In this document: one piece after another, positions 1 to 64,000 of the stretch
Layout: each line of letters begins with the position of its first letter
Numbering within the stretch: the stretch's first letter is position 1
Origin: an uncultured Chitinophagales bacterium
GTDB lineage: Bacteria > Bacteroidota > Ignavibacteria > UBA10030 > UBA6906
Assembly: GCA_964538485.1 (NCBI GenBank)
Contig: CAZIHJ010000001.1
Span: 13,899 to 77,898, forward strand
Direction of reading: 5' to 3'
Length of the DNA: 64,000 nucleotides
Translations under genes and position numbers: made by a program
The notes under the pieces: model-generated
The model's database searches: none
What the model was told of the DNA's origin: nothing
Seen by the model: the letters and a program-made list of their open reading frames with translations, nothing else

Positions 1-392
1 TTGATGTTGGCAATGGGAAAGCGAAGAGTGGCAACATCGACAAAATTCGTTGGAACGGTGGCGCCGCTGTCAAGGCCGCCAAGATATTCTATGTTTAACG
101 AACTGACATTTCCCGAAAGCGCGGTCAGACTCAACGGTGAATAGATCGTGCCATCTGCAAAATTGTGAGAGGCCTGGACGGTTGGTGTATTCAATCCGCT
201 ACCGTAGGAAAAAGCAAGGTTCGTCGTTCCCAGTTTGAATGCTGACCCATTTGCTTTGATCTGCACCTTCACGTCCAGAGTATTGCCATCGTTTGCGATT
301 TCAATAAATTGAACGCTATATGAATCGGCGAACGCCTGTGAAGCTGCGAGTAGTATGCCGAACAAGAGTCGGATGAGCATAGTTCGTTTCAT
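1..392 (-). CDS. Hypothetical secreted protein, partial (3' end lies beyond window start)
   Basis: Reverse-complement ORF not in the supplied track because it runs off the window edge. ATG at 392 (alt 380) gives MKRTMLIRLLFGILLAASQAFADSYSVQFIEIANDG..., a classic signal peptide followed by an open frame to position 1. The ORF is the only local evidence. Confidence 0.4.
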   Translation of the reverse strand, partial: MKRTMLIRLLFGILLAASQAFADSYSVQFIEIANDGNTLDVKVQIKANGSAFKLGTTNLAFSYGSGLNTPTVQASHNFADGTIYSPLSLTALSGNVSSLNIEYLGGLDSGATVPTNFVDVATLRFPIANI

Positions 393-635
393 TAACGCTG
401 TTTGGATGTTGAACAAGACCGCTTTGTTGCATTGCCTGCCAAACATCTGAAGATGCCGGCGTGTTGAAGCCGTGGTGCAAATGGCCTCTGTGATAAGCTG
501 GATTAACTTATTGAGTTTGAAGCTGAAAAAGTGTTATGGCGGTCACACACCGAACGGTCCCTGCATTCAAATCCTGCCCCAATTTAGCAAAGTAAGCAGG
601 AAATGTAAACACCCTGCAAAATCAGCTGGATTTCA

Positions 636-2414
636 TTACTTGAGCAAAACGGCCTTTTTAGTGGCAGAATACACGTTGCCGGATTTCGACACTGCTGTGA
701 GCCGGATGCTGTACACGCCGCTTGAGAGGTCTGGGGCCGACCAGAGGGACGTATGTGTCCCCGCTGAGACAGTTCCCTCGAATATCGTGGCAATTTTTCT
801 TCCTAGAATATCATACGCCGTCACTGCTATATCCGCCATTTGCGGAATGTGAAAACTTATCATTGTTGCAGGATTGAAGGGATTTGGGTAGTTCTGTTCG
901 AGACTGAACGTTGACGGTCGTTCGTCACCTCCAACAGATGTTGTTGTTGAATCTCGCACCTCAATGCGATAAGACCCTGAGGCGCCAACCAGGGGTTTGT
1001 TTACCTCTCTTGCAGATCCGGTAAACGCCTTGAGATAATACCACAGTGTCGTACCCGCTGGTTGTGCTGGAATATCAGTTGAGAATACGCCAGAACTGTC
1101 GGACAATACGGACGACTGAAACCCCGCAGTGGTATCGGTTCTCCATAATACAAACGCTGAATCAATTCCGCTTCGTGCTTTGATCCGTGCCTCGATATGA
1201 ATTGTTGCCGTATCGCTTGCAGAGGAGAGAGGCGCATGAGCAAAATGAACAGGTTCGCGTATTCCGATCTCCTTGGTGATGCAATGAATTGCTCCAAGTT
1301 GTCCAATTATGGAATTGCAATCGAAACCCTGGATTGTGTATCCGGGCATTGCTTCCACGTAAATGTCCAATGCCTGCTGATCGGTCGGGAGATTATAAAT
1401 AGGAACCAGAACAGTCTTGTTGATGATAACCGAATTGGTGTAAGTGAGATAGTTGGATCCGTTATCGGGATACCGGCCCTGCGCATCGGGCGGCATGGGT
1501 ATGCGTACAATTCTATAGGGACGGCCATAGGGTCCCGTCAGGGTCTCAAGGTAGTCCACAGTGTTCTCAATGACAACGTAGTCTGCGACATTTACAGGGT
1601 ACTGTCCTATCAAAATGGTCTCCTCGTCAAGGAGTTTCATATGCATATCGATATGATGAATCACATCGTATGGCAGCGGATCCATTGTGACGTAGGATGT
1701 CAGACCGCAGTATCGTTGCATCGAAGAGTCAATATCAGCTGAAGTCAGGTGTGGATTCTCATTGAGTATCAATTCTGATGAGAAGCCACGATTGAATCCA
1801 TCCACCATAAAATTACCACCAGTATGTATCACGCTGTCCGGCTGTTGCACCGTCTGGTAGAGTGGCAGATTCCAGCGTGCGGCAAGCGCAACCGGCACGA
1901 GATCGTCCTGCGGGCGCGGACGATTATAGCGAAAATCAAGGATGCCCATGGAATCAGTCAAAACATCGTAGACGGTCCATGGACCGTAGTCCCTGCACCA
2001 GATACTATTGGTGCTGATGGCAAGAAATTCCAGATTTGTTAACGGGATGTTTCGCCCAGTCAGATAAGCGATAATGTTGCTCGAATCAGACGTGGCGGGA
2101 CGGGTAAGTATCCATACAGTTCCTTCCTCCTGGGCAGCGTCAACAATTTGACTTAACAGCAGATTTTGAGTTCCGTACGCCCATCGCACAATGATCCCTT
2201 CAAGCTCTTCATACTCTGCCATCCCACGGACGGGCCGGGGCGGCGGGGTGGTCGAGATGGCTGAAGGAGGAATGTAAGTTGAATTCAACAGACGTTCATG
2301 GGAGGTTTCATAACGCGGTAAAGGATGTTGTTCCTGTTCCTGCCATTGGGCAACCCCTGAGCTGTATATCAGCGTTGCAACAATAGCGAGTGAGAATACT
2401 CGAAAACAACGCAT
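636..2414 (-). CDS. Peptidyl-arginine deiminase (Porphyromonas-type)/agmatine deiminase family enzyme with T9SS C-terminal sorting domain
   Basis: The 636..2606 ORF was trimmed to the internal ATG at 2414, which begins a signal peptide (MRCFRVFSLAIVATLIYSSGVAQ). Motifs IWCRDYGPW, HTGGNFMVDG and QLGAIHCITKEIG match the PAD_porph/agmatine deiminase fold, including the catalytic Cys near the C-terminus of the domain. C-terminus LEQNYPNPFNPATMISF... is the Por/T9SS sorting domain. Confidence 0.75.
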   Translation of the reverse strand: MRCFRVFSLAIVATLIYSSGVAQWQEQEQHPLPRYETSHERLLNSTYIPPSAISTTPPPRPVRGMAEYEELEGIIVRWAYGTQNLLLSQIVDAAQEEGTVWILTRPATSDSSNIIAYLTGRNIPLTNLEFLAISTNSIWCRDYGPWTVYDVLTDSMGILDFRYNRPRPQDDLVPVALAARWNLPLYQTVQQPDSVIHTGGNFMVDGFNRGFSSELILNENPHLTSADIDSSMQRYCGLTSYVTMDPLPYDVIHHIDMHMKLLDEETILIGQYPVNVADYVVIENTVDYLETLTGPYGRPYRIVRIPMPPDAQGRYPDNGSNYLTYTNSVIINKTVLVPIYNLPTDQQALDIYVEAMPGYTIQGFDCNSIIGQLGAIHCITKEIGIREPVHFAHAPLSSASDTATIHIEARIKARSGIDSAFVLWRTDTTAGFQSSVLSDSSGVFSTDIPAQPAGTTLWYYLKAFTGSAREVNKPLVGASGSYRIEVRDSTTTSVGGDERPSTFSLEQNYPNPFNPATMISFHIPQMADIAVTAYDILGRKIATIFEGTVSAGTHTSLWSAPDLSSGVYSIRLTAVSKSGNVYSATKKAVLLK

Positions 2415-2491
2415 TGCTGTGATCCTGTTTATGAAGGCCTGGGGTAATATATCTGACCATTCACGGAAAGTCAACGTAAAAGGTCGTGAGA

Positions 2492-5400
2492 CTATTTGAG
2501 TAGTATCATCTTCTGATGTGCCACAAAAGCCCTCCCTGACGCACCGGTTGCAACGATACGGTACGCATACACACCACTCGATGACATGATGTCGCCTGTG
2601 TGCCAAGCGACGTCGTTGCGCCCTGCCGCATACATCCCTTCTGCGAGCGTATGTATCTCCCTGCCGAGCATGTCATACACTTTGAGCGACACGCTGGCAG
2701 GTTCTGGCAGATCGAATGTTATTGTTGTGGAAGGGTTGAACGGATTAGGATAGTTCTGGTGTAACGCATAACTCACCGGAATGACCGTTGCATCGTCCTC
2801 TTCAGCATCCCCTGCAAGTGTCCCAGTCGACGGAGGAGGTACTGCGGTATTGAAGAAGTAATCAATGAGTCCGTTGAATATCGGTACAGGGCTTCCGGCG
2901 TTGCCGAAGAATGGGCCGATGGCGTTGACAACAAGTGGGTGCTGGAATGTCACAGATGTTGTCCAGTCAGTGCCGTTGTACGAATAACGTTGCGTCCAGG
3001 TGTTGCCGTCTCGGCGGACTCGCAGGTACAATGTGTTACTCGATGTAATCGTCAAGTCCTTGCGCGTTGTGGGAACCCCGTTGGCGAATGTGGCAGCGAA
3101 TGCCCGGATGCTCGTTCCGCCCCGGACAAAATCGAACCGGATGAAGTTTCCTTGATCCTGTTGCACTATGATTCCTTGAAGCTGGGACTTCATATCCATG
3201 ATTGACTGGAATCGCGCCTCGACCTCGAAATCGACGTTGTTGGCCGACTGCATAATGCGCGGTGCGTAATTTCCGGATGTCCATACATCATGAGAAATAC
3301 CTGCAGGTACAGTGACAGCAAGCTGGGTTCCTGTCAAGGAGAATGTTGCATCGCCGCGAGGATTAACAACAGTCCAAAGTCCCGTGTTTAGTGAAGGGGC
3401 GTTGAAATTGTCTGAAACAATCGTTGACGGTGTTCCACCGCTGATAAAGGATGCCCCGATGATCTTGTTGGTGTCCATTGAAATTGTCACCGGATTTGTA
3501 TTCCCCACAAGGTCACCGCTCCAATTCTGGAACTGCGCGCCAGACCCGGGGACAGCAGTCAAAGTCACAAGCTGTCCCTTCAGATAATCCGGCATTATGG
3601 GGTTCACAGTCACGTTGCCGTTACCGGTGGCATTGACAGCCAGTGTAAAGCGGGAATTGGTAACAGACCGTACCATAACATCACCAAAGCTGGCATCAAC
3701 ATGGTGAGCAACAAGAAGCAAACATCCTTGTTGCGGGTCCGTCGGCGCGGCTTGACCGATGAGGTCCCAATTGACCGGTTCGCTTAAGGAATCGGCCCAG
3801 ACCTTGATACTGTAGCGTGGGATTCCTCCTTGAAGTGTTTCCACACGTGCCTTAAAGATATATCGTACTCCTTTGACAAGCTTGCGACCGGTGTTGTCTG
3901 ATGCGAGCGTCTGAAGATTATTTCCTGCAATGACGAGATTTTCAGTCCCTGTACGATAACTATACCACGCCAGCGCACCCAGAGGCAAATACCCTGTCTT
4001 GGGCTGGAGGCCTGCTGTGCTTGCCGGACTGTTACTGTGACCCGGCCATCGAAGCAAGAATCCAACTCCCGCACCATTGCTTGGCGGCGCGTAGCCGGAG
4101 GAATCGATACGATTTATGGTGATTGGGACAGTCACCTCATAGTTTTTCCAGGAATGTTCACCGATGGCAACAAGACGGTCATAACCAATCTGAATTGGCC
4201 GGAGTGAACCCGTGGCGTCATCAATTCTCCATGATCCATCGAGAACCTGGGCGACGTTCGGAAGATTGCTTACGGCAGACCAGTTGATGTCGTAGTTTCC
4301 GGGCCAGGAGTTTCCTGCAACATATGTCACGCGCACTGTATCGAATGCAAGGACATTCACGCTGTCACGGGCACGAATAACAACCCGATTCAATCCGTTT
4401 GTAAGCGAGGTGTACGGGAGATCAACATTGAAATCGCCCTTTGCCACGAGTCGTCGTGTATCCGGTCCGCGGGACAGTGTCTTGAATGTTCCACCATTGA
4501 GCGAGTAGTGCAGTTCCTTAATACCCTTTGATGAAGTAACATTTCCCAGAATATTTATATCGGGTGTGGGATCGCCGATACTGCCAAAGGTTTGTTGGTT
4601 GCCGTACCAGATCTGGATAATAGTTCCACGCGTGACTCGCAATACTGCAGGTCCGCTTGTATCGCTTCCGACGTAGTTCGAGACGACACATCGGAAAACC
4701 GCTCCGCTATCTGAAATGACCGTTTGAGGCGTGGTGTATGTTGAACCGGTTGCACCCGGAATGGTCGCTCCATTTTTCTGCCATTGATAGGTAAGCGATC
4801 CCGTTCCGGTTGCTGAAACCGAGAATGATGCTGATTGTCCTTGCGCAACAATTTGTTGGCCAGGATTCGCTGTCACTGTTGGCGAGACTCCATGCACTGT
4901 CAGGACTGCGGCATCGCTTGTGTCGCTGCCAAGGGCGTTTGTTACCACACAGCGCATCATTGCACCACTATCAGCCATTGATGGAGTAAATGCGTATCCG
5001 GCTTCCACGGCACCTGCAACAGCGGTTCCGTTACGCAGCCATTGGAATTGCAAAGGAGCGGTACCATCCGCGGTAACACTAAAGCCAGTCTGTTGTCCGT
5101 CGTTGACATTCAGGTTAAGAGGTTGTGTGACTATCTCCGGCAATTCTCCGATAGTGAGTACACCAATCGCGCTGGTGTCCCTTCCGAGTGCGTTCGTGAC
5201 AATGCAGCGGAATGCCGCACCATCATCGTCCGGAATTGTTGGTGCCGTCAGAAGTGATGCACTTATTCCCTCCGGAATGTCATTCCCGTTTTTCTGCCAT
5301 TGATATTCAAAGGGAGGAGTGCCGATTGTCCCAACCATGAACGCGGCTGACTGACCAATCAGAACAACCCGGTTCAACGGGTTCTGAACGACAATCGGGG

Positions 5401-6199
5401 CAGAGGCCACGACACTCAATGTTGCAGATTCGCTTGTGTCGGCTCCAGCTATGTTGGTGATAATACAATGGAAGATCGCCCCACTATCACTGGCATTTGT
5501 TATTGGTATGTTCAGGGTTGCAGAATTGCCACCGACAATATCCACCCCATTCCGCACCCACACATACTGAAGAGGAAGTGTCCCCGTTGCCGAAACTGAG
5601 AACGTGACACCATCTCCTTCCGGGACAGATCTGCTTATCGGCTGGGTTGTAATGAGCGGGGGAAGAACTGTCGGTGCTGTCTTCTTCAATTCCACGTCAT
5701 CGATATAATACACCGTGCCGCTTGTCGCGTACGGTGCGAACCAGAATCGAACACGCGCGTCATTGACGACACCGGAAAACCCGCTTGTGGTAAACTCAAT
5801 GGTGTAGGTTTGCCACGAATTGGTAAGATTGACGAACCGATTGCTGAGGCCGTAGGTTGTATATGGAGAGGTTTGCTTCATGACCGTAAGCGAAACATCA
5901 CGGGCATTATTTGAATATGCCGAGAATGTGAGGGTGTAGCTCGTGTTTGGTTCCAATCGTAATCCTGATTGGTAGAGTTGCACATTCGAGCCGACCGAGT
6001 TCATGGTTAACCTCGCCGCACGCGCTCCGGTAAAGCCCGGCGACACAGATGCGTAGCTACCCGACGCGTTCGTATAGAACGTCCACGAACCCGTGCCAGT
6101 CTCAAAGCCCGGGTTTGTAAGGATGTTTCCCGTTTGAGCAGCCGCAGGGACCGAAAGGCTGGAGACAATCACGATGACATACAAAGAAACACGATTCAC
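2492..6199 (-). CDS. Large T9SS-secreted surface protein: N-terminal CBM4/9-like carbohydrate-binding module, five tandem Ig-like repeats, concanavalin/LamG-like domains, T9SS CTD
   Basis: 1235 aa with a signal peptide (MNRVSLYVIVIVSSLSVPAAAQ). The N-terminus NPGFETGTGSWTFY...YYIDDVEL resembles CBM_4_9. Five ~85-aa repeats of the pattern P..VTQP.s..V..G....FsV.AtGt.PL.YQW..NG..I.GA..at....SDSGA.FRCvvtN..G.dtS..A.LtV are Ig/I-set-like. C-terminus QNYPNPFNPSTTITFDLPE. Confidence 0.8.
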   Translation of the reverse strand: MNRVSLYVIVIVSSLSVPAAAQTGNILTNPGFETGTGSWTFYTNASGSYASVSPGFTGARAARLTMNSVGSNVQLYQSGLRLEPNTSYTLTFSAYSNNARDVSLTVMKQTSPYTTYGLSNRFVNLTNSWQTYTIEFTTSGFSGVVNDARVRFWFAPYATSGTVYYIDDVELKKTAPTVLPPLITTQPISRSVPEGDGVTFSVSATGTLPLQYVWVRNGVDIVGGNSATLNIPITNASDSGAIFHCIITNIAGADTSESATLSVVASAPIVVQNPLNRVVLIGQSAAFMVGTIGTPPFEYQWQKNGNDIPEGISASLLTAPTIPDDDGAAFRCIVTNALGRDTSAIGVLTIGELPEIVTQPLNLNVNDGQQTGFSVTADGTAPLQFQWLRNGTAVAGAVEAGYAFTPSMADSGAMMRCVVTNALGSDTSDAAVLTVHGVSPTVTANPGQQIVAQGQSASFSVSATGTGSLTYQWQKNGATIPGATGSTYTTPQTVISDSGAVFRCVVSNYVGSDTSGPAVLRVTRGTIIQIWYGNQQTFGSIGDPTPDINILGNVTSSKGIKELHYSLNGGTFKTLSRGPDTRRLVAKGDFNVDLPYTSLTNGLNRVVIRARDSVNVLAFDTVRVTYVAGNSWPGNYDINWSAVSNLPNVAQVLDGSWRIDDATGSLRPIQIGYDRLVAIGEHSWKNYEVTVPITINRIDSSGYAPPSNGAGVGFLLRWPGHSNSPASTAGLQPKTGYLPLGALAWYSYRTGTENLVIAGNNLQTLASDNTGRKLVKGVRYIFKARVETLQGGIPRYSIKVWADSLSEPVNWDLIGQAAPTDPQQGCLLLVAHHVDASFGDVMVRSVTNSRFTLAVNATGNGNVTVNPIMPDYLKGQLVTLTAVPGSGAQFQNWSGDLVGNTNPVTISMDTNKIIGASFISGGTPSTIVSDNFNAPSLNTGLWTVVNPRGDATFSLTGTQLAVTVPAGISHDVWTSGNYAPRIMQSANNVDFEVEARFQSIMDMKSQLQGIIVQQDQGNFIRFDFVRGGTSIRAFAATFANGVPTTRKDLTITSSNTLYLRVRRDGNTWTQRYSYNGTDWTTSVTFQHPLVVNAIGPFFGNAGSPVPIFNGLIDYFFNTAVPPPSTGTLAGDAEEDDATVIPVSYALHQNYPNPFNPSTTITFDLPEPASVSLKVYDMLGREIHTLAEGMYAAGRNDVAWHTGDIMSSSGVYAYRIVATGASGRAFVAHQKMILLK

Positions 6200-6436
6200 A
6201 ATAGCACCTAACCAAGTCAGGATGTATTTTCGGTGGATCTGGACGGGTTTTGACGGTAGCCTGGAAGGTTAACGTACGTAAAGGCCATTTCGTGTGGTGT
6301 GACCGGCGTCTCCCGACTGCAGAATCTTGGATCAATGGGCAGAATACGGAAGTTCCGTCCAAACATCAAATGAGACAGGACCGGAAAAGAAACAGGCGCT
6401 CTTGAAGGAGCGCCCGTGCCTGAGGTACATGGGGGT

Positions 6437-6474
6437 ATCGCATCCTCAATGCGGAAGTGCATCGAGGATGCGAT
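6437..6474. terminator. Perfect 11-bp inverted repeat (atcgcatcctc ... gaggatgcgat) immediately downstream of the minus-strand cytochrome gene; possible intrinsic terminator without U-tract
   Basis: Read directly from the sequence: stem 6437-6447 pairs with 6464-6474 around a 16-nt loop, and lies 10 nt after the stop codon at 6484-6486. No T-run follows on the minus strand, so termination function is uncertain. Confidence 0.35.
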
Positions 6475-6483
6475 GAAAGGACC

Positions 6484-8601
6484 TCATTTCAGCAAGACCA
6501 TCTTCTTTGTGGCTGAGAATGATCCTATTGTCACTCTGTACAGATAGAGACCGCTTGCAACTTTTGCTCCGCTTGCATCGCTTCCTTCCCACGATACATT
6601 GTAGTTGCCCGGCTCGAGTTCTCTATCGACCATTGTCGTAATGAGTGTCCCCAATGTATTGAAGACTTCGAGCCTGACGTACCCTTTCTCCGGCAACGAG
6701 AAGCCGATCGTTGTTGTCGGGTTGAACGGGTTGGGGTAGTTTTGCTGCAGGACGAATTCCTGTGGAATGGTCTCGTCGATTTGTTTCACGTCTGTTGGGT
6801 ACCAGCCAAGTGCTTTTTGCAATAGTGCAACGGCGTATTTCGTATTGTGGACGCCATAACTTCCGTCGCTCTTGACAAAGTAATATGTCCAGATGCCCTG
6901 AACGAGGTCCGGACGGTTTGCGACTCGCGCAGAGTCGGCGGCAGTGACGGTGCTTCCACCGATTGGCTCGCCATCAGAACCGAGAGGCAGTCGGGCCTTG
7001 AGCACATCAAGCATCCCATGCACCTCGCTGACCACTCCTTCAACCGCGCCATCATGGTCATAGTCATACGCCGCTTGTATGTCGTTGAACTCCTCGATCT
7101 CGCCGTGGCAAGTAATACATGCCTCTACCTGATCGTGTGTGCCGCCGACGTTATCGATCATCGACATTTCATGATCCGAATGCACGCTGGAGCCGTTTAC
7201 CCGCTCTGCCATATGGCAGGTCACGCAGGTGTTCTCAACTTGCGAGTGTGTATTCCGGCCTGTGAGTGTCGCGTCGCCGAACTCGTAGGAGTTTCGGCCG
7301 AGCAACATATCCGCCTGATTACTGTGATGTGGTGTGAACCGTGCGCCAAAACCATAGTACGGCGGGGTGCTTTTGACCTTCTGGACATAACGTGATTTGT
7401 GGCAGTTCATACAGAGTTGACCTGTCCCACCGACTGTGGGGACAAAGCCGTTCTTCAGCGAATCCACTCTTACAGTCCTGAGCTGATGCTCGTTTGTTAT
7501 ACTATGCGGATCATGGCATGTGGTGCATGAAACGTTCTTGTTTCCGTCAGCTGCCACGCTATAGCCCGGCGCCGACTTGTTATTCGTCCACTTGACGAAA
7601 GAAGAACCACTGTGACAAGGGAAGCAGTTTGTATTTGCCGTGTGGCCTCCCTCTGCGAACGTTGAGTGTCCCGAAGCTTCCCAGTAACTGCCGAGCCGAT
7701 GTTTCTTTGGCGCATCATGGCATTGCATACAAACGCCGGCATCTGTGGTGACACCGATTTTTTCGCGAGCGCCCATGTGACTTCCGCCGGGCCCGTGGCA
7801 ACTTTCACAACCAATGCTTGCCACAGGCAACATTGATGTCGGCATTGCATGATAGATTGATGAATCACGGTATGGAATCCAATAGTCTCCACCGTAAAAA
7901 GGGAGCCCGGCAAACCACGTTGAATCCCAATTTGTTTGATGTGCAAGGTAACCGAAGTTCCCGTTGTCCGTAGTCGGCTCCCATCCCGTCGTATGGCATT
8001 TTATGCACCCACTCGCATAAGCACCCTTGCCGGTAAACGGATCGACCTCGACTTGTCCGGTGATGGCACGCGTAAACATCGTTGCATGCGGCGTTGTCTT
8101 CCATGCCGCGGTGCTTGTCGCGTGGCATGTAACGCACTTGATGACCCCGGGGTTTCCGCCTTCGACACCCGTATACGTGCTTGCATAAAGGGTGTCAAGT
8201 GCATTGATGCTGCCATTCGCAGAGACCCTGATAATGTACTGACCGATTTGATCCGGCATAAACCGGACGAATCCGTTGGACGGCGTATCAATCACCGCAG
8301 TTGAGTTCGCCGGCTTTGAGATAATAGACCACGCAAGGGATGTGACGTTCCCGGTGGTATCGGCAGAAAGGTACACCTTCATGTTCTGACCAACCACTCG
8401 CAAGCCCGTGGAAACAAAATATGGGCCCGAGGGTGCAGTATAATTCGGCGGACCTGATGAGCGCCGGCCTGGAGACATTGCCTCAATCTTGATCTTCACT
8501 GTCTGCGCAATGGCATCAAGCGATGTGCCTGCAAGCAGACTCAGGGCGAGCAACCCCAAACAGATTGAACCAATTCGTTTCATAAAAATGTTTCCTTTCA
8601 T
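6484..8601 (-). CDS. Secreted multiheme cytochrome c (9 CXXCH motifs) with T9SS C-terminal sorting domain
   Basis: ORF 6484..8727 trimmed to the ATG at 8601 or 8583 (MKGNIFMKRIGSICLGLLALSLLAGTSLDAIAQ signal peptide). CXXCH motifs: CVTCH, CIKCH, CESCH, CMQCH, CFPCH, CTTCH, CMNCH, CVTCH, CITCH. An N-terminal Ig/Fn3-like beta-rich region is present. C-terminus LQQNYPNPFNPTTTIGFSLPEKGYVRLEVFN... is a T9SS CTD. Confidence 0.8.
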   Translation of the reverse strand: MKGNIFMKRIGSICLGLLALSLLAGTSLDAIAQTVKIKIEAMSPGRRSSGPPNYTAPSGPYFVSTGLRVVGQNMKVYLSADTTGNVTSLAWSIISKPANSTAVIDTPSNGFVRFMPDQIGQYIIRVSANGSINALDTLYASTYTGVEGGNPGVIKCVTCHATSTAAWKTTPHATMFTRAITGQVEVDPFTGKGAYASGCIKCHTTGWEPTTDNGNFGYLAHQTNWDSTWFAGLPFYGGDYWIPYRDSSIYHAMPTSMLPVASIGCESCHGPGGSHMGAREKIGVTTDAGVCMQCHDAPKKHRLGSYWEASGHSTFAEGGHTANTNCFPCHSGSSFVKWTNNKSAPGYSVAADGNKNVSCTTCHDPHSITNEHQLRTVRVDSLKNGFVPTVGGTGQLCMNCHKSRYVQKVKSTPPYYGFGARFTPHHSNQADMLLGRNSYEFGDATLTGRNTHSQVENTCVTCHMAERVNGSSVHSDHEMSMIDNVGGTHDQVEACITCHGEIEEFNDIQAAYDYDHDGAVEGVVSEVHGMLDVLKARLPLGSDGEPIGGSTVTAADSARVANRPDLVQGIWTYYFVKSDGSYGVHNTKYAVALLQKALGWYPTDVKQIDETIPQEFVLQQNYPNPFNPTTTIGFSLPEKGYVRLEVFNTLGTLITTMVDRELEPGNYNVSWEGSDASGAKVASGLYLYRVTIGSFSATKKMVLLK

Positions 8602-9088
8602 CGATGATATTGAGCCGCGGTTGATAAACATCGGGCTGTGGGAAAAAATCAGTAAGAACGGCGGCGAAATGGGCGAACATTGGCGGTACTGATTAGATTT
8701 CGATTCGCCCGTGTTACGAAACAGCAACGTGCGTGCCGTTATTTGATTGAAGATTTGAGAATCCGAAATCCCGATTGCTTCCCCTCAGTTCTGTCGGAGA
8801 ATGAGCCTTTTGTGTTGCGGACGCGAAGGCGAAGTGCTTTACATGATGAGGACAGAATACCTGCCTGTTGAGACTGAGAAATACGGCTTCACAAATGAGA
8901 ATTGCGAGGAAGGAGGAGATTCTCAGATTGCGAACCGGCTTCAGGACAATTCTGTCTTGTATTCGTTTCTCAGAAACCATAGATTCACAAGAGAAGTCCA
9001 CCTTCAATCGAAGGACCAGGTTCTGGAAAATCACCAAGCACGGGGACTGTTGCAACGAAATCAACAACATACAACCACACTGGCACCA

Positions 9089-10513
9089 ATGACTTCTTTA
9101 TTGGATGCCGTTGCGGATCCGGCTTTTGTGCTCTCGCGCGCCGGAATTATCATTGCCGTGAATGAAGCAGCTGCCGAAGTGTGGAAGCAGTCGAAGCATA
9201 CTCTGGTTGGCCGTGACCTGGTATCTTTTCTGAAGCCACAATCGCGTGGCGGATATTCCATGGCCTTGGAGCGTTGCTTTGTCGAAAGACAAAGGCAATT
9301 CTGTACCGTCACTTTTGAGAAGCCGGAACTGAGCAATGATTTTATGATGTCGCTTGCGACGTTTTCCGCACCAGACAGTCCGGATGATATGTTCTGCCTG
9401 TCCATTGCTCGTGACGTTACCGAAGACGTACAAAAGGACATTGACCTTCTTCGATTTTCAAACGTTGCTCACTACACATTGAATCCGCTCGAAATCACTG
9501 ATATTCATGGACAGATTATCTATGTCAATCCCGCCTTCGAAAAGGCGAGCGGCTTTTCAAAAGAGGAGTTGATCGGAAGGGACCCGAACGTCTTTGGGAG
9601 CGGCAAACATCCTAAACGTTTCTGGCAGGAAATGTGGCAGACGATAACCTCCGGCAAGGTGTGGACCGGAGAAGTACAGAACAGGAAGAGAACTGGAGAA
9701 CCATTTCTTACGCATTTGCTTATTTCTCCCATTGTGGATCAGACCGGAAAAGTGGCGGGTTATTTCGGCATTCACCGGGACATCACAGAACAGCGACATC
9801 TTGAACACCAGCTCTTTCAGGCACAGAAGATGGAGAGTATCGGTACGCTTGCCGCGGGTATTGCACATGAAGTGGGCAACCCGCTCACATCAATTTCGTC
9901 CCTGGTGCAGGTGGTGCAGCGGACAACGCAGGAGGACTTTACCAAAGAGAAACTCGAACTGGTGAAGCATCAGGTGACGCGCATCTCGAAAATCATTCGT
10001 GATCTTGTCGACTTCTCGCGACCTTCGACGTACGAAGTGCAACTTACAGACATCAACAAGTGTGTTCGTCAGGCTATCGACATTGTCAAAGTTGGCAAGA
10101 AATCAAGGTCCATCCGTTTTGTTTTGAACCTTGATCCCACCGTTCCGTCGCTTCATCTCGTTCCGGATCAGGTGGAGCAAGTATTGATTAATATTCTGAT
10201 TAACGCTGTCGATGCTGTATCTGACGCGCAGCTTCCGGAACGAAAAGACGGATGCATCGAGGTCTCCTCGCGCGTCGAAGGAAAGAACCTCACGGTGATG
10301 ATTCAAGACAACGGAAAAGGAATGTCTGAGGAAGAAGTGGAAAAGATTTTTGAACCATTTTTTACAACCAAAGGAGTGGGAGAAGGAACGGGTTTGGGTC
10401 TCTGGGTCAGCTATGGTATTGTGAAGAGCTTCCACGGCCAGATTCAGGTAGAAAGCGAACCCGGTCGCGGTTCCTCCTTCAACGTTCTGCTCCCGATCCA
10501 TTCCGACTACTAA
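9089..10513 (+). CDS. PAS-domain sensor histidine kinase (cytoplasmic; NtrB/AtoS-like)
   Basis: Two PAS-like segments ([12 protein letters not shown]...; [36 protein letters not shown]), an H-box ([11 protein letters not shown]) and a HATPase_c (N-box LINAVDA; G-boxes DNGKGM and GTGLGL). The start is uncertain: the open frame begins at 8801, with an ATG also at 8843, but the first PAS domain starts right after the ATG at 9089. Confidence 0.75.
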
Positions 10514-10525
10514 ACTACTGGAGCC

Positions 10526-11884
10526 ATGGCACATCGCATTCTGGTTGTTGATGACGAGCAGATCATCCGGGAATCAATTTCCTATGTTCTGAAGAAGGAA
10601 GGTTACGAGGTCGAGGAGGCGGAAAACGGCAAGGTGGCTCTTGACAGGATTGCCGAACGATCCTTCAATGTGGTCATTACGGACATTGAAATGCCCGTGA
10701 TGAAAGGGATCGAGTTGCTGGATAAAGTCATGCAGCAGAGTCCCGAGACGATCGTCCTCATTATTACAGCGTACGGTTCTCTTGAAACGGCGATCGCTGC
10801 GCTACGGGCAGGAGCCGGTGATTACATCCTCAAGCCGCTGGAATTTGATGAGTTACTCATCAAACTCAGACGGTTGTTGGAGGCCCGTACGCTGACACTG
10901 GAGAATCAACTGTTGCGCCGGGAGATACAGAGAGAGTTTGACTCATCTCCCATCATCGGGAAGAGTGCAGCGATGAAGCGCGTCTTCGATACGATCATGA
11001 CCGTTGCAGGAACTGATTCGACGGTACTGATCACCGGCAAGAGTGGTACTGGAAAAGAGTTAGTGGCACGTGCTGTTCATTTCAACAGCAGGCGCCGTGA
11101 ACGTTCCATTGTTGCTGTGAATTGTGGCGCCATTCCCGAATCGCTGATTGAAAGCGAGCTCTTTGGCCACAAGCGTGGATCGTTTACGGGGGCAGTATCC
11201 GACAAGATCGGGTATTTCAAGGCGGCCGAGGGGGGGACATTGTTTCTTGACGAAGTCAGCGAGATGCCGGTGAACCTGCAGGTGAAGCTGTTGCGCGCGA
11301 TTGAACAGCGTGAGATCATTCCTGTTGGTACTTCCGTCCCCCAAAGTATTGATGCGAGGTTTGTGGCTTCGACCAATCGCGATTTAAAAAAGGAAGTGGA
11401 GGCGGGACGATTCCGGGAGGATTTGTACTATCGCCTCAATGTTGTGGAAGTACATCTGCCGCCGCTGAGCGAGCGCAAAGATGACATCCCGTTGTTGGCT
11501 GAACACTTTATCGCCAAGTACCGGACAGAACTTCGGAAGGATGTCAAAGGAATCGACAGCGGGGTTATGCGGGCACTCCTCGGTCATGTTTGGAAGGGTG
11601 AGGTGCGCGAACTGAGCAATATCATCGAACGCGCGGTGATCTTCTGCAAAGGCGATTTTGTTACGATGAACGATCTTCCTGAATTTTTTCGCGGCGCTCC
11701 CGAGATAGACCTTTCCGATGACAATAAGTCGCTGCAGCACGCCATGAACGAACTCGAGAAAGTCTACATCGAGCGTGTTCTGCGGAAACATAATTTTGAC
11801 AAGGAGCACACCGCAACCGCACTTGGCATCAGTCTTCCCACACTCTATCGTCGGATTAAGGAACTGGGCATCCCGCACGAGTAG
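10526..11884 (+). CDS. Sigma-54-dependent response regulator (NtrC/AtoC family: REC + AAA+ sigma54-interaction + Fis-type HTH)
   Basis: REC domain (ILVVDDE...DIEMP...LKP), Walker A GKSGTGKE, GAFTGA-equivalent GSFTGA, ESELFGH, and a C-terminal HTH (TALGISLPTLYRRIKELGI). Adjacent to the kinase, so the two form a two-component pair. Confidence 0.9.
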   Translation: MAHRILVVDDEQIIRESISYVLKKEGYEVEEAENGKVALDRIAERSFNVVITDIEMPVMKGIELLDKVMQQSPETIVLIITAYGSLETAIAALRAGAGDYILKPLEFDELLIKLRRLLEARTLTLENQLLRREIQREFDSSPIIGKSAAMKRVFDTIMTVAGTDSTVLITGKSGTGKELVARAVHFNSRRRERSIVAVNCGAIPESLIESELFGHKRGSFTGAVSDKIGYFKAAEGGTLFLDEVSEMPVNLQVKLLRAIEQREIIPVGTSVPQSIDARFVASTNRDLKKEVEAGRFREDLYYRLNVVEVHLPPLSERKDDIPLLAEHFIAKYRTELRKDVKGIDSGVMRALLGHVWKGEVRELSNIIERAVIFCKGDFVTMNDLPEFFRGAPEIDLSDDNKSLQHAMNELEKVYIERVLRKHNFDKEHTATALGISLPTLYRRIKELGIPHE

Positions 11885-12023
11885 TCCTTCTCAATTCTGA
11901 AGCCCTTATCATCCGGCATCTCACGTTTGAGAACCGGTTGCCATTTCTTCCCCTGAAAACATCTCCCACCGTTCGCATTTGCATCAATCTGCGCGTTCTT
12001 GCCCTGATTGTCCGCTCCAATAT

Positions 12024-12040
12024 CGGCACAACGGTTGCAG
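12024..12040 (+). promoter_or_regulatory. Candidate sigma-54 (-24/-12) promoter cGGCACaacggTTGCa upstream of usp gene
   Basis: GG (12025-26) and GC (12037-38) separated by 10 nt, matching the TGGCAC-N5-TTGC consensus in 5 of 6 and 4 of 4 core positions. It lies ~30 nt upstream of the AGGAGG RBS and ATG at 12072, and directly downstream of the sigma54 activator gene. Confidence 0.4.
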
Positions 12041-12071
12041 GAGAACCTGATGGACAACCCAGGAGGAAGCA

Positions 12072-12578
12072 ATGTACATGATCAGAAATATCCTTGTACC
12101 GACCGATTTCTCAGATTTTTCGACGGCGGCTATTGAGCATGCTTCTTCTCTCGCGCTGCTGTACGGCGCAAAAATGCACCTCGTGCATGTGATTGATACT
12201 GTTCCGGTGTTTGGGGCGCCAAATCTTGCGTTGACTGCGGAACCCATGGCCGGAGTCCTTGAGGCCAATGCCCAGGAGGAGATGAGAAAGTTCGTGTATT
12301 GGAAGCTGAAGAACAGCACAAACCTGGAACAGATAATTCTTCATGGTGACCCGTGCCAGGAAGTGGTCAACTACTCCCAGCAGCATGAAATTGACCTGAT
12401 CGTAATTGCCACGCACGGCAGAACCGGTCTTGCTCACATGTTGATGGGCAGTGTTGCGGAGAAGATCGTTCGTCTTTCGTCCGTACCTGTCCTTGCAGTG
12501 AAGCCCACGGAATTGCGCGACAGGGTTTTGACGAAGGAAGACATCGAAGAGGATCTCCATGTCCTCAAACGGGAGTAA
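12072..12578 (+). CDS. Universal stress protein (UspA family)
   Basis: ILVPTDFSDFS...HLVHVID...DLIVIATHGRTGLAHMLMGSVAEKIVRLSSVPVLAVKP is the canonical Usp ATP-binding fold. Strong AGGAGG RBS at 12061-12066. Confidence 0.85.
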   Translation: MYMIRNILVPTDFSDFSTAAIEHASSLALLYGAKMHLVHVIDTVPVFGAPNLALTAEPMAGVLEANAQEEMRKFVYWKLKNSTNLEQIILHGDPCQEVVNYSQQHEIDLIVIATHGRTGLAHMLMGSVAEKIVRLSSVPVLAVKPTELRDRVLTKEDIEEDLHVLKRE

Positions 12579-12588
12579 GTGGAATATT

Positions 12589-13020
12589 ATGCAATCACTC
12601 GCGCACGGTGAAGATCCGGGATCGGAGAGTCGGAGAAATGCCATTGTTATGTACAGCCCCGACGTGGATCTTTGTATGAGTTTTACGCTCTACTTTCAGG
12701 AAAAGTACGACATTATTACAACAACAGATGGGAACTCGCTGCCTGCGCTTGTAGACACGTATCATCCGTCGCTCGTGATTGTTGATGCGCTACCGACAAG
12801 TTGGATCCTGGAGTTATTTGACCGATGGAAAAAAGGGAGTCAGGATATCAGCATCATGCTGTTTCGCGTATGGCGATATGAAGACCGAAAGCGGGAGGCA
12901 ACGATTCATCAGTCTATTGATTTTGTTGTGTACAAGCCAATCGATATTGACTTCGTTGCGCGTGTCATCAATAATCTCCATAAGGCGCCGGGTAGTGAGT
13001 CGGCAGAATCAAGAGTGTAG
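12589..13020 (+). CDS. Hypothetical protein with divergent CheY-like receiver fold
   Basis: ORF 12559..13020; start moved to the ATG at 12589 to avoid overlap with usp. IVMYSPDVDL...LVIVDALP...FVVYKP follows the REC topology, retaining the D and K positions, but is highly divergent. Confidence 0.4.
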   Translation: MQSLAHGEDPGSESRRNAIVMYSPDVDLCMSFTLYFQEKYDIITTTDGNSLPALVDTYHPSLVIVDALPTSWILELFDRWKKGSQDISIMLFRVWRYEDRKREATIHQSIDFVVYKPIDIDFVARVINNLHKAPGSESAESRV

Positions 13021-13055
13021 CCCCCTTCGTGTGAGAACAAAACAGAAGGAGAAGA

Positions 13056-13805
13056 ATGGAAAACGTTACGATGACAGTAGTCGCCGACCGGAGCCCATAC
13101 GGGAGAATGGAGATTCAGAAGTTTCTCCACAGGAACTTTGTTCGCGGGATGATCATCTCCATTCTCCTGCATGCAGTGGTAGTTGGCTCCTACTATTCTG
13201 CACTCGTTCTTGGAGAAGATGACGATAATATTCCGACGATGAAAGTACGTATTCTGAAGTACAGTGATCTCGGTCCGCCTCCCTCCATTTCACAAGCACC
13301 GCTGCCACCTGCAATGGGAGTGCAAGCACCTGTGAAGCCCTCGGTGGGTGTTCCGGTTCCGGTTCCGGATGCCGAGGTGAACCCTGAGCAGACTTTTGCC
13401 ACGCAGCAAGAACTGAGCGCAACTCCGTCCCCGGTGACTGAGGGTTTAAGTAGTGAAGATGGCATTCAGGTGACGCAGGATATTACAATAGAGGATGATC
13501 CGGACATTGATGAGTTTGTTCCATATGAAAAGGGTCCCGTGGTTGTCAAGAACGTAGTCCCGAAGTATCCTGAAATGGCGCTTCGTGCTGGTCTCGAGGG
13601 CACGGTGTGGGTGAAAGTTCTTGTGGATAAGGATGGGAAGCCCAAAAAGGCCGTCGTCCTGAAGTCTGCTGCAGAGATCTTGAATGATGCGGCGTTGGAA
13701 GCGGCCATGCAGTTTGTTTTTACTCCGGCCGTCATGAACAGCGGCGCTGTGCGTGTGTGGGTGGCGATACCGTTCAAATTTCAGATTAATGAAAGCCCAA
13801 GCTAA
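13056..13805 (+). CDS. TonB family energy-transducer protein
   Basis: N-terminal TM helix (MIISILLHAVVVGSYY), a Pro-rich spacer (GPPPSISQAPLPPAMGVQAPVKPSVGVPVPVP) and a C-terminal TonB_C motif (YPEMALRAGLEGTVWVKVLVDKDGKP...VWVAIPFKF). Confidence 0.75.
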   Translation: MENVTMTVVADRSPYGRMEIQKFLHRNFVRGMIISILLHAVVVGSYYSALVLGEDDDNIPTMKVRILKYSDLGPPPSISQAPLPPAMGVQAPVKPSVGVPVPVPDAEVNPEQTFATQQELSATPSPVTEGLSSEDGIQVTQDITIEDDPDIDEFVPYEKGPVVVKNVVPKYPEMALRAGLEGTVWVKVLVDKDGKPKKAVVLKSAAEILNDAALEAAMQFVFTPAVMNSGAVRVWVAIPFKFQINESPS

Positions 13806-13817
13806 GACCAACATCGC

Positions 13818-14198
13818 GTGAGGAAACAGGCAATGCTGACCAACGAACAATATCTCGAAGCGATTCTGGCGCGCGTCTGTCCGAAATGTGTGGACGGGGA
13901 TGGCAAAGGAAACTGCCGGATCTCCAACAACGCTGAATGCGCCGTCAAGCGGTTTCACTCTGAGATTGTCGAAGTCGTTCGCTCCATGTATAGCAATTCC
14001 ATGGTGCCGTACGAGGCAGCATTGAGAAACAAGGTCTGTGGTGCGTGTATCCATCAGTCGAGTGACGGGAGATGTGCTGTCAGGAACGAAGTCGATTGCT
14101 CGTTGGACAGGTACTTTCCGCTGATTGTCGAAACTATCGAAAAACTGGAAGTGAAACACCGTCTCACAAGTCCCGGTACAGGTTGGAGTTTTGAATGA
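13818..14198 (+). CDS. Cys-rich hypothetical protein (two C-x2-C...C-x n-C clusters; possible metal-binding)
   Basis: CPKCVDGDGKGNCRISNNAEC and CGACIHQSSDGRCAVRNEVDC. No family recognised. Confidence 0.45.
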   Translation: MRKQAMLTNEQYLEAILARVCPKCVDGDGKGNCRISNNAECAVKRFHSEIVEVVRSMYSNSMVPYEAALRNKVCGACIHQSSDGRCAVRNEVDCSLDRYFPLIVETIEKLEVKHRLTSPGTGWSFE

Positions 14199-14470
14199 TC
14201 CCGGTGCTTGTCGTCATGAGTGTGGCGGTCTCTTTTGCAGCATTGCTTCTGACATTGCCGGAGTGTATCGCAGTGTACAGGCAATTCACGCGTGGCCATT
14301 TCGTCGAATGTCCGGAGACACACCAACAATCGACTATTGCTGTTTCGGCGGGTATTGCAGCAGGCACATCTGCAATTGCAAAACCTGTTCTTGTAGTCAC
14401 GACATGTGTGTTGTGGCCAGTCAAGTGTTGTTCACGGAGATGCATATCGCAAATTCGAAGTCACGAATGA
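14195..14470 (+). CDS. Small hydrophobic hypothetical protein
   Basis: ATGA start/stop overlap with the preceding ORF suggests translational coupling. Hydrophobic N-terminus MIPVLVVMSVAVSFAALLL. Weak evidence. Confidence 0.3.
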   Translation: MIPVLVVMSVAVSFAALLLTLPECIAVYRQFTRGHFVECPETHQQSTIAVSAGIAAGTSAIAKPVLVVTTCVLWPVKCCSRRCISQIRSHE

Positions 14471-14515
14471 CTCAGAACGTCATTCGACGTTAAACAATAA
14501 AACAAGGAGAACAAG

Positions 14516-14785
14516 ATGGATAACACGACACACCCACCACACAGTGTCTCAGGTGAATATTTCGTCTCCGAAGAATGTGATGGATGCGCTTATTGTGCAT
14601 TGGTCGCACCGGAGAATTTCGACTTTAATAAATCAACCAATACGTATTTCGTTGCCCAACAGCCACGATCAAATGATGATCTGGAGTTGGTGCTGGAAGC
14701 CATGGAAGACTGTCCGGTGAGTGCTATTCGCAAATCGAGTCCGCTGAAAGCATCAATGTACAATATGGAACTTGATATCGAATAG
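14516..14785 (+). CDS. Small ferredoxin (single [4Fe-4S]/[3Fe-4S] cluster type)
   Basis: ECDGCAYCALVAP...CPVSAIR is a C-x2-C-x2-C...CP ferredoxin motif. Confidence 0.65.
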   Translation: MDNTTHPPHSVSGEYFVSEECDGCAYCALVAPENFDFNKSTNTYFVAQQPRSNDDLELVLEAMEDCPVSAIRKSSPLKASMYNMELDIE

Positions 14786-15018
14786 GGCCCGGAATGATAA
14801 TCGAGCGGCATGATCTCCTCATGAATTCATCCGGTCAAATGTTGCGATAAACGCGCATCAATGCCGAATCGAGCAACAATAGCATCAAAAATACACAGTA
14901 TCATTTCTCGCTCTTGCAAAGCCATTCTCAGATTTTAGAATAACTCCCCGCTGGCGTCACAAAGCTCCTCAGAATCCCTAAATTCCAAGATATTACCAGA
15001 GTTTTTCCTGCAATTCTG

Positions 15019-15035
15019 ATGGCACGTATCTTGAC
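15019..15035 (+). promoter_or_regulatory. Possible sigma-54-type promoter TGGCACGtatcTTGAc upstream of PLP-lyase gene
   Basis: TGGCACG is perfect at -24; -12 reads TTGA instead of TTGC. Located ~90 nt upstream of the ATG at 15125. Confidence 0.25.
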
Positions 15036-15124
15036 CTCCCAATATCAGTAATCCATAGGCGGTTTGCAATCCCGATAGCTCCTTCAAACCTGCCTGTTGG
15101 AACAATGACAAGGGGTGAAAATCA

Positions 15125-16480
15125 ATGAAACGAGATCCTGAAGAAAAACAAGAAGGAAGATACTCGGTCGAGGCACATCTTATCTACGGCCAATCCCAGG
15201 ACCCGCGGTGGGATTATAGTCACCATTTGCTCCCGCCCATTTCGTCGTCCGCCACATACAGACTTGATTCCGCCCAGCGGGGAGCTCAGGGATTTACAGA
15301 GTTTGCTCACTCGAATGACGAGGTTCATGTTACCAGCAAAGCCCCAATTTATATTTATGATCGTCTCGGTGAGCCCAACAAGGACATGCTTGAAGAGAAC
15401 CTTGCATACGCTGAAGGCGGTGATATCGCTGTGACCTTTGCCAGCGGCATGGGGGCCATCTCGGCGGTGCTTGGAGTACTGACGGGGACGGGAAGCGAAA
15501 TCCTTGCCCATAAAACACTGTATGGATGCACATACTCACTGCTGACAAACTGGTATCCGCGGCTGAAGATCAAGACGGCATTTGCCGACTTCACGAACCC
15601 GGAAGAAATCAGACGGAGCATTACTCCGCAAACACGGGTCGTGTACATGGAATCGCCTGTGAACCCGACATTGCTGCTCATCGATTTGGCGGCTGTGGTA
15701 CAGGTTGTGAGAGAAGTGAACCAGAAGCGCTCACCGGAAGACAAGGTCTACACTATTGTTGATAGCACCTTTGCCACCCCGTTCTGCCAGCGACCATTGA
15801 AAATCGGTATCGACTTCGTGGTCCATTCGTTGACAAAAGCGATCGGAGGATTTGGTACTGACATCGGAGGAGTTGTCATCGGTCCGCAGTGGAGCAAAGA
15901 CATGTTGATGTTGTACCGGAAGGACTTCGGAGCGGTCCTTTCCGCGAAGAGCGCGTGGCCTGTACTTGTACAAGGTCTCCCATCGCTTGCCGTTCGGATG
16001 AGACAGATGCAGGACACAGCAATGGAAGTGGCGGAGTTTCTCGAATCCTGTCCGGAAATCGAATCAGCCCGCTATCCCGGCCTTCCTTCGTTCAGTCAGT
16101 ATGAACTGGCGCAACGACAAATGCGCGATTATGACGACAACTTCGCCCCCGGTCCGATGATCTATTTCGTGATGAAGGGAGAAGATCCTCACGACTCGTT
16201 GAAGCGTGCAGAGAGATTCATCAATCACATCGCCAAAAACGCGTACTGCATTACTCTGGCTGTTAGTCTCGGTAACATCCGCACGTTGATCGAACATCCC
16301 GGATCAATGACGCACTCCGCCATACCACCGGATGAACAACTTGCCAAAGGACTTGACCCCGGCGGAATCCGGTTGGCGATCGGTCTGGAGAAACCCGGGG
16401 ATATCATTGCAGATCTGAAATGTTCACTCGCGGGGACACGTGTCGATACGCCGGTCGAACTGGCGGACATGGAGCTTTAG
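15125..16480 (+). CDS. PLP-dependent Cys/Met-metabolism family enzyme (methionine gamma-lyase / O-acetylhomoserine sulfhydrylase-like)
   Basis: Cys_Met_Meta_PP signature: ...VDSTFATPFCQRPLKIGIDFVVHSLTKAIGG (the PLP-lysine lies in SLTK), and N-terminal YSRLGNPT-like region (IYIYDRLGEPN). Confidence 0.8.
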   Translation: MKRDPEEKQEGRYSVEAHLIYGQSQDPRWDYSHHLLPPISSSATYRLDSAQRGAQGFTEFAHSNDEVHVTSKAPIYIYDRLGEPNKDMLEENLAYAEGGDIAVTFASGMGAISAVLGVLTGTGSEILAHKTLYGCTYSLLTNWYPRLKIKTAFADFTNPEEIRRSITPQTRVVYMESPVNPTLLLIDLAAVVQVVREVNQKRSPEDKVYTIVDSTFATPFCQRPLKIGIDFVVHSLTKAIGGFGTDIGGVVIGPQWSKDMLMLYRKDFGAVLSAKSAWPVLVQGLPSLAVRMRQMQDTAMEVAEFLESCPEIESARYPGLPSFSQYELAQRQMRDYDDNFAPGPMIYFVMKGEDPHDSLKRAERFINHIAKNAYCITLAVSLGNIRTLIEHPGSMTHSAIPPDEQLAKGLDPGGIRLAIGLEKPGDIIADLKCSLAGTRVDTPVELADMEL

Positions 16481-16511
16481 TTCAACAATCCAAGAATCAA
16501 ATAAGGTATCT

Positions 16512-17846
16512 ATGCACTACAATACGATTTCCCAGACTATTAAACGTCAGTACGAGCGAAAATTTGTTACTGCCGGTGACGCGGTGTCCGTGATCCAATC
16601 CGGCGACAGGGTGTGGATTCATCCGGGTTGTGCCGTGCCGCAGATTCTACTGGATGCGATGGTAGCCAGGTACGAGGAATTGCATGACGTTGAAGTCGTT
16701 CACCTGCTTGGCGTGAATCAGGCTCCATATGTTCATCCGGAAATGAAAGGGCACTTCAGACACAATGCCTTCTTTATTGGAAAGAATGTACGACAAGCTG
16801 TATGGGAAGGGCGTGCAGACTTCACTCCCATTTTTCTCTCGGAGATTCCTGCCATGCTGTACGGCAAACAATATCCGATTGACGTGGCCTTGATTCAGGT
16901 TTCGCCCCCGGACGAACACGGGTACTGCAGCTTTGGCGTTGGCGTTGAATGCACAAAGGCGGCAACAGAAGTGGCGAAGGTAGTGATTGCCCAGGTGAAT
17001 CCCAATATGCCGAGGTCGCTGGGCGACAGCTTCATTCATTTGAATCAGATCGACTATTGTGTAGAAGTTGAGACGTTGCTCACGGAGCTTCCCCAGCTTG
17101 AAGGTGATGAGACGCCGGAAGAGTTGGATGTATATCAGAAGATTGGGGCGCACATTGCCAGTCTGGTTGAAGATGGTGCAACTCTGCAACTGGGGATCGG
17201 TCGAATTCCGGATGCTGTCGTGAAATATCTGGGCGACCGGAAAGATCTTGGTATTCATTCCGAAATGGTTTCGGATGGTATTATTCCCCTTGTTGAAGCA
17301 GGGGTTATCAATAACAAGAAGAAGACCTTGCTTCCCGGGAAGATCGTCACGTCGTTCGTTCTCGGTTCACGCCAATTGTTTGAGTTCGTCGACAACAATC
17401 CGTTGATGGAGTTTCGACCAACCCAATTTACGAACGACCCGTTTACCATTTCGCGGAACAGGAAAATGGTGGCAATCAATTCGGCCCTGGCGGTTGATCT
17501 CACGGGACAGGTTTGCGCGGATTCGATCGGTCAGAAATTCTACAGCGGGTTTGGCGGGCAGGTGGATTTTATCCGCGGAGCGGCAAGGTCCGAGGGTGGC
17601 AAGCCCATCATTGCCCTTCCCTCAACGGCCAAGGACGGAGCCCTTTCACGTATAACAACGAGGCATATGGATGGAGCCGGTGTGACCACGTCGCGGGGTG
17701 ATGTTCACTATGTGGTTACTGAGTTTGGTGTGGTGAATCTGCATGGCAAGACAATCAGAGAACGGGCGGAATCGCTTATTCAGATTGCGCACCCATCGTT
17801 CAGGCAGTCCCTTGAGGAGTTTGCAAGGGAACAACACTACTTGTAG
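16512..17846 (+). CDS. Acetyl-CoA hydrolase/transferase family protein (4-hydroxybutyrate / propionyl-CoA:carboxylate CoA-transferase-like)
   Basis: ORF 16440..17846 trimmed to the ATG at 16512 (MHYNTISQ...). AcetylCoA_hydro N- and C-terminal domains are present (GDRVWIHPGCAVPQ...; SGFGGQVDFIRGAA). Confidence 0.8.
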   Translation: MHYNTISQTIKRQYERKFVTAGDAVSVIQSGDRVWIHPGCAVPQILLDAMVARYEELHDVEVVHLLGVNQAPYVHPEMKGHFRHNAFFIGKNVRQAVWEGRADFTPIFLSEIPAMLYGKQYPIDVALIQVSPPDEHGYCSFGVGVECTKAATEVAKVVIAQVNPNMPRSLGDSFIHLNQIDYCVEVETLLTELPQLEGDETPEELDVYQKIGAHIASLVEDGATLQLGIGRIPDAVVKYLGDRKDLGIHSEMVSDGIIPLVEAGVINNKKKTLLPGKIVTSFVLGSRQLFEFVDNNPLMEFRPTQFTNDPFTISRNRKMVAINSALAVDLTGQVCADSIGQKFYSGFGGQVDFIRGAARSEGGKPIIALPSTAKDGALSRITTRHMDGAGVTTSRGDVHYVVTEFGVVNLHGKTIRERAESLIQIAHPSFRQSLEEFAREQHYL

Positions 17847-17856
17847 GAGACAATTG

Positions 17857-18168
17857 ATGGCACGCGGATCGGTTCAATTTGAAATTGACACATGTAAGGG
17901 ATGTGAGCTTTGTATAGGAGCGTGTCCCCAGGGCAGCATAGAACTCTCCCCGGGGATCAACAAACAAGGGTATCATTATGCCGTCCTTATCAAGGACAAT
18001 TGTACGGGCTGCACAAACTGTGCTCTTGTTTGTCCCGATGCAGTGATTCGGGTGTATCGCGAAGAGAAAAAGAAGAGAGTTCCGGTTGCAACCATTTCCA
18101 ATGTCAAGGAAAACATTACGGTCACCATTACTGATGGTGATCGCGGAACAGTCGGTTCACAAGGGTAA
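17857..18168 (+). CDS. 2-oxoacid:ferredoxin oxidoreductase delta subunit (2x[4Fe-4S] ferredoxin)
   Basis: Trimmed to the ATG at 17857. CKGCELCIGACP and CTGCTNCALVCP motifs. Immediately precedes the alpha, beta and gamma subunit genes. Confidence 0.75.
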   Translation: MARGSVQFEIDTCKGCELCIGACPQGSIELSPGINKQGYHYAVLIKDNCTGCTNCALVCPDAVIRVYREEKKKRVPVATISNVKENITVTITDGDRGTVGSQG

Positions 18169-18185
18169 TTTGAAAGGGGAATACG

Positions 18186-19274
18186 GTGTCCGAGCTTCGA
18201 TTAATGAAAGGAAATGAGGCACTTGCCGAGGCCGCAATCCGCGCGGGATGTCAGGCGTATTTCGGTTATCCCATCACGCCGCAGTCGGAGATTCTTGAGT
18301 ACCTGACGGACGAGGGGCGTAAACGGGGGATGGTCGTTCTTCAAGCGGAGAGCGAAGTTGCCTCGATTAACATGGTGTATGGAGCAGCTGGAGCGGGAGC
18401 CAGGACGATGACGTCGTCATCAAGTCCGGGAATCAGCTTGATGCAGGAAGGTCTCTCGTATATCGCCTGTGCCGAGCTGCCCTGCCTTGTGGTCAATGTC
18501 AATCGCGGAGGTCCAGGCCTTGGGACAATTCAACCTTCGCAGGGTGATTACTTCCAGTCCACTAAAGGAGGCGGTCACGGGGATTACCGCCTGATCGTCC
18601 TTGCGCCGGCAAGCGTTCAGGAGATGGCGGACTTTGTCTATGATGCGTTTGATCTTGCAGACAAGTACCGGACTCCAGTGTTGATTCTCGCTGATGGTGC
18701 ACTGGGACAGATGATGGAGAAGGTGGAGTTCAAGGAATACAATCCGGCGGAACATATCCCGTCAAAACCATGGGCAACGGTTGGCAAGCCCAAGTCACGT
18801 GAGCGCAATATCATCACGTCGCTTCATATTCAGCCTGAAAAAATGGAGCAAATGAATATCCAGCTCCAGGCGAAGTACAAGGAGATCTCGGAACAAGAGG
18901 TCCGCTTTGAGGAGATTCAGACCGAGGATGCCGACTGTTTCATCGTCGCTTACGGGTTGGCTGCGCGGATCGCACATCGCGCAGTGGAGCAGGCACGCGA
19001 ATTGGGTATTCGTGTCGGATTGTTGCGACCGATAACGCTGTGGCCGTTCCCCCAAGCAAAGATCCGCGAACTTGCGGACAAGACCCACGGGGTGTTGGTG
19101 GTCGAAATGAATGCAGGACAAATGGTGGAAGACGTCCGACTCAGCGTTGAAGGAAGAGTGCCGGTCCGGTTTTGCGGAAGAATGGGTGGTGTTGTACCAT
19201 CGGCCGAGGAGATTGTGGCTGCTCTTGAAGCGTTGGACTATGAAGTCGCCAAGGATCATATCGGAGAATACTGA
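18186..19274 (+). CDS. 2-oxoacid:ferredoxin oxidoreductase alpha subunit
   Basis: GNEALAEAAIRAGCQAYFGYPITPQSEI is the POR/KOR alpha N-terminal signature. Start is GTG at 18186 (GGGG RBS) or ATG at 18204. Confidence 0.85.
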   Translation: MSELRLMKGNEALAEAAIRAGCQAYFGYPITPQSEILEYLTDEGRKRGMVVLQAESEVASINMVYGAAGAGARTMTSSSSPGISLMQEGLSYIACAELPCLVVNVNRGGPGLGTIQPSQGDYFQSTKGGGHGDYRLIVLAPASVQEMADFVYDAFDLADKYRTPVLILADGALGQMMEKVEFKEYNPAEHIPSKPWATVGKPKSRERNIITSLHIQPEKMEQMNIQLQAKYKEISEQEVRFEEIQTEDADCFIVAYGLAARIAHRAVEQARELGIRVGLLRPITLWPFPQAKIRELADKTHGVLVVEMNAGQMVEDVRLSVEGRVPVRFCGRMGGVVPSAEEIVAALEALDYEVAKDHIGEY

Positions 19275-19275
19275 C

Positions 19276-20052
19276 ATGGACGCACATGCTTCACAGAATA
19301 TCAATGAGACATTGGAGTGTGTATATGAACGACCGGACACACTCACCGATACGAGGATGCACTATTGCCCCGGATGTGGTCATGGTTCTGCTCATCGACT
19401 GCTGATGGAGGTTGTTGATGAGTTGGGCATTCAGGAGCAGACGATTGGCGTTGCACCTGTTGGATGTTCAGTATTTGCCTATCAGTACATGAACATTGAT
19501 ATGCAGGAAGCAGCACATGGAAGGGCGTCAGCCGTGGCAACCGGCATCAAACGCATTCATCCTGACAAGTACGTGTTCTCATATCAGGGAGATGGTGACC
19601 TCGCCGCAATCGGTACTGCAGAGACCATTCATACTGCAAACCGCGGCGAAAACATCCTTGTCGTGTTTATCAACAACGGTATTTATGGCATGACCGGTGG
19701 TCAGATGGCCCCCACAACATTGCTCGGAATGAAGACGACGACAAGTCCAGCCGGCCGTACTACTGATACGGCGGGTTTTCCGCTCAAGATCAGCGATATG
19801 ATCGCAATGTTGCCCGGTGTGTACTACGTGAGCAGGCATTCTGTGCACACACCGAATGCTGTCCGGCAGTTAAAGAAAGCGCTTACGAAGTCGTTCCAAT
19901 TTCAAAAGGAGAAGAAGGGAACATGCTTCATAGAAGTTGTCTCCAATTGTCCCTCCGGTTGGAAGATGACCCCTCCGCAGGCAAACAAATGGATGGAGGA
20001 GAATATGTTCCCGATGTATCCCCCGGGCGAATTGAAAGCGCCCAAGCCATGA
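19276..20052 (+). CDS. 2-oxoacid:ferredoxin oxidoreductase beta subunit (TPP-binding)
   Basis: Trimmed to the ATG at 19276, which lies 1 nt after the alpha-subunit stop. HYCPGCGHG and GDGD...IFINNGIYGMTGGQ form a TPP-binding motif. Confidence 0.85.
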   Translation: MDAHASQNINETLECVYERPDTLTDTRMHYCPGCGHGSAHRLLMEVVDELGIQEQTIGVAPVGCSVFAYQYMNIDMQEAAHGRASAVATGIKRIHPDKYVFSYQGDGDLAAIGTAETIHTANRGENILVVFINNGIYGMTGGQMAPTTLLGMKTTTSPAGRTTDTAGFPLKISDMIAMLPGVYYVSRHSVHTPNAVRQLKKALTKSFQFQKEKKGTCFIEVVSNCPSGWKMTPPQANKWMEENMFPMYPPGELKAPKP

Positions 20053-20128
20053 AACACCAGAGGAGAACGGAGCGCGGAAATAGCAGCCGCATATTCTTCT
20101 CTCTGTTCAGGATTGAAAGGAAACAGCA

Positions 20129-20680
20129 ATGACACACGAACTACTTGTTGCGGGCTTTGGTGGACAAGGCGTTCTCTCCATGGGGATGACGCTTGCGTAT
20201 GCCAGCATGATTGAGAAAAAGGAAGTCAGTTGGATGCCTTCGTACGGTCCGGAGATGCGGGGCGGAACAGCGAACTGTATCGTGATTGTCTCCGATAGAC
20301 AGATCAGTTCCCCGATTGTTACGACCTTCGATACGGTCGTTGCGCTCAACCAACCATCATTGGAGAAGTTCGAAAAAGCTGTCAAACCGGGCGGGTTGCT
20401 CGTGTATGATTCCACAAACTGTATCGCCCCACCGCGCAGAACTGATATCGACATTCTTCCTCTTGCAGCGAGTGAAGAGGCGGCCAAATTGAATAATGCC
20501 CGGATCATGAACATGATTGTCCTTGGAGCGTTCATCGCACAGACTGGCGTTGTGGAAATTGCATCGTTGATGCATGCCTTGGAAAAAGTCCTGCCGGAAC
20601 GCTATCACAATCTCCTGCCATTGAACGAACGAGCGCTGCGCCGCGGAATGGAACTGGCGACACATGTCGAGGCCATCTAG
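20129..20680 (+). CDS. 2-oxoacid:ferredoxin oxidoreductase gamma subunit
   Basis: [19 protein letters not shown]...[11 protein letters not shown] is the POR/KOR gamma signature. Confidence 0.85.
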
Positions 20681-20721
20681 CGGGAAGGTTATCACGTATC
20701 CACATCCGAGAGGAGTCTGCA

Positions 20722-20970
20722 ATGGAGGTTCAATGTATGCACACATGTCAGGGTCACTGCAATGCTCTCAAGGTTGCCGAGCAGATTGAGTTATCCGCAA
20801 TTGAGGGATACAGCCGCTACCTCACGGAGTGCAACTATCCCGACGTGAGAGTGATATTGCAGGATATGATCGACCGGCATCAGAAAACCCTTCAGTTTCT
20901 GCAAGGGAAGAAAAACGAGCTGACCGAAAAACTGAATATCCTCGACAACATCAATGACAGTTTTAGCTGA
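20722..20970 (+). CDS. Small hypothetical protein (possibly ferritin-like four-helix)
   Basis: ORF only; 82 aa; E/H-rich helical pattern. Weak. Confidence 0.35.
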   Translation: MEVQCMHTCQGHCNALKVAEQIELSAIEGYSRYLTECNYPDVRVILQDMIDRHQKTLQFLQGKKNELTEKLNILDNINDSFS

Positions 20971-20989
20971 AACGGCCTGGAGACAACGT

Positions 20990-21241
20990 ATGGCACATCA
21001 GGGCAATGATGTCGTGAATTGGAACGAGGTCTCAATTGAAGAGATCCTTGCGCTGGCAATCGCCGATGAGGAATACGCGCGTGACTACTACAAACACGCC
21101 GCTGATCTCGCCGGCAGCTTGCATACGCGACAAATGCTATTGCAGCTTTCTGAAATGGAACAGGGACATGCCGACCAGTTGCGAAAAGAGCTTGACGAGC
21201 TTTCCCTGCAACGTGAGATGGAAGCTGGAATGGCGGATTAG
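20990..21241 (+). CDS. Small ferritin-like/rubrerythrin-like diiron-motif protein
   Basis: EEYARDYYKHAA and EMEQGHADQL resemble paired E-x2-H diiron-carboxylate motifs. Trimmed to the ATG at 20990. Confidence 0.4.
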   Translation: MAHQGNDVVNWNEVSIEEILALAIADEEYARDYYKHAADLAGSLHTRQMLLQLSEMEQGHADQLRKELDELSLQREMEAGMAD

Positions 21242-21295
21242 GACGGAGTGGATTCACACCTATTAAGTCCTATGCAGTTCACAAGGAGGTCCACC

Positions 21296-21886
21296 ATGAC
21301 GAAATACATTGAACAACTTTCAAAGCTCGCTTTCTTGACATTGACGGGGGTCATCGGGAGCGTTGTTGTGGGATTGATGGTGTATGGCAATGAGGTGTTT
21401 GGCATGACGCACATCGGCTTTTCATTTGTTTCATTCGGTTTGAGTGGCGCTTTCATCTTTGCTTTTTACCACGTTCGAGGTCTTTCGGAGACCATCACTG
21501 CTGCCGTGGTGACCAGTGCCTTGCAATTTGCCGTTGCCTCATCATGGATCACGCCACTTAACGCAGCGATCTGGTCCTTTGGAGTGAACCTGCCGCTCAT
21601 TCTTGTTGCGCTCATTTTCGAACGGAAACTCTCCCCGTTCAGGCAATATAAGTTCATTGTCGTGGCATTGCTGTACGGAGTGATGTTTGTGCTGTTGACG
21701 CTGTTTGTCTCATTGTTGAGTGGTATGCAGTTGCTTCCAGCAACGGTGTTCCGACAAAACTTCGTGGATGGAGGGTTGATCGGATTGGGGCTCGCGCTCG
21801 GGATTGAAGCGGGAGAAGCGTTGATCCATTCGCTTGAGCATCACCATTCCTTGAAGCATCACGGCCATATTGAGAAGCACGCGTAA
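21296..21886 (+). CDS. Integral membrane protein (5-6 TM helices), unknown function
   Basis: Trimmed to the ATG at 21296, preceded by a perfect AGGAGG RBS. Hydrophobic helices throughout and a His-rich C-terminus (HSLEHHHSLKHHGH). Confidence 0.55.
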   Translation: MTKYIEQLSKLAFLTLTGVIGSVVVGLMVYGNEVFGMTHIGFSFVSFGLSGAFIFAFYHVRGLSETITAAVVTSALQFAVASSWITPLNAAIWSFGVNLPLILVALIFERKLSPFRQYKFIVVALLYGVMFVLLTLFVSLLSGMQLLPATVFRQNFVDGGLIGLGLALGIEAGEALIHSLEHHHSLKHHGHIEKHA

Positions 21887-22026
21887 GAATCTGGCAAGAG
21901 GTCTGTCCGCTCTTTCTGTTCGCCGGGATGTATCGTGGGAAGTTTCCTTCAAGCGTCCCGGCATTCTTGTTGTTCGCACAACGTGCGCAGGATACAGTTA
22001 CTCACACACATATCTGAGATGACCGT

Positions 22027-23151
22027 ATGAGCAAATATACTATTGCCTGGTTGCCCGGCGACGGAATAGGCAATGACGTAATGGAAGCTGCACGGATTGT
22101 ACTTGATGCAGTGCACCTTGACGCAGACTACGTTCACGGCGACATCGGATGGGAATTCTGGTGTCGTGAAGGCGATGCTTTTCCCCGGCGTACCATCGAT
22201 CTTCTCCACCATGTCGATGCAGCGATGTTTGGTGCGATTACCTCCAAACCGGTCAAATCAGCTGAAACAGAACTGGCACCTGCACTCCAGGGCAAGGGCC
22301 TTGTGTACCGGTCGCCCATTGTTCGCATGCGCCAATTGTTCGATCTCTATACGTGCCTTCGTCCGTGTAAAGCGTATCCCGGCAATCCCTTGAATTTCAA
22401 AGAAGGCATCGACCTTACGGTATTCAGAGAGAACACTGAAGACCTCTATGCCGGCGTGGAGTTTAGTCCTGTTCCTGTTGAGTTATCCAGTCTGCTGACG
22501 AGTATCTCCAAACCGTTTGAAGCGTTCAAGAATCTATCGGGCGACGAGTATACGGTGTCCTGCAAAATCAACACCAGGAAGGGTTCCGAGCGAATTGTCC
22601 GGGCTGCATTCGAGTTTGCACGCAAGAACGATCGAAAGAAGGTCACTGTGGTACACAAAGCCAACGTCGTCCGCGCAACTGATGGCATGTTCCTTGACGA
22701 AGCAAAGAAAGTCTCGCGGGAATTCCCCGAAATTGTGATGGACGATGCCAATGTTGACGCCATCTGCATGTGGTTGCTGAAGAACCCTCTCAGCTATGAT
22801 GTCCTTGTTGCGCCGAATCTGTACGGAGACATCATCTCCGACCTCGCGGCGCAGATGGTCGGTGGGCTGGGCTTTGGCTGCTCGGGCAACATCGGCAAGA
22901 GGCTTGCGGTATTTGAACCGTCCCATGGATCCGCGCCGAAGTATGCAGGACAAAATAAAGTGAATCCCATTGCCACCATATTGGCGGCAAAGATGATGAT
23001 GGAGTGGCTCGGAGAAACAGAGAAGGCCGAGCGCGTTGAGCGTGCAACGGCCTCCGTGATCAAGGCGGGCAGAGTGCGGACCTACGATATGGGTGGGCAC
23101 AATACCACGCGCGAAATGGCGGAAGAAATCACGAGACATCTGACCGACTAG
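22027..23151 (+). CDS. leuB: Isopropylmalate/isocitrate/homoisocitrate dehydrogenase family (beta-decarboxylating dehydrogenase)
   Basis: LPGDGIGNDV, NLYGDIISDLAAQMVGGLG and FEPSHGSAPKYAGQNKVNP are family signatures. Substrate assignment is uncertain given the genomic context. Confidence 0.85.
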   Translation: MSKYTIAWLPGDGIGNDVMEAARIVLDAVHLDADYVHGDIGWEFWCREGDAFPRRTIDLLHHVDAAMFGAITSKPVKSAETELAPALQGKGLVYRSPIVRMRQLFDLYTCLRPCKAYPGNPLNFKEGIDLTVFRENTEDLYAGVEFSPVPVELSSLLTSISKPFEAFKNLSGDEYTVSCKINTRKGSERIVRAAFEFARKNDRKKVTVVHKANVVRATDGMFLDEAKKVSREFPEIVMDDANVDAICMWLLKNPLSYDVLVAPNLYGDIISDLAAQMVGGLGFGCSGNIGKRLAVFEPSHGSAPKYAGQNKVNPIATILAAKMMMEWLGETEKAERVERATASVIKAGRVRTYDMGGHNTTREMAEEITRHLTD

Positions 23152-24081
23152 GTGGAGACAACGATGAATGATATCATCATACACGAAGTTGGTTTGCGGG
23201 ATGGTCTGCAGATGGAGAAGCAAATCGTTCCTATGGCGCAAAAAGCGAAATGGGTCGAGCAGCTCATCGATGCGGGAGTGGATATCATTCAGCTTGGCTC
23301 GTTTGTTCATCCCGAGAAAGTCCCGCAGATGGCTGATACCGATGGACTGTTTCAGTATTTCACCAACATTGAACGACCGTCCGGCGTGATGTTCTCAGGT
23401 CTCGTCCTCAACGAGAAGGGATTTGATCGAGGTCTTGCGTGTGGAGTTGAGATGTTTTGCCTGGGTGTGTCCGCGAGTGAAACCCACAGCCGGAAGAACA
23501 CCGGCATGTCGGTGAATGAGGCAACCGATCGGATCATTGCAATTGCACTACGGGCTATTGAAGCCGGGAGAACAGTACAGGTGTCGGTGCAATCGGCATT
23601 TGGATGCGGGTACGAAGGCCACGTTCCACAGGAACGGGTGATGAGGATTGTTGAACGCTACTTGAATGCCGGACTGCGGAATATCAGTCTCGCCGATACT
23701 GCAGGTCATGCCACGCCGGACCAGGTGGAGAGAATGTTTGCATCAGTCATGGAATGCGACGAAGGCGTTCAATACGCCTGTCACTTTCATAACACATATG
23801 GGCTTGGACTCGCAAACGCATATGCAGCGATGAAGACGGGAGTGAAGTATTTTGAATCATCGGTCGGTGGGCTCGGTGGTTGCCCATTCACGAAGATCGC
23901 CGGAGGCAACGTCTGTACTGAAGATCTCGTACATATGCTGCAACGGATGGAACGCCGACACGATATAACATTGGAGGGTCTCATCGAGGTTGCAAAAGAC
24001 ATGAATGTGTTTTTCGATCGCGAGTTGCCGGGGACGATTTACAAGACCGGAAAGATCGTTGAGAATCACACTGTACAGTAA
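23152..24081 (+). CDS. HMG-CoA lyase-like (HMGL family) short lyase/synthase; lacks LeuA/CimA C-terminal domain
   Basis: IHEVGLRDGLQ (compare the HMGL signature EVGPRDGLQ), the TIM-barrel metal ligands HFHNTYG and D..GH. At 309 aa it is the size of HMG-CoA or citramalyl-CoA lyases rather than the 500+ aa synthases. Confidence 0.8.
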   Translation: METTMNDIIIHEVGLRDGLQMEKQIVPMAQKAKWVEQLIDAGVDIIQLGSFVHPEKVPQMADTDGLFQYFTNIERPSGVMFSGLVLNEKGFDRGLACGVEMFCLGVSASETHSRKNTGMSVNEATDRIIAIALRAIEAGRTVQVSVQSAFGCGYEGHVPQERVMRIVERYLNAGLRNISLADTAGHATPDQVERMFASVMECDEGVQYACHFHNTYGLGLANAYAAMKTGVKYFESSVGGLGGCPFTKIAGGNVCTEDLVHMLQRMERRHDITLEGLIEVAKDMNVFFDRELPGTIYKTGKIVENHTVQ

Positions 24082-24100
24082 TTGATCCGGAGGGTGAGAT

Positions 24101-24568
24101 ATGCATTGTAGCTGTGGAAGTCCGGTAAATCACTTGGATGATTTTTGTCCGCATTGCGGTGCACTGCTTCTGGAAGAAGTTCACTGCAGCAGACATTCCC
24201 CGGAGAAAGCCCTTGGTGTGTGCATTATTTGTTCCAAACCCTTTTGTGCGACTTGTGGCGGATGGTTAGGCGGTCTCTTCTTGTGCAATGAACATCGTGG
24301 ATATGAAGTCATTGAAGGAATGGCAAAAGTATTCGGGGGAAGTGACGGTGCACAGGTTGAGCATGCAAAGAATTGTTTGGAGAAAAGCGATTTACATCCT
24401 TTCTTTTTTTCTCGAAAAGCGACCCCTGGTCCCGACCACGCATTGTTCAGAGAGCTCGATGGTCACATCGTCGACGAGTACAAGGTCATGGTTCCGTGCA
24501 ATGAAGTGATGAAGGCGGAGGATGTGTTGAAGAAATTGGACCTGGTCGAAATGGACAAAACAAGTTGA
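24101..24568 (+). CDS. Zinc-ribbon hypothetical protein
   Basis: CSCGSPVNHLDDFCPHCG ... CIICSKPFCATCGGW...C give two C4-type clusters. C-terminal region of unknown function. Confidence 0.45.
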   Translation: MHCSCGSPVNHLDDFCPHCGALLLEEVHCSRHSPEKALGVCIICSKPFCATCGGWLGGLFLCNEHRGYEVIEGMAKVFGGSDGAQVEHAKNCLEKSDLHPFFFSRKATPGPDHALFRELDGHIVDEYKVMVPCNEVMKAEDVLKKLDLVEMDKTS

Positions 24569-24585
24569 AGCGCCGAGGAGAAATT

Positions 24586-25785
24586 GTGACACAAGCACTG
24601 CTCTCAGGCATTCGTGTTCTTGATCTGACGAATGTTCTCTCGGGACCGTTTGCAACACTTCATCTCTCGTTGCTGGGAGCCGAGGTCATCAAGATCGAGA
24701 ATCCTGTCGATGGTGACCTTGCGCGCAAGCTTGGCAGCGTTCCCGAGTTAAACGACCAACTCATGGGAACGAGTTTCCTCGCCCAGAACGCGAATAAGAA
24801 ATCGCTCACACTGAATCTCAAAGAGACGGAAGCAAAAAAAATATTTCTGAAGCTTGTCAAAACAGCCGACATTGTGGTCGAAAACTTTCGTCCCGATGTT
24901 ATGAACCGCCTTGGGCTCGGGTATGATGTACTCAGGAAGAATAATACGGCGCTTATCTACTGTGGCATCTCCGGCTTCGGTGCCACGGGACCGGATGCAA
25001 TGAAACCCGCGTACGATCAGATCATCCAGGGACTCAGTGGTGTCATGGCCATCAACGGCGATGAGAGCTTGAATCCGCTGCGTTGCGGGTTCCCAGTGTG
25101 TGATACCGTCGGAGGATTGAACGCTGCGTTTGCCATCATGGCTGCCTTGTTCCATCGCGAACGGACAGGGGAGGGGCAGTTCATTGATGTGGCGCTTCTT
25201 GATTCCGTAATGCCGCTCATGGGTTGGGTGGCGGCAAACCTTCTCATCGGTCACCAGCAGCCGGTACTGATGGGAAATGACAACTTCACTGCCGCACCAT
25301 CGGGGATGTTCGTCACGAAGGACGGCCATATCAACATTGCCGCCAATAAGCAGGAGCAATGGGAAGCCGTTGCGGACGTACTTGGTGTTCCCGGGCTCAC
25401 ACAGGACCCTCGCTTTGAAAAGCGTGATGCGCGTAAAAGAAACCGGAAGGTTCTTACGTTATTGTTGGAGGAAAAATTGAAAGAGAGGGAGACAGCATAC
25501 TGGGTGGAAACACTCAATGCAAAGGGCGTTCCTTCGGGTGAGATTCTTGGTCTTGAAGCCGCACTGGACCAGCAGCAGGTGAAGCATCGCGATGCAATTC
25601 AGTCTGTTCATGCCGACGGTATCGGGGATCTCAAGTTGTTCAATTTGACTGCAAAGTTTGAGAAGACTCCGGGGAACGTAACATGTGCTCCGCCGAAGCT
25701 CGGTGCGCATACAAACGAATTCCTTCGCGAATTGGGTTATTCCAATGTGGAGATAGAGCAGCTTCGTGAGCGAAGGGTTGTGTAG
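24586..25785 (+). CDS. CoA-transferase family III (CaiB/BaiF/Frc-type)
   Basis: LSGIRVLDLTNVLSGPFATLHLSLLGAEVIKIE is the family-III N-terminal signature. The start is probably GTG at 24586 (AGGAG 7 nt upstream); the ORF track uses TTG at 24565. Confidence 0.85.
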   Translation: MTQALLSGIRVLDLTNVLSGPFATLHLSLLGAEVIKIENPVDGDLARKLGSVPELNDQLMGTSFLAQNANKKSLTLNLKETEAKKIFLKLVKTADIVVENFRPDVMNRLGLGYDVLRKNNTALIYCGISGFGATGPDAMKPAYDQIIQGLSGVMAINGDESLNPLRCGFPVCDTVGGLNAAFAIMAALFHRERTGEGQFIDVALLDSVMPLMGWVAANLLIGHQQPVLMGNDNFTAAPSGMFVTKDGHINIAANKQEQWEAVADVLGVPGLTQDPRFEKRDARKRNRKVLTLLLEEKLKERETAYWVETLNAKGVPSGEILGLEAALDQQQVKHRDAIQSVHADGIGDLKLFNLTAKFEKTPGNVTCAPPKLGAHTNEFLRELGYSNVEIEQLRERRVV

Positions 25786-25796
25786 CATATCAGCGA

Positions 25797-27095
25797 GTGT
25801 GTGCAATGGGTATGACAATAGTTGAAAAGATTCTGGCCCGCGCGTCAGGGTACAAAGCGGTGAAAGCCGGTGATGTGGTGGAGCCGTCAGTCGATCTCGC
25901 AATGTCGCATGAGAACGCGGCACTGGTGATCAATCAGTTTCTCGAAATCTTTGAAGGTACTGGTGTCACACCGGAGGTGTGGAGTTCGCCAAGGGTTGCA
26001 ATCATCTTTGATCATCGCGTTCCGGCGGAATCAGCGAAGACCGCGACGAACCAGAAAAAGGTCCGGGAGTTTGTAGCGAAACACATGATCAATAAATTCC
26101 ATGACATTCGGGGTGATCGCGGTGGAATTTGTCACCAGATTCTCCCTGAAAGCGGCTACGTTCGTCCCGGCTCAGTGGTTGTGGGTACGGATTCACATAC
26201 GACCAGCCATGGCGCTCTTGGCGCGTTTGCCTTTGGGATCGGGGCAACCGAGATGGCGAGTGTCTGGGCGCTCGGTACGGTCCTCAACGTGGAAGTGCCC
26301 GAGACGATCAAGGTGAATGTGCACGGGAGTTTCCCCCCCTTCGTCGGGCCTAAAGATTTGATTCTCCACCTCATCGGCAAGATCAGTGCGCAGGGGGCGA
26401 ATTTCAGGGTCATTGAGTTCCATGGCGACACAATCCGGGCAATGTCCACTTCGGGGCGTTTGGTTCTCTGCAATATGTCTGTCGAAGCTGGCGCAACATC
26501 CGGCATCGTTCCTGCCGATGAAGAATCGATCCGATACCTCAGGGACGAAGCCGGCGTAAACGATCCGCTGACCCCGGTTTTGCCCGACAATAATGCGACA
26601 TACATCCAGGAGATCGATATTGATGTGTCGAATCTCGGACCACAGGTTGCCTGTCCGCACACGGTTGATAATGTCAAATCCGTTGAGAGTGTCATGGGAA
26701 CATCTGTCCACCAGATCGTCATCGGGTCGTGCACAAACGGCAGATTGGATGACCTTCAGGTAGCCGCAGAGATTATCAGAGGAAAGAAGGTTTCGAAGAA
26801 CACCCGTATGCTTGTTTTTCCGGCAAGCGGCAAGATCTATGGTGAGGCGCTTGAGCGAGGGTACATCATGGACTTCATGAAGGCCGGAGCCGTGGTGATG
26901 AACCCGGGGTGTGGGCCGTGTCTCGGCATACATGAAGGTGCGTTGGCCGACGGTGAGGTTGCCCTCTCGACGACAAACAGAAATTTCAAAGGACGGATGG
27001 GAAACCCGAAATCTGAAGTATATCTCTGCTCACCTGCCGTTGCCGCGGCATCAGCCATTACCGGGATGATCACCGATCCGCGGAAAGGGGGATAA
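25797..27095 (+). CDS. leuC: Aconitase-family hydro-lyase large subunit (archaeal-type LeuC/HACN-like, ~430 aa)
   Basis: Fe-S ligand Cys region CTNGRLDD...NPGCGPCLG, and the substrate-loop region GSRTDSHT-like (VVGTDSHTTSHGAL). Confidence 0.85.
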   Translation: MCAMGMTIVEKILARASGYKAVKAGDVVEPSVDLAMSHENAALVINQFLEIFEGTGVTPEVWSSPRVAIIFDHRVPAESAKTATNQKKVREFVAKHMINKFHDIRGDRGGICHQILPESGYVRPGSVVVGTDSHTTSHGALGAFAFGIGATEMASVWALGTVLNVEVPETIKVNVHGSFPPFVGPKDLILHLIGKISAQGANFRVIEFHGDTIRAMSTSGRLVLCNMSVEAGATSGIVPADEESIRYLRDEAGVNDPLTPVLPDNNATYIQEIDIDVSNLGPQVACPHTVDNVKSVESVMGTSVHQIVIGSCTNGRLDDLQVAAEIIRGKKVSKNTRMLVFPASGKIYGEALERGYIMDFMKAGAVVMNPGCGPCLGIHEGALADGEVALSTTNRNFKGRMGNPKSEVYLCSPAVAAASAITGMITDPRKGG

Positions 27096-27099
27096 TGAT

Positions 27100-27618
27100 A
27101 TGGCAAAGGTAGTCCTGGCTGTTGGCGACGATATCTCCACCGATGTTATCTATCCGGGCAGGTTCATGGCAACAGTTCTTCCCGCTGAAACACCACAGTT
27201 CGCATTTGCGGACAATACCGGGTTCAACGCGAAGTTGAAATCGAAACAAATTGCTGGCGGGAGTATCATTGTGGCAGGGAGGAATTTTGGATGCGGTTCG
27301 TCACGCGAACAAGCCGTCTCCACTCTCAAAGGTCATGATCTGGTGATCGTTGCAAAGAGCTTTGCGCGCATTTTCTTGCAGAATTCCGTGAACCTTGGAT
27401 TGCAGTTGGTTGAAGCGCCGGAAATCGAAGCGTCTGAAAATGACGAATTGGATATCGACGCGGACATTGTTGAAAACAAGACGACAGGAAAACGGTTCAA
27501 CATCATTGCTTTCCCGAAGACCCGACAAGAGATCATTGCTTCAGGTGGATTAATACCCCATACGAGAAAGTTGATCATGGAGAGGCGGAGGGGAGTTTCT
27601 CAACGGAAAAATGCTTAA
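27100..27618 (+). CDS. leuD: Aconitase-family hydro-lyase small subunit (archaeal-type LeuD-like)
   Basis: GDDISTDVIYPGRF...IVAGRNFGCGSSREQA is the LeuD swivel-domain signature. Lies 4 nt after leuC. Confidence 0.85.
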   Translation: MAKVVLAVGDDISTDVIYPGRFMATVLPAETPQFAFADNTGFNAKLKSKQIAGGSIIVAGRNFGCGSSREQAVSTLKGHDLVIVAKSFARIFLQNSVNLGLQLVEAPEIEASENDELDIDADIVENKTTGKRFNIIAFPKTRQEIIASGGLIPHTRKLIMERRRGVSQRKNA

Positions 27619-27646
27619 CTACTTCTGATTATTCCAATCACTACAT

Positions 27647-28141
27647 GTGAGAAGAGACATGGAATCCATTGAACAACCCAAAGTGAGACATCGATCATTT
27701 TCCTACACGACAAATCTCTCCTGGGCGGAAGGCAGAATCGGGACGATGACATCCGAGGGGAAGCCGACTCTCAAGATATCAAGTCCGCCGGAGTTCAAAG
27801 GCAACGCCGGCTATTGGACGCCGGAGGATGTTTTTGTCGGCTCTGTAGAGATGTGTCAGATGCTCACATTTATTGGAATTGCCCAGAAACAAAATGTTCC
27901 GTTCGTATCATACAAGAGTTCTGCCAAGGGTACACTGGAGTTTATTGACGGACAGTACCGGTTTACGCATATCGTTATTACTCCGGTAGTAGTGGTGGAC
28001 GAGCCGGGGACAGAGTCTCAAATCAACGCAGTCCTTCGTGAAGCCCACAAGAAATGCCTTATCGCAAACTCTATTACGGCAATTGTGGAGGTCAACCCTA
28101 CGATCCAGTTGAAAGAGAGAATCGCCGGTGAAGTTATCTGA
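27647..28141 (+). CDS. OsmC/Ohr family peroxiredoxin-like protein
   Basis: PEDVFVGSVEMCQMLTFIGIA...KKCLIANSI carries the two conserved Cys of OsmC. An alternative ATG lies at 27659. Confidence 0.75.
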   Translation: MRRDMESIEQPKVRHRSFSYTTNLSWAEGRIGTMTSEGKPTLKISSPPEFKGNAGYWTPEDVFVGSVEMCQMLTFIGIAQKQNVPFVSYKSSAKGTLEFIDGQYRFTHIVITPVVVVDEPGTESQINAVLREAHKKCLIANSITAIVEVNPTIQLKERIAGEVI

Positions 28142-28314
28142 TGTGTGTGGTGCCACCGTTCAAAGTTAAGAAAACGGCGCGCGACCCATTCTCACATCTG
28201 AAAATCCGATTCACCCGTGGATCAACGGGCGTTATTCCTTCCCAAATTTAACAAATCGATGTGCATTGATTTGGCACCCCCTTTGTCACCTGAGTCAGCA
28301 ACAGGAGGGATTCC

Positions 28315-29709
28315 ATGATGTTTTCTTCGCCGTTGAAAGTAGATGTCGGTCTGCTCAGTAAGTATGATCGTCCCGGACCGCGATACACCAGTTATCCGAC
28401 TGCCCCGATGTTTACGAGTGCATTTACCCCAGACGACTATCGGCGTGCCATAGTCGAGTCAAACCCGGCAACGGCAAACTCTGATATCTCACTCTATTTT
28501 CATTTCCCCTTTTGTGACACATTATGCTATTTCTGCGGTTGCACCATGATGGTAACGCGCGACCGCAAGAGGATCTCAGAATATCTCCAGTACGTGAAAA
28601 AGGAAATCGATATTGTTGCTCCGCTGATTGCGGACAAGAGGAAGGTGATGCAGGTGCATTGGGGGGGTGGGACCCCCACGCACCTGACGCCAGAAGAGAT
28701 ACTCGACATGGCAGGGTACATTCGGCGCTCCTTCAATATCGCTCCCGACGCCGAAATGAGTGTCGAGATTGACCCGCGTGAGTTGACGCAGAAACACCTT
28801 GGCGCACTACGACATGTTGGGTTTAACAGGGTGAGCATGGGGATTCAGGACTTCAACCCTCGCGTGCAGCATGCCGTCAATCGTGTGCAGCCGGAGGAGT
28901 TGTCATTGCAAGTCTACAAGTGGGCAACCGCGCTTGAGTTCGAAAGCATCAACGTGGACCTGATCTACGGACTTCCGTTGCAGACCATGAGCACGTTTCG
29001 GGATACGTTGCAGAAAGTCATCCGCTTGCGCCCCGATCGGATTGCAGTCTTTAATTATGCCCACGTTCCCTGGATGAAGGCCCACCAACGTTTGATCCAT
29101 GCAGAGGACCTTCCGAGCGCGGACGACAAACTCAATATTCTGAAAATGACAATTGAGATGCTCTGCTCTGACGGCTACGAGTATATCGGGATGGATCATT
29201 TTGCACGACCAAATGATGAGCTCACTGTGGCTCAACGGGAGAAGACGCTCAACCGGAATTTTCAGGGCTACTCGACAAAATCCGGTGCGGACCTGTACGG
29301 ATTTGGCATGTCATCCATCGGTAATATTCATGGCGTGTACGCTCAGAACGCCAAGACGCTGCCTGAGTACTACAAGGCCCTTGATCAAGGTACGCCGGCA
29401 ACGTACGTAGGATACCGGATGACGAATGATGATCACATCAGGAAGCATGTCATCGCGCGTCTCATGTGTGATCTTGAACTGAAAAAGTCCGATGTGGAGA
29501 AACTGTTCAGCATCGACTTTGATGAGTACTTCGAGGAGGCGTTGGAACAACTGGAGACATTTGTGGATGACGATCTTGTGGAGCACACACTGAACGGGAT
29601 ACGGATCATCGGCAACGGGCGGCTTGTTCTTCGCAACATCGCCATGTGCTTCGATGCGTACCTTGATACGATGCAGAAAGAGAAACCGGTGTTCTCGCGG
29701 ACTGTGTGA
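28315..29709 (+). CDS. hemN: Oxygen-independent coproporphyrinogen III oxidase (radical SAM, HemN)
   Basis: Radical-SAM CDTLCYFCGC, the PRYTSYPTA N-terminal motif, and the HemN C-terminal domain. Confidence 0.9.
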   Translation: MMFSSPLKVDVGLLSKYDRPGPRYTSYPTAPMFTSAFTPDDYRRAIVESNPATANSDISLYFHFPFCDTLCYFCGCTMMVTRDRKRISEYLQYVKKEIDIVAPLIADKRKVMQVHWGGGTPTHLTPEEILDMAGYIRRSFNIAPDAEMSVEIDPRELTQKHLGALRHVGFNRVSMGIQDFNPRVQHAVNRVQPEELSLQVYKWATALEFESINVDLIYGLPLQTMSTFRDTLQKVIRLRPDRIAVFNYAHVPWMKAHQRLIHAEDLPSADDKLNILKMTIEMLCSDGYEYIGMDHFARPNDELTVAQREKTLNRNFQGYSTKSGADLYGFGMSSIGNIHGVYAQNAKTLPEYYKALDQGTPATYVGYRMTNDDHIRKHVIARLMCDLELKKSDVEKLFSIDFDEYFEEALEQLETFVDDDLVEHTLNGIRIIGNGRLVLRNIAMCFDAYLDTMQKEKPVFSRTV

Positions 29710-29732
29710 TATCCACATCCGTGGTGAACATA

Positions 29733-29763
29733 AAAGCCACCCTTGACGGGTGGCTTTTTTTTG
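29733..29763 (+). terminator. Rho-independent terminator (GCCACCC-ttgac-GGGTGGC followed by T9)
   Basis: Stem 29736-29742 pairs with 29748-29754, and a run of nine T follows. Lies 24 nt after the hemN stop. Confidence 0.65.
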
Positions 29764-29935
29764 AGGTCACGCACCCTCGGGATGCTCGGGTTGCGACGAG
29801 CATATTGATCGTTGAATTTGTGAACACCTTCCGAGAGAATCCTTCTTCTCACGTCTGACAATAGCGAAGTGTATTCCTGTAAATTGTGCCGACATTCGCA
29901 TCGCGATGGTGGCACGTTATTGGGGATGACCATGG

Positions 29936-32338
29936 TTGTTCCACCACTTTCGTATTGGAGACTGTTTGCTCTCATATGTGCAAGAAAAAAGCTGCGGTGA
30001 GTTTGATATAGACCAGGAATGCGGGACGAAGAGGAAGAAGATCAATGTTGCGGGAATTGTCGCTCTGTGTATTCTGGCGACAACGTATGCTTCTCCCGTT
30101 GAAGCACAGGTGACGTTGGCTGGTCAGGTGGTTGATGAAGAGACGCACCAACCGATTGAGAATGTGAGTGTTCTGCTCCTGGAAACAGGGCGCCGGAAAT
30201 ACACGAATACACAAGGACGCTTCGCGTTCGAGAATCTTGCCGCCGGCCAGTACGCAGTAGCAGTGCATCACATTGGCTACGCCGACGTTGAGTGTATGGT
30301 CGTCGTTCGGGAGAAGATCGACAGCATCATTATCCTCCTGCGCTCCTCCATCAACCAATCCGCTGAAGTACTCGTCCGGGGAACGCGTGCACTTTCATCA
30401 TTGAAAAAGTCCTCCTTTCCCATCGATGTTTTAATGAGTGATCGCCTTACTCAGCACTCCCCAACATCAGTCTCTGATGCGCTCAAGAATATTCCGGGGC
30501 TTTCCCTCGTCCGTGACGGCGTTTGGGCCACAACGGTTTCCATCCGCGGGATGGGCCGTTCAAATATCGTTACTCTCGTGGACAACACCAGAATCGAAAC
30601 TTCCAATGATATTGCGGGCGGACTCTCGCTGCTCAATGTTCAGGATATTGAGAGAGTGGAGACGATGAAATCTCCCGGATCGGTCCTTTTTGGATCCGGA
30701 GCCCTTGGAGGTGCGGTTCATGTGATGATGAAACGGCCGTCGTTCAGCGACCAGCCCGGAATGGCCGTCGAAGTATCCGGGGGGTTCACGAGTGTCGATA
30801 ACGGGCTCTCCCAATATCTTGCCATTGAGTCCTCGACTGATCAATACGCCGTCAGACTGAGTGGAGGATATCGACGAGCCGGGAACACCATGACGCCTGA
30901 TGGGATGCTTCTGAATTCACAGTATCGTGATTTCAGTCTGTCAGATGCGCTGGCTGTAAAGACACTTGGTGAACAATCGCTGCTTCTGAACTACCAGCGG
31001 TCGCAAGCCGAGGACACCGGTCTTCCCGGTGGATCGCCAATTTCACCAACAGCGAACGCCAGGTACACACTCGCACGACGTGAACGATTCGGGTTGGAGT
31101 ATATCCTGCCGAATATGTCGCCGGGGACTCCGCTTCTCACGTTCAGACTTTCCCGACAGACGATTACCCGTAATGTTGAGATCATTCAGAATCCGGTGTT
31201 GACTATAACACCGCATGCGGTACATACCACCATATCCGGCCAGATTGAATCCCAAGTTCTCCCCGACGTCAATGACCGCCTCACGGTCGGCATTGAGCTC
31301 TGGCGCAGGGAACTGGATAGCCAGCGTGAGAGAATCGATCGGAGCAACGGTCAAATCACAGGTGAGCGCCCTGTGCCGTTGTCCACCAATCTTAATGCGG
31401 GAGTGTATGCGCAGAACGAATGGCGTAGCTCCTCCGACAACATGGTGATAATGTTGGGAGCTCGCTATGATCGAGCCCGTGTCGCCAATGATGAGACAAT
31501 GAATCCCGCCTATGTTGTTGCCGGTGGAATTCTGCAGACCGCACCGTCCGACCAGAAACTGTTGTGGAAGAAATCAACCGCACACGATGAGTCGTGGAGC
31601 ATGAATGCCGGCCTCCAGTACGCCGTCAGTCCATTGGTTGATGCATCGCTGCTGGTCGCAACGGCATTCCGGTCGCCTTCACTCGAAGAGCGCTTTCAGT
31701 TCATTGATCTCGGGAACACCGTTCGCATCGGAGATCCAACCCTGCAACCTGAACGAAGCCTCTGCATCAACACCGGAGTGGGCTTGCACACGCAAGCCCT
31801 GAAAATCCGCACAGACATGTTCTGGACCCGGCTCTCGAATCTCATCACAGAAATTCCCGGAGTATACGAGGGTCGACCGGCGTACGTGAAAACGAATATT
31901 GGAACAGCCAGTGTGTACGGGTGTGAGATCTCGACCGAACTCGCTCTGACAACATATATTGTTTTGAAGTCGTCGGCTGCCTACGTGCGGGGCCGCGACA
32001 CTCGTAATCATACTGATCTTCCGCAGATTCCACCCATGAACGGCCGTGTGGAAGTTAACGGCCACTTCGAGTCTCTGGGAAATCTGCATATCGCGTGGTC
32101 GGGCGCGGTGACGCAGAATAGTCTTGCTCCTGCCGAGCAGCGCACACCGGGCTATGCGGTTATAGATGTGGATATCGCGAGTAGGCCGCTGACGATCGGA
32201 CCATTGTCGCTCATCGTCCGATCCGGGATACAGAATGTTTTCAATCGGGCGTACAGGAATCATCTCTCCACCCTTCGAGATGTCATCAAGTCCGAGCCGG
32301 GTAGGAATTTCTTTTTGTGTGCGAAGGTCGTCCTATGA
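29936..32338 (+). CDS. TonB-dependent outer-membrane receptor with N-terminal carboxypeptidase-regulatory-like domain
   Basis: A CarbopepD_reg-like beta-sandwich (VTLAGQVVDEETHQPIENVSVLLLETGRRKYTNTQGRFAF), a plug region (PGLSLVRDG...IRGMG), and a long barrel with a C-terminal aromatic-rich strand. The exact start is uncertain: the open frame has no internal ATG before the signal peptide. Confidence 0.8.
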   Translation: MFHHFRIGDCLLSYVQEKSCGEFDIDQECGTKRKKINVAGIVALCILATTYASPVEAQVTLAGQVVDEETHQPIENVSVLLLETGRRKYTNTQGRFAFENLAAGQYAVAVHHIGYADVECMVVVREKIDSIIILLRSSINQSAEVLVRGTRALSSLKKSSFPIDVLMSDRLTQHSPTSVSDALKNIPGLSLVRDGVWATTVSIRGMGRSNIVTLVDNTRIETSNDIAGGLSLLNVQDIERVETMKSPGSVLFGSGALGGAVHVMMKRPSFSDQPGMAVEVSGGFTSVDNGLSQYLAIESSTDQYAVRLSGGYRRAGNTMTPDGMLLNSQYRDFSLSDALAVKTLGEQSLLLNYQRSQAEDTGLPGGSPISPTANARYTLARRERFGLEYILPNMSPGTPLLTFRLSRQTITRNVEIIQNPVLTITPHAVHTTISGQIESQVLPDVNDRLTVGIELWRRELDSQRERIDRSNGQITGERPVPLSTNLNAGVYAQNEWRSSSDNMVIMLGARYDRARVANDETMNPAYVVAGGILQTAPSDQKLLWKKSTAHDESWSMNAGLQYAVSPLVDASLLVATAFRSPSLEERFQFIDLGNTVRIGDPTLQPERSLCINTGVGLHTQALKIRTDMFWTRLSNLITEIPGVYEGRPAYVKTNIGTASVYGCEISTELALTTYIVLKSSAAYVRGRDTRNHTDLPQIPPMNGRVEVNGHFESLGNLHIAWSGAVTQNSLAPAEQRTPGYAVIDVDIASRPLTIGPLSLIVRSGIQNVFNRAYRNHLSTLRDVIKSEPGRNFFLCAKVVL

Positions 32339-33243
32339 ACCTCTTTGGAGAATACGGTTCGGCGACATGGCTTGTGCTGGCTTTATGTTCCGCATTGTTC
32401 TCAGCCGGAGCAGCAGTGACCCAAAAGAGGGTGCTGTTCCGCGTAAACGCATTAGAGTTCTCGTTTCTCCTTTCGTTCATCATTATGGTTTTTTCCACGT
32501 TCATTCCTTTGTCGGTTGATGTTATGGCAATTTCAGCGCCCACCGCGTTGATCATCCTGGGCAAGAGTCTCTTGGGAGGGATGGCCTTCCTCTTTGTGAT
32601 GAAGGCGCTCGAGCGCAACCAAATCAGTACTGCGCTTCCGTTGTTGGGATTGACTCCGGCAGTGGCGGCTCTCTTCGCGATGTTCATCCTCGGAGAAATG
32701 CTTCAGGGCTTGGAATGGGTTGGCGTCGCCTTGATGATGATTGGAGTATACATGTTGGAAAAACGTCCGGTTGAACAAACGCCTGATGTGCACGCAAGAG
32801 CCGGTGCTCCAATACAGCACCGGTACATTCTCGGAGCGGTGGGGTTGTTTGGCGTGTCGTCCGTATTCGATAAGATGCTCGTTGGCACTTTAACGATCGA
32901 TGCGCGCGTTGTGCTGTTCTACCAGCACATCGTATACTGGTTTCTGTTTGGAGCGATGCTGTTGGTGCGGCGCTCACCGTTCACCGATGTCGTCCGAAAA
33001 GGGCGCGAGCTGCTTCCGCTCCTTGTTCTCGTGGCCGTACTTACCATCGTATATCGTTTCACACAACTTGAAGCCATGAAACTCGCGCCGGTTGCGATGG
33101 TTCTCGCAGTGAAACGCACATCTATTCTCTTTGCCTCATTCTTTGGCGGCAAGCTATTCTCGGATGACAGGCTCGGTATAAGATTGGCCGGGGCGGCACT
33201 CATTGTTGCCGCAGGGTTTCTCATTCTCAGAAATGTTGCATGA
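32335..33243 (+). CDS. EamA/DMT-superfamily transporter (10 TM)
   Basis: Two EamA-like halves; ATGA overlap with the upstream stop. Trimmed to the ATG at 32335. Confidence 0.7.
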   Translation: MNLFGEYGSATWLVLALCSALFSAGAAVTQKRVLFRVNALEFSFLLSFIIMVFSTFIPLSVDVMAISAPTALIILGKSLLGGMAFLFVMKALERNQISTALPLLGLTPAVAALFAMFILGEMLQGLEWVGVALMMIGVYMLEKRPVEQTPDVHARAGAPIQHRYILGAVGLFGVSSVFDKMLVGTLTIDARVVLFYQHIVYWFLFGAMLLVRRSPFTDVVRKGRELLPLLVLVAVLTIVYRFTQLEAMKLAPVAMVLAVKRTSILFASFFGGKLFSDDRLGIRLAGAALIVAAGFLILRNVA

Positions 33244-33271
33244 TGTTGTAAATCTTTCGTGAGGACATAAC

Positions 33272-33793
33272 ATGAACGGAACACACACACTTTCACGTGA
33301 ACTGCAGGAAATTGATCTCATCGTGACCAAATGCAAAGGAAGGCAGGGGGAATTGCTGACCATTCTTGAGCAGACACAGCTTCTCAATGAACAGAAGTAC
33401 CTTTCAGAGGAGGCTCTGAACCGTGTTGCTCTCAGGACAGGAGTGCCTCTTTCCCGGATCTATAATGTCGTTACGTTCTATTCATTCTTCAGTCTCAAAC
33501 CTCAGGGCAAGCACACACTCACTGTGTGTCGTGGAACCGCATGTCACACTAAGGGGTCGCGGGCCCTTCTGAACGATCTTGGACTGATTCTCGGCTGCAA
33601 CAAGGCGTTGTCGGACGGAGAATCAACCTTCACGACACCGGATAACCAGTTTACCATTTCCACAGTGGCATGTTTCGGTCAATGCGCTCTTGCTCCGGTC
33701 GTTGGCATTGATGGGATCATTCATAGCAACATGACGACGGCGAAGGTACAAAGGTTGGTGCAAAGGATCACCAAGCGGAGGATCAAGACATGA
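33272..33793 (+). CDS. NuoE/HoxE/HydC-like thioredoxin-fold [2Fe-2S] subunit
   Basis: CRGTACHTKG ... VACFGQCALAPV is the NuoE-type C-x4-C...C-x3-C [2Fe-2S] motif. Confidence 0.8.
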   Translation: MNGTHTLSRELQEIDLIVTKCKGRQGELLTILEQTQLLNEQKYLSEEALNRVALRTGVPLSRIYNVVTFYSFFSLKPQGKHTLTVCRGTACHTKGSRALLNDLGLILGCNKALSDGESTFTTPDNQFTISTVACFGQCALAPVVGIDGIIHSNMTTAKVQRLVQRITKRRIKT

Positions 33794-36700
33794 AGATCCA
33801 CGACGTAACAACGCTGAACGATATCCGTCAAAAGGGCCTCAAGAAACTGTTCCCTGATGTGCCAAAAATCTCGGTGGGCATGGGAACCTGTGGCCTCGGC
33901 AATGGCGCCCAGGATGTGCTCAAACGACTGCAGGATGTAATCAAAGAGAAGAAAGCAAGGATCCAGCTTTCCTCCGTGGGGTGCTTCGGCTTCTGTGCGG
34001 AGGAGACCCTTGTCAATTGCTACATACCCGGACAGCCGCTGGTCATTCTCCACAGAGTCACGCCGGGAGATGCCACCAATATTGTTGAGAGTCTCTCGAG
34101 AGGATTGATGCCGTTGCGGAAAGCGCTCTGCAAGATTGAGCAATGGGACTTCTGCACCTCTAAGATTGAGTTTGGAAAGGGAATTGGCAGCGTTCCCGTG
34201 TGGAACGAGCTTCCGTTCTTCAAAGGGCAGAAGAAGATCGTTCTCCGCGACGCGGGGTTGATCAACCCTGAAGACATCGAGGAGTACATCGCCGTCGGCG
34301 GGTACAGTGCATTGTTCAAGGCCCTGACACACATGACGCCGGAGATGGTGCTTGATGAGATCAAGAAATCGAAACTCCGTGGACGCGGGGGAGCAGGATT
34401 TCCTGTCGGCGTAAAGTGGGAAATGATGAAAAGCGCTCAGGCAGACAAGAAGTACATAATCTGCAATGCTGACGAGGGCGATCCCGGCGCGTACATGAAT
34501 CGTAATGAAATCGAAAGTGACCCCCACGCCCTCCTCGAGGGAATGCTCATCGGTGCCTATGTGATGGGAACCTCTGAAGGTGTCATGTATGTGCGAGCCG
34601 AGTATCCACTTGCAGTTCAACGTTTCACGAAGGCCATGGCTGCTGCCCGGGAGTACGGCATTCTCGGACAGAATATTCTCGGTTCATCATTCAACTTCCA
34701 AATCTCTCATGTTGAAGGAGCTGGCGCCTTCGTCTGCGGTGAAGAGACTGCACTTATCGCTTCTATTGAGGGAAGAGCAGGTCGTCCGATTCCACGGCCA
34801 CCCTACCCTGCCCAAAAAGGGCTCTGGGGAAAACCGACAAATATCAACAACGTTGAGACATGGATAAATATTCCTGTCATCGTGACGATTGGCGGGAACG
34901 AATTTGCAAAATTCGGAACACAGACCAGCACCGGCACAAAGGTGTTTTCCCTTGTTGGTAAGATCAAGAACACCGGATTGGTCGAGCTGCCTCTCGGCAC
35001 TCTGTTGCAGGATATTATCTATCAGATGGGTGAGGGAACCGGTAACAGGAAGAGGATCCGGGCAGTCCAGACTGGCGGCCCGTCGGGAGGATGTATTCCG
35101 GTTGAACATTTCAACACACCTGTCGACTATGAATCCCTCACCAAGCTGGGCACAATCATGGGCTCCGGGGGCATGGTGGTGATGGATCAGGACAATTGCA
35201 TGGTGGATGTTGCACGGTACTTTGTCGAAGTGACGTACAACGAGTCCTGCGGCAAGTGTACGCCCTGTCGTGAAGGGCTGGCACAATCTCTGGCCATCCT
35301 TAATAAGATCACGCGTGGTGAAGCAACCATGCATGATCTTGACACGCTTGAACGGTTGTCGTACGTGATCAGGGATTCATCACTCTGCGGCTTGGGACAA
35401 ACGAGTTCGAATCCTGTTTTGAGTACGTTGCGGTATTTTCGTGATGAGTATGAACGACATATCATCCAGCGGCGATGCAAGGCGGGAGTATGTGAGAACC
35501 TGTTCGTTGCCCTCTGCGAAAACAGTTGTCCGCTGCATATGAATATTCCCGGGTACCTCCAACTGTTGAAGGAAGTCCGACTTGAAGAGGCGTTTGAGCT
35601 CACGCTCAGAGATAATCCGTTGCCCGGTACGGTCGGAAGAATTTGCTACTTCCATTGTCAGGTTCGTTGCCGGCGTGATATGGTCGACGATCCGGTTTCC
35701 CAGGGGGAAATCCATCGCTATCTGGCTGACACCATGTATAAGATGGGGAAGGAGAAAGAAATCTATCAGCGGCTGATAAAAGAGAAACTCTCACCCACCC
35801 AAAAGAACATTGCCATCATTGGCGCGGGCCCCGCAGGACTGACAGCCGCCTATTACCTCGTCCGTCTCGGGCACAATGTAACGGTCTATGACAGCCACGC
35901 GAAGGCCGGTGGTATTCTGCAATACGGAATCCCCGCGTATCGTCTGCCAAAGGACGTGCTCAACAAAGAGCTTGAGCTCTTCAGGAAACTTGGTGTCACG
36001 TTCATCTTTAATACGCATATCGGGAAGGAAATTTCCCTGAAGGCCCTCCAGAAACAGAATGACGCAGTCTTCCTTGCGGTCGGGGCTCAGAAAGACATCG
36101 AGCTTGATATCGAGGGGAAGGACCTCGATGGCGTGCTGCAGGGCTACGAGTTCCTCGAACACCTTGGGGCGGGAGAGAAGCTCCAGATAGGCCAAAAGGT
36201 AGTGGTCATCGGAGCAGGCAACGTGGCAATCGATGCAGCCCGGTCGTGTGTGCGCCTCGGCGCTGACGTGACAATTGTCTACCGTCGCGACAGGGACGAA
36301 GTACCTGCCAACGAGCATGAAGTAAAGGACGCGATCGACGAGAATATCAGGTTCATGTTTATGTCCGCTCCACACCGGATCATTGGTGATGCAAAGGGGA
36401 GGGTGAAAGGTCTTGAAATCCGAAAGATGAAGTTCGACGGTTTCGACAACACCGGGCGGAAAAAACCTGTCGATACAGGAGAATCCGACATCATTGAGTG
36501 CACCAGAGTCATAGTTGCCATCGGAGAGAAGGTTGATTTTGAACCCGCAAAGGAGGTCGGGCTTGAACTCCGAAAGAACGGCACAGTGAAAGTGCATCCT
36601 CCGGCATACCGGACCAACCTGCCAAAGGTGTATGCCGGCGGTGACGCGGTGACGGGACCCGCAACGGTCGCCGAAGCCATGGGGATTGCCCGCCAGGCCT

Positions 36701-36951
36701 CAGAGGCAATCGACTTCGACCTGATGAATGAGAAACGCTTCCATCGACTCTTCAGAGAATTCCAATACAAAGACGAGGTGGTGCTGGAACCGGAAGTAAA
36801 TAAAAAAGTGGATCCACAGAGAATACCGATCAGAGAGAGAATCCACAGTTTTCAGGAGGTTTTGTCCGGATACTCCGGTGAAGAAGCAATGCAGGAAGCT
36901 CTCCGGTGCCTTCGCTGCGATGTCAAATGCCAGGAACACGAGGATAGCTAG
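33790..36951 (+). CDS. NuoF-like NAD(H)/FMN/[4Fe-4S] subunit fused to a C-terminal GltD/NfnB-like FAD/NAD(P)H oxidoreductase (1053 aa)
   Basis: N-terminal half has GRGGAGFPVGVKWE (the NuoF FMN/NADH motif), a SLBB domain, and the NuoF C-terminal cluster CGKCTPCREG. Residues ~610-1050 read IAIIGAGPAGLTAAYYL...VVVIGAGNVAIDAAR...VYAGGD, two Rossmann dinucleotide motifs typical of the glutamate-synthase small subunit or NfnB. Preceded by Cys clusters (CENSCPLHMNIPGY). Confidence 0.85.
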   Translation: MKIHDVTTLNDIRQKGLKKLFPDVPKISVGMGTCGLGNGAQDVLKRLQDVIKEKKARIQLSSVGCFGFCAEETLVNCYIPGQPLVILHRVTPGDATNIVESLSRGLMPLRKALCKIEQWDFCTSKIEFGKGIGSVPVWNELPFFKGQKKIVLRDAGLINPEDIEEYIAVGGYSALFKALTHMTPEMVLDEIKKSKLRGRGGAGFPVGVKWEMMKSAQADKKYIICNADEGDPGAYMNRNEIESDPHALLEGMLIGAYVMGTSEGVMYVRAEYPLAVQRFTKAMAAAREYGILGQNILGSSFNFQISHVEGAGAFVCGEETALIASIEGRAGRPIPRPPYPAQKGLWGKPTNINNVETWINIPVIVTIGGNEFAKFGTQTSTGTKVFSLVGKIKNTGLVELPLGTLLQDIIYQMGEGTGNRKRIRAVQTGGPSGGCIPVEHFNTPVDYESLTKLGTIMGSGGMVVMDQDNCMVDVARYFVEVTYNESCGKCTPCREGLAQSLAILNKITRGEATMHDLDTLERLSYVIRDSSLCGLGQTSSNPVLSTLRYFRDEYERHIIQRRCKAGVCENLFVALCENSCPLHMNIPGYLQLLKEVRLEEAFELTLRDNPLPGTVGRICYFHCQVRCRRDMVDDPVSQGEIHRYLADTMYKMGKEKEIYQRLIKEKLSPTQKNIAIIGAGPAGLTAAYYLVRLGHNVTVYDSHAKAGGILQYGIPAYRLPKDVLNKELELFRKLGVTFIFNTHIGKEISLKALQKQNDAVFLAVGAQKDIELDIEGKDLDGVLQGYEFLEHLGAGEKLQIGQKVVVIGAGNVAIDAARSCVRLGADVTIVYRRDRDEVPANEHEVKDAIDENIRFMFMSAPHRIIGDAKGRVKGLEIRKMKFDGFDNTGRKKPVDTGESDIIECTRVIVAIGEKVDFEPAKEVGLELRKNGTVKVHPPAYRTNLPKVYAGGDAVTGPATVAEAMGIARQASEAIDFDLMNEKRFHRLFREFQYKDEVVLEPEVNKKVDPQRIPIRERIHSFQEVLSGYSGEEAMQEALRCLRCDVKCQEHEDS

Positions 36952-36960
36952 AGGACACAA

Positions 36961-38790
36961 ATGGAAAATACGATGGTCAATATAAAAATTGATGGTGTAC
37001 AGTACCAGGTGAAGCAGAGCGTGACAATACTGGACGCGTGCAGGTTTACCGGGATCAAAGTACCAACCCTCTGCTTTCTTGAAGACGTTTCCAGGAATGC
37101 TTCATGCGCGATGTGTGTAGTGGAGGTGAAGGGTGCCCGTTCTCTCGTGCGCTCCTGCGTTACGTGTGTTTATGAGGGGATGGAGATAGCGACGACGTCG
37201 TCACGCATCAGAGAAACGAGAAAAACAAACCTTGAACTTTTGCTTGCCAATCATCCGAAAGAGTGTCTTTCCTGCCTGCGCAATAAGAACTGCGAACTGC
37301 AGACTCTTGCAGCCGATCTTGGTGTAAAGGAGGATCAGTTTGCGCGATCCAAAGAGGTCAGTGCAATGGACGAGACTTCTCCGTCAATCACAAGAGATCC
37401 GAACAAGTGCATACTCTGTGGCAGATGCATTGCGGTATGTCAGAATGTTCAAACAGTTTCGGCAATCGGCCTTTCCGGGCGGGGGGTCAAGACAAAGATT
37501 TCGACCTACTTTGAGAAAGGCCTTGGCCATGTTGCCTGTACATACTGCGGTCAGTGTGCGTTGGTCTGTCCTACCGGGGCAATTGTTGAACACGATGATA
37601 CGGACATCGTCTTCGAAGAGATCGGCAATCCGGAGAAGGTCGTGATCGTCCAAACCGCTCCGGCGATCCGAGTCGGAATCGGTGAAGCGATGGGGATGGG
37701 ATCGGGCATGCTCGTCACGGGCCAGATGGTCGCCGGTTTACGACGCCTCGGTTTTAACAAAGTCTTTGACACGCAGTTCGCGGCAGACCTGACTATCATT
37801 GAAGAGGGACATGAGTTGATCAACCGCATAACGAACAATGGTGTCCTGCCCATGGTTACCTCCTGTTCACCCGGATGGATAAAATTCGCAGAGCATTTCT
37901 TCCCTCATGCACTCGGACATCTCTCAACGTGCAAGTCTCCACAGCAGATGTTTGGATCAATAGCAAAGACGTACTACGCCGCGAAGATGGGAATCGATCC
38001 AAGAAAGATCGTCGTTGTTTCAATTATGCCGTGCACCGCAAAAAAATATGAGGCGAAGCGACCCGAGATGACCGGTGCGTTCAAGTACTGGAAAGAAAGG
38101 AGGGCATGGTCTGACGACGATATGTTTTATGATGTCGACTATGTACTGACGACGAGAGAACTTGCGAGGATGTTCAAGGAAACGGGAATTCAGTTTGCGC
38201 ATCTCCCTGCGGAGGAATTCGATAACCCGCTGGGTGAATCAACGGGAGCGGCTGCGATTTTTGGGGCGACAGGTGGCGTGATGGAGGCGGCTCTGAGGAC
38301 GGCGTATGAAGTGATGACTGGGAAATCATTGGAGAATCTCAATTTCGCTGCAGTGCGAGGGATGGAAGGAATCAAAGAAGCGGAAGTCGACATAGACGGC
38401 AGGAAGGTAAAGGTGGCCGTCGCCCACACATTGAAGAACGCGCGCAAACTTCTTGAGCAAATTGAGAAAGGGGAATCTCCGTACGCGTTTATCGAGATTA
38501 TGACATGTCCGGGTGGCTGCCTTGGTGGTGGCGGTCAGCCGATCCCGACCACATTGGAAATCCGGAAGTTGCGGGCGGAATCCATCTATGCGGAAGACGC
38601 AAGAAAACAGATCCGCAAATCACACGAGAACCCGGAGATTCAGATTCTCTACAAGGAATTTCTCAAGGAGCCGCTTGGAGAAATATCCCATCATCTTCTC
38701 CATACCTCATATAAGAAGCGCGGGCTTTTTGTTTGGAAGTCAGATGGTGACAAGCTTGAGGAGGCGGACGCGCTCGAAAGTAACCTGTGA
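36961..38790 (+). CDS. hydA: [FeFe]-hydrogenase catalytic subunit (M3-type: 2Fe-2S + 2x[4Fe-4S] + H-cluster domain)
   Basis: N-terminal NuoG-like [2Fe-2S] region, ferredoxin motifs CILCGRCIAVC and CTYCGQCALVCP, and H-cluster motifs L2 MPCTAKKYE and L3 EIMTCPGGCLGGGGQP. L1 reads TSCSPGW rather than the canonical TSCCPxW. Confidence 0.9.
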   Translation: MENTMVNIKIDGVQYQVKQSVTILDACRFTGIKVPTLCFLEDVSRNASCAMCVVEVKGARSLVRSCVTCVYEGMEIATTSSRIRETRKTNLELLLANHPKECLSCLRNKNCELQTLAADLGVKEDQFARSKEVSAMDETSPSITRDPNKCILCGRCIAVCQNVQTVSAIGLSGRGVKTKISTYFEKGLGHVACTYCGQCALVCPTGAIVEHDDTDIVFEEIGNPEKVVIVQTAPAIRVGIGEAMGMGSGMLVTGQMVAGLRRLGFNKVFDTQFAADLTIIEEGHELINRITNNGVLPMVTSCSPGWIKFAEHFFPHALGHLSTCKSPQQMFGSIAKTYYAAKMGIDPRKIVVVSIMPCTAKKYEAKRPEMTGAFKYWKERRAWSDDDMFYDVDYVLTTRELARMFKETGIQFAHLPAEEFDNPLGESTGAAAIFGATGGVMEAALRTAYEVMTGKSLENLNFAAVRGMEGIKEAEVDIDGRKVKVAVAHTLKNARKLLEQIEKGESPYAFIEIMTCPGGCLGGGGQPIPTTLEIRKLRAESIYAEDARKQIRKSHENPEIQILYKEFLKEPLGEISHHLLHTSYKKRGLFVWKSDGDKLEEADALESNL

Positions 38791-39033
38791 TCCGTTGGCA
38801 CAACAATACCGTTTCTCCCGGCCCAAAATGGTCGGTTCTCTGATTTGGTAAGCACCCCCCGTTCCTTTTCAGGAATGAGAAATCAGGTCTTTAAATCCTT
38901 AATTATTACTGAATACATGCCAGAATCAGGCATTTCATACATGGAACAGCATTTGCCCTGTTACTCTCATGTAACCAATTGTTCAAACAAAGAACTCAAG
39001 TTATTATGAACTTTTACTGCGAGTCATCGAATC

Positions 39034-42000
39034 ATGGAACAAATCCCCAAACGTAAACACGTAACAATCGACGGAAACGAAGCAGCGGCTTACGTTGCCC
39101 ACAAACTCAACGAAGTTATTGCCATCTATCCGATCACGCCGTCGTCAAACATGGGCGAATGGGCAGATGAATGGTCGGCACAGGGCCGGAAGAACTTGTG
39201 GGGAACGGTCCCTTCGGTGACGGAGATGCAGAGTGAAGGTGGTGCAGCCGGAGCAGTTCATGGTGCCCTGCAAACAGGGGCTCTCTCCACGACGTTTACC
39301 GCTTCCCAGGGATTGCTCCTGATGATACCGAATATGTACAAGATTGCAGGCGAACTGACGTCAACAGTGTTTCATGTGTCCGCCCGTTCTCTCGCAACAC
39401 AGTCCCTCTCCATTTTCGGTGATCATAGCGACGTGATGGCCACACGAGGGACGGGGTTTGCAATGATGTGTTCAAACTCCGTGCAGGAAGTAATGGATTT
39501 TGCATTGATTGCCCAGGCAGCCACACTCGAAGCTCGCGTTCCGTTCCTTCATTTCTTCGACGGTTTCAGAACGTCCCATGAAGTCATGAAGATCGAACAA
39601 TTGAACGATGATGATATTCGCGCCATGATTGATGATGAATTGATTCACGCGCACCGTTCACGCGGTCTTTCTCCCGACCGTCCGGTGATGCGGGGAACAG
39701 CGATGAATCCCGACGTTTATTTCCAGGCACGCGAAACCGTGAACCCGTTCTATGCAGCGTGTCCGGCCATTGTGCAAAAGGCAATGGATAAGTTCGCAAA
39801 GGTTGTTGGACGTCAGTATCAATTGTTTGAGTATTTCGGTTCGCCCAACGCAGAGCGTGTCATTGTGATTATGGGTTCCGGAACCGGTGCCGTTGAGGAG
39901 ACGATCTCACATCTCAACAGCAAAGGCGAGAATGTTGGCGTCTTGAAAGTACGATTATTTCGGCCATTCTCAATTGCAGCATTTGTTCAAGCACTCCCGA
40001 AATCCGTCAAGACCATCGCCGTCCTCGACAGAACGAAGGAGCCCGGAGGCGCGGGCGAGCCGTTGTATCAGGATGTTGTGACCGCAATCGCCGAACGGCA
40101 CAGTTCCGGAACGCTTCCCTTTGTATTCCCAAGAATCATCGGCGGACGGTATGGACTTTCTTCCAAGGAATTTACGCCTGCGATGGTCAAAGGCGTCTAC
40201 GATGAGATGAAGAAGACCCCCCCGAAGAACCATTTCACCGTCGGCATCAATGACGACGTCACGCATACAAGTCTCGAGTATGATGCGGATTTTACCACGG
40301 AGCCCGACGATGTCGTACGGGCAATGTTCTATGGCCTTGGTGCTGATGGTACAGTTGGAGCGAACAAGAACTCCATCAAGATCATCGGAGAGGATACTGA
40401 TTTCTTTGCCCAGGGATATTTCGTTTACGACTCAAAGAAGTCAGGCTCAACAACGATTTCACATCTCCGTTTCGGTCCGCGTCCCATCAAATCAAACTAT
40501 CTGATTGAAAGAGCCAACTTCATCGCGTGCCATCAATGGTTCTTCCTTGAAAAATTTGATGTGTTGAAGAATGCAGTTCCGGGGGCAACTTTTCTTCTTA
40601 ACAGTTACTTCGGCCCGGACAAAGTGTGGGATGAACTACCACGCCAAATCCAGGAACAGATCATACGGAAGAAGATCAAGTTCTATGTGATTGATGGCTA
40701 CAAGGTTGCCCAGGCAACCGGTATGGGTGGTCGCGTGAATACTATTATGCAGACATGTTTCTTTGCCATCTCCGGCGTACTTCCGCGTGAACAGGCGATT
40801 GATGCGATCAAGAATTCAATCAAGAAAACATACGGGAAGAAGGGCGACCAGATCGTACAGCAAAACTTTGACGCCGTGGATCAGACTATTGCCAACCTTT
40901 TTGAAGTGACAATACCTGAACTGGTGACGAGCACTCTGGAGATGCCGTCCGCGGTTTCGTCGAAAGCGCCGGAGTTTGTTCGCAATGTCACTGGCGTAAT
41001 CATCGCCGGCATGGGTGATTCGCTTCCGGTCAGCGCGATGCCGATTGACGGGACGTTCCCGGTCGGGACAGCCCAATGGGAAAAGCGCAACATAGCTCTT
41101 GAAATTCCCGTCTGGGACACACAGGTTTGCATACAATGCAACAAGTGTGCGATTGTTTGTCCGCATGCAACCATCCGCATAAAGGTATATGATCCCAAGG
41201 AGTTAGCGGGCGCGCCGTCCACGTTCAAGTCAACTGACTACCGCGGCCCCGAATACAAGGGGATGAAATATTCGATTCAAGTTGCCCCCGAAGATTGTAC
41301 GGGATGCGGCATCTGTATAGAGATTTGCCCCGCCAAGAACAAATCGGAGACACGACTCAAGGCAATCAACATGATGCCGCAACCGGCTATCCGCGACCAG
41401 GAGAGAGAGAACTACGAGTTCTTCCTCAACCTTCCCGAGGTGGATCGGCGCGGAGTGAAAATGGATTCGGTGAAGGGGTCGCAGTTGCTTCAACCGTTAT
41501 TTGAATACTCCGGTGCGTGCTCGGGTTGCGGTGAGACGCCGTATCTCAAGTTGGTGACACAGTTGTTCGGCGATAGAATGCTTGTGGCAAATGCAACCGG
41601 CTGCTCATCCATCTATGGCGGCAACCTTCCGACCACACCGTGGACAAAGAACAATGACGGTCGGGGCCCGGCGTGGTCGAATTCACTCTTTGAGGACAAC
41701 GCTGAGTTCGGCATGGGTATGCGTCTCACTATCGACAAACACACAGAGATGGCGAAGGAGCTCGTGCAGGTCCTGGAACCGGTGATTGGAGCCGAGTTGG
41801 TGAATGCACTTCTCACAGCCAGCCAAGCTGATGAGGCCGGTATTTACGAACAGCGCCTGAGAGTTGAGGAGTTAAAGAAGAAACTGAAAATGATCACCTC
41901 TCCCGAAGCAAAGCAACTCGCGACTCTCGCCGACAGCCTTGTGAAGAAGAGTGTGTGGATTGTTGGTGGTGATGGCTGGGCGTATGATATCGGCTTTGGC

Positions 42001-42633
42001 GGACTTGACCATGTGCTCGCCTCGGGAAAGAACGTGAACATTCTCGTGCTCGACACGGAAGTGTACTCCAACACCGGCGGCCAGATGTCCAAGTCCACGC
42101 CACGTGGCGCGGTAGCGAAGTTTGCAGCGGGCGGCAAGCCGCGCGCGAAGAAGGACCTCGGCCAGATCGCAATGACCTACGGTAATGTCTACGTTGCAAC
42201 GGTGGCCATGGGTGCGAACGACATGCAAACCATCAAAGCATTCCTTGAAGCGGAAGCATACGATGGCCCGTCACTTATCATCGCATACAGTCATTGCATT
42301 GCACACGGCATTAACATGGAAAAGGGGATGGGCAACCAGAAAGCCGCGGTGGAAAGTGGCCATTGGCCGCTGTACCGCTACAACCCGACGCAGGACGCCA
42401 ATGGGAAGAACCCGTTCAAACTCGACTCCAAGGCCGCGAAGATCAAGTTCTCTGACTACGCCTATCTTGAGACGCGTTACAAAATGCTGACAAAGAGCGA
42501 TCCTGAAGCGGCGAAAAAACTGATGGAACTTGCACAGGAAGATGTCAACAAGCGATGGGAAATCCTTGAAGAGATGGCAAGGGATGGGAATGGAACCGCG
42601 CAAACGATTGTTCCACCGGTGCAGCATAACTAG
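39034..42633 (+). CDS. nifJ: Pyruvate:ferredoxin (flavodoxin) oxidoreductase, single-polypeptide NifJ/PFOR type
   Basis: 1199 aa; N-terminus VTIDGNEAAAYVAHKLNEVIAIYPITPSS; internal ferredoxin motifs CIQCNKCAIVCPHA and CTGCGICIEICP; a TPP-binding C-terminal domain (GGDGWAYDIGFGG). Confidence 0.95.
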   Translation: MEQIPKRKHVTIDGNEAAAYVAHKLNEVIAIYPITPSSNMGEWADEWSAQGRKNLWGTVPSVTEMQSEGGAAGAVHGALQTGALSTTFTASQGLLLMIPNMYKIAGELTSTVFHVSARSLATQSLSIFGDHSDVMATRGTGFAMMCSNSVQEVMDFALIAQAATLEARVPFLHFFDGFRTSHEVMKIEQLNDDDIRAMIDDELIHAHRSRGLSPDRPVMRGTAMNPDVYFQARETVNPFYAACPAIVQKAMDKFAKVVGRQYQLFEYFGSPNAERVIVIMGSGTGAVEETISHLNSKGENVGVLKVRLFRPFSIAAFVQALPKSVKTIAVLDRTKEPGGAGEPLYQDVVTAIAERHSSGTLPFVFPRIIGGRYGLSSKEFTPAMVKGVYDEMKKTPPKNHFTVGINDDVTHTSLEYDADFTTEPDDVVRAMFYGLGADGTVGANKNSIKIIGEDTDFFAQGYFVYDSKKSGSTTISHLRFGPRPIKSNYLIERANFIACHQWFFLEKFDVLKNAVPGATFLLNSYFGPDKVWDELPRQIQEQIIRKKIKFYVIDGYKVAQATGMGGRVNTIMQTCFFAISGVLPREQAIDAIKNSIKKTYGKKGDQIVQQNFDAVDQTIANLFEVTIPELVTSTLEMPSAVSSKAPEFVRNVTGVIIAGMGDSLPVSAMPIDGTFPVGTAQWEKRNIALEIPVWDTQVCIQCNKCAIVCPHATIRIKVYDPKELAGAPSTFKSTDYRGPEYKGMKYSIQVAPEDCTGCGICIEICPAKNKSETRLKAINMMPQPAIRDQERENYEFFLNLPEVDRRGVKMDSVKGSQLLQPLFEYSGACSGCGETPYLKLVTQLFGDRMLVANATGCSSIYGGNLPTTPWTKNNDGRGPAWSNSLFEDNAEFGMGMRLTIDKHTEMAKELVQVLEPVIGAELVNALLTASQADEAGIYEQRLRVEELKKKLKMITSPEAKQLATLADSLVKKSVWIVGGDGWAYDIGFGGLDHVLASGKNVNILVLDTEVYSNTGGQMSKSTPRGAVAKFAAGGKPRAKKDLGQIAMTYGNVYVATVAMGANDMQTIKAFLEAEAYDGPSLIIAYSHCIAHGINMEKGMGNQKAAVESGHWPLYRYNPTQDANGKNPFKLDSKAAKIKFSDYAYLETRYKMLTKSDPEAAKKLMELAQEDVNKRWEILEEMARDGNGTAQTIVPPVQHN

Positions 42634-42664
42634 TGGTGAGGCGGAAGCTTCAATAGGATAGAGT

Positions 42665-43120
42665 ATGAGACTTCTCACAAGTTTAGCCATAATGTCAATC
42701 ATACAGGCCGGATGCTTTGTGTTAACAGCAACGGCACAAGATGATGAAGATACTTCTTACATCAACGCGTTCCGCCAGCATGCCGAGCAATGGAGGCAGG
42801 CCTACAACATCAAAGACTCTTCCACACTGTCATCAATGTACGCGGATGACGCGCAGTACATCTCGGCCCATGTTGCCGGATACATTCTGCATGGCCGCGA
42901 CCGTGTCATAGAGAATTTCCAGAACGGGGCCAGGAGCGGAGGGTATATCGACACCCTCGAAGTGCTTTCAGTCAATTCTTCGTGTGAAATGGCAACTCTT
43001 GTGACCAGATATGCAGGGATGGCAGGGGGTGACAAGGTGAATGGCCGGAATCTTCTCGTCTGTAGGAGAACAAAAGGCCGGTGGCTTATTGTTACCCACA
43101 TGACCGTTGTCCGAGACTAA
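42665..43120 (+). CDS. Secreted SnoaL-like/DUF4440 (NTF2-fold) protein
   Basis: A signal peptide and an NTF2-like pattern (FRQHAEQWRQAYNIKDSSTLSSMYADDAQYIS...). Low-specificity call. Confidence 0.5.
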   Translation: MRLLTSLAIMSIIQAGCFVLTATAQDDEDTSYINAFRQHAEQWRQAYNIKDSSTLSSMYADDAQYISAHVAGYILHGRDRVIENFQNGARSGGYIDTLEVLSVNSSCEMATLVTRYAGMAGGDKVNGRNLLVCRRTKGRWLIVTHMTVVRD

Positions 43121-43133
43121 CAAGAGAAGGAAC

Positions 43134-43574
43134 ATGAATCAGGCTATTCAGGATTTCATCGGCTGTAAGCGTATTGCGGTTGTTGGCTATTCACGCGATA
43201 TCCGCAAGTTCGGCACCTATGCGTATGCAGAACTACAAAAACGCGGCTATCAAGTCTTCGCTGTTCATCCCATAGAAAAAGAAATCTCCGGCGTAAAGTG
43301 TTATCCCAATCTGCAAGCGTTGCGCGGTGAGATTGATGCTGTCTTGATTTCCATCCAACCGAAACTGGTAGTGCCTATTCTGGAGGAAGCTTCGGCTATC
43401 GGAGTGAAGAATGTCTGGCTGCAACAAGGCGCTGAGTCCGTTGAGGCGCTTGTGGCTGCGGATCGTCTGGGACTTGGCATTGTCGCAAAGAAGTGTGTAC
43501 TCATGTATGCTCCGCCGGTGCGATCGTTCCATGGCTTGCATCGTGCAGTGATGAGACTTGTCGGGAGACTATGA
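43134..43574 (+). CDS. CoA-binding domain protein (YccU-like)
   Basis: KRIAVVGYSRD...GYQVFAVHP...IDAVLISIQP is a CoA_binding_2 fold. Trimmed to the ATG at 43134, which has an AGAAGGA RBS. Confidence 0.7.
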   Translation: MNQAIQDFIGCKRIAVVGYSRDIRKFGTYAYAELQKRGYQVFAVHPIEKEISGVKCYPNLQALRGEIDAVLISIQPKLVVPILEEASAIGVKNVWLQQGAESVEALVAADRLGLGIVAKKCVLMYAPPVRSFHGLHRAVMRLVGRL

Positions 43575-43598
43575 GATGACGGTGAGTGAGAGGGCCCT

Positions 43599-44570
43599 TT
43601 GAAACGCATAGCAGTTCTCACATCGGGTGGTGATGCGCCGGGAATGAATGCTGCAATACGGGCAGTCACACGCTGTGCAATTGAACAAGGATGGGAAGTG
43701 TACGGTGTTCGCCACGGCTTCAGCGGGTTGGTGGCCGGACATTTCCAGGAGTTGACCGCACGTTCGGTTGGCGGGATTATTCAGCAGGGAGGAACGATCC
43801 TCGGCAGTGCCCGTTGCCCTGATTTTCAAACCGAGGAAGGCCGGATGTCGGCGTTGCGTGAGTTGCGCCAGCGGGACATCACCGGGTTGGTTGTCATTGG
43901 AGGCAATGGTTCTCAAACAGGCGCATGTGCGCTCGCGAAGATGGGGTTCCCCGTTGTCGGCGTTGCCTCAACCATTGATAACGATCTTGCGGGAAGTGAT
44001 ATCTCCATTGGTGTCGACACGGCACTCAACATTGCCCTTGAAGCAATCGACCGGCTCAAGATTACCGCATCATCGCACATGCGGGCCTTTCTTGTTGAAG
44101 TTATGGGACGTAAGTGTGGCTATCTCGCACTGATGACAGCTATTGCCGGCGGTGCCGAGGTGGTGGTGGTGCCGGAAATCGACACCACACCCGAGCAGGT
44201 GGCCCAAGGTATCCGGGCGGCATACGAGCGTGGCAAAGCGCATGCTCTCGTTGTTGTCGCTGAAGGAGCCACATACAACGCGGAGGCGCTCGTAAGCTAT
44301 TTCAAAGAACACAGTGCGCGCGTTGGTTTTGATCTGCGCTCCACGACTCTTGGTCATGTGCAGCGCGGTGGCGCCCCGACGGCATTTGACCGGATACTCG
44401 CCACCCGGCTCGGTGCGGGAGCTGTTGCTGCGTTGGCGCATGGAGAAACAAGCGCTCTGGTCGGGATGGTGAAGGGAAGTATTGCAGTAACACCGTTCAG
44501 TGAAGTCGTTGAAATCCGGAAGTCCATTGATCCGGAACTGCTTCAACTGGCACGTGCACTTGACAAATAA
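43599..44570 (+). CDS. pfkA: ATP-dependent 6-phosphofructokinase
   Basis: KRIAVLTSGGDAPGMNAAIRAV, GGNGS and MGRKCG motifs. Confidence 0.9.
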   Translation: MKRIAVLTSGGDAPGMNAAIRAVTRCAIEQGWEVYGVRHGFSGLVAGHFQELTARSVGGIIQQGGTILGSARCPDFQTEEGRMSALRELRQRDITGLVVIGGNGSQTGACALAKMGFPVVGVASTIDNDLAGSDISIGVDTALNIALEAIDRLKITASSHMRAFLVEVMGRKCGYLALMTAIAGGAEVVVVPEIDTTPEQVAQGIRAAYERGKAHALVVVAEGATYNAEALVSYFKEHSARVGFDLRSTTLGHVQRGGAPTAFDRILATRLGAGAVAALAHGETSALVGMVKGSIAVTPFSEVVEIRKSIDPELLQLARALDK

Positions 44571-44603
44571 ACGGTATACCAATCAACTCAACATACGTGG
44601 TGA

Positions 44604-45596
44604 ATGATGGACCTCTCAACAACATATCTTGGACTGAAACTGAAGAACCCGATTGTTCCTTCAGCAAGCCCTCTTTCGTATTCACTCGACAGTATGAAAC
44701 GATTGGAGGATGCTGGTGCCTCGGCTGTCGTTATGTATTCGTTGTTCGAAGAGCAGATCGCACACGAAGCGGCAGAGTTGGAGCACTATCTCAGCTACGG
44801 CAGTGAAAGCTATGCTGAGGCCCTCACATACTTTCCTGAGACAAAGGAATACAATATTGGACCCGATCAGTATGTCGAGTTGGTACGAAAGGCAAAGGAG
44901 GAACTGGACATTCCTGTAATCGGAAGCCTGAATGGTATTTCCACGGGAGGCTGGATCAACTACGCCCGAAAGATTGAAGAAGCAGGCGCTGATGCACTGG
45001 AACTCAACATCTATTACATACCCACCGATCCGGACATTACATCAACTGATGTTGAAGACCGGTACCTCGAGGTGTTGCACGCGGTCAAACGAACGATCAC
45101 CATTCCGGTGGCAATGAAACTCAGCCCGTTCTTCAGTTCAATGAGCAACATGGCGAGACGACTCGAGCTTGGTGGGGCCAGTGGACTGGTGATGTTCAAC
45201 CGTTTTTATCAGCCCGATATCGACCTTGAATCGTTGGAGGTGAAACCCAACGTTGTATTGAGTACAACCAACGCGTTGCGTTTGCCGCTGCGGTGGATTG
45301 CGATTCTGCATGGAAGAACCAGGATGAGCCTTGCAGCCACAAGTGGCATTCACACCGCCGAAGATGTCATCAAGATGGTCATGGCCGGCGCGGACGTTAC
45401 CATGATGTGTTCGGCCCTTCTGAAGAACGGCCCCGGGTACATCGCCCAAATTCTCACGGATATTGACCGTTGGATGCTCGATCACGAGTATATTTCCATT
45501 CAACAAATGAAGGGAAGTATGAGTCAGAAGGCCGTAGCAAACCCCGCGGCGTTTGAACGAGCGAACTATGTGAAGGCCCTGCATTCCTTCAAATGA
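44604..45596 (+). CDS. Dihydroorotate dehydrogenase-like (DHO_dh family) flavoprotein
   Basis: [15 protein letters not shown]...; TIM-barrel FMN-site residues ([13 protein letters not shown]; [18 protein letters not shown]). Confidence 0.7.
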
Positions 45597-45632
45597 AAAA
45601 GAAATTGACAAAACACCTGAAAGGACAGAACA

Positions 45633-47939
45633 ATGGTACGTAAACAAGAAGCACTCGACTATCATTCGGTGGGACGCAAGGGAAAGATTGAAGTCGTCTC
45701 ATCAAAACCGTGTCAGACACAAAGAGACCTCTCGCTTGCCTACACACCCGGCGTGGCAGAGCCGTGCAGGGAGATAGAAAAGAACCCCGATGATGCGTAC
45801 CTCTATACGGCGAAGGGGAATCTCGTTGCGGTGATCTCCAACGGGACGGCGGTTCTCGGACTTGGCGACATTGGAGCGCTGGCCGGTAAACCGGTGATGG
45901 AAGGGAAGGGAGTGCTGTTCAAAAGATTTGCTGACATCGATGTGTTTGACATCGAAATGAATTCGCACAATCCGGACGACATCATCAAAGCAGTGCAGAT
46001 GCTCGAGCCGACGTTCGGGGGTATTAATCTCGAAGACATCAAAGCCCCCGATTGTTTCTATATCGAAGAAACGTTGAAGAAAACCATGAACATCCCGGTC
46101 TTCCACGATGACCAGCATGGTACGGCCATCATCAGCGGTGCTGCCTTGCTGAATGCAGTCGAAATTGTCGGAAAGCAACTCAACCAGGTGAAGGTGGTGT
46201 TCAGCGGGGCTGGTGCTGCAGGGATTGCCTGCGCGAAGTTATACGAGAAACTCGGGGTGAAGCGCGAGAATATGTTGCTCGTTGACACCAAGGGGGTCGT
46301 GTTCAAAGGCCGGACTTCGGGGATGAATCCCTACAAGGAGTACTTTGCTGCCGAGACGAATGCCCGTTCACTGGCTGATGCCATGAGAGGTGCTGACGTC
46401 TTCTGTGGTGTATCGGTGAAGGACATCGTTACCAAGGATATGATCAAGTCCATGGCCGATAATCCGATCGTGTTCGCAATGGCGAACCCTGATCCGGAGA
46501 TCACGTATGATGATGCCATCAGCGTCCGCAAAGACCTCATCATGGCGACGGGACGGTCTGACTACCCGAACCAGGTGAATAACGTCCTTGGCTTCCCGTT
46601 CATCTTCCGTGGTGCACTCGACGTTCGTGCATCGACAATTAATGACGAAATGAAGATGGCGGCTTCGTATGCGCTGGCGAAACTCGCGAAAGAGGACGTG
46701 CCTGATTCCGTTATGCGCGCATACGGCGGAAAGAGGATTGAATTCGGGAGAGACTACATCATCCCGAAGCCCTTTGACCCACGCGTTATGCTTTGGGAAA
46801 CAGTGGCCGTGGCGAAGGCGGCAATGGACACAGGGGTAGCGCGCATGCCGATCACGGACTTTGAGGCGTACAAGGATTCGCTTGAGGCACGTCTCGGCAA
46901 GTCTCACGAAGTCATGCGCTTCTTCGTTCATAAGGCACAGAAATCGCCGAGAAGGATTGTGTTCCCGGAAGGCGAAGAAGAAAAGATTCTCCGCGCTGCA
47001 CAGATCATTGTCGGGGAAGGCATCGGCCAGCCGATATTGCTTGGAGGCCGTACACTCATCACTCAACGGATCAAAGACCTAGGGCTCGATCTGGAGGGTG
47101 TGGAGATCATCAATCCATCGAAGTCGCCAAAGTTCGACGAGTACGTCACTGCCTACTACGCGATGCGGCAACGGAAAGGCGTGACGCGATTCGATGCAGA
47201 ACGGCAGATGGCGACACACAATATTTTCGGTATGATGATGGTGCAACGGGGTGATGCGGACGGCTTGATCTCCGGCCTCACACAGCACTATCCTGCCACA
47301 GTGCGTCCCGCGATACAGATTATCGGTACACGGGAGGGTGTGAGGAAGGTTGCCGGGTTGTATATGATGATCTTCAAGAACCGGACGATCTTCATTGCCG
47401 ATGCGACGGTCAACATTGAACCAACGGCGGAGGATCTGGCAGAGATTGCTTTGTTAACTGCCGAGAAGGTGAAACAATTCAATATCGTGCCGAAGATCGC
47501 CATGCTTTCCTTCGGGAGTTTTGGCGGAACGAATCATCCGCTGGCCGCGAAAGTGCAGAAGGCCCTGAGTATGGTAAAAGAACGGGCACCGCACCTTGCC
47601 ATCGATGGTGAAATGCAGGCGGATGCGGCAGTGTCCCCCGAAATTCTTGCTGAACTCTACCCGTTCAGTCCACTGCAGGGAGGGGCGAATGTTCTCATTT
47701 GTCCGGACCTGACTTCGGCGAACATCGCGTACAAATTACTGAAGTGTCTCAGCGATGCAGTGGCTGTCGGACCGATCCTGATGGGGATAAAGAAACCGGT
47801 ATATCTCCTTGTGCCGGGAAATGATGTGAACGATATCGTCAATATTACTGCGATGGCTGTTTGTGAATCGCAGCGATTGCGAGAGGAGAAGCTGGAGGCG
47901 AAGGAGCACACATTCGAGCTTCCTGTCCATGCGGAATAA
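45633..47939 (+). CDS. maeB: NADP-dependent malic enzyme (MaeB-type: malic enzyme + PTA-like C-terminal domain)
   Basis: N-terminus [26 protein letters not shown], and a C-terminal phosphotransacetylase-like domain (~330 aa). Confidence 0.9.
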
Positions 47940-47968
47940 GTGTGCGACCATAATTGAAAGCACGTCCT

Positions 47969-48409
47969 ATGAGTATCATTTTCAGTCGTAGATGTGAATA
48001 TGGCTTGCAGGCGGTACTGTATCTTGCATTGAAGAACGGGGGAACGAAGACTTCCGTTAAGGAACTCGTCCAGCACATTCAAGTGCCTTCGCCGTTCCTT
48101 GCAAAGATCCTTCAGGACCTTGCGCACAAGGGGATACTCATGTCCTCCAAAGGACCGCGCGGAGGGTTTGCGCTCGCCAAACCGGCCAACGAGATCACGA
48201 TGCTGAGTATTGTGGAGGCAATTGACGGTACAGCGTTTACCAATGGGTGTGTGCTCGGGTTCATGGAGTGTACCACGGGAACACCATGCGCCATGCATGA
48301 TGAATGGTCTGGAATTCGTGACCGGATTATTGGCGCGCTTGGCAATCAAGATCTCGGAGAGATGGCAAAGCGAATGCACAAACCTGAGTACGAAGGAGCG
48401 TTGAGCTAG
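47969..48409 (+). CDS. Rrf2-family transcriptional regulator (IscR/NsrR-like, 3-Cys Fe-S ligands)
   Basis: Winged helix SVKELVQHIQVPSPFLAKILQDLAHKGIL, and the Cys triad C-x6-C-x6-C (CVLGFMECTTGTPC). Confidence 0.8.
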   Translation: MSIIFSRRCEYGLQAVLYLALKNGGTKTSVKELVQHIQVPSPFLAKILQDLAHKGILMSSKGPRGGFALAKPANEITMLSIVEAIDGTAFTNGCVLGFMECTTGTPCAMHDEWSGIRDRIIGALGNQDLGEMAKRMHKPEYEGALS

Positions 48410-48558
48410 GGGCCGTGTTCTTATATCGGTCTTTGTCCGAAATTGGCACGGGAATTGGCCTTTAAGGACATAAAGGGCGATGAGAATGACGAACGTGCTG
48501 AAGGGAAACCAGAAGGGCAATTCTCAGTCGGCCGGTTATCAGACTTGAAAGTCCGATT

Positions 48559-49776
48559 ATGAGAATTGAAAAACTGGAACCCGGCGGAGATATCCCTCCG
48601 GACGAATTTGCGCCCGAAGTTTCGTTGCATAGAATAACCAAAGTGGAGAAGTCCCGGACAAGGAAGAAAATCCCACCCGGTTCCCGACGCCTCCTTCCGG
48701 ATTTTTCCTCCGAACCTCACCGCGCAAAAAGATTTATATGGAGACTCAGGGAGGATCCGCAGTTCCTCAGATCAACAGTTCAGTTTACGTTTGCGCTCCT
48801 GTGTGTTTGGATTGGGATTGAGTTTTACCTGTTCATGCAGTGGGGGCTGTCAAGTGGAGATGCCCCGTTTTCCAGCCGCCCTCCCGGAGTCGAGGGGTTT
48901 CTTCCAATCAGTGCACTCATCAGTCTCAAGTATTGGATGCTGACGGGCATCATCAATAACATTCATCCCGCATCGCTGTTCATCCTGATTGCGATTGTCG
49001 CGGTTAGCATTGTGTTGAAGAAGTCGTTCTGCAGTTGGTTGTGCCCGGTGGGAACGATAAGCGAATCTCTCTGGATGCTTGGACAGCGGCTCTTTAAGCG
49101 CAATGTGAATGTTACGCGCTGGCTTGATTACCCCCTCCGATCCCTCAAATATATTCTTCTTTTCTTTTTTGTGTATGCAATCTGGCAAATGGATGTCTCA
49201 TCGTTGGCGACGTTTATTTACAGTCCTTACAACAAAGTTGCGGACATCAAGATGTACTTGTTCTTTGCCGAGATCACCTCGTTTGCCCTGTGGGTGATTC
49301 TCGGGCTTGTTCTTCTCTCCGTAGTGATCAAGAATTTCTGGTGCCGTTTTCTCTGTCCCTACGGCGCCCTACTCGGGATTGTCGGGTGGATGAGTCCGTT
49401 GAAGGTCACACGTAAGGAATCCTCTTGCATTGACTGCGAGCTTTGCACGAAAGCATGTCCTGCAAATATCAAGGTGCATGCTGTTGCACGGGTGTGGAGC
49501 GATGAGTGCACAAGTTGTTTGCAGTGTGTCTCCGCGTGTCCCGTGAAGGATACACTCAATATGCAACTGAGCGCATCCCGCAGACCCGTCCCGCATTGGA
49601 TGTTGGGAATTCTCGTTGCAGGAGTATTTGTGGCGATCACAGGGTTTGCGATGCTCACAGGTCATTGGCAAAACGCAATCAAGCAGGAAGAGTATCAGCG
49701 TCGATTCCAGCAACTTGATTCACCAAAGTATCAACACTTTCAAGGCAAGGTGCCGGAGTATGGGTCAGAGGATTGA
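48559..49776 (+). CDS. NapH/MauN-like integral-membrane polyferredoxin (4Fe-4S binding)
   Basis: Several TM helices, CSWLCPVGT, and ferredoxin motifs CIDCELCTKACP and CTSCLQCVSACP. The start is uncertain. Confidence 0.6.
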   Translation: MRIEKLEPGGDIPPDEFAPEVSLHRITKVEKSRTRKKIPPGSRRLLPDFSSEPHRAKRFIWRLREDPQFLRSTVQFTFALLCVWIGIEFYLFMQWGLSSGDAPFSSRPPGVEGFLPISALISLKYWMLTGIINNIHPASLFILIAIVAVSIVLKKSFCSWLCPVGTISESLWMLGQRLFKRNVNVTRWLDYPLRSLKYILLFFFVYAIWQMDVSSLATFIYSPYNKVADIKMYLFFAEITSFALWVILGLVLLSVVIKNFWCRFLCPYGALLGIVGWMSPLKVTRKESSCIDCELCTKACPANIKVHAVARVWSDECTSCLQCVSACPVKDTLNMQLSASRRPVPHWMLGILVAGVFVAITGFAMLTGHWQNAIKQEEYQRRFQQLDSPKYQHFQGKVPEYGSED

Positions 49777-50536
49777 AGCGTTTGGTGCCGGGGATTTTTA
49801 TGATCGGCTTGCAACGGATTATGACCAGATGACCGATTTCGAAGGCCGGTTTGTCCGCGAACGATCCGCATTCAAGGCGCTTGTCGACAACCATTCCATT
49901 GCAACGGCCTTGGATGCCGGGTGTGGAACAGGATTTCATTCGGTTCTGCTTGCGCGGCTCGGTGTAGCAGTGACCGCTGTTGATCTCTCCGGGGCAATGG
50001 TGGAGAGACTTCGTCGACATGCTGCAGAAGAGAATCTCACAATCAAAGTTCTCCAATCATCTTTTCAGGAATTGCCGCGACGCATCAGCACGTCCTTTGA
50101 CGCTGTGTTCTGCATGGGGAACACACTGGTGCATTTGCTGACCGGACATGAACTGCGGATGGCACTGAATGACTTCTGCGCGTTACTCAACCCCGGCGGA
50201 CTTCTCGTCCTTCAGCTCTTGAACTTCGAACGGATTCTGGAACAGAGACCGCACATACTGAGCACAAGAACCACTGGCGCAACGATCTATACCCGTTCCT
50301 ATGAGTATGAAGATCCGTTGGTCAGATTCAACATTGCGAGATCCAGGGAAGGGAGTGAACACGCGGACGAGATCATTACAACGACTCTGCGTCCCATACT
50401 TTGGAAGGAACTGTTTGTGATGTTGGGAGATGCGGGGTTTGAGAACATAATGGGTTTTGGCTCCATGTCCATGACGGAGTACGTGCCAGCAACATCCCAG
50501 GACCTTGTGGTATTGGCTTTGAAAAACACTCTCTGA
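49760..50536 (+). CDS. Class I SAM-dependent methyltransferase
   Basis: ALDAGCGTGFHSVLLARLG is Rossmann motif I. Trimmed to the ATG at 49760, overlapping the upstream gene by 17 nt. Confidence 0.75.
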   Translation: MGQRIEAFGAGDFYDRLATDYDQMTDFEGRFVRERSAFKALVDNHSIATALDAGCGTGFHSVLLARLGVAVTAVDLSGAMVERLRRHAAEENLTIKVLQSSFQELPRRISTSFDAVFCMGNTLVHLLTGHELRMALNDFCALLNPGGLLVLQLLNFERILEQRPHILSTRTTGATIYTRSYEYEDPLVRFNIARSREGSEHADEIITTTLRPILWKELFVMLGDAGFENIMGFGSMSMTEYVPATSQDLVVLALKNTL

Positions 50537-50550
50537 GCTATCCCGGTGGA

Positions 50551-51120
50551 TTACGAAAAGGGATTTCTATTGTGCTTTGCTTGTTCCAGGAGACTGGAGC
50601 AATAGGCACAAAAGCTATGACTTTTCATATCGAGTTCTTCCACATACGACGCTGCATGCATGACGCATGAATGCTGTGAGCAGTGCACGAGGCCCAGCGA
50701 GTGTCCGAGCTCATGAGTTGCTACTTTTTGCAAACGTTCCCGGACAAGGAGTGTATTTGACGGAAGTCCGTACAGCTCATTGCGGAATCGGTGATATGAT
50801 ACAACGGCAACATTCCCGCCCAGCGGGGCCTCGCCGAACACATATGTGAGTATGGGTATATACAAGTCATACCCTGTCACTCCGACGAGTTGCACCCCAT
50901 TGTCTGCGTGCCGCGGTTTTGCGCTGTTGAGTTGAGCCAGGAAATGCAGAATAGCGGTAGAATTGTATTGCCCCCGCTGCACGTCGTAGAAACGATCAAT
51001 GGCAAAGCGGTCCGGACAAATTCTTACCGGGACGCCGAACGTTTCGTGCAACGTCGAGTCCAAACCATCAAATACACCGGGGTCAACCTCTGCCAGCGGT
51101 TGTACCTCAATTGCCGTCAT
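50551..51120 (-). CDS. Archaemetzincin-family zinc metallopeptidase
   Basis: HELGHSLGLVHC (HExxHxxGxxH) followed by Cys-rich CSQHSCVMH...CAYC, characteristic of AmzA. Confidence 0.75.
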   Translation of the reverse strand: MTAIEVQPLAEVDPGVFDGLDSTLHETFGVPVRICPDRFAIDRFYDVQRGQYNSTAILHFLAQLNSAKPRHADNGVQLVGVTGYDLYIPILTYVFGEAPLGGNVAVVSYHRFRNELYGLPSNTLLVRERLQKVATHELGHSLGLVHCSQHSCVMHAASYVEELDMKSHSFCAYCSSLLEQAKHNRNPFS

Positions 51121-52459
51121 TGCGCTTTAAACCGTACTTCTGAATCTTGTGATAGAGCGTTACCCGGTCAATGTCAAGAATTGTGGCTGCGCGGCTTACA
51201 TTCCATCCTGTTTCGGCGAGAACCTCTTTGATATACTTGTGCTCCACATCTTCAAGTGTCTTCCTGCCATTGATTCCGACTACAGATGTTCTCAATGGAA
51301 GATGGTCCTTTTCAATTGTCGATCCGACACTCACCACAACAGCACGCTCGATTGCATTCTCCAACTCACGCACATTTCCCGGCCATTCATACCCCTTTAG
51401 TTCGAGCATGGCTTCACGCGAAAACCCCTCGATCCTCTTGTTCATGGCACGCGAATATTTATCAAGGAAATGATGGGCGAGTTTTGCAATATCTCCCTTC
51501 CGGCTACGGAGGGGAGGGATATGAATTGGAAAGACATTCACACGGTAAAAGAGATCTTCCCGGAACGTCCCGTCCTTAACCGCTTGCTCAAGGTCTTTGT
51601 TCGTTGCACAAATCACCCTGAAATCCGACGTGAGCACATCGCTTCCACCGACTCGTGTGAACTGCTTTGTCTCAATGACGCGGAGCAAGTCCATTTGCGT
51701 CTTTGGGTCAATGTTGCCGATTTCATCAAGGAACAATGTCCCTCCGTCGGCCATCTCGACTTTTCCCTTCCTCCGGTACTGCGCACCTGTAAATGCCCCC
51801 TTTTCGTGGCCGAAGAGTTCACTCTCCAGCAATGTCTCAGTCATCGCGCCACAGTTTACCGTGACGAGAGAAAAGAACTTTCGTTGACTGGCATTGTGAA
51901 TGGCCCGTGCTACCAGCTCCTTGCCTGTGCCGCTCTCACCGCGAATCATGACCGTGGTGTCCGCGACGGCAACGGTCTTCACAAGTTTCAAAACGTTGAG
52001 AATTTCAGGCGATTCTCCCACAATCTCATCCCCGCTGGTGAGTTCGCTGACTGCATCTTTCAACCTCTGATTTTCCTTCAGCAGTTCCTGTTCCTTGAGG
52101 ATCTTCTCCACCAGATGATCAAGGTAATCGGGGTCAATGGGTTTGGTGATGTAGTCGTACGCACCATCCTTGAGGGATTTCACGGCGGTATCCACCGCAG
52201 CAAACGCCGTGATAATGATAACGGCGATATGTTTGTTGGTCTCCTTTACACGATGCAACAGCTCGATCCCATCCATACCAGGCATCCGGATGTCGACAAA
52301 CATGATATTCCAACGATTCAATTGCAGTTTTCTTAGTGCGGCTGCGGCATTCTCCGCCACGTCAACACGGTACCCCTCTTCGGCAAACCACTTTGATAGT
52401 GATTCCCTCACAATCAACTCATCGTCCACGACGAGAATCCCGATCTCATTGTTGTTCAT
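51107..52459 (-). CDS. Sigma-54-dependent response regulator (NtrC family)
   Basis: REC (ILVVDDE...DIRMPGMDG), GESGTGKE, GAFTGA, and a Fis-type HTH at the C-terminus. Confidence 0.9.
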   Translation of the reverse strand: MNNNEIGILVVDDELIVRESLSKWFAEEGYRVDVAENAAAALRKLQLNRWNIMFVDIRMPGMDGIELLHRVKETNKHIAVIIITAFAAVDTAVKSLKDGAYDYITKPIDPDYLDHLVEKILKEQELLKENQRLKDAVSELTSGDEIVGESPEILNVLKLVKTVAVADTTVMIRGESGTGKELVARAIHNASQRKFFSLVTVNCGAMTETLLESELFGHEKGAFTGAQYRRKGKVEMADGGTLFLDEIGNIDPKTQMDLLRVIETKQFTRVGGSDVLTSDFRVICATNKDLEQAVKDGTFREDLFYRVNVFPIHIPPLRSRKGDIAKLAHHFLDKYSRAMNKRIEGFSREAMLELKGYEWPGNVRELENAIERAVVVSVGSTIEKDHLPLRTSVVGINGRKTLEDVEHKYIKEVLAETGWNVSRAATILDIDRVTLYHKIQKYGLKRNDGN

Positions 52460-54110
52460 AATCCATTTCCTTTCTTATTCCGGAAGTGTCCGGTTGCGAT
52501 GCATCCACTTCTTGCTTTACCGGAAACGTCAAGGTGAATGTAGTTCCTGCTCCCGGCCTGGAGTCCACGAGGATGGTCCCGTGGTGGTGCTGAACGATCC
52601 CATACACGACCGCCAGACCCAGACCAACACCCTTGCCTTCAGATTTTGTTGTGAAGAATGGCTCAAAAACGTGCGCCTTCACATCGTTGCTCATTCCGCA
52701 TCCTGTATCACTTACGCGAAGGATGACCTTTTCGGGTTGCTGCTGTTGCACCTCGATCTTCAGCGTTCCACCTGAAGCTCCGGGGGAGTCCATTGCTTCG
52801 ATTGCATTCGACATCAAGGCGATAAGCGCCTGTTGCAGTTGATTGGAATCTCCATCCATTACGACATCGTCTGCACGCGACACGATCACATCGATTCCAT
52901 GCATCCGGGCGTGGTGGCTCATGAGCATAACGCATCGATCCACAACCGTGTTCAAGGAAAGAGCGCCAAATGATCCGCCCCGATGTCGCGCAAAGACGAG
53001 CAGGTTCTTCACGATATTGCCACAACGGAGCGATTCATCTGCGATGAGTTTCAGTTCATCATGCATTTGCAGAAGTTCTTTTTCCGTGAGGGTGTTTCGT
53101 TTCACCCTCTTCATCAACAGTCTTGCAAATGTCAGAATGCCTTCAAGCGGGTTATTAAGTTCATGGGCAACAGTCGCCGCAAGGTTTCCTAACGATGCCA
53201 TTTTCTCCACTGTCACCATATGCCTGTGCGCCCGCTCCAGGTCCGCAGTTTTCTCTTCAACCTTCTGCTCGAGAGTTCGGGACCATTCTGTGAGTTCTTC
53301 CCGCGCCGCGGCGAGGTCATCCGTCATCCGGTTGAACGTTACAGCGAGCGTCCCGAGCTCATCACGCGATGTTGCTTCGAGTTTCTGATCCAGTTGGCCG
53401 GACGATACCAACTGCATTCCAGTCATCAATCGTTTAACAGGCCGGTTGATGACCATCCAAATGAAGCCCCCCGAAATCAAGGAGATCAACAGCACGGCGG
53501 CAAACGAAAGGAGGAGGAGCTGGTTTCTGCTTTGTTGCAGATGGACGTCCACCTGTGCAAGTGACATTTTTACGTCCAGCACCCCGAGGATGGTTTTCGA
53601 TTCCGGGTGTGCATGACACGCGGCGTCTGAACATTGCTGTTCATTCCTGATCGGAGTGATGAGTCCGAGAACGCGATCACCGTTCGGTTTGCTGAACACA
53701 CGGGTGAGCTGAGCAGGTGTTTGGGAGACGCTATCGAGATGCGAAGACGAATGACAGCTCACACACGCCTCGGCGTTCACGTCAACCTGGGTGTGCGTTT
53801 CATCCGGAATGGATCCGAAGATCACTTCACCCTGTTTGTTGTAAATGCGGATTCCCTCGAGTCCCGGCTCACCCCCGACCGAAGTGATGATGCTGCGAAC
53901 ATCATCTTTTTGATTGAGCAACATGCTGTGGCGCGTGGAGCGGGCGATGAGATCGCTGACGCGCGTCGCACTCATGATCACATTTTCCATAATGTGAGAC
54001 TGCTGGATGTGGACCGCGGCGAAGGTCAACGCAAACAGTATGATCGTCTGTACAGAGACGATCAACAAAAAGAGTCTGAACGCGATTGTCCTTGTGAGTT
54101 TCATAACCAT
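52446..54110 (-). CDS. Sensor histidine kinase with periplasmic sensor domain containing CXXCH motif(s), HAMP, HisKA, HATPase
   Basis: TM1 (residues ~8-33), a ~155-aa periplasmic domain containing ACVSCHSS (CXXCH) and CSDAACHAH, TM2, HAMP, an H-box HELNNPLEGI, and G-boxes DTGCGM and GVGLGL. Confidence 0.85.
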   Translation of the reverse strand: MVMKLTRTIAFRLFLLIVSVQTIILFALTFAAVHIQQSHIMENVIMSATRVSDLIARSTRHSMLLNQKDDVRSIITSVGGEPGLEGIRIYNKQGEVIFGSIPDETHTQVDVNAEACVSCHSSSHLDSVSQTPAQLTRVFSKPNGDRVLGLITPIRNEQQCSDAACHAHPESKTILGVLDVKMSLAQVDVHLQQSRNQLLLLSFAAVLLISLISGGFIWMVINRPVKRLMTGMQLVSSGQLDQKLEATSRDELGTLAVTFNRMTDDLAAAREELTEWSRTLEQKVEEKTADLERAHRHMVTVEKMASLGNLAATVAHELNNPLEGILTFARLLMKRVKRNTLTEKELLQMHDELKLIADESLRCGNIVKNLLVFARHRGGSFGALSLNTVVDRCVMLMSHHARMHGIDVIVSRADDVVMDGDSNQLQQALIALMSNAIEAMDSPGASGGTLKIEVQQQQPEKVILRVSDTGCGMSNDVKAHVFEPFFTTKSEGKGVGLGLAVVYGIVQHHHGTILVDSRPGAGTTFTLTFPVKQEVDASQPDTSGIRKEMDYEQQ

Positions 54111-54281
54111 CCCTGAAAGACAAGACGGAACCTACCGTGTTGAATTTATTCACAATTCATGCCAGCAGGGCTTCACGGTGATTCCGTCCATTTGGGAACG
54201 AATATTCCTTTTCAGACCGAACAGTCTTTTGTCAACTCTGGTGACCGCCTCTTGCTTTTGTAGCAGGAATGACAAACACCG

Positions 54282-55502
54282 TCATCCCCGTGAATCTGCG
54301 GGGACAAAACCCGCTCCGGCACCCGGGAGCTCCACTGCCTCTGAAACGTGGTCAGCACCCGCCACATGGCCGTGTTCGACCTCTTTCCCGAACACATCGA
54401 AGTACCGGGCAACAAATGAGAACGCAACGAATCCAAACGCGGCGAGAGCTATGGTGATGGCAAGTTCCTGCCATGAAGGAATATATGTCCGCGTTTGCCA
54501 CTGCTCCATGCTGGTGATGGCGGTATTCAATCTGTGGGCGACGAACCCAAGCAACACAAGAACGGAGGAATAGAACAGCCCGGTTTTACTCGTCCGGACT
54601 TTCTTGAACAGGAGCAGAGCGAAAGGAACCAGCACTCCCAATACGACTTCGCCAATGAACATCATGCTCTGGTACGTTGGTTCAAACACGTATTGTAATG
54701 CATCCCGATTCACCAGATCCTGAATTCGTACAGTGAAGTACAGAGCAAGCACGACTACCACGACTTTCGCCAACTGGGAGAGCAATGGCAGTTCTATTTC
54801 TCTCCCGAAGGCTCGCGCTGAAAGGAAGGATTCGAAGATCGTCATGCACAACCCTGCCGCAACGCACGAGATGATGAAGAGAAACGGAATGACGTTGGAA
54901 TACCAGAGCGGGTGCATTCTGCCTGGGATGATAAGGAACAGTGACCCGAGGGAAGACTGGTGGAGAGTAGAAAGAAGCACACCCGCAACGACCAATGGAA
55001 TAGTGATTGCCTTGACGACCTTCAACGCTCGCTTGAGCCGGAAACGCTCAAGAATCACGGGGCTAAACTCCAACGCGAGCACCGTGGTGTACAGCATCAC
55101 GCACCAGGCAACTTCGAACATCACCGATCTTGGGTTCCAATAAATGAGTGCGTGCCAGATGGCCCACGGACGCCCGAGATCAACCATCAGGCCTGCAATG
55201 ACAAGCAGATATCCGAGAAACGCTGTAAGAATGGTTGGTCGGAGAATTGGTCTGAACCGCTCAATGTTGAAGATATACACTGCCGCCGCGATCGTGAATC
55301 CGCCTGCTGCGAGTCCGACCCCAACCAGAATATCGAACCCGATCCATAATCCCCACGGAAATGTATCTGCGAGATTAGTTGTGGCCCCGAGGCCGAGAGT
55401 GAAGCGCTGGATCGTCGCCACAAGTCCGGCCACCATCAACGCCACGGCAACTACTTTCCAAAAAGTTATCTTAAGAAGTCCAGGAAATTTCATGATCATC
55501 AC
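54282..55502 (-). CDS. NrfD/PsrC-family polytopic membrane quinol-interacting subunit
   Basis: Roughly 10 TM helices with the NrfD-like pattern (GLWIGFDILVGVGLAAGG...). Start codon overlaps the stop of the upstream NrfC-like gene. Confidence 0.8.
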   Translation of the reverse strand: MMIMKFPGLLKITFWKVVAVALMVAGLVATIQRFTLGLGATTNLADTFPWGLWIGFDILVGVGLAAGGFTIAAAVYIFNIERFRPILRPTILTAFLGYLLVIAGLMVDLGRPWAIWHALIYWNPRSVMFEVAWCVMLYTTVLALEFSPVILERFRLKRALKVVKAITIPLVVAGVLLSTLHQSSLGSLFLIIPGRMHPLWYSNVIPFLFIISCVAAGLCMTIFESFLSARAFGREIELPLLSQLAKVVVVVLALYFTVRIQDLVNRDALQYVFEPTYQSMMFIGEVVLGVLVPFALLLFKKVRTSKTGLFYSSVLVLLGFVAHRLNTAITSMEQWQTRTYIPSWQELAITIALAAFGFVAFSFVARYFDVFGKEVEHGHVAGADHVSEAVELPGAGAGFVPADSRG

Positions 55503-56281
55503 CTTGTGTTAGTATTTGCTTGATCGTCTTTTTTGCGCAACTCCTCGGCTTCGAACCTCGCTACTTCTGTTCGACGTGCGGTGATCCAATGAATGCCGAA
55601 GAGTACCACGCTCGCTGCAACCGTGTACTTCGGAATTTGTGAGAGCACGCGCCACGAGAGATTGGGAATCGGCTCATTTGGAATGTTCATCGGGAAACCG
55701 AGCTTCTCAAACGGTATGGCAGAGATGTACAGGACGGAAGTTCCCCCGGCCTCTTTCAGTCCATAGATGTAGTTCACATACTGTCCGGGATTCTCGTCGA
55801 TGCGTTTTCTTGCTTCCGTGATCATCTCATCCCGATCACCGAAGGTTGTCGCTCCGAACTGGCACGCTTCAGCGCATGCTGTTGGCTGACCTGCAGTCAC
55901 GCGCTCATAGCACATCTTGCACTTCTGGACTCTTGGCGCAAGACTGCTCCATTCATAGCGTGGGATCTCAAATGGACATGCCTGCATACAGTACCGGCAT
56001 CCGATGCACTTCGACTCATCGTAGACAACGGCACCGGTTTCTGTCTTAGTGAACGCTCCCACGAGACAGGCAGAAACACACGTCGGCTCGTTACAGTGCA
56101 TACACAGTTTGCGCACATGGACTTCGTCATTCTGGAAGCTTTTCAACACGGTGTATCGGGTTGAGGAGAGCTCCTGCCCATCCTCCTGGGGAAGACCGTT
56201 TGTTTCTGCGCAGGCACGTGTGCATTCGCCACACCCCACACACTTGGTGATATCGATAAGCAACGCTTTTGACGTACTCAT
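55499..56281 (-). CDS. NrfC/PsrB/HybA-like 4x[4Fe-4S] ferredoxin subunit with C-terminal TM anchor
   Basis: CVGCGECTRAC, CMHCNEPTCVSAC, CIGCRYCMQACP and CKMC...C clusters, plus a C-terminal hydrophobic helix. Confidence 0.85.
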   Translation of the reverse strand: MSTSKALLIDITKCVGCGECTRACAETNGLPQEDGQELSSTRYTVLKSFQNDEVHVRKLCMHCNEPTCVSACLVGAFTKTETGAVVYDESKCIGCRYCMQACPFEIPRYEWSSLAPRVQKCKMCYERVTAGQPTACAEACQFGATTFGDRDEMITEARKRIDENPGQYVNYIYGLKEAGGTSVLYISAIPFEKLGFPMNIPNEPIPNLSWRVLSQIPKYTVAASVVLFGIHWITARRTEVARFEAEELRKKDDQANTNTR

Positions 56282-56991
56282 TGGCCGATCTCCTTGTGAT
56301 CAGACTCTTGTGCTTTGCGTAAGGTCGTGAACGTGTGACCGAAATCCTCCCAGATGCGATCGTCAAGCTGCTGGAGAACGCCGTCGACCGGCAACCCGCC
56401 CTCCTGTAAGGTCACCGGCTGTCCCTCCATCTCATTCATCGCAATAAAGTCCCGCACCAATACCACTTGTTCCCGCAACCATTCCATCGGTTGGCGGATA
56501 ATGTATTGTCGTGATGCTGCAATATCATCTACCCTTGATTTCAAACGGACAAGCCATCCCTTTCCATACGGATCAGTCATTATGAGCGAAGGGTCTCTCA
56601 GAACATCAGGGTTCGGCTCGACAACTCCACCGGCAACAGGTGTTGCCAGCCGGAATGATCGGCCGTTCGCACCCATTGAAAAATCAGCAAAAGAGGGTCT
56701 CGTCGTCTCTCCAGCGGGTGGGACGGCGATTGTTTCAACTACTCCCATCAGCCGGCTGAGAAACCCGTCAATCCCCAGCGTAATTGTCCCATCGTGGTTG
56801 GTCCGCATCCACATATGGTTGGTAGCGAGTTCGACATCCTGCGGGAGGTGACTCGGGAGTTGGAAAGGCCGTGGCCGCGATGTCGCCTGGAATGGCTTTC
56901 GCACCGCGACAGGCCGGCTACGTTTTTTTTGAACAACGTGGTCGATTGCCAGGAAAGTAATCAGTGTGCACAGCACGAGTAAGACAGTCAT
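56278..56991 (-). CDS. Membrane-anchored glycine-cleavage H-protein-like (GcvH-fold) protein lacking the lipoyl-lysine
   Basis: N-terminal TM helix, then NHMWMRTNHDGTITLGIDGFLSRLMGVVETIAVP...PYGKGWLVRLK. This parallels GcvH (KEHEWL...GITEHAQ...VFVDLP...ESVKA...SEPYAGGWIFKIK) but no Lys sits at the lipoylation position. GGAGG RBS. Confidence 0.6.
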   Translation of the reverse strand: MTVLLVLCTLITFLAIDHVVQKKRSRPVAVRKPFQATSRPRPFQLPSHLPQDVELATNHMWMRTNHDGTITLGIDGFLSRLMGVVETIAVPPAGETTRPSFADFSMGANGRSFRLATPVAGGVVEPNPDVLRDPSLIMTDPYGKGWLVRLKSRVDDIAASRQYIIRQPMEWLREQVVLVRDFIAMNEMEGQPVTLQEGGLPVDGVLQQLDDRIWEDFGHTFTTLRKAQESDHKEIGQ

Positions 56992-57003
56992 GGTAGTTCT
57001 CCT

Positions 57004-57657
57004 CTATGATTTCAATTTCTTTTCCGTGACTAACGAACCGTCACGCACATCGACATGGAAAAACTGGCGAGCGATGCTCGACCACTCTTCGTCCGAGCAC
57101 TTGTCAGCGAGATTCTGCAACAGAACACCACCCTCCTGGAACATCAATGCGGGTGTTCTCGAAAAGAACCTGAGAAGTTCAGCGCGTTCCATATCCTGCC
57201 ATTTGATAGCCGCCCTTCCAGTGAAGAGATTGTTCAATTGGAAGTTGAGTTTGGTTGGCCGCACTTTGAGCAGCCATCCATCACCATAGGGGGAGCTATT
57301 GACAAGTGCAGGGTTGTTCTTCACCATTTCATTTTTTTCGATTACCCAACCGGTCACCGGACTTCTCATGGGCACCACTCGATTACCATGCCGTACGACC
57401 CATCCAACCTCCCCCTGGCGTACGCGACGAAGCAACCGTGGGAGCCTCAACTCATCAACGGCCCCGATGACTGATTGCCCGAAATCATCGATCCCGATAA
57501 CAACATCTCCATCCCGGGTCTGTCTCATCCATGTATGACCCGGATGCATGTAGCGTTTCACCATCACAGGTTCAGGATGGGCTTCAGGTTTTTCTTTTGC
57601 CATCATTCGGATGAGAATGATGACCGTCGCAGTGATTATTGCAAGTATAAGCGACAT
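57004..57657 (-). CDS. Membrane-anchored GcvH-like protein, paralog of the downstream gene, lacking lipoyl-lysine
   Basis: Trimmed to the ATG at 57657, which has an AGGAGG RBS. TM helix, then YMHPGHTWMRQTRDGDVVIGIDDFGQSVIGAVDELRLP...RHGNRVVPMRSPVTGWVIEKN...NSSPYGDGWLLKVRP, which aligns with GcvH position by position. The lipoyl-Lys is replaced by RHGNR. Confidence 0.6.
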   Translation of the reverse strand: MSLILAIITATVIILIRMMAKEKPEAHPEPVMVKRYMHPGHTWMRQTRDGDVVIGIDDFGQSVIGAVDELRLPRLLRRVRQGEVGWVVRHGNRVVPMRSPVTGWVIEKNEMVKNNPALVNSSPYGDGWLLKVRPTKLNFQLNNLFTGRAAIKWQDMERAELLRFFSRTPALMFQEGGVLLQNLADKCSDEEWSSIARQFFHVDVRDGSLVTEKKLKS

Positions 57658-58038
57658 GGCAACCTCCTTTGGGTTTCTGTTCACCTCTGTCGAAGAGTAA
57701 TAGTCCCAAGAAGTTTGCCAGATCACTCACGGGTTTTCAGCGGTGTAAACTCGTGCGACACAATAGGTTGAAACCTGTTGCAAAAACGAACATGTGATGA
57801 GATGAAACAAGAAGTTGAATAACACAACAGCGCCTTCGGCTGAGAGTCGGGATTTTAGCTGGATCTGGTTGTTATCAATGGAGTTGGAAGTGTGTTGAAA
57901 ATTGAAGCGAGAATGTGTAAGTAATCATCACTTCCAGACTGGAGAGTCGCTGATGCGGGAACAAAGTCAAGCCACGCTCATGTTGCCCCACCGGACGGAC
58001 TTTACACCTCCGAAAGTAACTGTTGAGGTTTTCAATAC

Positions 58039-58052
58039 TGGCATCCAATTCG
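58039..58052 (+). promoter_or_regulatory. Possible sigma-54 -24/-12 element (TGGCATccaatTCGC) upstream of the cytochrome operon
   Basis: GG-N10-GC spacing; TGGCA matches the -24 box; -12 reads TCGC instead of TTGC. Lies ~140 nt upstream of the ATG at 58192. Weak. Confidence 0.25.
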
Positions 58053-58191
58053 CCCCTTATTTCTCACAACTGAGAACCTCCACCCATGATTGAGATGCAA
58101 TTTCAGCGTTTTCATTGCTTTCTACCTCGGCATGTGCTTTGAATCTATGAAGGGTGTTGATTTGACAATACAACGGTTGATCTATCAGGTG

Positions 58192-60330
58192 ATGAAAACC
58201 TTTACACTCATACTGACACTTGTCTTCTCTTCGAATGTTGGACCGGATCTTCTGGCCCAGGACAACAATCAGTGTTTGACCTGTCATGGCGAGCATGCCC
58301 TTTCTATGGAGAAGAGGGGAAAGTCAATTTCCCTTTTTGTGAATCCGCCCGCATTCCAGAAGTCAGCACACGGTGATCTCGAATGCGTTGGATGTCACGA
58401 AGGACTTTCTGGCGACGAGATTCCGCATGCAAAGAAGATCAATGCGGTTGACTGCATGAGCTGCCACGACAGCCAGGGGCTTACCCACTACAAGGAGAGC
58501 GTCCACGCACTGAAGAAGGCGAATGGATCTACTGCGGCTACCTGTGCGGACTGTCATTCAAAGCACGCGATTCAGAGAATCTCTGAAAAGGATCCACATG
58601 CAAGGCAAGAATTTGGTATTGGGGTCTGCGCGACGTGTCACGGTGATCTGAAAAACAAGTTCATGGCTTCGGACCATGGTAAGGCCTTCAAGGCCGGCAC
58701 AAAAGGGGCTCCGGCTTGCATAGACTGTCATGGCGAACACGGGGTCCAGTCCGCGATGAATGACTCTTCGACCACAAACCACAAGCAAGTTGCGGCAATG
58801 TGCTTGAATTGTCATCTGGACAATCCCGACGTACGCGCGAAAGTCGGGCCGTCTGCCGGGTTTGTGTCGAGCTACGAGCAAAGCGTTCATGGCCAGGCTG
58901 TGCAACATGGGAATGATATGGCTGCAACGTGTACTGACTGCCACAGCAGTCATGAGATGCGAAAGGGTTCCGATCCCGTATCAAAGGTTGCAAAGAAAAA
59001 TATCGCATCCACATGCGGACAGTGTCACGGCGATGTTGAAGAGCAGTACAAGTACAGTGTCCACGGCAAAGCGGTTGCTGCCGGTATTGGGGCTTCAGCG
59101 ACGTGCACAGATTGCCATGGCGAGCACAACATTCTTTCTCCAAAAGACGACCGTTCACCCGTCTCTGCCAGGAACGTCTCTGTGCAGGTTTGCTCTCCCT
59201 GTCACGCATCGGTCAAACTCAACGAGAAGTACGGGCTCGCCAGTGACCGGTTCCAGAGCTTTGCCGATAGCTATCATGGGCTGGCAGGACGGGCGGGCGA
59301 TGTTGAGGTTGCCAATTGTGCCAGTTGCCATGGTGTTCACGACATCAAGCCTTCTTCGGATTCCACTTCAAGGATCCATCCAAAGAATCTTGTCAACACG
59401 TGTGGTTCATGTCATCCCGGGGCGAACGAGAATTTTGCCCAGGGTTCTGTGCACGTGATTGCGACGTCCGGCCAGGACAGGGTGCTGTATTTCGTTTCCA
59501 CCTCATACATTATCCTGATTATTGTGACGATTGGAGGGATGTTCTTCCACAATCTTCTCGACTTCATCAGGAAATCAAAAAGAAAACTCATGGAACGGCG
59601 CGGGTTGATCCATCACCGACCTGCGGAAAACCGGCTGTACCTGAGGATGTCATTAGGCGAGAGGATTCAGCACGGTACATTGCTCGTCAGTTTTACAACG
59701 CTTGTTCTTACAGGGTTTGCACTCAGGTTTCCGGATGCCTGGTGGGTAGCACCTGTGCGCGATATCAGTCCGATGATGTTTGAACTCCGAAGCCTCAGTC
59801 ACAGGATTGCCGGTGTTGTAATGGTACTCGTGAGTCTCTATCATGTCTACTATGTTCTTATTGTCCCGCGAGGCAAGCAACTCCTGCGCGATATGCTTCC
59901 CGAACGGAACGATCTTACGGATGTGATTGGCGTTTTGAAATACAATCTTGGGATGGCTGCCGTGAAACCGGGGTTCAAGCGCTTCAGCTACATTGAGAAA
60001 GCGGAGTATTGGGCGCTCATCTGGGGGACGTTCGTGATGGCCGCAACCGGATTTATCCTCTGGTTTGACAACACGTTTATAGGCCTCTTCACCAAGCTTG
60101 GATGGGACGTTGCACGGACCATTCATTACTACGAGGCCTGGCTAGCAACACTCGCAATCATCGTCTGGCATTTCTACTTCGTGATTTTCAACCCGGACAC
60201 GTATCCCCTCAACCTCGCTTTCTGGAAGGGAACGCTCACTGAGGAAGAAATGCGGGAAGAACATCCCCTGGAGTTGGATGAATTGAAGCGAGAGGAAGAA
60301 TCGGAAAAAGAAATAGGCGGGGAGAGTTAG
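58192..60330 (+). CDS. Multiheme cytochrome c (13 CXXCH) fused to C-terminal di-heme cytochrome b (FdnI/PhsC/HybB-like) membrane domain
   Basis: Trimmed to the ATG at 58192 (signal peptide MKTFTLILTLVFSSNVGPDLLAQ). Thirteen CXXCH motifs occur between residues 30 and 440. The C-terminal ~270 aa forms 4-5 TM helices with conserved His pairs (IQHGTLL...; SHRIAGVVMVLVSLYHVYYV; WHFYFVIFNP), typical of b-type cytochrome subunits of formate dehydrogenase or hydrogenase. Confidence 0.8.
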   Translation: MKTFTLILTLVFSSNVGPDLLAQDNNQCLTCHGEHALSMEKRGKSISLFVNPPAFQKSAHGDLECVGCHEGLSGDEIPHAKKINAVDCMSCHDSQGLTHYKESVHALKKANGSTAATCADCHSKHAIQRISEKDPHARQEFGIGVCATCHGDLKNKFMASDHGKAFKAGTKGAPACIDCHGEHGVQSAMNDSSTTNHKQVAAMCLNCHLDNPDVRAKVGPSAGFVSSYEQSVHGQAVQHGNDMAATCTDCHSSHEMRKGSDPVSKVAKKNIASTCGQCHGDVEEQYKYSVHGKAVAAGIGASATCTDCHGEHNILSPKDDRSPVSARNVSVQVCSPCHASVKLNEKYGLASDRFQSFADSYHGLAGRAGDVEVANCASCHGVHDIKPSSDSTSRIHPKNLVNTCGSCHPGANENFAQGSVHVIATSGQDRVLYFVSTSYIILIIVTIGGMFFHNLLDFIRKSKRKLMERRGLIHHRPAENRLYLRMSLGERIQHGTLLVSFTTLVLTGFALRFPDAWWVAPVRDISPMMFELRSLSHRIAGVVMVLVSLYHVYYVLIVPRGKQLLRDMLPERNDLTDVIGVLKYNLGMAAVKPGFKRFSYIEKAEYWALIWGTFVMAATGFILWFDNTFIGLFTKLGWDVARTIHYYEAWLATLAIIVWHFYFVIFNPDTYPLNLAFWKGTLTEEEMREEHPLELDELKREEESEKEIGGES

Positions 60331-60573
60331 AAGTGAAGGTCAACGGAAAAAAGGTAGTCCCTTTTTCATCCTTTTGGACTATTTCCAGGAACTTGGAAAG
60401 TCCCTATTGTCTTGTCATAGATGGTAGTATGGCAAATCAGTGAATGACCATTTCAATATGATACTTGTGGAGCGGGCAGTTCTTTGTTACATTAGCTGCG
60501 GTTGCTATGAGTTCCACCCGTTCTTTTCTTCGAATGCTCCAACACTAACACCAACATTTGCATAGGGAGAAAA

Positions 60574-61116
60574 ATGAGATCAACCATGCAGTTTATTGCA
60601 GTCATACTTGTTACTCTCGTCGTGGTAAGCGTAAGTGCTGCGGACAATAAGTTCACGGGCGCCAAGATGTGCGCCGCGTGCCACAAGGCAGGTAAAGGCG
60701 GAACTGCTTTTGCCGTTTGGGAGAAGAGCGCCCACGCACACGCATTTCAAACATTGCTCAGTGATGCCTCAAAGAAAATTGCAAAAGAAAAGGGTTTAAA
60801 GACGGCACCCAGTGAAAGTCCGGAGTGTTTGAAGTGTCATGTCACCGGCGGCGGTGCTGCGAAGAATATTGAGGCCTCGTTCAAGAAGGAAGAAGGCATC
60901 ACATGCGAAGCATGCCACGGGGCGGCATCCGGCTACAAGATGCTTCACAGCAAGGGTGATCTTGCAAAGTCAAAAGCGGCAGGAATGGATCCCGGGCAGA
61001 AAGATGCGAAATTCTGCGTTACCTGTCACAACGCTGAGAGTCCCTCACACAAATCAGCTTTCAAACTCGACGAGATGTGGTCGAAGATAGAACACCCACT
61101 GCCGGCAAAGAAATGA
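60574..61116 (+). CDS. Periplasmic tetraheme cytochrome c (c3-like)
   Basis: Signal peptide, then CAACH, CLKCH, CEACH and CVTCH in 180 aa. Confidence 0.8.
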   Translation: MRSTMQFIAVILVTLVVVSVSAADNKFTGAKMCAACHKAGKGGTAFAVWEKSAHAHAFQTLLSDASKKIAKEKGLKTAPSESPECLKCHVTGGGAAKNIEASFKKEEGITCEACHGAASGYKMLHSKGDLAKSKAAGMDPGQKDAKFCVTCHNAESPSHKSAFKLDEMWSKIEHPLPAKK

Positions 61117-61128
61117 CTTGATGCGTGA

Positions 61129-61158
61129 AACCCGGCCGGTTGACGTCACCCGGCCGGG
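61129..61158 (+). terminator. GC-rich perfect hairpin (CCCGGCCGG-N10-CCGGCCGGG) followed by ATTTGTTTC; probable attenuator/terminator
   Basis: 9-bp perfect stem read from the sequence, 13 nt after the cytochrome stop, with a T-rich tail. The next gene starts 16 nt later. Confidence 0.45.
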
Positions 61159-61173
61159 ATTTGTTTCATCGGT

Positions 61174-62691
61174 GTGTTTACCACGGAGTCCCACTTGAAG
61201 CGCCGATTTCCGGATGTCATCTACAATCCCATCAGCATAGTAGGCGCAGCACTCGCAAGCGTCAGCTTTGCAACCATTCTCTTTCTAACGCTGGTCGATA
61301 TTATGCAGGAGCACCCCCCCGCATACATCGGCATTATCTCCTATGTTGTCCTTCCCATACCGTTGATCATCGGTCTGGCGCTCATCCCGATTGGCATTCT
61401 GCGCGAGAAATCCCGTTTACGCAAGGGATTGCCCGCCAGCCGGATGTCATTTAGTATTGATCTGAACATTCCAAGGCAACGGACTGCGGTGACGCTCTTC
61501 GCAGGTGCAACCGTTATTTTCCTGTTATTCACGGCGTACGGAAGTTACAGGACATTTGAATGGACGGAATCAGTCGAGTTCTGCGGTGAAACTTGTCACT
61601 CAGTGATGGAACCGGAATTCACTGCATACTTGAATTCTCCTCATGCGCGGGTAAAGTGTGTGGATTGTCATGTCGGATCCGGAGCGGATTGGTACCTCAA
61701 GTCGAAGCTCAGTGGTGCGTACCAGGTGTATGCTGTTCTGGTGGATAATTATCCCCGTCCGATCCCGACGCCGATAGCGAACTTGCGTCCGGCGCAGGAA
61801 ACATGTGAACAGTGTCACTGGCCGTCTCACTTTGCAGGTGAGAAGAAGTATGTCAACACGTACTTCAAGTCCGACGAACAGAATACGCGTTGGACGATTG
61901 CCCTTTTGATGAAGACCGGTGGAGGAAGTGCCGATCGTACTCCGACGAGCGGTATTCACTGGCATATGAATATCGCCAATGAGATTACCTACGTCGCGAC
62001 GGACAGTCAGCGTCAGACGATTCCATGGGTGAAGGTTAGAAATCAATCAACGGGTGAGGAGACCGAATATCTCTCGTCGGATGCAACGGAGTCGATGGAC
62101 CATTTCAGGCAACTCCCATCCAACAGAGTAGACTGTATTGATTGTCACAACAGGCCGTCGCACATCTATCGTCCACCTGTCCGCATTGTGGATCAGAGCC
62201 TTGCACTCGGCAGAATCAGCACGGATCTTCCCAGTATTCGGGCAGCGTCCATTCAGGCGTTGACGGAACCCTACACGTCAACGAAAGCAGCGATGGACAG
62301 TATCCCGTTGTTGATGGCCGGATTTTACGCGGATCAGTATCCCGCTGTTGCGAATGAGAAGAAGGAGTTGATCAAGGCTGCTTCGGAAGAGCTTAAAACA
62401 CAATTCAGCCGGAACTTTTTCCCCGGGATGAAGGTCAACTGGAAGGCATATCCCAACAACATCGGACATATGACAGACATCGGCTGTTTTCGATGCCACG
62501 ATGGGAAGCACGTCAGCGCCACGGGCAAGACGATCTCAAAGGATTGCAATAGCTGTCATACGATTCTCTATCAGGGCAGCGATCCTGTTCCGACAACTAT
62601 GAGTATTGCTGGATTGGAATTCCAACACCCTGAAGACATTGGTGAGATCTGGAAGGAAATGAACTGCAAGGATTGTCACACCGGGCAGTGA
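61174..62691 (+). CDS. Membrane-anchored multiheme cytochrome c (7 CXXCH; NapC/NrfH-superfamily-like N-terminus with 2-3 TM helices)
   Basis: The open frame begins after a TGA at 61141; the first plausible start is GTG at 61174. Hydrophobic helices (ISIVGAALASVSFATILFLTLV; IGIISYVVLPIPLIIGLALIPIGIL; VTLFAGATVIFLLF) precede CGETCH, CVDCH, CEQCH, CIDCH, CFRCH, CNSCH and CKDCH. Confidence 0.75.
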   Translation: MFTTESHLKRRFPDVIYNPISIVGAALASVSFATILFLTLVDIMQEHPPAYIGIISYVVLPIPLIIGLALIPIGILREKSRLRKGLPASRMSFSIDLNIPRQRTAVTLFAGATVIFLLFTAYGSYRTFEWTESVEFCGETCHSVMEPEFTAYLNSPHARVKCVDCHVGSGADWYLKSKLSGAYQVYAVLVDNYPRPIPTPIANLRPAQETCEQCHWPSHFAGEKKYVNTYFKSDEQNTRWTIALLMKTGGGSADRTPTSGIHWHMNIANEITYVATDSQRQTIPWVKVRNQSTGEETEYLSSDATESMDHFRQLPSNRVDCIDCHNRPSHIYRPPVRIVDQSLALGRISTDLPSIRAASIQALTEPYTSTKAAMDSIPLLMAGFYADQYPAVANEKKELIKAASEELKTQFSRNFFPGMKVNWKAYPNNIGHMTDIGCFRCHDGKHVSATGKTISKDCNSCHTILYQGSDPVPTTMSIAGLEFQHPEDIGEIWKEMNCKDCHTGQ

Positions 62692-62885
62692 ATTAAGGAA
62701 TCTCCTGATTGCAGGTTTGATAAAAGGCAGGTGTTTCCCTTATGATTGTTGAGAATGAGCCGCATGACTGTCCGGGGAGTGTTGATTTAAGATGGATTTG
62801 GCTGATTCTCCTGGCGTTTCGTTGGCACACGGCTTGATAATATCGAGACAGCATTTTGATTATCCATCGAGAGCGAATCAAACCT

Positions 62886-64000
62886 ATGAACGCTGATACT
62901 GCATTCTCGAAGAGTTTCAAACACATTCTTCTTCTCCTTGCCCTTTCTTTTGGCTGTTCATCGCTTTCAATCGGGCAATTGGTCAACGGTCGTTTTATTA
63001 CATCGGTGTATTCCTGGAAGCAGTATGAAACCGTGGACGTGTCGAAGACATTTACTCGGGGATTTCAGTCCGTCCTCCTTGACGTTGCGCAGAACGATTT
63101 CAGCCTTCATGGCCACTTCCAGGGAGCGGTGATGCTGCAAAGCAAGCTCGATGAGCTTCCGGACTACCGGCTGTATTACGGTTATGCACAATGGAGGAAC
63201 ATCGCTGATGTCGCCGATCTCTCCTTTGGCAGGGTACCGTTCTTTGCCGGTGTGGGTTCGGGAACGATAGACGGCGCGCTGGCAAGATTCCGTGTTGCGG
63301 AGAATGCATGGCGGTTGACGTTCTACGGAGGCGCGAATACTCCTGCGGATATGACGGTGAAAAAATGGGGCCCTCTCAAGAACAACTTTACCATCGGCGG
63401 GCAGATTCTGACGACGGCTGTTGAAGACTGGCGCTTCGGTCTCAGTTACATGAACCGACAGCGTGAGAGTCCGGGCTACTGGACGCTTCGGTCCGACTCG
63501 CTGTTTACTCCATTCGCCCTCTACATTGATCCGAATCAGGCGAAGGAACAGTATGCAAGCGCCGATATCTCCTATTCCCTGAACAACATTAACCTTCGTG
63601 CTCTCTGCGATTACAACATCGACTATGAGAAGACCCAACGAGCACTTGTGAGTGCCCGCTACTATCCATCAGATGACTGGATTGTCAGTGCAGAGTACAT
63701 CCACCGGGCCCCCCGATTGATGTCGAATTCCTTCTTTGCGGTCTTCAATGCGCACACGATTGATGAGATAGAAGGTGGTGCGGATTACACGGTGTTACCT
63801 TCCGTTCGCGTGTTTGCCCGCGGAGCGTACGTGCAATATTCTGGCGATAATAGTTTTCGCTACACGGTGGGTGTAGCCAACGACTACGCTTCCGCCAGTT
63901 ACCGGGGAAGCACGGGATATGCCGGGGAACTACACTCCGTCTCATTGCAGGGATCGTATCCTCTGTGCGATCGGATGTTTATTCCGACTGCCGGTCTTTC
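62886..64000 (+). CDS. Probable outer-membrane beta-barrel protein, partial (continues past window end)
   Basis: Not in the ORF track because it has no stop within the window. ATG at 62886 gives MNADTAFSKSFKHILLLLALSFGCSSLSIGQ (signal peptide), followed by 340 aa of alternating-hydrophobicity, Tyr/Gly/Arg-rich sequence (YGYAQWRN..., TFYGGAN..., FGLSYMNRQ..., ADISYSLNN...) typical of a porin-like barrel. The opposite-strand ORF 62967..63638 is a shadow of this frame. Confidence 0.5.
   Translation, partial: MNADTAFSKSFKHILLLLALSFGCSSLSIGQLVNGRFITSVYSWKQYETVDVSKTFTRGFQSVLLDVAQNDFSLHGHFQGAVMLQSKLDELPDYRLYYGYAQWRNIADVADLSFGRVPFFAGVGSGTIDGALARFRVAENAWRLTFYGGANTPADMTVKKWGPLKNNFTIGGQILTTAVEDWRFGLSYMNRQRESPGYWTLRSDSLFTPFALYIDPNQAKEQYASADISYSLNNINLRALCDYNIDYEKTQRALVSARYYPSDDWIVSAEYIHRAPRLMSNSFFAVFNAHTIDEIEGGADYTVLPSVRVFARGAYVQYSGDNSFRYTVGVANDYASASYRGSTGYAGELHSVSLQGSYPLCDRMFIPTAGL

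Follow-up and report, generated by a model that had tools for sequence, protein, structure and literature searches.

Two adjacent genes on the minus strand of this 64,000 nt stretch of DNA (hereafter the window), ORF A and ORF B, encode membrane-anchored proteins with the fold of the glycine cleavage H-protein (GcvH) and without its lipoyl-lysine. The tandem pair had been noticed, at these positions, in a first-pass annotation made from the letters of the DNA, and the observation is confirmed here. Judged by sequence, both are lipoate-free, cofactor-less H-protein paralogues, members of a very large, unnamed and mis-annotated family. They belong to a module, found in many anaerobe-rich phyla, that also encodes NrfC- and NrfD-like subunits, a sensor histidine kinase, a sigma-54-dependent response regulator and an M54 metalloprotease (Table 1). 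The interpretation preferred here, which has about an even chance of being right, is that ORFs A and B serve an Hmc/Nhc-type membrane complex from the cytoplasm, as accessory or regulatory subunits without a cofactor.

Table 1. Features of the module and its surroundings in the window (aa, residues of the encoded protein).
Feature	Residues	Position (nt)	Strand	Remarks
ORF A		57004..57657	-	217 aa; Lys-less GcvH domain protein
ORF A TM helix	2-21	57595-57654	-	modelled, N-terminal
ORF A Lys-less GcvH domain	35-134	57256-57555	-	
ORF A lipoyl-Lys position	Asn92	57382-57384	-	
ORF A C-terminal helical extension	137-217	57007-57249	-	with QEGG loop
ORF B		56278..56991	-	237 aa; Lys-less GcvH domain protein
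ORF B TM helix	2-24		-	modelled, N-terminal; then disordered linker
ORF B Lys-less GcvH domain	53-151		-	
ORF B lipoyl-Lys position	Gly110	56662-56664	-	
ORF B C-terminal extension	154-237		-	with LQEGGLPVDG
-24/-12-type (sigma-54-like) promoter element, TGGCAAACTTCTTGG		57706..57720	-	candidate; 63 nt upstream of ORF A ATG
Imperfect palindrome, TGCAACAG-N13-TTGTGTCGCA		57754..57782	-	starts 125 nt upstream of ORF A ATG
NrfC-like subunit		55499..56281	-	260 aa; four [4Fe-4S]-type Cys motifs; C-terminal TM tail anchor; no signal peptide
NrfD-like integral membrane subunit		54282..55502	-	406 aa; ~10 TM helices; N-terminus inside by charge bias
Sensor histidine kinase		52446..54110	-	TM, periplasmic domain with CVSCH and CSDAACH, TM, HAMP, HisKA, HATPase
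Sigma-54-dependent response regulator		51107..52459	-	REC, AAA+, HTH_8; conserved in module
M54 archaemetzincin-family metalloprotease		50551..51120	-	189 aa; HELGHSLGLVHC...C...CAYC
Divergent cytochrome genes		58090..62691	+	recurrent module neighbours
13-haem c / cytochrome b561 fusion, CbcL-like		58090-60330	+	
4-haem c554-like protein		60574-61116	+	
NapC/NirT/NrfH-type multihaem protein, ImcH-like		61174-62691	+	

An H-protein domain without its lipoyl-lysine

Homology to GcvH is borne out by profile searches. Both ORFs exceed the gathering score of Pfam GCV_H (PF01597; 22.2), ORF A with 78.6 bits (E 4.9e-22, residues 38–150) and ORF B with 53.9 bits (E 2.1e-14, residues 57–152), and H-proteins were the sole matches in phmmer searches of the PDB (best E 3.6e-15 and 2.2e-13, respectively). 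Neither ORF reaches the equivalog cut-offs of TIGR00527 (64.9 bits for ORF A and 48.3 for ORF B vs 115.85) or NF002270 (78.8 and 52.9 vs 117). The N-terminal TM helix proposed for each protein is recovered in the models and is followed by K/R residues, and Shine-Dalgarno sites are present as described, AAAGGAGGTTGCC-ATG 5′ of ORF A and AGGAG 5′ of ORF B, the latter immediately 3′ of the ORF A stop codon and 7 nt 5′ of the ORF B ATG. The contig index held no record of the exact window protein.

The canonical E-S-V-K-[AT] lipoylatable lysine at the hairpin tip is absent from both proteins. In ORF A its place is taken by the Asn of VVRHGNRVV, as first proposed; in ORF B the proposed replacement, “RPSFA” (residues 98–102), was misplaced, the equivalent position being the Gly of SMGANGRSF at the tip of a modelled hairpin (strands 104–108 and 111–115). 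There is no Lys in either hairpin. Nor is a Lys conserved at this position among the roughly 400 relatives examined (sets of 104+56, 94 and 148), which have G, N, S, H, D, C, R or K there, and no residue at or beside the tip is conserved family-wide, leaving no attachment point for a prosthetic group. With Lys-free hairpins and unconserved hairpin residues, a genuine GcvH or an alternative lipoylation site was rejected, and the suggestion of a “repurposed swinging arm” is unsupported. It is thus very improbable that ORFs A and B are functional H-proteins carrying a lipoyl or other acyl group on some modified non-canonical residue, as a swinging arm for the complex; besides the variable hairpin, their scores fall far under the GcvH equivalog cut-offs, and neither a lipoate ligase or lipoyl synthase nor a gcvT/gcvP context turned up.

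The family comprises at least 1,181 clusters at 50% identity (representatives counted at E ≤ 1e-30), a number that rules out a chance or lineage-specific oddity, and has members in Acidobacteriota, Bacteroidota, Ignavibacteriota, Desulfobacterota, Gemmatimonadota, Calditrichota and Planctomycetota. Its named members are all annotated as glycine cleavage H, a widespread error that inflates predictions of glycine and lipoate metabolism in soil and sediment metagenomes and that can now be corrected. A conserved, family-specific C-terminal extension of about 80 residues bears a conserved QDGGxPVD loop, which is modelled as disordered; the DGG loop is also present in TM-only mini-proteins of one locus (L087).

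Anchors are of two types, and proteins with one or the other align colinearly over the whole stretch between TM helix and C-terminus (hhalign E 6e-48). Type-2 relatives carry an HmcD-type anchor, Pfam PF28260 “DVU_0533” (DVU_0533 is HmcD; PMC10920352), and come after NrfD. The window ORFs are type 1 and located upstream of NrfC. They lack the N-terminal “ATKGIEYL” part of the HmcD-type motif, which counts against the subunit interpretation. In one fusion (P0298, locus L094), encoded right after NrfD, a signal peptide and four CxxCH motifs are followed by a TM helix and the GcvH-like domain; with a periplasmic tetrahaem cytochrome c on one side of the helix, the GcvH-like domain would be cytoplasmic. 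There are also soluble paralogues fused to REC or hemerythrin domains, which, like the K/R residues behind the TM helices of ORFs A and B, fit this topology, and REC-GcvH, TM-REC-GcvH and hemerythrin-GcvH genes are located within the same clusters. The tandem arrangement of ORFs A and B recurs in 10 loci, double-domain GcvH-like fusions occur naturally in Gemmatimonadota, and type-1 and type-2 genes flank NrfCD in L085 and L089. The two paralogues probably act as a pair.

Gene context in the window and across phyla

The first-pass annotation took ORFs A and B to be co-operonic with the NrfC- and NrfD-like genes, and this holds for all four genes on the evidence of short overlaps, 4 nt each between ORF B and the NrfC-like gene and between the NrfC-like and NrfD-like genes. 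The NrfC-like protein is over the gathering score of Pfam Fer4_11 (2e-23), and its best NCBIfam matches are HmcB (2.5e-74) and HybA (1.5e-59), both under their equivalog cut-offs (250 vs 420 bits). The NrfD-like protein likewise exceeds the gathering score of Pfam NrfD (4e-27), with NCBIfam HybB (6e-96) and HmcC (2e-94) both under theirs (317 vs 550 bits). Farther along, the M54 protein scores 148.9 bits against NCBIfam archmetzin (cut-off 145) and 9.6e-23 against Pfam Peptidase_M54, and the two haem-type motifs of the kinase are both kept in about 45 orthologues. The histidine kinase, sigma-54 regulator and M54 protease, the C-terminal extension and the sigma-54-type promoters discussed below were not mentioned in the earlier annotation.

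The gene neighbourhood was compared in 80 species-representative GTDB loci. In 40 of them NrfC, NrfD, the kinase, the response regulator and M54, which is the module's last gene, are all within 8 kb of the GcvH-like gene, and 11 more have some of these partners. Gene linkage to NrfC and NrfD is conserved across phyla; 29 loci have no partner within 8 kb, and many of these belong to a separate Acidobacteriaceae paralogue clade. Nine further contexts come from Desulfobacterota, Gemmatimonadota, Calditrichota, Planctomycetota and metagenomes; in all nine the GcvH-like gene is the next one after NrfD, and type-2 genes are always directly 3′ of NrfD, often overlapping it. One locus (L088) keeps the order NrfC-NrfD-GcvH-like without kinase and M54, so that the tightest link is with NrfCD. 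The partnerless loci weigh against a subunit of the complex, as does the Acidobacteriaceae gene, a separate, convergent transcription unit outside the NrfCD operon that abuts M54 and not NrfC. In the literature that was searched, no paper ties GcvH-like proteins to NrfD, Hmc or archaemetzincin.

The NrfC-like protein of the window starts with MSTSKALLIDITKCVGC and has no twin-arginine signal. About 50 orthologues of the window lineage all have the same signal-less N-terminus and conserved C-terminal TM tail, while RR signals are present in NrfC of Desulfobacterota, Calditrichota and Gemmatimonadota modules. The iron-sulfur subunit could thus lie on either side of the membrane, and the complex take more than one geometry, a point against the subunit interpretation. 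A local hitch-hiking partner for Tat export was ruled out, there being no Tat-motif ORF in the 64-kb window. The sole published case of a signal-less HybA-like protein adjoins an Fe-Fe hydrogenase (PMC10924467), and none is present beside the signal-less NrfC here. An inverted, SoeABC-like complex facing the cytoplasm is unsupported: the charge bias of NrfD (here 18 K/R inside vs 8 outside) follows the canonical pattern whether the module is of the Tat+ or the Tat-less version.

That canonical orientation also argues against ORFs A and B being escort or assembly factors that hold or insert the Tat-less ferredoxin at the membrane, possibly on its cytoplasmic side. In Bacteroidota, Ignavibacteriota and Acidobacteriota, signal-less NrfC does co-occur with modules that have type-1 proteins only; translation of ORF B is coupled to that of NrfC, and the lack of a Tat-motif ORF in the window would fit. 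However, modules whose NrfC bears an ordinary twin-arginine signal contain type-1 and type-2 proteins just the same, and nothing here resembles known redox-enzyme maturation proteins. An escort role is considered unlikely.

Candidate promoter elements and possible roles

A generic promoter and terminator scan was uninformative, and the canonical sigma-54 consensus, with up to two mismatches allowed, had no match upstream of ORF A in the window. A variant -24/-12 motif was found only by comparing orthologous upstream regions. TGGCA-N6-[AT]T[TG][GA] is located 58–71 nt upstream of the ORF A orthologue in eight of 10 Bacteroidota and Ignavibacteriota loci, including the window, against a background of 0.044 per kb per strand; G or A replaces the C of the -12 element in this variant (TTGG and not TTGC in the window). 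Upstream of the Acidobacteriaceae orthologues the canonical form, TGGCA[CT]GGCGATTGCC, is found at a fixed 62–81 nt, and sigma-54 motifs are present in 41 of 94 upstream regions overall (background 0.078 per kb per strand). Farther upstream, the imperfect palindrome is a candidate enhancer site for the sigma-54 response regulator. The TGC[AT]ACA...TGT..GCA element recurs at -125 to -132 in the window and three other loci (L005, L006 and L008) and is absent from more distant ones. The CbcL-like gene is also preceded by a weak sigma-54 candidate, TGGCATCCAATTCGCC, with three mismatches.

Together with the C-terminal extension, the kinase, the sigma-54 regulator and M54, these promoter elements speak for a role that is regulated or regulatory, and against a purely structural one. 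The proteins might even be mainly signalling elements of the two-component and protease part of the module, membrane-tethered adaptors or anti-activators with no place in the redox complex; their binding partner would be the kinase or the sigma-54 regulator, or else M54 would cut the exposed QDGGxPVD loop, with the REC-fused paralogues as a second phospho-acceptor branch. The constant company of kinase, regulator and M54 in half of the 80 loci and the REC fusions suit such a role at least as well as they suit a structural one. The adjacency to M54 in Acidobacteriaceae, the hemerythrin fusions in the same clusters, the conservation of a disordered loop that is shared with TM-only mini-proteins, and the likely status of the gene as a sigma-54 target fit as well. 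Against this, L088 lacks kinase and M54, type-2 genes adhere to NrfD, and both the HmcD-type anchor and the fusion to cytochrome c connect the protein with the redox complex; the sensor domain of the kinase is variable, with haem motifs here and dCache in L089, which suggests that the kinase senses alone. A purely signalling role is accordingly judged possible, with something like one chance in four.

A broader possibility, somewhat more doubtful still, is that the GcvH-like domain and its QDGGxPVD extension form an unrecognised output or transducer module of bacterial redox signalling, whose anchored and REC- or hemerythrin-fused copies bind the haem-less NrfD-type quinone module at its cytoplasmic face. 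Under orders from the haem-sensing kinase, it could gate the proton or quinone chemistry of NrfD. Alternatively, it could inform the kinase, the sigma-54 regulator and M54 of the redox state of the complex, with the DGG loop as protease target. If so, the NrfCD complex would be part of a signal-transduction device, beyond its function as an energy-conserving enzyme.

The part of the first-pass interpretation that fits best is a docking fold or novel subunit of an NrfD-family complex, to which the NrfC/NrfD linkage, the HmcD-type anchor and the cytochrome c fusion all point on genomic grounds. As accessory subunits of an Hmc/Nhc-type complex, ORFs A and B would each be tethered by one TM helix whose N-terminal end is outside and which aligns colinearly with the HmcD-type anchor found in their relatives, and would expose the GcvH beta-sandwich and the helical extension with its flexible loop in the cytoplasm. 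They would have two partners, the NrfD-like subunit (HmcC/HybB-like), which interacts with quinone, and the NrfC-like ferredoxin (HmcB/HybA-like), which is tail-anchored and has four clusters. This pair may connect periplasmic cytochromes with the menaquinone pool. The GcvH-like domains would not carry electrons themselves; on the cytoplasmic face they would provide a module for docking or regulation, at the NrfD loops or the conserved cytoplasmic tail of NrfC. Their synthesis could be driven from the -24/-12 promoter by two proteins of the module itself, the haem-type redox-sensing kinase and the sigma-54 regulator.

Anaerobic respiration depends centrally on NrfD-family complexes (Psr, Nrf, Hyb, Hmc, Qrc, ACIII, Dsr), and debate continues over how the quinone chemistry of the haem-less NrfD membrane subunit is coupled to the cytoplasm. 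With at least ~1,200 sequence clusters, a family that would equip such a complex with a cofactor-less H-protein fold on its cytoplasmic side, tied to a dedicated redox-sensing two-component system and a protease, offers a testable handle on its regulation or coupling. It also suggests a role for bacterial archaemetzincins, proteins of no known function.

Comparison with known systems

With GcvH (PF01597, TIGR00527), ORFs A and B have the fold and the Pfam GCV_H match in common. GcvH is soluble, about 130 aa long and found with gcvT/gcvP, whereas the present proteins combine a TM anchor with a C-terminal extension, in a respiratory and regulatory gene context.

The Hmc and Nhc complexes of Desulfovibrio include an iron-sulfur protein (HmcB), an NrfD-like protein (HmcC) and a small TM subunit (HmcD). 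Here too a tail-anchored four-cluster ferredoxin adjoins an NrfD-family subunit, although neither reaches an equivalog cut-off; among relatives of ORFs A and B, some bear the HmcD-type anchor in HmcD's place after the NrfD-like gene, and some loci encode a cytochrome c3-type partner or fusion. Unlike Hmc, the module has a presumably cytoplasmic GcvH-like domain fused to the anchor and adds a kinase, a sigma-54 regulator and an M54 protease (except for kinase and M54 in L088). HmcE and HmcF are absent, with no cytochrome b or CCG protein in the window operon; nor does this operon include an HmcA/NhcA-type periplasmic multihaem cytochrome, the cytochromes being encoded divergently, and its NrfC-like protein differs from that of Hmc/Nhc in having no Tat signal.

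In Geobacter, the cbcBA genes for an inner-membrane b/c-type cytochrome quinone oxidoreductase are switched on by the sigma-54-dependent BccR according to redox conditions. Cytochrome b and multihaem c genes are similarly found divergent beside the module here and in five other loci (L005, L016, L047, L091 and L092), although no GcvH-like, NrfC or NrfD genes are described in the cbcBA operon (bioRxiv 10.1101/2021.04.15.440034).

Other GcvH paralogues have likewise moved from glycine cleavage to redox or stress systems. LbpA of sHdr sulfur oxidation and GcvH-L of Firmicutes are soluble and keep and need the lipoylated Lys, whereas the present family is membrane-anchored and has lost it; sHdr lipoate-binding proteins have a conserved lipoyl-Lys and are encoded beside hdr-like and lipoate-ligase genes, while ORFs A and B have no such Lys and the module no hdr-like genes. 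The N-terminal barrel-sandwich hybrid domains of NqrA and RnfC have a cofactor-less biotinyl/lipoyl-like fold on the cytoplasmic side of membrane respiratory complexes, and could serve as a functional analogy for a structural or docking role.

GcvH-fold proteins without the lipoyl-lysine

The first-pass annotation had described ORF A and ORF B as a tandem, membrane-anchored pair with the fold of glycine-cleavage H-protein (GcvH) and no lipoyl-lysine, an observation that is confirmed here with one detail corrected. They score 78.6 and 53.9 bits against Pfam GCV_H (gathering score 22.2), and both fall far short of the GcvH equivalog cut-offs; solved-structure searches with either match H-proteins only. 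AlphaFold2 models (pLDDT 85.8 and 80.0) contain the N-terminal transmembrane (TM) helix claimed for each, followed by a poorly ordered linker, the GcvH beta-sandwich, and two to three helices around a disordered loop. The lipoyl-lysine position in ORF A is Asn92 (RHGNR), as originally read. ORF B has lost the lysine too, but the position falls on Gly110 (MGANGRS) at the tip of the hairpin in the model; the RPSFA first proposed lies 8–12 residues too early. Neither hairpin contains a lysine, and the expected Shine-Dalgarno sites precede both ORFs. Because they lack the attachment lysine, are membrane-anchored, and have a respiratory context, the two proteins are judged from sequence not to be H-proteins in function.

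Word-indexed searches found 111 relatives for ORF A and 58 for ORF B, named in their sources, where a name is given, always as “glycine cleavage H” or “hypothetical protein.” When 1.84 billion representatives were searched with a profile, 1,181 clusters emerged at E ≤ 1e-30; almost all are 210–240 aa long and share one architecture: TM helix, GcvH core, and a family-specific C-terminal extension (NLLxGxxAxxW...QDGGxPVDG...WxxxxxEFFL). The core retains the structural motifs HxW, GxDDF, LP, SPVxG, and PYGxGWL; the lysine position (G, N, S, H, D, C, R, or K) is unconserved in every set examined. Type 1 proteins, including both in the window, start straight with the helix (MTVLLVL.../MSLILA...); type 2 proteins have an additional ..FATKGIEYL segment, Pfam PF28260 (DVU_0533) according to the source database, and are colinear with type 1 from helix to C-terminus (profile-profile alignment, E 6e-48). 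In Desulfovibrio, DVU_0533 is the Hmc complex's hydrophobic 5.8-kDa subunit, HmcD (PMC10920352). P0189, a 1391-aa metagenome representative, is a fusion of three Lys-less GcvH domains with an FAD-linked oxidase (FAD_binding_4, FAD-oxidase_C), a ferredoxin domain, and two CCG domains, and likewise uses the fold without lipoate, next to a module of HdrD/GlpC type.

In both window ORFs the residues ahead of the helix are uncharged and K/R clusters follow it. In a Pirellulaceae relative, a single ORF directly 3' of NrfD combines a signal peptide, four CxxCH motifs, a TM helix, and a GcvH-like domain; from this layout we infer that the N-side of the helix is probably periplasmic and the GcvH-like domain cytoplasmic, with which soluble REC- and hemerythrin-fused paralogues are consistent. 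For the NrfD-like protein, charge bias indicates the canonical N-in orientation.

Gene neighborhoods

In the window, 12 nt separate ORF A from ORF B; the overlaps are 4 nt each for ORF B/NrfC and NrfC/NrfD, and 14 nt each for kinase/regulator and regulator/M54.

Features of the window and of related loci (L-numbers) in other genomes
Feature	Sequence	Position	Strand	Remark
ORF A	window	57657..57004	minus	217 aa
ORF B	window	56991..56278	minus	237 aa
NrfC-like ferredoxin	window	56281..55499	minus	four-cluster
NrfD-like membrane protein	window	55502..54282	minus	
Histidine kinase	window	54110..52446	minus	
Response regulator	window	52459..51107	minus	sigma-54-dependent
M54 archaemetzincin	window	51120..50551	minus	HExxHxxGxxH intact; constant last gene of module
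Variant promoter element	window	57720..57706		
Cytochrome cluster	window	58090-62691	plus	divergent from module
Soluble/differently anchored paralogues	L085	14922-16917		
	L087	10710-12530		
	L089	10713-11432		
Mini-ORFs	L087	7284-7556, 7559-7753		90, 64 aa
Monohaem cytochrome c	L036	14828-15262	minus	

A single peptide pattern, run against one genome per GTDB species, matched 174 relatives. The best 80 belong to Bacteroidota/Ignavibacteriota, where two copies lie in tandem like those of the window, or to one of many Acidobacteriota, where there is one copy. When these 80 loci were scored with the window's proteins, NrfC, NrfD, kinase, regulator, and M54 all lay within 8 kb in 40, a partial set in 11 (often at contig ends), and none in 29, many of them a distinct Acidobacteriaceae paralogue clade. 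A separate clade of paralogues with the hairpin RNGKK (L018, L021, L022, L025, and some 15 other Acidobacteriaceae loci) has no module genes within 8 kb, and at least one genome, SPRUCE 290, has linked and unlinked copies together (L024 and L038).

Two gene orders are found, GcvH-like–NrfC–NrfD–kinase–regulator–M54 and, in Acidobacteriaceae, NrfC–NrfD–kinase–regulator–M54 with the GcvH-like gene convergent just past M54. In nine further contexts (from Syntrophales, Gemmatimonadota, Calditrichia, a “Proteobacteria” MAG, Pirellulaceae, and metagenomes) the GcvH-like gene is always directly 3' of NrfD, with M54–regulator–kinase alongside in most; cytochrome c3, [NiFe] hydrogenase, or cytochrome b plus multihaem c genes are nearby. 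Extra paralogues inside clusters, all without the lysine, have REC, TM-REC, hemerythrin, or a Cys-rich N-terminus (CVWM..YKLCDR..CE.CPFD) joined to GcvH. One Acidobacteriaceae locus (L036) has a small class-I cytochrome c gene directly upstream of NrfC, a possible periplasmic partner.

The window's cytochrome cluster encodes a CbcL-like protein, in which a multihaem domain with 13 CxxCH motifs is fused to a membrane domain of cytochrome b561 type; a c554-like protein with four haems; and an ImcH-like protein of NapC/NirT/NrfH type (six CxxCH, one Cx3CH). L005, L016, L047, L091, and L092 have comparable cytochrome b and multihaem c genes beside the module.

Regulation and the signalling alternative

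Of 94 upstream regions, 41 have canonical sigma-54 elements (GG-N10-GC, at most two mismatches; background 0.078 per kb per strand). Where the GcvH-like gene is transcribed separately, in Acidobacteriaceae, TGGCA[CT]GGCGATTGCC lies 62–81 nt 5' of the start codon. A variant, TGGCA-N6-[AT]T[TG][GA] (background 0.044 per kb per strand), lies 58–71 nt 5' of ORF A in eight of ten Bacteroidota/Ignavibacteriota loci, including the window, and the four closest loci share a palindrome at -125. The kinase's periplasmic domain carries CVSCH (CxxCH) and CSDAACH (Cx4CH), whose conservation in about 45 orthologues suggests a c-haem redox sensor.

A serious rival reading is that the GcvH-like domain would belong functionally with the kinase, regulator, and M54 part of the module, and might be a substrate of the M54 protease, cut at the conserved, disordered DGG loop of the GcvH-like protein. 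One locus (L088) retains NrfC–NrfD–GcvH-like without kinase and M54, and the tightest link of the GcvH-like gene is therefore with NrfCD. In L087, the place of the type 1 gene is occupied by two mini-ORFs encoding a TM helix and then GLT[ML]ADGGD, which is the DGG motif seen in the C-terminal extension of the family; neither has a GcvH domain.

Comparison with known NrfCD complexes

Neither the window's NrfC-like ferredoxin nor any of about 50 same-lineage orthologues has a Tat or Sec signal; the window protein retains a C-terminal tail anchor. Module versions from Desulfobacterota, Calditrichota, and Gemmatimonadota have twin-arginine signals on NrfC, and NrfD orientation and the cytoplasmic RREEVA tail past the NrfC C-terminal helix are identical in the two versions. 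No Tat-motif ORF was found in the whole 64-kb window. Only one class of HybA-like proteins without a signal has been published; it hitch-hikes on an Fe-Fe hydrogenase (PMC10924467), an enzyme that is absent from the window.

The literature searched does not describe GcvH-like proteins together with NrfD/Hmc-type complexes or archaemetzincins, and such a module is absent from a review of the NrfD family (PMC8076601). The components belong to known families; together they would form an Hmc/Nhc-like NrfCD module with a putative new family of accessory subunits and regulatory genes of its own, a combination of relevance to specialists in anaerobic respiration and two-component signalling.

Follow-up and report, generated by a model that had tools for sequence, protein, structure and literature searches.

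The window, i.e., the whole stretch of 64,000 nucleotides that was analyzed, contains a cbcL-like gene as the first gene of a cluster that continues with genes for a c554-like cytochrome, an ImcH-like cytochrome and a porin-like protein (Table 1). A TTG upstream of the ATG, at position 58090, is an alternative start codon that would result in a product of 746 amino acids. A preliminary description of this DNA had regarded the cbcL-like product as one polypeptide in which a 13-haem cytochrome c is fused to a dihaem cytochrome b membrane domain, and had named a sequencing or assembly frameshift between two separate genes as what would speak against it. The reading frame is uninterrupted at the junction of the c domain and the b domain, and both domain types are present in one full-length polypeptide in all of the 120 best database homologues, which show identities of 63-92% and were drawn from several independent sources (NCBI, JGI, ENA and Logan assemblies); 109 of these 120 have 13 CXXCH motifs. 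No such error was found, and the gene is confirmed to encode a real single protein with thirteen c-type haems and a two-haem membrane cytochrome b, the haem binding being predicted from the sequence.

The c554-like tetrahaem protein is a candidate periplasmic electron acceptor or shuttle for the cbcL-like protein. Its gene directly follows the cbcL-like gene in the related loci L001 and L056 and lies elsewhere within the cluster in L054 and L055. The following gene product is assigned by its sequence to the ImcH family: it has three hydrophobic segments as N-terminal transmembrane (TM) helices, NapC/NirT-like sequence (Cytochrom_NNT, the NapC/NirT N-terminal region, E = 1.7e-12; NrfH-like, E = 5e-16), and one CX3CH motif (CGETCH) together with six CXXCH motifs, at positions 129/154/203/313/430/450/490 that match those of ImcH homologues from Ignavibacteria (Table S3 of PMC6295460). 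The porin-like protein gave no Pfam or NCBIfam match, and its β-barrel nature is suggested by gene position: its orthologue in L001 and similarly placed genes for proteins of about 435 amino acids without Pfam match in L054-L056 are located between the ImcH-like gene and multihaem cytochrome genes. The kinase/sigma-54 regulator pair possibly regulates the cluster; such a pair is also present immediately ahead of the cbcL-like gene in L055 and L056 and at a short distance from it in L001. In the region 57727-58191 the sigma-54 pattern TGGCAC-N5-TTGCW was unmatched with up to two mismatches allowed and no convincing -24/-12 element was seen; a weak GG-N10-GC element is located near 58039, upstream of the cbcL-like gene.

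In the relatives the cluster extends into genes for outer multihaem lipoprotein cytochromes and CcmF, and Geobacter-like porin-cytochrome clusters have already been reported in Ignavibacteria (PMC7399161). The gene set of the window is fermentative and anaerobic, including an [FeFe] hydrogenase, a pyruvate:ferredoxin oxidoreductase and a fused malic enzyme-phosphotransacetylase. The content of the cluster, including the outer cytochromes and CcmF of the relatives, points to extracellular electron transfer, with the inner-membrane part of the pathway encoded in the window and the outer part on the contig of the closest relative. The uncultured Bacteroidota/Ignavibacteria-type organism is thus a likely metal- or electrode-respiring bacterium.

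Table 1. Features of the cbcL-like gene and its cluster, in positions of the window.
Feature	Positions	Strand	Basis
HAMP histidine kinase and sigma-54-dependent response regulator	51107..54110	-	Pfam
cbcL-like gene, 712-aa fused multihaem-c/dihaem-b inner-membrane cytochrome (haem binding predicted)	58192..60330	+	single open reading frame, ATG 58192 to stop 60330
Sec-type signal peptide, aa 1-23, putative cleavage between MKTFTLILTLVFSSNVGPDLLA and Q	58192..58260	+	read from the sequence
Predicted periplasmic 13-haem c-type domain, aa 24-425	58261..59466	+	CXXCH motifs, invariant His, Pfam
First copy (A) of the repeated tetrahaem module, with haems 6-9, aa 161-289	58672..59058	+	internal repeat, motif spacing
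Second copy (B) of the repeated tetrahaem module, with haems 10-13, aa 290-425	59059..59466	+	internal repeat
Linker helix TM0, aa 430-459, predicted periplasm to cytoplasm	59479..59568	+	hydropathy, AlphaFold helix 429-469
Predicted dihaem cytochrome b domain of the FdnI/HydC type with four TM helices, aa 485-668	59644..60195	+	PF01292, FdnI alignment
Cytochrome c554-like tetrahaem periplasmic cytochrome, 180 aa (predicted)	60574..61116	+	Pfam Cytochrome_C554, E = 9e-18
ImcH-type inner-membrane cytochrome, 498 aa (predicted)	61174..62691	+	NapC/NirT N-terminal region, NrfH-like
Porin-like protein with signal peptide, runs past the end of the window (putative)	62886..64000	+	translation; orthologue of full length 438 aa in L001

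The 13-haem domain and the membrane domain

As described preliminarily, thirteen CXXCH motifs precede the membrane domain: there are exactly 13, at residues 28, 65, 88, 118, 146, 176, 204, 247, 275, 305, 334, 376 and 404, so that all of them (residues 28-408) are N-terminal to the TM region, and all 26 cysteines of the protein sit inside these motifs. In 20,000 composition-preserving shuffles of the sequence CXXCH occurred with a mean of 0.056 and a maximum of 2. The dipeptide AQ a little ahead of the first motif is common to the homologues in their consensus. Across 29 homologues the 13 motifs are invariant, as are exactly 13 further histidines (60, 79, 105, 125, 162, 183, 233, 254, 291, 312, 362, 383 and 421), which implies that every haem is bis-His ligated. 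The domain is matched by the Pfam families Cytochrom_c3_2, Cytochrome_C7 and Paired_CXXCH_1. Among solved structures the c domain had only marginal matches, to NrfB and to 28pb, a 278-aa cytochrome c that carries no name, with E about 1e-3, and none of them qualifies as its structural homologue.

The last eight haems are arranged in two copies of a tetrahaem module, A and B, which share 35% identity (E = 2e-25). The motif spacing in copy A (28/43/28) is that of the last four haems of CbcL, and the nine haems of CbcL can be aligned in two registers, either with haems 1-9 or with haems 5-13 of the window protein. Because of this internal repeat and the dual register, the four extra haems can be attributed to a 9-haem CbcL-like ancestor in which the last tetrahaem module was duplicated in tandem, an origin that as part of the overall interpretation is considered probable. 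The haem number in the CbcL/MtrH/MtoC family would thus change through duplication of tetrahaem modules, which is useful for understanding the evolution of multihaem wires, although it is not a new principle.

For the C-terminal part a domain of about 270 amino acids with four to five TM helices and the His pairs of b haems had been proposed, and both the helices and the histidines were recovered. Five hydrophobic helices were found (430-459, 495-513, 538-560, 607-625 and 647-668), which correspond to the AlphaFold helices 429-469, 488-512, 528-557, 600-628 and 637-666, and the positive-inside rule is obeyed, with 11 (the loop after TM0) and 8 lysines plus arginines in the putative cytoplasmic loops vs. 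2 and 2 in the periplasmic ones. The Pfam family Ni_hydr_CYTB (PF01292) matches residues 485-667 with E = 4.3e-15 and 56.4 bits, above its cut-off of 30.1. The histidines H494, H537, H645 and H660 align to H18, H57, H155 and H169 of FdnI (1kqf_C) and are the predicted haem b ligands; a failure of this alignment had been named as an argument against a dihaem b domain. All four are kept in 79 of 79 diverse family members, including the Geobacter CbcLs. The structure 1kqf_C is the best PDB match by sequence and the sole significant one by Foldseek (E = 4.7e-5, TM(target) 0.74). The AlphaFold2 model of the full protein, built with 29 close homologues, is of low confidence (mean pLDDT 65.5, pTM 0.48); it is adequate for helix boundaries and the match to the FdnI fold, not for haem-to-haem geometry. 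The HQNO-site residues N110-K114 of FdnI align to S599-K603 of the window protein, a partly conserved stretch in which K603 is invariant and E602 is present in 67 of 79 sequences. The protein ends in an acidic tail of 44 amino acids without hydrophobic segment, and with five TM helices and no C-terminal helix its C-terminus is predicted to be cytoplasmic.

The conserved H453 in TM0, which aligns to H307 of CbcL, and H551 in TM2 were considered as ligands of a third b haem, as both are invariant among the close homologues. This was rejected: each of the two is missing in 8 of the 79 diverse members but they are never lost in the same sequence, and they therefore do not form a ligand pair.

Relationship to the CbcL/MtrH/MtoC family

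In BLASTP the window protein aligns with CbcL from Geobacter hydrogenophilus (L004:4699-6552, 618 aa) with 31% identity over 578 amino acids (E = 2e-68), collinear across both domains. The comparator CbcL set was authenticated by the orthologue of Geobacter sp. OR-1, fetched in the same genome scan, whose length and CXXCH positions equal those in Table S2 of PMC6295460, allowing for a one-residue offset of the table. The CbcL alignment in the supplement of PMC9129911 was garbled in its machine-read form, and its fragments served only as bait for the genome scan, which led to genuine Geobacteraceae loci; they are not used as evidence. The likeness to Geobacter CbcL and the higher number of haems (13 vs. 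9) that had been described initially are thus correct, but the domain order is not inverted as had been thought, since Geobacter CbcL likewise carries its c-type haems N-terminally and its b domain C-terminally.

CbcL homologues with 3-23 haems are distributed over 15 phyla including Bacteroidetes and Ignavibacteriae (PMC6295460). The 150 best b-domain cluster representatives do not include a Geobacter CbcL and are all closer relatives of the window protein; in 101 of these 150 all CXXCH motifs are N-terminal to the b domain. With the family published and this arrangement prevalent among the representatives, the fused c/b organization is not unusual. Like the family, the window protein joins an N-terminal multihaem c domain with a predicted export signal and a membrane domain in one chain, the latter being a C-terminal HydC/FdnI-like dihaem b domain with conserved His ligands, and it shows significant collinear full-length homology to an authenticated CbcL. 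It has five TM helices instead of the six of G. sulfurreducens CbcL and of most catalogued homologues, which is compatible with membership in the wider family because the published catalogue admits 4-TM and 5-TM members. Judged by sequence, it is very probably a Bacteroidota/Ignavibacteria-type member of the CbcL/MtrH/MtoC inner-membrane bc-cytochromes. CbcL sensu stricto, as found in Desulfuromonadales, has nine CXXCH motifs and a length of about 615-620 amino acids, and its orthologues share about 57% identity or more; with 13 motifs, 712 amino acids and 31% identity the window protein is, by these measures, a paralogous or distant family member and not a CbcL orthologue. It also lies outside the NapC/NirT/NrfH/CymA group (35 bits vs. 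310.6 for TIGR02161), to which its organization is opposite: these proteins begin with one TM anchor and continue with a tetrahaem domain, while here the haems come first and the five-TM b domain second. Homologues carry the labels "cytochrome b subunit of formate dehydrogenase" and "cytochrome b/b6 domain-containing protein"; for them the present results support the name CbcL-type quinol oxidases.

Proposed electron transfer and alternative explanations

The preliminary suggestion of a quinol-to-periplasmic-haem-wire oxidoreductase is plausible by analogy, and the function considered most likely, with good confidence, is oxidation of menaquinol at the cytoplasmic face with electron transfer via two b haems to a 13-haem periplasmic wire. 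The Sec signal peptide would export the N-terminal domain to the periplasm, where the 13 bis-His c-type haems would be attached. The linker helix is predicted from sequence, topology rules and fold to bring the chain back to the cytoplasm, followed by the four-helix FdnI-type bundle, in which the conserved H494/H660 would ligate a cytoplasm-side haem b and H537/H645 a periplasm-side haem b. In analogy to FdnI and to what was proposed for CbcL, menaquinol would be oxidized near the cytoplasm-side haem with release of the protons to the cytoplasm; for CbcL such a cytoplasmic-side proton release was put forward (bioRxiv 10.1101/2022.08.31.506072; 10.1101/2023.05.03.539133). From the two b haems, over which they would cross the membrane, the electrons would enter the 13-haem chain. 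The conserved gene context suggests that they would then go to the adjacent c554-like protein or other periplasmic cytochromes and on to the porin-cytochrome conduit encoded downstream.

The same architecture could operate in the opposite direction, as a quinone reductase that would feed the menaquinone pool with electrons arriving over the periplasmic or outer-membrane cytochrome chain, their source being Fe(II), a cathode or a syntrophic partner, as was proposed for the MtoC-type relatives (PMC6295460). Homologues of CbcL/MtrH/MtoC occur in Fe(III) reducers as well as in Fe(II) oxidizers and the direction has no sequence marker (PMC6295460), and with a cytoplasm-side quinone site inward electron flow would generate proton-motive force, as in formate dehydrogenase-N. 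However, the cluster contains an ImcH homologue, and ImcH-family proteins are to date known only from Fe(III) reducers (PMC6295460); the fermentative, anaerobic gene set of the window fits the need for an electron sink, and MtoA/MtoB-type genes are absent, so that this reading is regarded as rather unlikely. A much smaller probability is given to a function as membrane anchor (γ subunit) of a formate dehydrogenase or hydrogenase fed by a periplasmic catalytic subunit, which the names of homologues at JGI ("cytochrome b subunit of formate dehydrogenase") and matches to the NCBIfam models of the formate dehydrogenase γ subunit (E = 1.6e-12) and the Ni/Fe-hydrogenase b-type subunit (E = 5.9e-8) would suggest. 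These matches are far below the cut-offs (47.9 vs. 115.9 bits for TIGR01583 and 32.5 vs. 121.5 for the Ni/Fe-hydrogenase b-type subunit), as is that to the FdnI/FdoI equivalogs (NF007558, 25.4 vs. 339). Neither the window nor four relatives have flanking FdnG/FdnH or periplasmic hydrogenase genes, the neighbourhood has no molybdopterin genes, and the fused multihaem domain replaces a separate electron-input subunit.

That the multihaem domain is instead a quinol-driven catalytic periplasmic reductase, e.g., for nitrite, sulfite or selenite, is hinted at by weak NrfB- and NrfA-like matches, but none of the catalytic-family matches comes anywhere near its cut-off. As a candidate distal His is conserved for every haem (13 for 13) and a CXXCK or other atypical motif is absent, no haem would be open to substrate, and this function is extremely improbable. 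Equally little weight is given to an artefact, with two distinct genes, for a multihaem cytochrome and a cytochrome b, run together by a frameshift or an error of assembly. Unfused pairs do exist, consisting in L054 and L055 of a multihaem gene (671 aa) and, after it, a Ni_hydr_CYTB gene (283-298 aa), but the open frame at the junction and the conservation of the fusion in independent assemblies already refute this explanation; in addition, the linker helix TM0 is required by the topology and conserved including H453, and Geobacter CbcL is a fused protein that was studied experimentally (PMC9129911).

Taking the protein as a menaquinol oxidase, a wider and more tentative reading is that in this lineage a single cluster, possibly controlled by sigma-54, encodes all that electrons need to get from the quinone pool to the cell surface, with CbcL-type and ImcH-type menaquinol oxidases side by side. 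The CbcL-type enzyme would have its quinone site on the cytoplasmic side so that no energy is conserved, and the ImcH-type enzyme would have a periplasm-side site; this joint reading, though conceivable, is held to be doubtful. If both oxidases were co-expressed, a high- or a low-yield branch would be chosen at the protein level by redox potential. Under the same reading the duplicated module, with 13 haems here and as many as 19-23 in relatives, could extend the wire toward the outer-membrane conduit so that fewer soluble shuttles would be needed.

Comparison with known systems

The closest characterized counterpart discussed here is CbcL (GSU0274) from Geobacter sulfurreducens with its orthologues in Desulfuromonadales. 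Both proteins are single chains that start with a multihaem c domain destined for Sec export, pass through a linker TM helix and carry a dihaem b domain of the FdnI/HydC type in the C-terminal part, and they share the four b-haem ligands, the TM0 histidine, the terminal tetrahaem module with its 28/43/28 spacing and c-type haems that are apparently all bis-His ligated, as measured for the periplasmic domain of CbcL (PMC9129911). CbcL differs in having nine haems, the window protein reaching 13 via the duplicated module, and in possessing a sixth, C-terminal TM helix, and the window protein originates from a Bacteroidota/Ignavibacteria lineage. Its gene has ImcH-type and putative porin-cytochrome genes as neighbours in the cluster, whereas imcH was reported to be non-adjacent to mtrAB/mtoAB (PMC6295460). 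With an identity of only about 31%, the potential gating of CbcL cannot be assumed for the window protein.

MtrH and MtoC from Rhodoferax ferrireducens, Dechloromonas aromatica and Gallionella capsiferriformans have the same two-domain architecture; an mtrAB/mtoAB neighbourhood is absent here. The catalogue of Zhong and Shi (2018; PMC6295460) already contains members from Bacteroidetes, Ignavibacteriae and Caldithrix, and the spacings of the first five CXXCH motifs (37/23/30/28) are those of its 19-haem and 23-haem forms. Its Table S2 has proteins with 3, 8-12, 19-20 and 23 haems, and a 13-haem entry was not seen there; the catalogued Bacteroidetes/Ignavibacteria entries are 19-haem, 6-TM proteins, in contrast to the 13 haems and five TM helices found here.

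FdnI, the cytochrome b556 γ subunit of E. coli formate dehydrogenase-N (1kqf chain C), resembles the membrane domain in its four-helix bundle, the aligned His ligands and the predicted cytoplasmic location of both domain termini, at a sequence identity of about 17%. In the dehydrogenase, FdnI is a subunit of its own, reducing menaquinone with electrons supplied by FdnGH, whereas the b domain of the window protein forms one chain with a periplasmic haem wire and probably works the other way round. CbcBA from G. sulfurreducens likewise combines a multihaem cytochrome c with an FdnI-type dihaem cytochrome b as menaquinol oxidase (bioRxiv 10.1101/2021.04.15.440034; 10.1101/2023.05.03.539133). In L054 and L055 the unfused pair comes immediately after the fused gene, so that the bc unit can occur in its fused and its split form side by side, which is useful for studying the evolution of such wires, though not a new principle. 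CbcBA and these unfused pairs consist of two separate polypeptides, while the window protein unites both functions in one.

Architecture of the fused cytochrome

Sequence, topology and fold show that the product of the cbcL-like gene combines an exported domain with 13 bis-His haems, a helix acting as linker, and an FdnI-type bundle of four helices in which both His pairs are present. The preliminary description had reported 13 CXXCH motifs followed by a C-terminal b domain with several transmembrane (TM) helices, and this was confirmed: the motifs start at aa 28, 65, 88, 118, 146, 176, 204, 247, 275, 305, 334, 376 and 404 and contain all 26 Cys residues (composition-matched shuffles yield a mean of 0.056 and a maximum of 2 motifs), and five hydrophobic helices (aa 430-459, 495-513, 538-560, 607-625 and 647-668) all lie C-terminal to the last motif. 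The same five helices were recovered in the AlphaFold secondary structure, and the distribution of charge over the loops agrees with the positive-inside rule if the N-terminus is periplasmic and the C-terminus cytoplasmic. The N-terminus resembles a Sec-type signal peptide in sequence; translation from an alternative upstream start, the TTG at 58090, would lengthen the product to 746 aa.

The gene had been described as encoding a single polypeptide, and this holds. In a homologue search over 5.8 billion proteins 7,861 of 8,000 candidates scored E<=1e-5, and the best 120 of these 7,861 all possess both the multihaem and the PF01292 domain, which excludes a frameshift or misassembly as the source of the fusion. 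These 120 homologues (about 675-775 aa, 63-92% identity, at least 90% query coverage) originate from NCBI, JGI, ENA and Logan assemblies, the named ones being Bacteroidota or Ignavibacteriae MAGs; 13 CXXCH are present in 109 and 12 in 11 of them. In an alignment of 29 homologues drawn from this set all 13 motifs are invariant, and so, within the periplasmic part, are exactly 13 further His residues, implying bis-His ligation of every c-haem.

The b domain matches Ni_hydr_CYTB (PF01292) in Pfam at aa 485-667 with E=4.3e-15, above the gathering score. In sequence, E. coli FdnI (1kqf_C) is the closest solved structure, and FdnI was also the sole significant Foldseek match of the model (E=4.7e-5, TM 0.74 on the target). 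As had been proposed, the His pairs correspond to FdnI-type haem-b ligands: H494, H537, H645 and H660 align with FdnI H18, H57, H155 and H169, and they are kept in all 79 sequences of a family alignment composed of 74 diverse cluster representatives, four CbcLs from Desulfuromonadales and the query itself. In the structure of formate dehydrogenase-N, the cytoplasm-side haem is ligated by H18/H169 and the periplasm-side haem by H57/H155. Two additional conserved His, H453 in the linker helix, aligned with CbcL H307, and H551 in TM2, are substituted in 8/79 sequences each but never both in one sequence, and a third haem site formed by them was therefore ruled out.

Membership of the CbcL/MtrH/MtoC family

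CbcL of Geobacter sulfurreducens (GSU0274, 619 aa) carries nine CXXCH within the N-terminal half, and its C-terminal half contains six TM helices with similarity to HydC/FdnI-type dihaem cytochromes b (PMC6295460; PMC9129911; bioRxiv 10.1101/2023.05.03.539133). Kinship with CbcL had been suspected, with an inverted domain order; the kinship was borne out, and since the haems of CbcL are N-terminal and its b domain C-terminal, the order is the same and not inverted. For comparison, fragments of a garbled paper-supplement alignment were used as bait in a scan of species-representative genomes, yielding 52 loci, predominantly of Geobacteraceae and Desulfuromonadales. The matching ORFs (G. hydrogenophilus, Geobacter sp. 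OR-1 and others) have 609-619 aa and nine CXXCH, and that of Geobacter sp. OR-1 (618 aa) agrees in length and motif positions with Table S2 of PMC6295460, the table being offset by one residue. BLASTP against G. hydrogenophilus CbcL gave 31% identity over 578 aa (E=2e-68), collinear from the haem domain through the linker helix to the end of the b domain. This collinearity and the four invariant ligand His residues place the protein, as judged from sequence, in the CbcL/MtrH/MtoC family sensu Zhong and Shi (PMC6295460).

The arrangement, earlier regarded as unusual, is that of a known and widespread family with 3-23 haem motifs and 416-1034 aa in 15 phyla, the catalogue of which holds five Bacteroidetes and two Ignavibacteriae entries (PMC6295460). 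With the b domain alone as query, 2,153 clusters (50% identity) were found with E<=1e-3, of which 429 reached E<=1e-30; among the best 150, all CXXCH are N-terminal to the b domain in 101, and 47 without any CXXCH are fragments or stand-alone b subunits. The two exceptions are P0245, with a mixed order, and P0259 (615 aa), in which an N-terminal FdnI-type b domain (aa 7-228, 38% identity to the one studied here) precedes 16 CXXCH. A truly inverted architecture is thus real but rare, and it is not that of the CbcL-like protein, which is a newly found member, of a 13-haem, five-TM subtype, of an already known and widespread family.

The gene cluster and its surroundings

Features of the cbcL-like gene cluster within the window
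Feature	Position	Strand	Remarks
cbcL-like gene	58192-60330	+	uninterrupted single ORF, 712 aa from ATG
Cytochrome c554-like tetrahaem protein	60574-61116		downstream of the cbcL-like gene
ImcH-type inner-membrane cytochrome	61174-62691	+	three TM helices, one CX3CH (CGETCH), six CXXCH
Signal-peptide protein	from 62886 past window end (64000)	+	continues as L001:14665-15981, 438 aa

The ImcH-type gene is the second gene downstream of the cbcL-like gene, and its motif positions equal those tabulated for Ignavibacteria ImcH homologues. The pairing recurs at four loci of relatives (L001, the closest, L054, L055 and L056); both Geobacter-type menaquinol oxidase families occur in one cluster, and their co-location with the remainder of the conduit is of modest interest. 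The 438-aa signal-peptide protein matched no Pfam or NCBIfam family; its gene keeps its place between the ImcH-like gene and those of multihaem cytochromes, a position that makes it probable that the protein serves as outer-membrane porin in a porin-cytochrome complex. Just upstream of this gene, at 62823-62838, is a sigma-54 -24/-12 element close to consensus, TGGCACACGGCTTGAT, with one mismatch. In L001 (92% identical) the cluster extends over the 438-aa protein, a 12-haem cytochrome, two 5-haem proteins, with N-termini resembling lipoprotein signal sequences by eye, and CcmF. Three relatives at greater distance (65-74% identity) share this core and have a sigma-54 two-component system close by; in two relatives a Rieske/cytochrome b unit is added. 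In its layout the cluster matches a porin-cytochrome locus for extracellular electron transfer, of a kind already reported in Ignavibacteria (PMC7399161).

The Rieske/cytochrome b insert (L054:16852-19867, L056:14503-17515) encodes a Rieske protein, a bc1/b6f-type cytochrome b and a ~495-aa multihaem cytochrome; it represents a third kind of quinol oxidase module at the conduit locus and is absent from the cluster part within the window. At L054:12186-15097 and L055:12159-15006 the fused gene is directly followed by an unfused pair, a multihaem cytochrome of 671 aa and a Ni_hydr_CYTB protein of 283-298 aa, and therefore fused and split versions of one bc unit stand side by side in these relatives, which is also of modest interest.

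Two membrane-anchored proteins resembling GcvH (237 and 240 aa) are encoded by a divergent operon (54282-57726, minus strand) that is conserved in L001, together with an HmcB/HybA-like 4Fe-4S protein in which no Tat signal is obvious and a membrane protein of the NrfD family that resembles HmcC/HybB (E about 1e-94 to HmcC, below the cut-off). Such a combination of lipoyl-carrier-like proteins and a quinone-interacting module is unusual. Elsewhere the window holds an anaerobic, fermentative gene set, including an [FeFe] hydrogenase with a NuoF-like partner, pyruvate:ferredoxin oxidoreductase and a fused malic enzyme-phosphotransacetylase, which is compatible with extracellular acceptors serving as electron sink. 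At 33790-38790 (plus strand) a NuoF-like FMN/NADH module fused to a pyridine nucleotide-disulphide oxidoreductase (1053 aa in all) adjoins the hydrogenase large subunit; this system is probably a hydrogenase that bifurcates electrons or is linked to NAD(P)H.

Electron flow and comparison with CbcL

By analogy with FdnI, the two b haems would span the membrane, with a quinone site near the cytoplasm-side haem: S599-K603 align with FdnI N110-K114, presumably the HQNO-site residues, K603 being invariant and E602 present in 67/79 sequences. The function proposed earlier, a quinol-to-periplasmic haem-wire oxidoreductase, appears to be right, although the direction cannot be read from sequence. The protein might instead reduce quinone, as proposed for MtoC-type relatives (PMC6295460); however, because the cluster contains ImcH, a family recorded to date in Fe(III) reducers alone, outward electron flow is favoured. 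With outward flow from such a site, menaquinol oxidation would release protons into the cytoplasm and pass electrons toward the periplasm, so this step would not build proton-motive force. The same non-conserving step was proposed for CbcL, to account for a growth yield below that of ImcH (bioRxiv 10.1101/2022.08.31.506072; 10.1101/2023.05.03.539133).

The protein differs from CbcL in having five instead of six TM helices; among the sequences compared, all four Desulfuromonadales CbcLs have a hydrophobic helix at the C-terminus and none of the remaining 75 does. It also has 13 haems, whereas CbcL has nine. No 13-haem entry was found in the 2018 Table S2 (PMC6295460); among the 150 nearest b-domain cluster representatives forms with 1-19 motifs occur, 11 being the commonest count, and seven clusters have 13. 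The haem domain contains a tandem repeat (aa 161-289 and 290-425, 35% identity, E=2e-25), each copy with four haems spaced 28/43/28, which is also the spacing of the last four haems of CbcL. The nine CbcL haems fit in two registers, on haems 1-9 or on haems 5-13, so the 13 haems correspond to the nine of CbcL plus one duplicated tetrahaem module, a duplication of modest interest.

Follow-up and report, generated by a model that had tools for sequence, protein, structure and literature searches.

Cytochrome and regulatory genes of the locus

Within the window, that is, the whole stretch of 64,000 nucleotides analysed here, genes for multi-haem cytochromes lie on the plus strand ahead of an open frame that runs off the end. 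The gene at 58090..60330 (+) encodes a CbcL/MtoC/MtrH-like fusion in which 13 CXXCH motifs are followed by a membrane domain of the cytochrome b561/HydC type, a design that has been discussed previously (PMC6295460). Downstream of it, the gene at 60574..61116 (+) specifies a tetrahaem c554-type cytochrome with four CXXCH motifs and a signal peptide for secretion. The ORF at 61174..62691 (+) shows hydrophobic segments near residues 15-45, 48-78 and 103-124, a NapC/NirT/NrfH-like region (Pfam Cytochrom_NNT, E 1.7e-12) and seven haem sites, at residues 137, 162, 211, 321, 438, 458 and 498, of which the first (CGETCH) is a CX3CH motif and the other six are CXXCH. In this regard, published work on ImcH, the inner-membrane quinol oxidase of Geobacter, gives it no more than three transmembrane helices, a region similar to NapC/NirT and seven haem motifs that begin with a CXXXCH (PMC4251993); the product of 61174..62691 has this architecture and is referred to here as an ImcH-like inner-membrane cytochrome, the likeness being one to the published description rather than an alignment with GSU3259. 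The neighbours of the open frame are thus as the original prediction had them, namely a membrane-anchored seven-haem cytochrome and a tetrahaem cytochrome.

On the minus strand, the same locus carries a sensor histidine kinase (HAMP/HisKA/HATPase domains, 52446..54110, -) paired with a sigma-54-dependent response regulator, which combines receiver, Sigma54_activat and HTH_8 domains (51107..52459, -).

A truncated gene at the end of the window

The open frame begins with an ATG at 62886 and continues on the plus strand, stop-free, through 371 sense codons to base 63998 (62886..64000, +). A start at 62887 was considered and discarded: that frame is full of stops, and the ATG lies at 62886. A database protein search returned the full-length product, P0001, which has 438 aa and is 100% identical across all 371 residues encoded in the window; the window therefore holds the 5' 85% of the gene (371/438 codons). 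P0001 is encoded on a 96-kb NCBI contig. At E <= 0.001, 151 homologues of the frame were recovered, the most divergent about 40% identical and the best with an E of 2e-250. They come from metagenome contigs and MAGs; the few that are labelled are hypothetical proteins of Ignavibacteria or Bacteroidota.

The frame had been proposed to be a gene cut by the edge of the window and, for that reason alone, missing from the mechanical ORF list, which instead showed a supposed antisense shadow. Each of these points is borne out by the data: the gene has 438 codons, the list leaves out ORFs that run off the source, and the listed antisense ORF (62967..63638, -; 223 aa, TTG start) is interrupted in relatives, its longest open stretch being 76 aa in the closest one and 75 to 392 aa across them. 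That this antisense ORF might be the true gene, and the plus-strand frame a product of chance, has its place in the ORF list as the sole point in its favour, and we regard its probability as practically negligible given that the plus-strand frame has 151 homologues, 547 representative clusters and a confidently predicted fold, while the antisense frame is broken. We conclude that this edge-truncated frame is a genuine gene and that it encodes a large outer-membrane beta-barrel.

Sequence and predicted fold of the barrel protein

A motif scan of the barrel protein found neither CXXCH nor CX3-5CH sites. Pfam gave no match at E <= 0.1, MtrB_PioB included, and NCBIfam assigned no family, its sole hit, to the barrel portion of the export porin PgaA, remaining below threshold (E 0.002). 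Similarly, a profile search of PDB sequences with the barrel family produced no meaningful match and hence no solved relative.

The AlphaFold2 model of the full-length protein, built on 44 homologues, has a mean pLDDT of 86.5 and a pTM of 0.74, and is all-beta after an N-terminal helix. This helix (residues 6-27) is read as the signal peptide that had been claimed for the frame, and the first barrel strand begins at Q31, a residue invariant in the family; the signal peptide would accordingly span about residues 1-30, with the mature protein starting at or near Q31. Cys24 was considered as a lipoprotein cysteine and rejected, the residues preceding it being unlike a lipobox and the cysteine being absent in most relatives.

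DSSP assigns 24 strand elements to the model. Residues 198-203 and 209-214 account for two short elements, of six residues each, that lie between two long strands and probably form a protruding loop hairpin, which would leave about 22 membrane strands, the alternative count being 24. Short turns alternate with long loops, as expected for a barrel whose two termini are periplasmic. The strands are strongly amphipathic, the mean hydropathy difference between their two faces being 2.11 compared with 1.24 +/- 0.18 in shuffled sequences. The observed value exceeds every one of 1000 shuffles, which reach 1.96 at most. Conservation is higher on the polar face, where Arg, Asp, Gln and Ser abound, than on the hydrophobic one (0.73 vs 0.61), and such a conserved polar lumen would fit a barrel that holds a protein partner. 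In the model, the barrel is wide and unplugged. We estimated its size ourselves from the standard geometry formula for barrels: at an assumed shear number of 24, a 22-strand barrel has a C-alpha radius near 20 Å, which we take to lie within the range of plug-containing 22-strand receptors and slightly below the 26-strand MtrB.

When compared with the PDB by Foldseek, the model matched outer-membrane barrels only (OmpM1, the FimD/PapC ushers, AlgE, chitoporin and Occ porins). These matches are generic in nature: their TM-scores lie between 0.3 and 0.5 and their E values around 1e-9 to 1e-10. The top query-normalised TM-scores (about 0.5) belong to the FimD usher barrel, which has 24 strands, and MtrB was not among the top 50 hits. 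The barrel topology put forward from the sequence is thus supported by the confidence of the model, by the amphipathic strands and by the structural matches alike.

Downstream partner genes in related loci

A 10-sequence barrel alignment was used to find related loci, of which 26 distinct ones were read, 25 of them with DNA downstream of the barrel gene. In all 25, the barrel gene is directly followed by a gene for a multi-haem cytochrome with 12 or 14 haems, at a distance of 9-11 nt or with a 4-nt overlap (-4 to +11 nt). Where complete, this gene encodes 348-400 aa according to the called genes, some of our own ORF calls being start-extended. Its product has 12 CXXCH motifs in the clade nearest the window (about 353 aa) and 14 in the more distant clade, to the latter count belonging the 400-401-aa proteins of L004, L019, L021 and L025.

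In L001-L004 the sequences of this first cytochrome and of the later ones show different export signals. The 12/14-haem protein has a plain signal peptide without a lipobox, and the cytochromes that come after it have lipoboxes (LAGC, LTGC, ILGC, LGAC) together with one or two CX4CH motifs. The lipoprotein cytochromes come either as a pair, in which one of about 385 aa has 5+1 haem motifs and another of about 300 aa has 6+1, or as a single fusion with 11+2 motifs and a length of about 467 aa; the pair is the form present in the window's own clade. The last lipoprotein cytochrome matches the Geobacter CxxxxCH/CxxCH domain TIGR01904 above cut-off, and a gene for a CcmF/NrfE-like haem lyase then follows in the loci that extend far enough.

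The closest locus, L001, whose barrel is 80% identical, agrees with the window in its gene order over the whole segment that begins with the sensor kinase and ends with the barrel gene. Because of this collinearity, the DNA beyond base 64000 is very likely to be L001-like, with the gene for a 12-haem periplasmic cytochrome coming next. The direct conduit partners of the barrel would therefore be encoded past the end of the window. The original prediction had regarded the upstream cytochromes as these partners; their adjacency is real, but the relatives place the conduit partners downstream of the barrel. It is more likely that the upstream seven-haem protein acts as an inner-membrane quinol oxidase and the four-haem protein as a periplasmic shuttle. 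In this manner, the locus would encode a candidate for each stage of the path that leads from quinol pool to cell surface.

A profile search with the barrel family over 1.84 billion representative proteins extended these observations to more distant organisms. It returned 547 clusters (50% identity) at E <= 0.001, of which 135 reach E <= 1e-30, mostly of 400-450 aa. Along the one distant branch that was followed, barrels with a profile E of about 1e-29 include one in a 3.5-Mb Zixibacteria genome (P0367) and two on other contigs. At the P0367 locus and in L032, a gene for a cytochrome of about 350 aa starts 6-15 nt after the barrel gene and precedes one for a large cytochrome (505 or 1064 aa), and L031 carries a 1607-aa cytochrome about 650 nt downstream of its barrel. 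The shorter cytochrome of the Zixibacteria locus and the one encoded after the barrel in L001 are homologues (30% identity, E 2e-44). In all three distant loci (L030, L031 and L032) the surrounding genes are unrelated to respiration. As judged from these neighbourhoods, the barrel and its periplasmic partner travel as a module across phyla.

Sigma-54-type promoter motifs

A promoter-like motif of the sigma-54 -24/-12 type, TGGCAC-N5-TTGA, was found by motif scan at 62823..62837 (+), 48 nt upstream of the barrel ATG; its -12 element reads TTGA, the canonical form being TTGC. Taken alone, the window has three matches to such a motif against 0.97 expected, which is not significant. Across 393 kb of non-duplicate related loci, in contrast, the gene strand has 40 copies of the motif and the opposite strand a single one, where base frequencies would predict about 1.5 per strand. 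The hits are mostly located about 35-50 nt before particular start codons: 16 loci have one before the CcmF-like gene, eight (all of the clade nearest the window) before the barrel gene, seven of the more distant clade before the CbcL-like gene, and two before a Usp gene. A scan for sigma-70 promoters and terminators around the barrel gene gave results no better than chance.

In L001, L003 and L004, as in the window, the cluster adjoins genes for the sensor kinase and the sigma-54 response regulator. These features suggest that the cluster may constitute a sigma-54 regulon, in which the barrel gene would head a transcription unit of its own in the window's clade, and they make the regulator at 51107..52459 a candidate activator of the sigma-54 promoters of the cluster.

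Comparison with known porin-cytochrome conduits

In Shewanella MtrCAB and in the Mto/Pio systems, a haem-free barrel surrounds a periplasmic multi-haem cytochrome and is capped by a surface lipoprotein cytochrome, and the principle proposed here is the same. MtrB, however, is about 700 aa long and has 26 strands in the MtrCAB structure, so that the 438-aa barrel with its about 22 strands is some 40% shorter; MtrA carries 10 haems, and the partner here 12-14. Given the lack of an MtrB_PioB match, the shorter chain, the fewer strands and the different haem counts of the partner, the barrel does not belong with the MtrB/PioB/MtoB family. Cyc2 and the GM18_3465-type fused porin-cytochromes are also outer-membrane electron-transfer barrels, but they have haem motifs in the polypeptide, and the barrel protein has none. 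For MtrB itself, 28 strands had been predicted (PMC4245776).

The likeness is rather to the Geobacter Pcc type. As defined by Shi et al. (2014, PMC4245776), a Pcc complex combines a porin-like protein with two multi-haem cytochromes, of which one is periplasmic and the other sits in the outer membrane; the porins have 18-22 predicted strands and the periplasmic partners 5-14 haems (PMC4245776). In agreement with this description, the barrel protein has 438 aa, a signal peptide, no CXXCH motif and about 22 strands. In 25 of 25 loci, as well as in L030 and L032, the gene for the periplasmic cytochrome adjoins the barrel gene in the same orientation at a spacing of -4 to +15 nt, an arrangement expected for the window from its collinearity with L001. 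Outer cytochromes with a lipobox and CX4CH motifs are encoded in L001-L004, by genes that lie outside the window. Thus, of the Mtr/Pcc-type resemblance originally suggested, the Pcc part holds in layout, size and strand number, and the Mtr part does not.

The cluster of Ignavibacterium album comprises the periplasmic cytochrome IALB_1840, the porin IALB_1839, the periplasmic IALB_1838 (400 aa, 14 haems) and the outer cytochrome IALB_1837, which has an atypical motif (PMC4245776). It comes from the same broad lineage (Ignavibacteria/Bacteroidota) and shows the same order of periplasmic cytochrome, porin, large periplasmic cytochrome and outer cytochrome with an atypical CXnCH motif; IALB_1838, in particular, agrees in size and haem count with the product encoded directly behind the barrel in L004, L019, L021 and L025. 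The window's clade differs in its 12-haem partner of about 353 aa and in having two lipoprotein cytochromes instead of one fused protein, and the I. album paper lists no ImcH-like or CbcL-like genes, sigma-54 promoters or CcmF-like lyase in the cluster (PMC4245776). OmbB-like porin-cytochrome clusters have additionally been reported in the Fe(III)-reducing Melioribacter roseus as well as in Ignavibacteria genomes and MAGs (PMC7399161, PMC6137239).

The OmbB-OmaB-OmcB and OmbC-OmaC-OmcC systems of Geobacter sulfurreducens follow the same three-part logic and are likewise encoded together, and the outermost cytochromes of the relatives share the Geobacter CxxxxCH/CxxCH domain with the Pcc type. 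The periplasmic partner has 12-14 haems here and 8 in OmaB, and the outer cytochromes about 6-13 here and 12 in OmcB (PMC4245776). The barrel is likened to OmbB/OmbC and IALB_1839 by description and gene order rather than by sequence comparison. Likewise, the Geobacter ExtABCD, ExtEFG and ExtHIJKL clusters are alternative porin-cytochrome systems of the same architecture (PMC13591261), the resemblance of the barrel system being one of architecture as described and not of sequence. Since Pcc clusters of the same layout have been reported for Ignavibacterium album and Melioribacter roseus, the barrel is most likely a further example of a kind of conduit already described in Ignavibacteria.

A more tentative and, in our view, rather doubtful interpretation is that the family represents a third independent class of conduit, structurally and evolutionarily separate from MtrB and from the Geobacter OmbB and not a Pcc homologue. 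It would consist of a sheath of about 22 strands, co-inherited with a 12-14-haem insert of about 350-400 aa across Ignavibacteria, Zixibacteria and other uncultured lineages, and placed, in Ignavibacteria, inside a sigma-54 regulon that includes a dedicated CcmF/NrfE-type lyase for the CX4CH sites. Room for such a lineage exists because the I. album porin is only distantly related to other Pcc porins (PMC4245776) and because OmbB and IALB_1839 were compared by description. In this regard, queries with the barrel protein, P0114, P0367 and the clusters returned only MAG or metagenome proteins that are unnamed or called "hypothetical protein", with no I. album or Geobacter porin among them.

Function of the barrel and proposed model

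The observation that the barrel gene precedes genes for multi-haem cytochromes in every relative examined is what leads us to read it as part of a porin-cytochrome system, in which the protein would quite probably serve as the outer-membrane sheath of a Pcc-type, Geobacter-like conduit. Other functions deserve to be weighed against this one. The absence of a haem motif and of a specific family, together with Foldseek hits that include OmpM1, chitoporin and Occ proteins, would also suit a general diffusion or nutrient porin that neighbours cytochrome genes by chance. Diffusion porins of the OmpF, Porin_4 and OprD types have 16-18 strands and no obligatory gene partner; the barrel, in contrast, has about 22 strands, matches no Pfam or NCBIfam porin, and is followed by a cytochrome gene in 25 of 25 close loci, with multi-haem genes downstream in three of three distant ones as well. 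The original prediction had named relatives with the barrel and no cytochromes as evidence for a generic porin; no such family member was found among the 25 close and three distant loci, and the retention of the module in unrelated neighbourhoods across phyla largely rules out this function, which we consider extremely unlikely.

The lipoprotein cytochromes, whose genes are the second and third after that of the barrel, need to reach the cell surface, and the modelled barrel is wide and plug-free, so that it could be imagined as an export or assembly device for them, a Slam-like translocon or an anchor, rather than the sheath of a haem wire. Yet the gene that always comes next, at -4 to +11 nt, encodes the 12/14-haem cytochrome, which is not a lipoprotein and is paired with the barrel in Zixibacteria too; a barrel with a periplasmic cytochrome is the pairing of MtrAB and OmbB-OmaB, and no known translocon family was matched in Pfam or NCBIfam. 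An export role is, on these grounds, very unlikely. A conduit that works inward, as has been proposed for Mto/Pio, and supplies the quinone pool with electrons whose source is Fe(II), a cathode or a syntrophic partner would have the same parts, since sequence cannot fix the direction and CbcL/MtoC/MtrH homologues occur in metal reducers and metal oxidisers alike (PMC6295460). Against it stand the joint presence of ImcH-like and CbcL-like genes, both described as export quinol oxidases in Geobacter (PMC4251993, PMC6295460), the window's genes for PFOR, PFK and malic enzyme-PTA, which indicate an anaerobic heterotroph, and the Fe(III) reduction of the cultured relative M. roseus (PMC6137239). 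We judge outward flow to be the better reading and inward flow to be unlikely.

These considerations allow us to propose a model for the Pcc-type conduit, in which the 438-aa protein would be exported by means of its Sec signal peptide and fold into a barrel of about 22 strands with neither plug nor haem. The soluble 12-haem cytochrome would insert into this barrel from the periplasmic side, and one or two lipoprotein cytochromes would dock on its outer face, giving rise to a continuous chain of haems across the membrane. Electrons from the menaquinol pool would pass through the ImcH-like and CbcL-like inner-membrane cytochromes to the c554-type tetrahaem shuttle and from there to the conduit, and would presumably leave to extracellular acceptors such as Fe(III) or Mn(IV) minerals, humics, electrodes or partner cells. 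As to regulation, the barrel gene may start its own sigma-54-dependent transcription unit, probably under the control of the adjacent kinase and sigma-54 activator.

Implications

Should this model apply, the barrel gene marks its Ignavibacteria-like source organism as a probable extracellular electron-transfer organism, for instance a reducer of iron, manganese, humics or electrodes, in which the complete pathway, from quinol oxidases through a periplasmic shuttle to an outer-membrane conduit, apparently lies in one locus. The conserved sigma-54 promoters would, in turn, offer a testable handle on the switching of this pathway. No Pcc-type complex was found among the solved structures searched in the PDB. 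The compact barrel of 438 aa with its partner of about 350 aa would be a reasonable structural target.

The barrel family is large and has no curated model, and such conduits are therefore under-called in metagenome surveys of iron cycling. The barrel alignment, combined with the strict pairing with a 12/14-haem cytochrome, could seed a family model. Every named copy of the barrel among the database homologues found carries the label "hypothetical protein".

Sigma-54-type motifs and possible regulation of the cluster

A sigma-54-type motif, TGGCAY-N5-TTGM, recurs in the porin-cytochrome cluster. It is found at 62823-62837 of the window, at 9940 and 14786 of L001, the locus of the closest barrel relative, and, among many further sites, at 1272, 2538 and 14684 of L003 and at 1621, 2725 and 14142 of L004, both loci of barrel relatives. 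Over the 393 kb scanned, the gene strand carries 40 matches versus a single one on the opposite strand. Most of the sites precede one of the cluster's CcmF-like, barrel, CbcL-like and Usp genes by ~35-50 nt. This recurrence ahead of cluster genes, together with the strand bias, suggests that the cluster is a sigma-54 regulon under the control of the adjoining kinase and activator.

A further sigma-54-like motif (window 15020-15034) stands ~90 nt upstream of a gene for a Cys/Met-metabolism PLP enzyme (15125-16480), a homolog of which, encoding 442 aa, closely follows the cytochrome cluster in both L003 and L004.

Probable conduit genes and haem attachment

In the distant relatives, the barrel is accompanied by a ~350-aa cytochrome, a very large cytochrome (505, 1064 or 1607 aa) or both, in modules located at 8001-11853 in L030, 8001-13480 in L032 and 8001-14837 in L031. 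These modules, one of the three from a Zixibacteria genome, are free-standing among unrelated genes, which suggests a mobile three-gene conduit cassette.

Past the window end, the relatives' loci encode a CcmF/NrfE-like haem lyase (L001 14836-17154; L002 15034-17280; L003 14731-16965; L004 14192-16426), whose match to TIGR03145 (E 8e-86) falls under the model's cut-off. Its gene follows those of cytochromes with CX4CH motifs and carries its own sigma-54 motif. NrfE is the lyase for the CXXCK haem site and, by analogy, the CcmF/NrfE-like protein may be a dedicated lyase for these cytochromes' atypical haem sites.

With regard to the barrel precursor, Cys24 (window 62955-62957) lies within the signal-peptide region, in the context LSFGC-SS. 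Lipobox processing at this residue was considered; however, the residues preceding it fit a lipobox poorly and, while the two closest relatives have a cysteine at a similar position, most of the others have none, so that signal peptidase I cleavage ahead of Q31 is more likely.

Additional respiratory genes

In some relatives, the ImcH-like gene is separated from the barrel by an insertion that encodes a bc-type complex containing a multi-haem subunit: a Rieske protein, a cytochrome b and a cytochrome with 11 haems (L002 5870-8885); ~500-aa 11-haem ORFs also occur in L010, L023, L027, L028 and L029. The more distant clade has, directly downstream of the CbcL-like gene, an extra 19-haem cytochrome of ~670 aa and a separate membrane protein of ~280-300 aa (L003 4826-7700; L004 4920-7764; also L019, L021 and L025). 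The counterpart in L002 matches cytochrome b-type proteins weakly. The arrangement resembles another CbcL-like unit, split in two.

A four-gene group on the minus strand (window 54282-57726), oriented divergently to the cytochrome genes, encodes an NrfD/HmcC/HybB-like membrane protein (54282-55502) and an HmcB/HybA-like 4Fe-4S protein (55499-56281), together with two GcvH-domain proteins of ~240 aa (56278-56991 and 57004-57726), both with an N-terminal extension ahead of the domain that appears hydrophobic by eye. All four genes are present in L001. It is unusual for an NrfCD-type quinone module to be paired with GcvH-like proteins.
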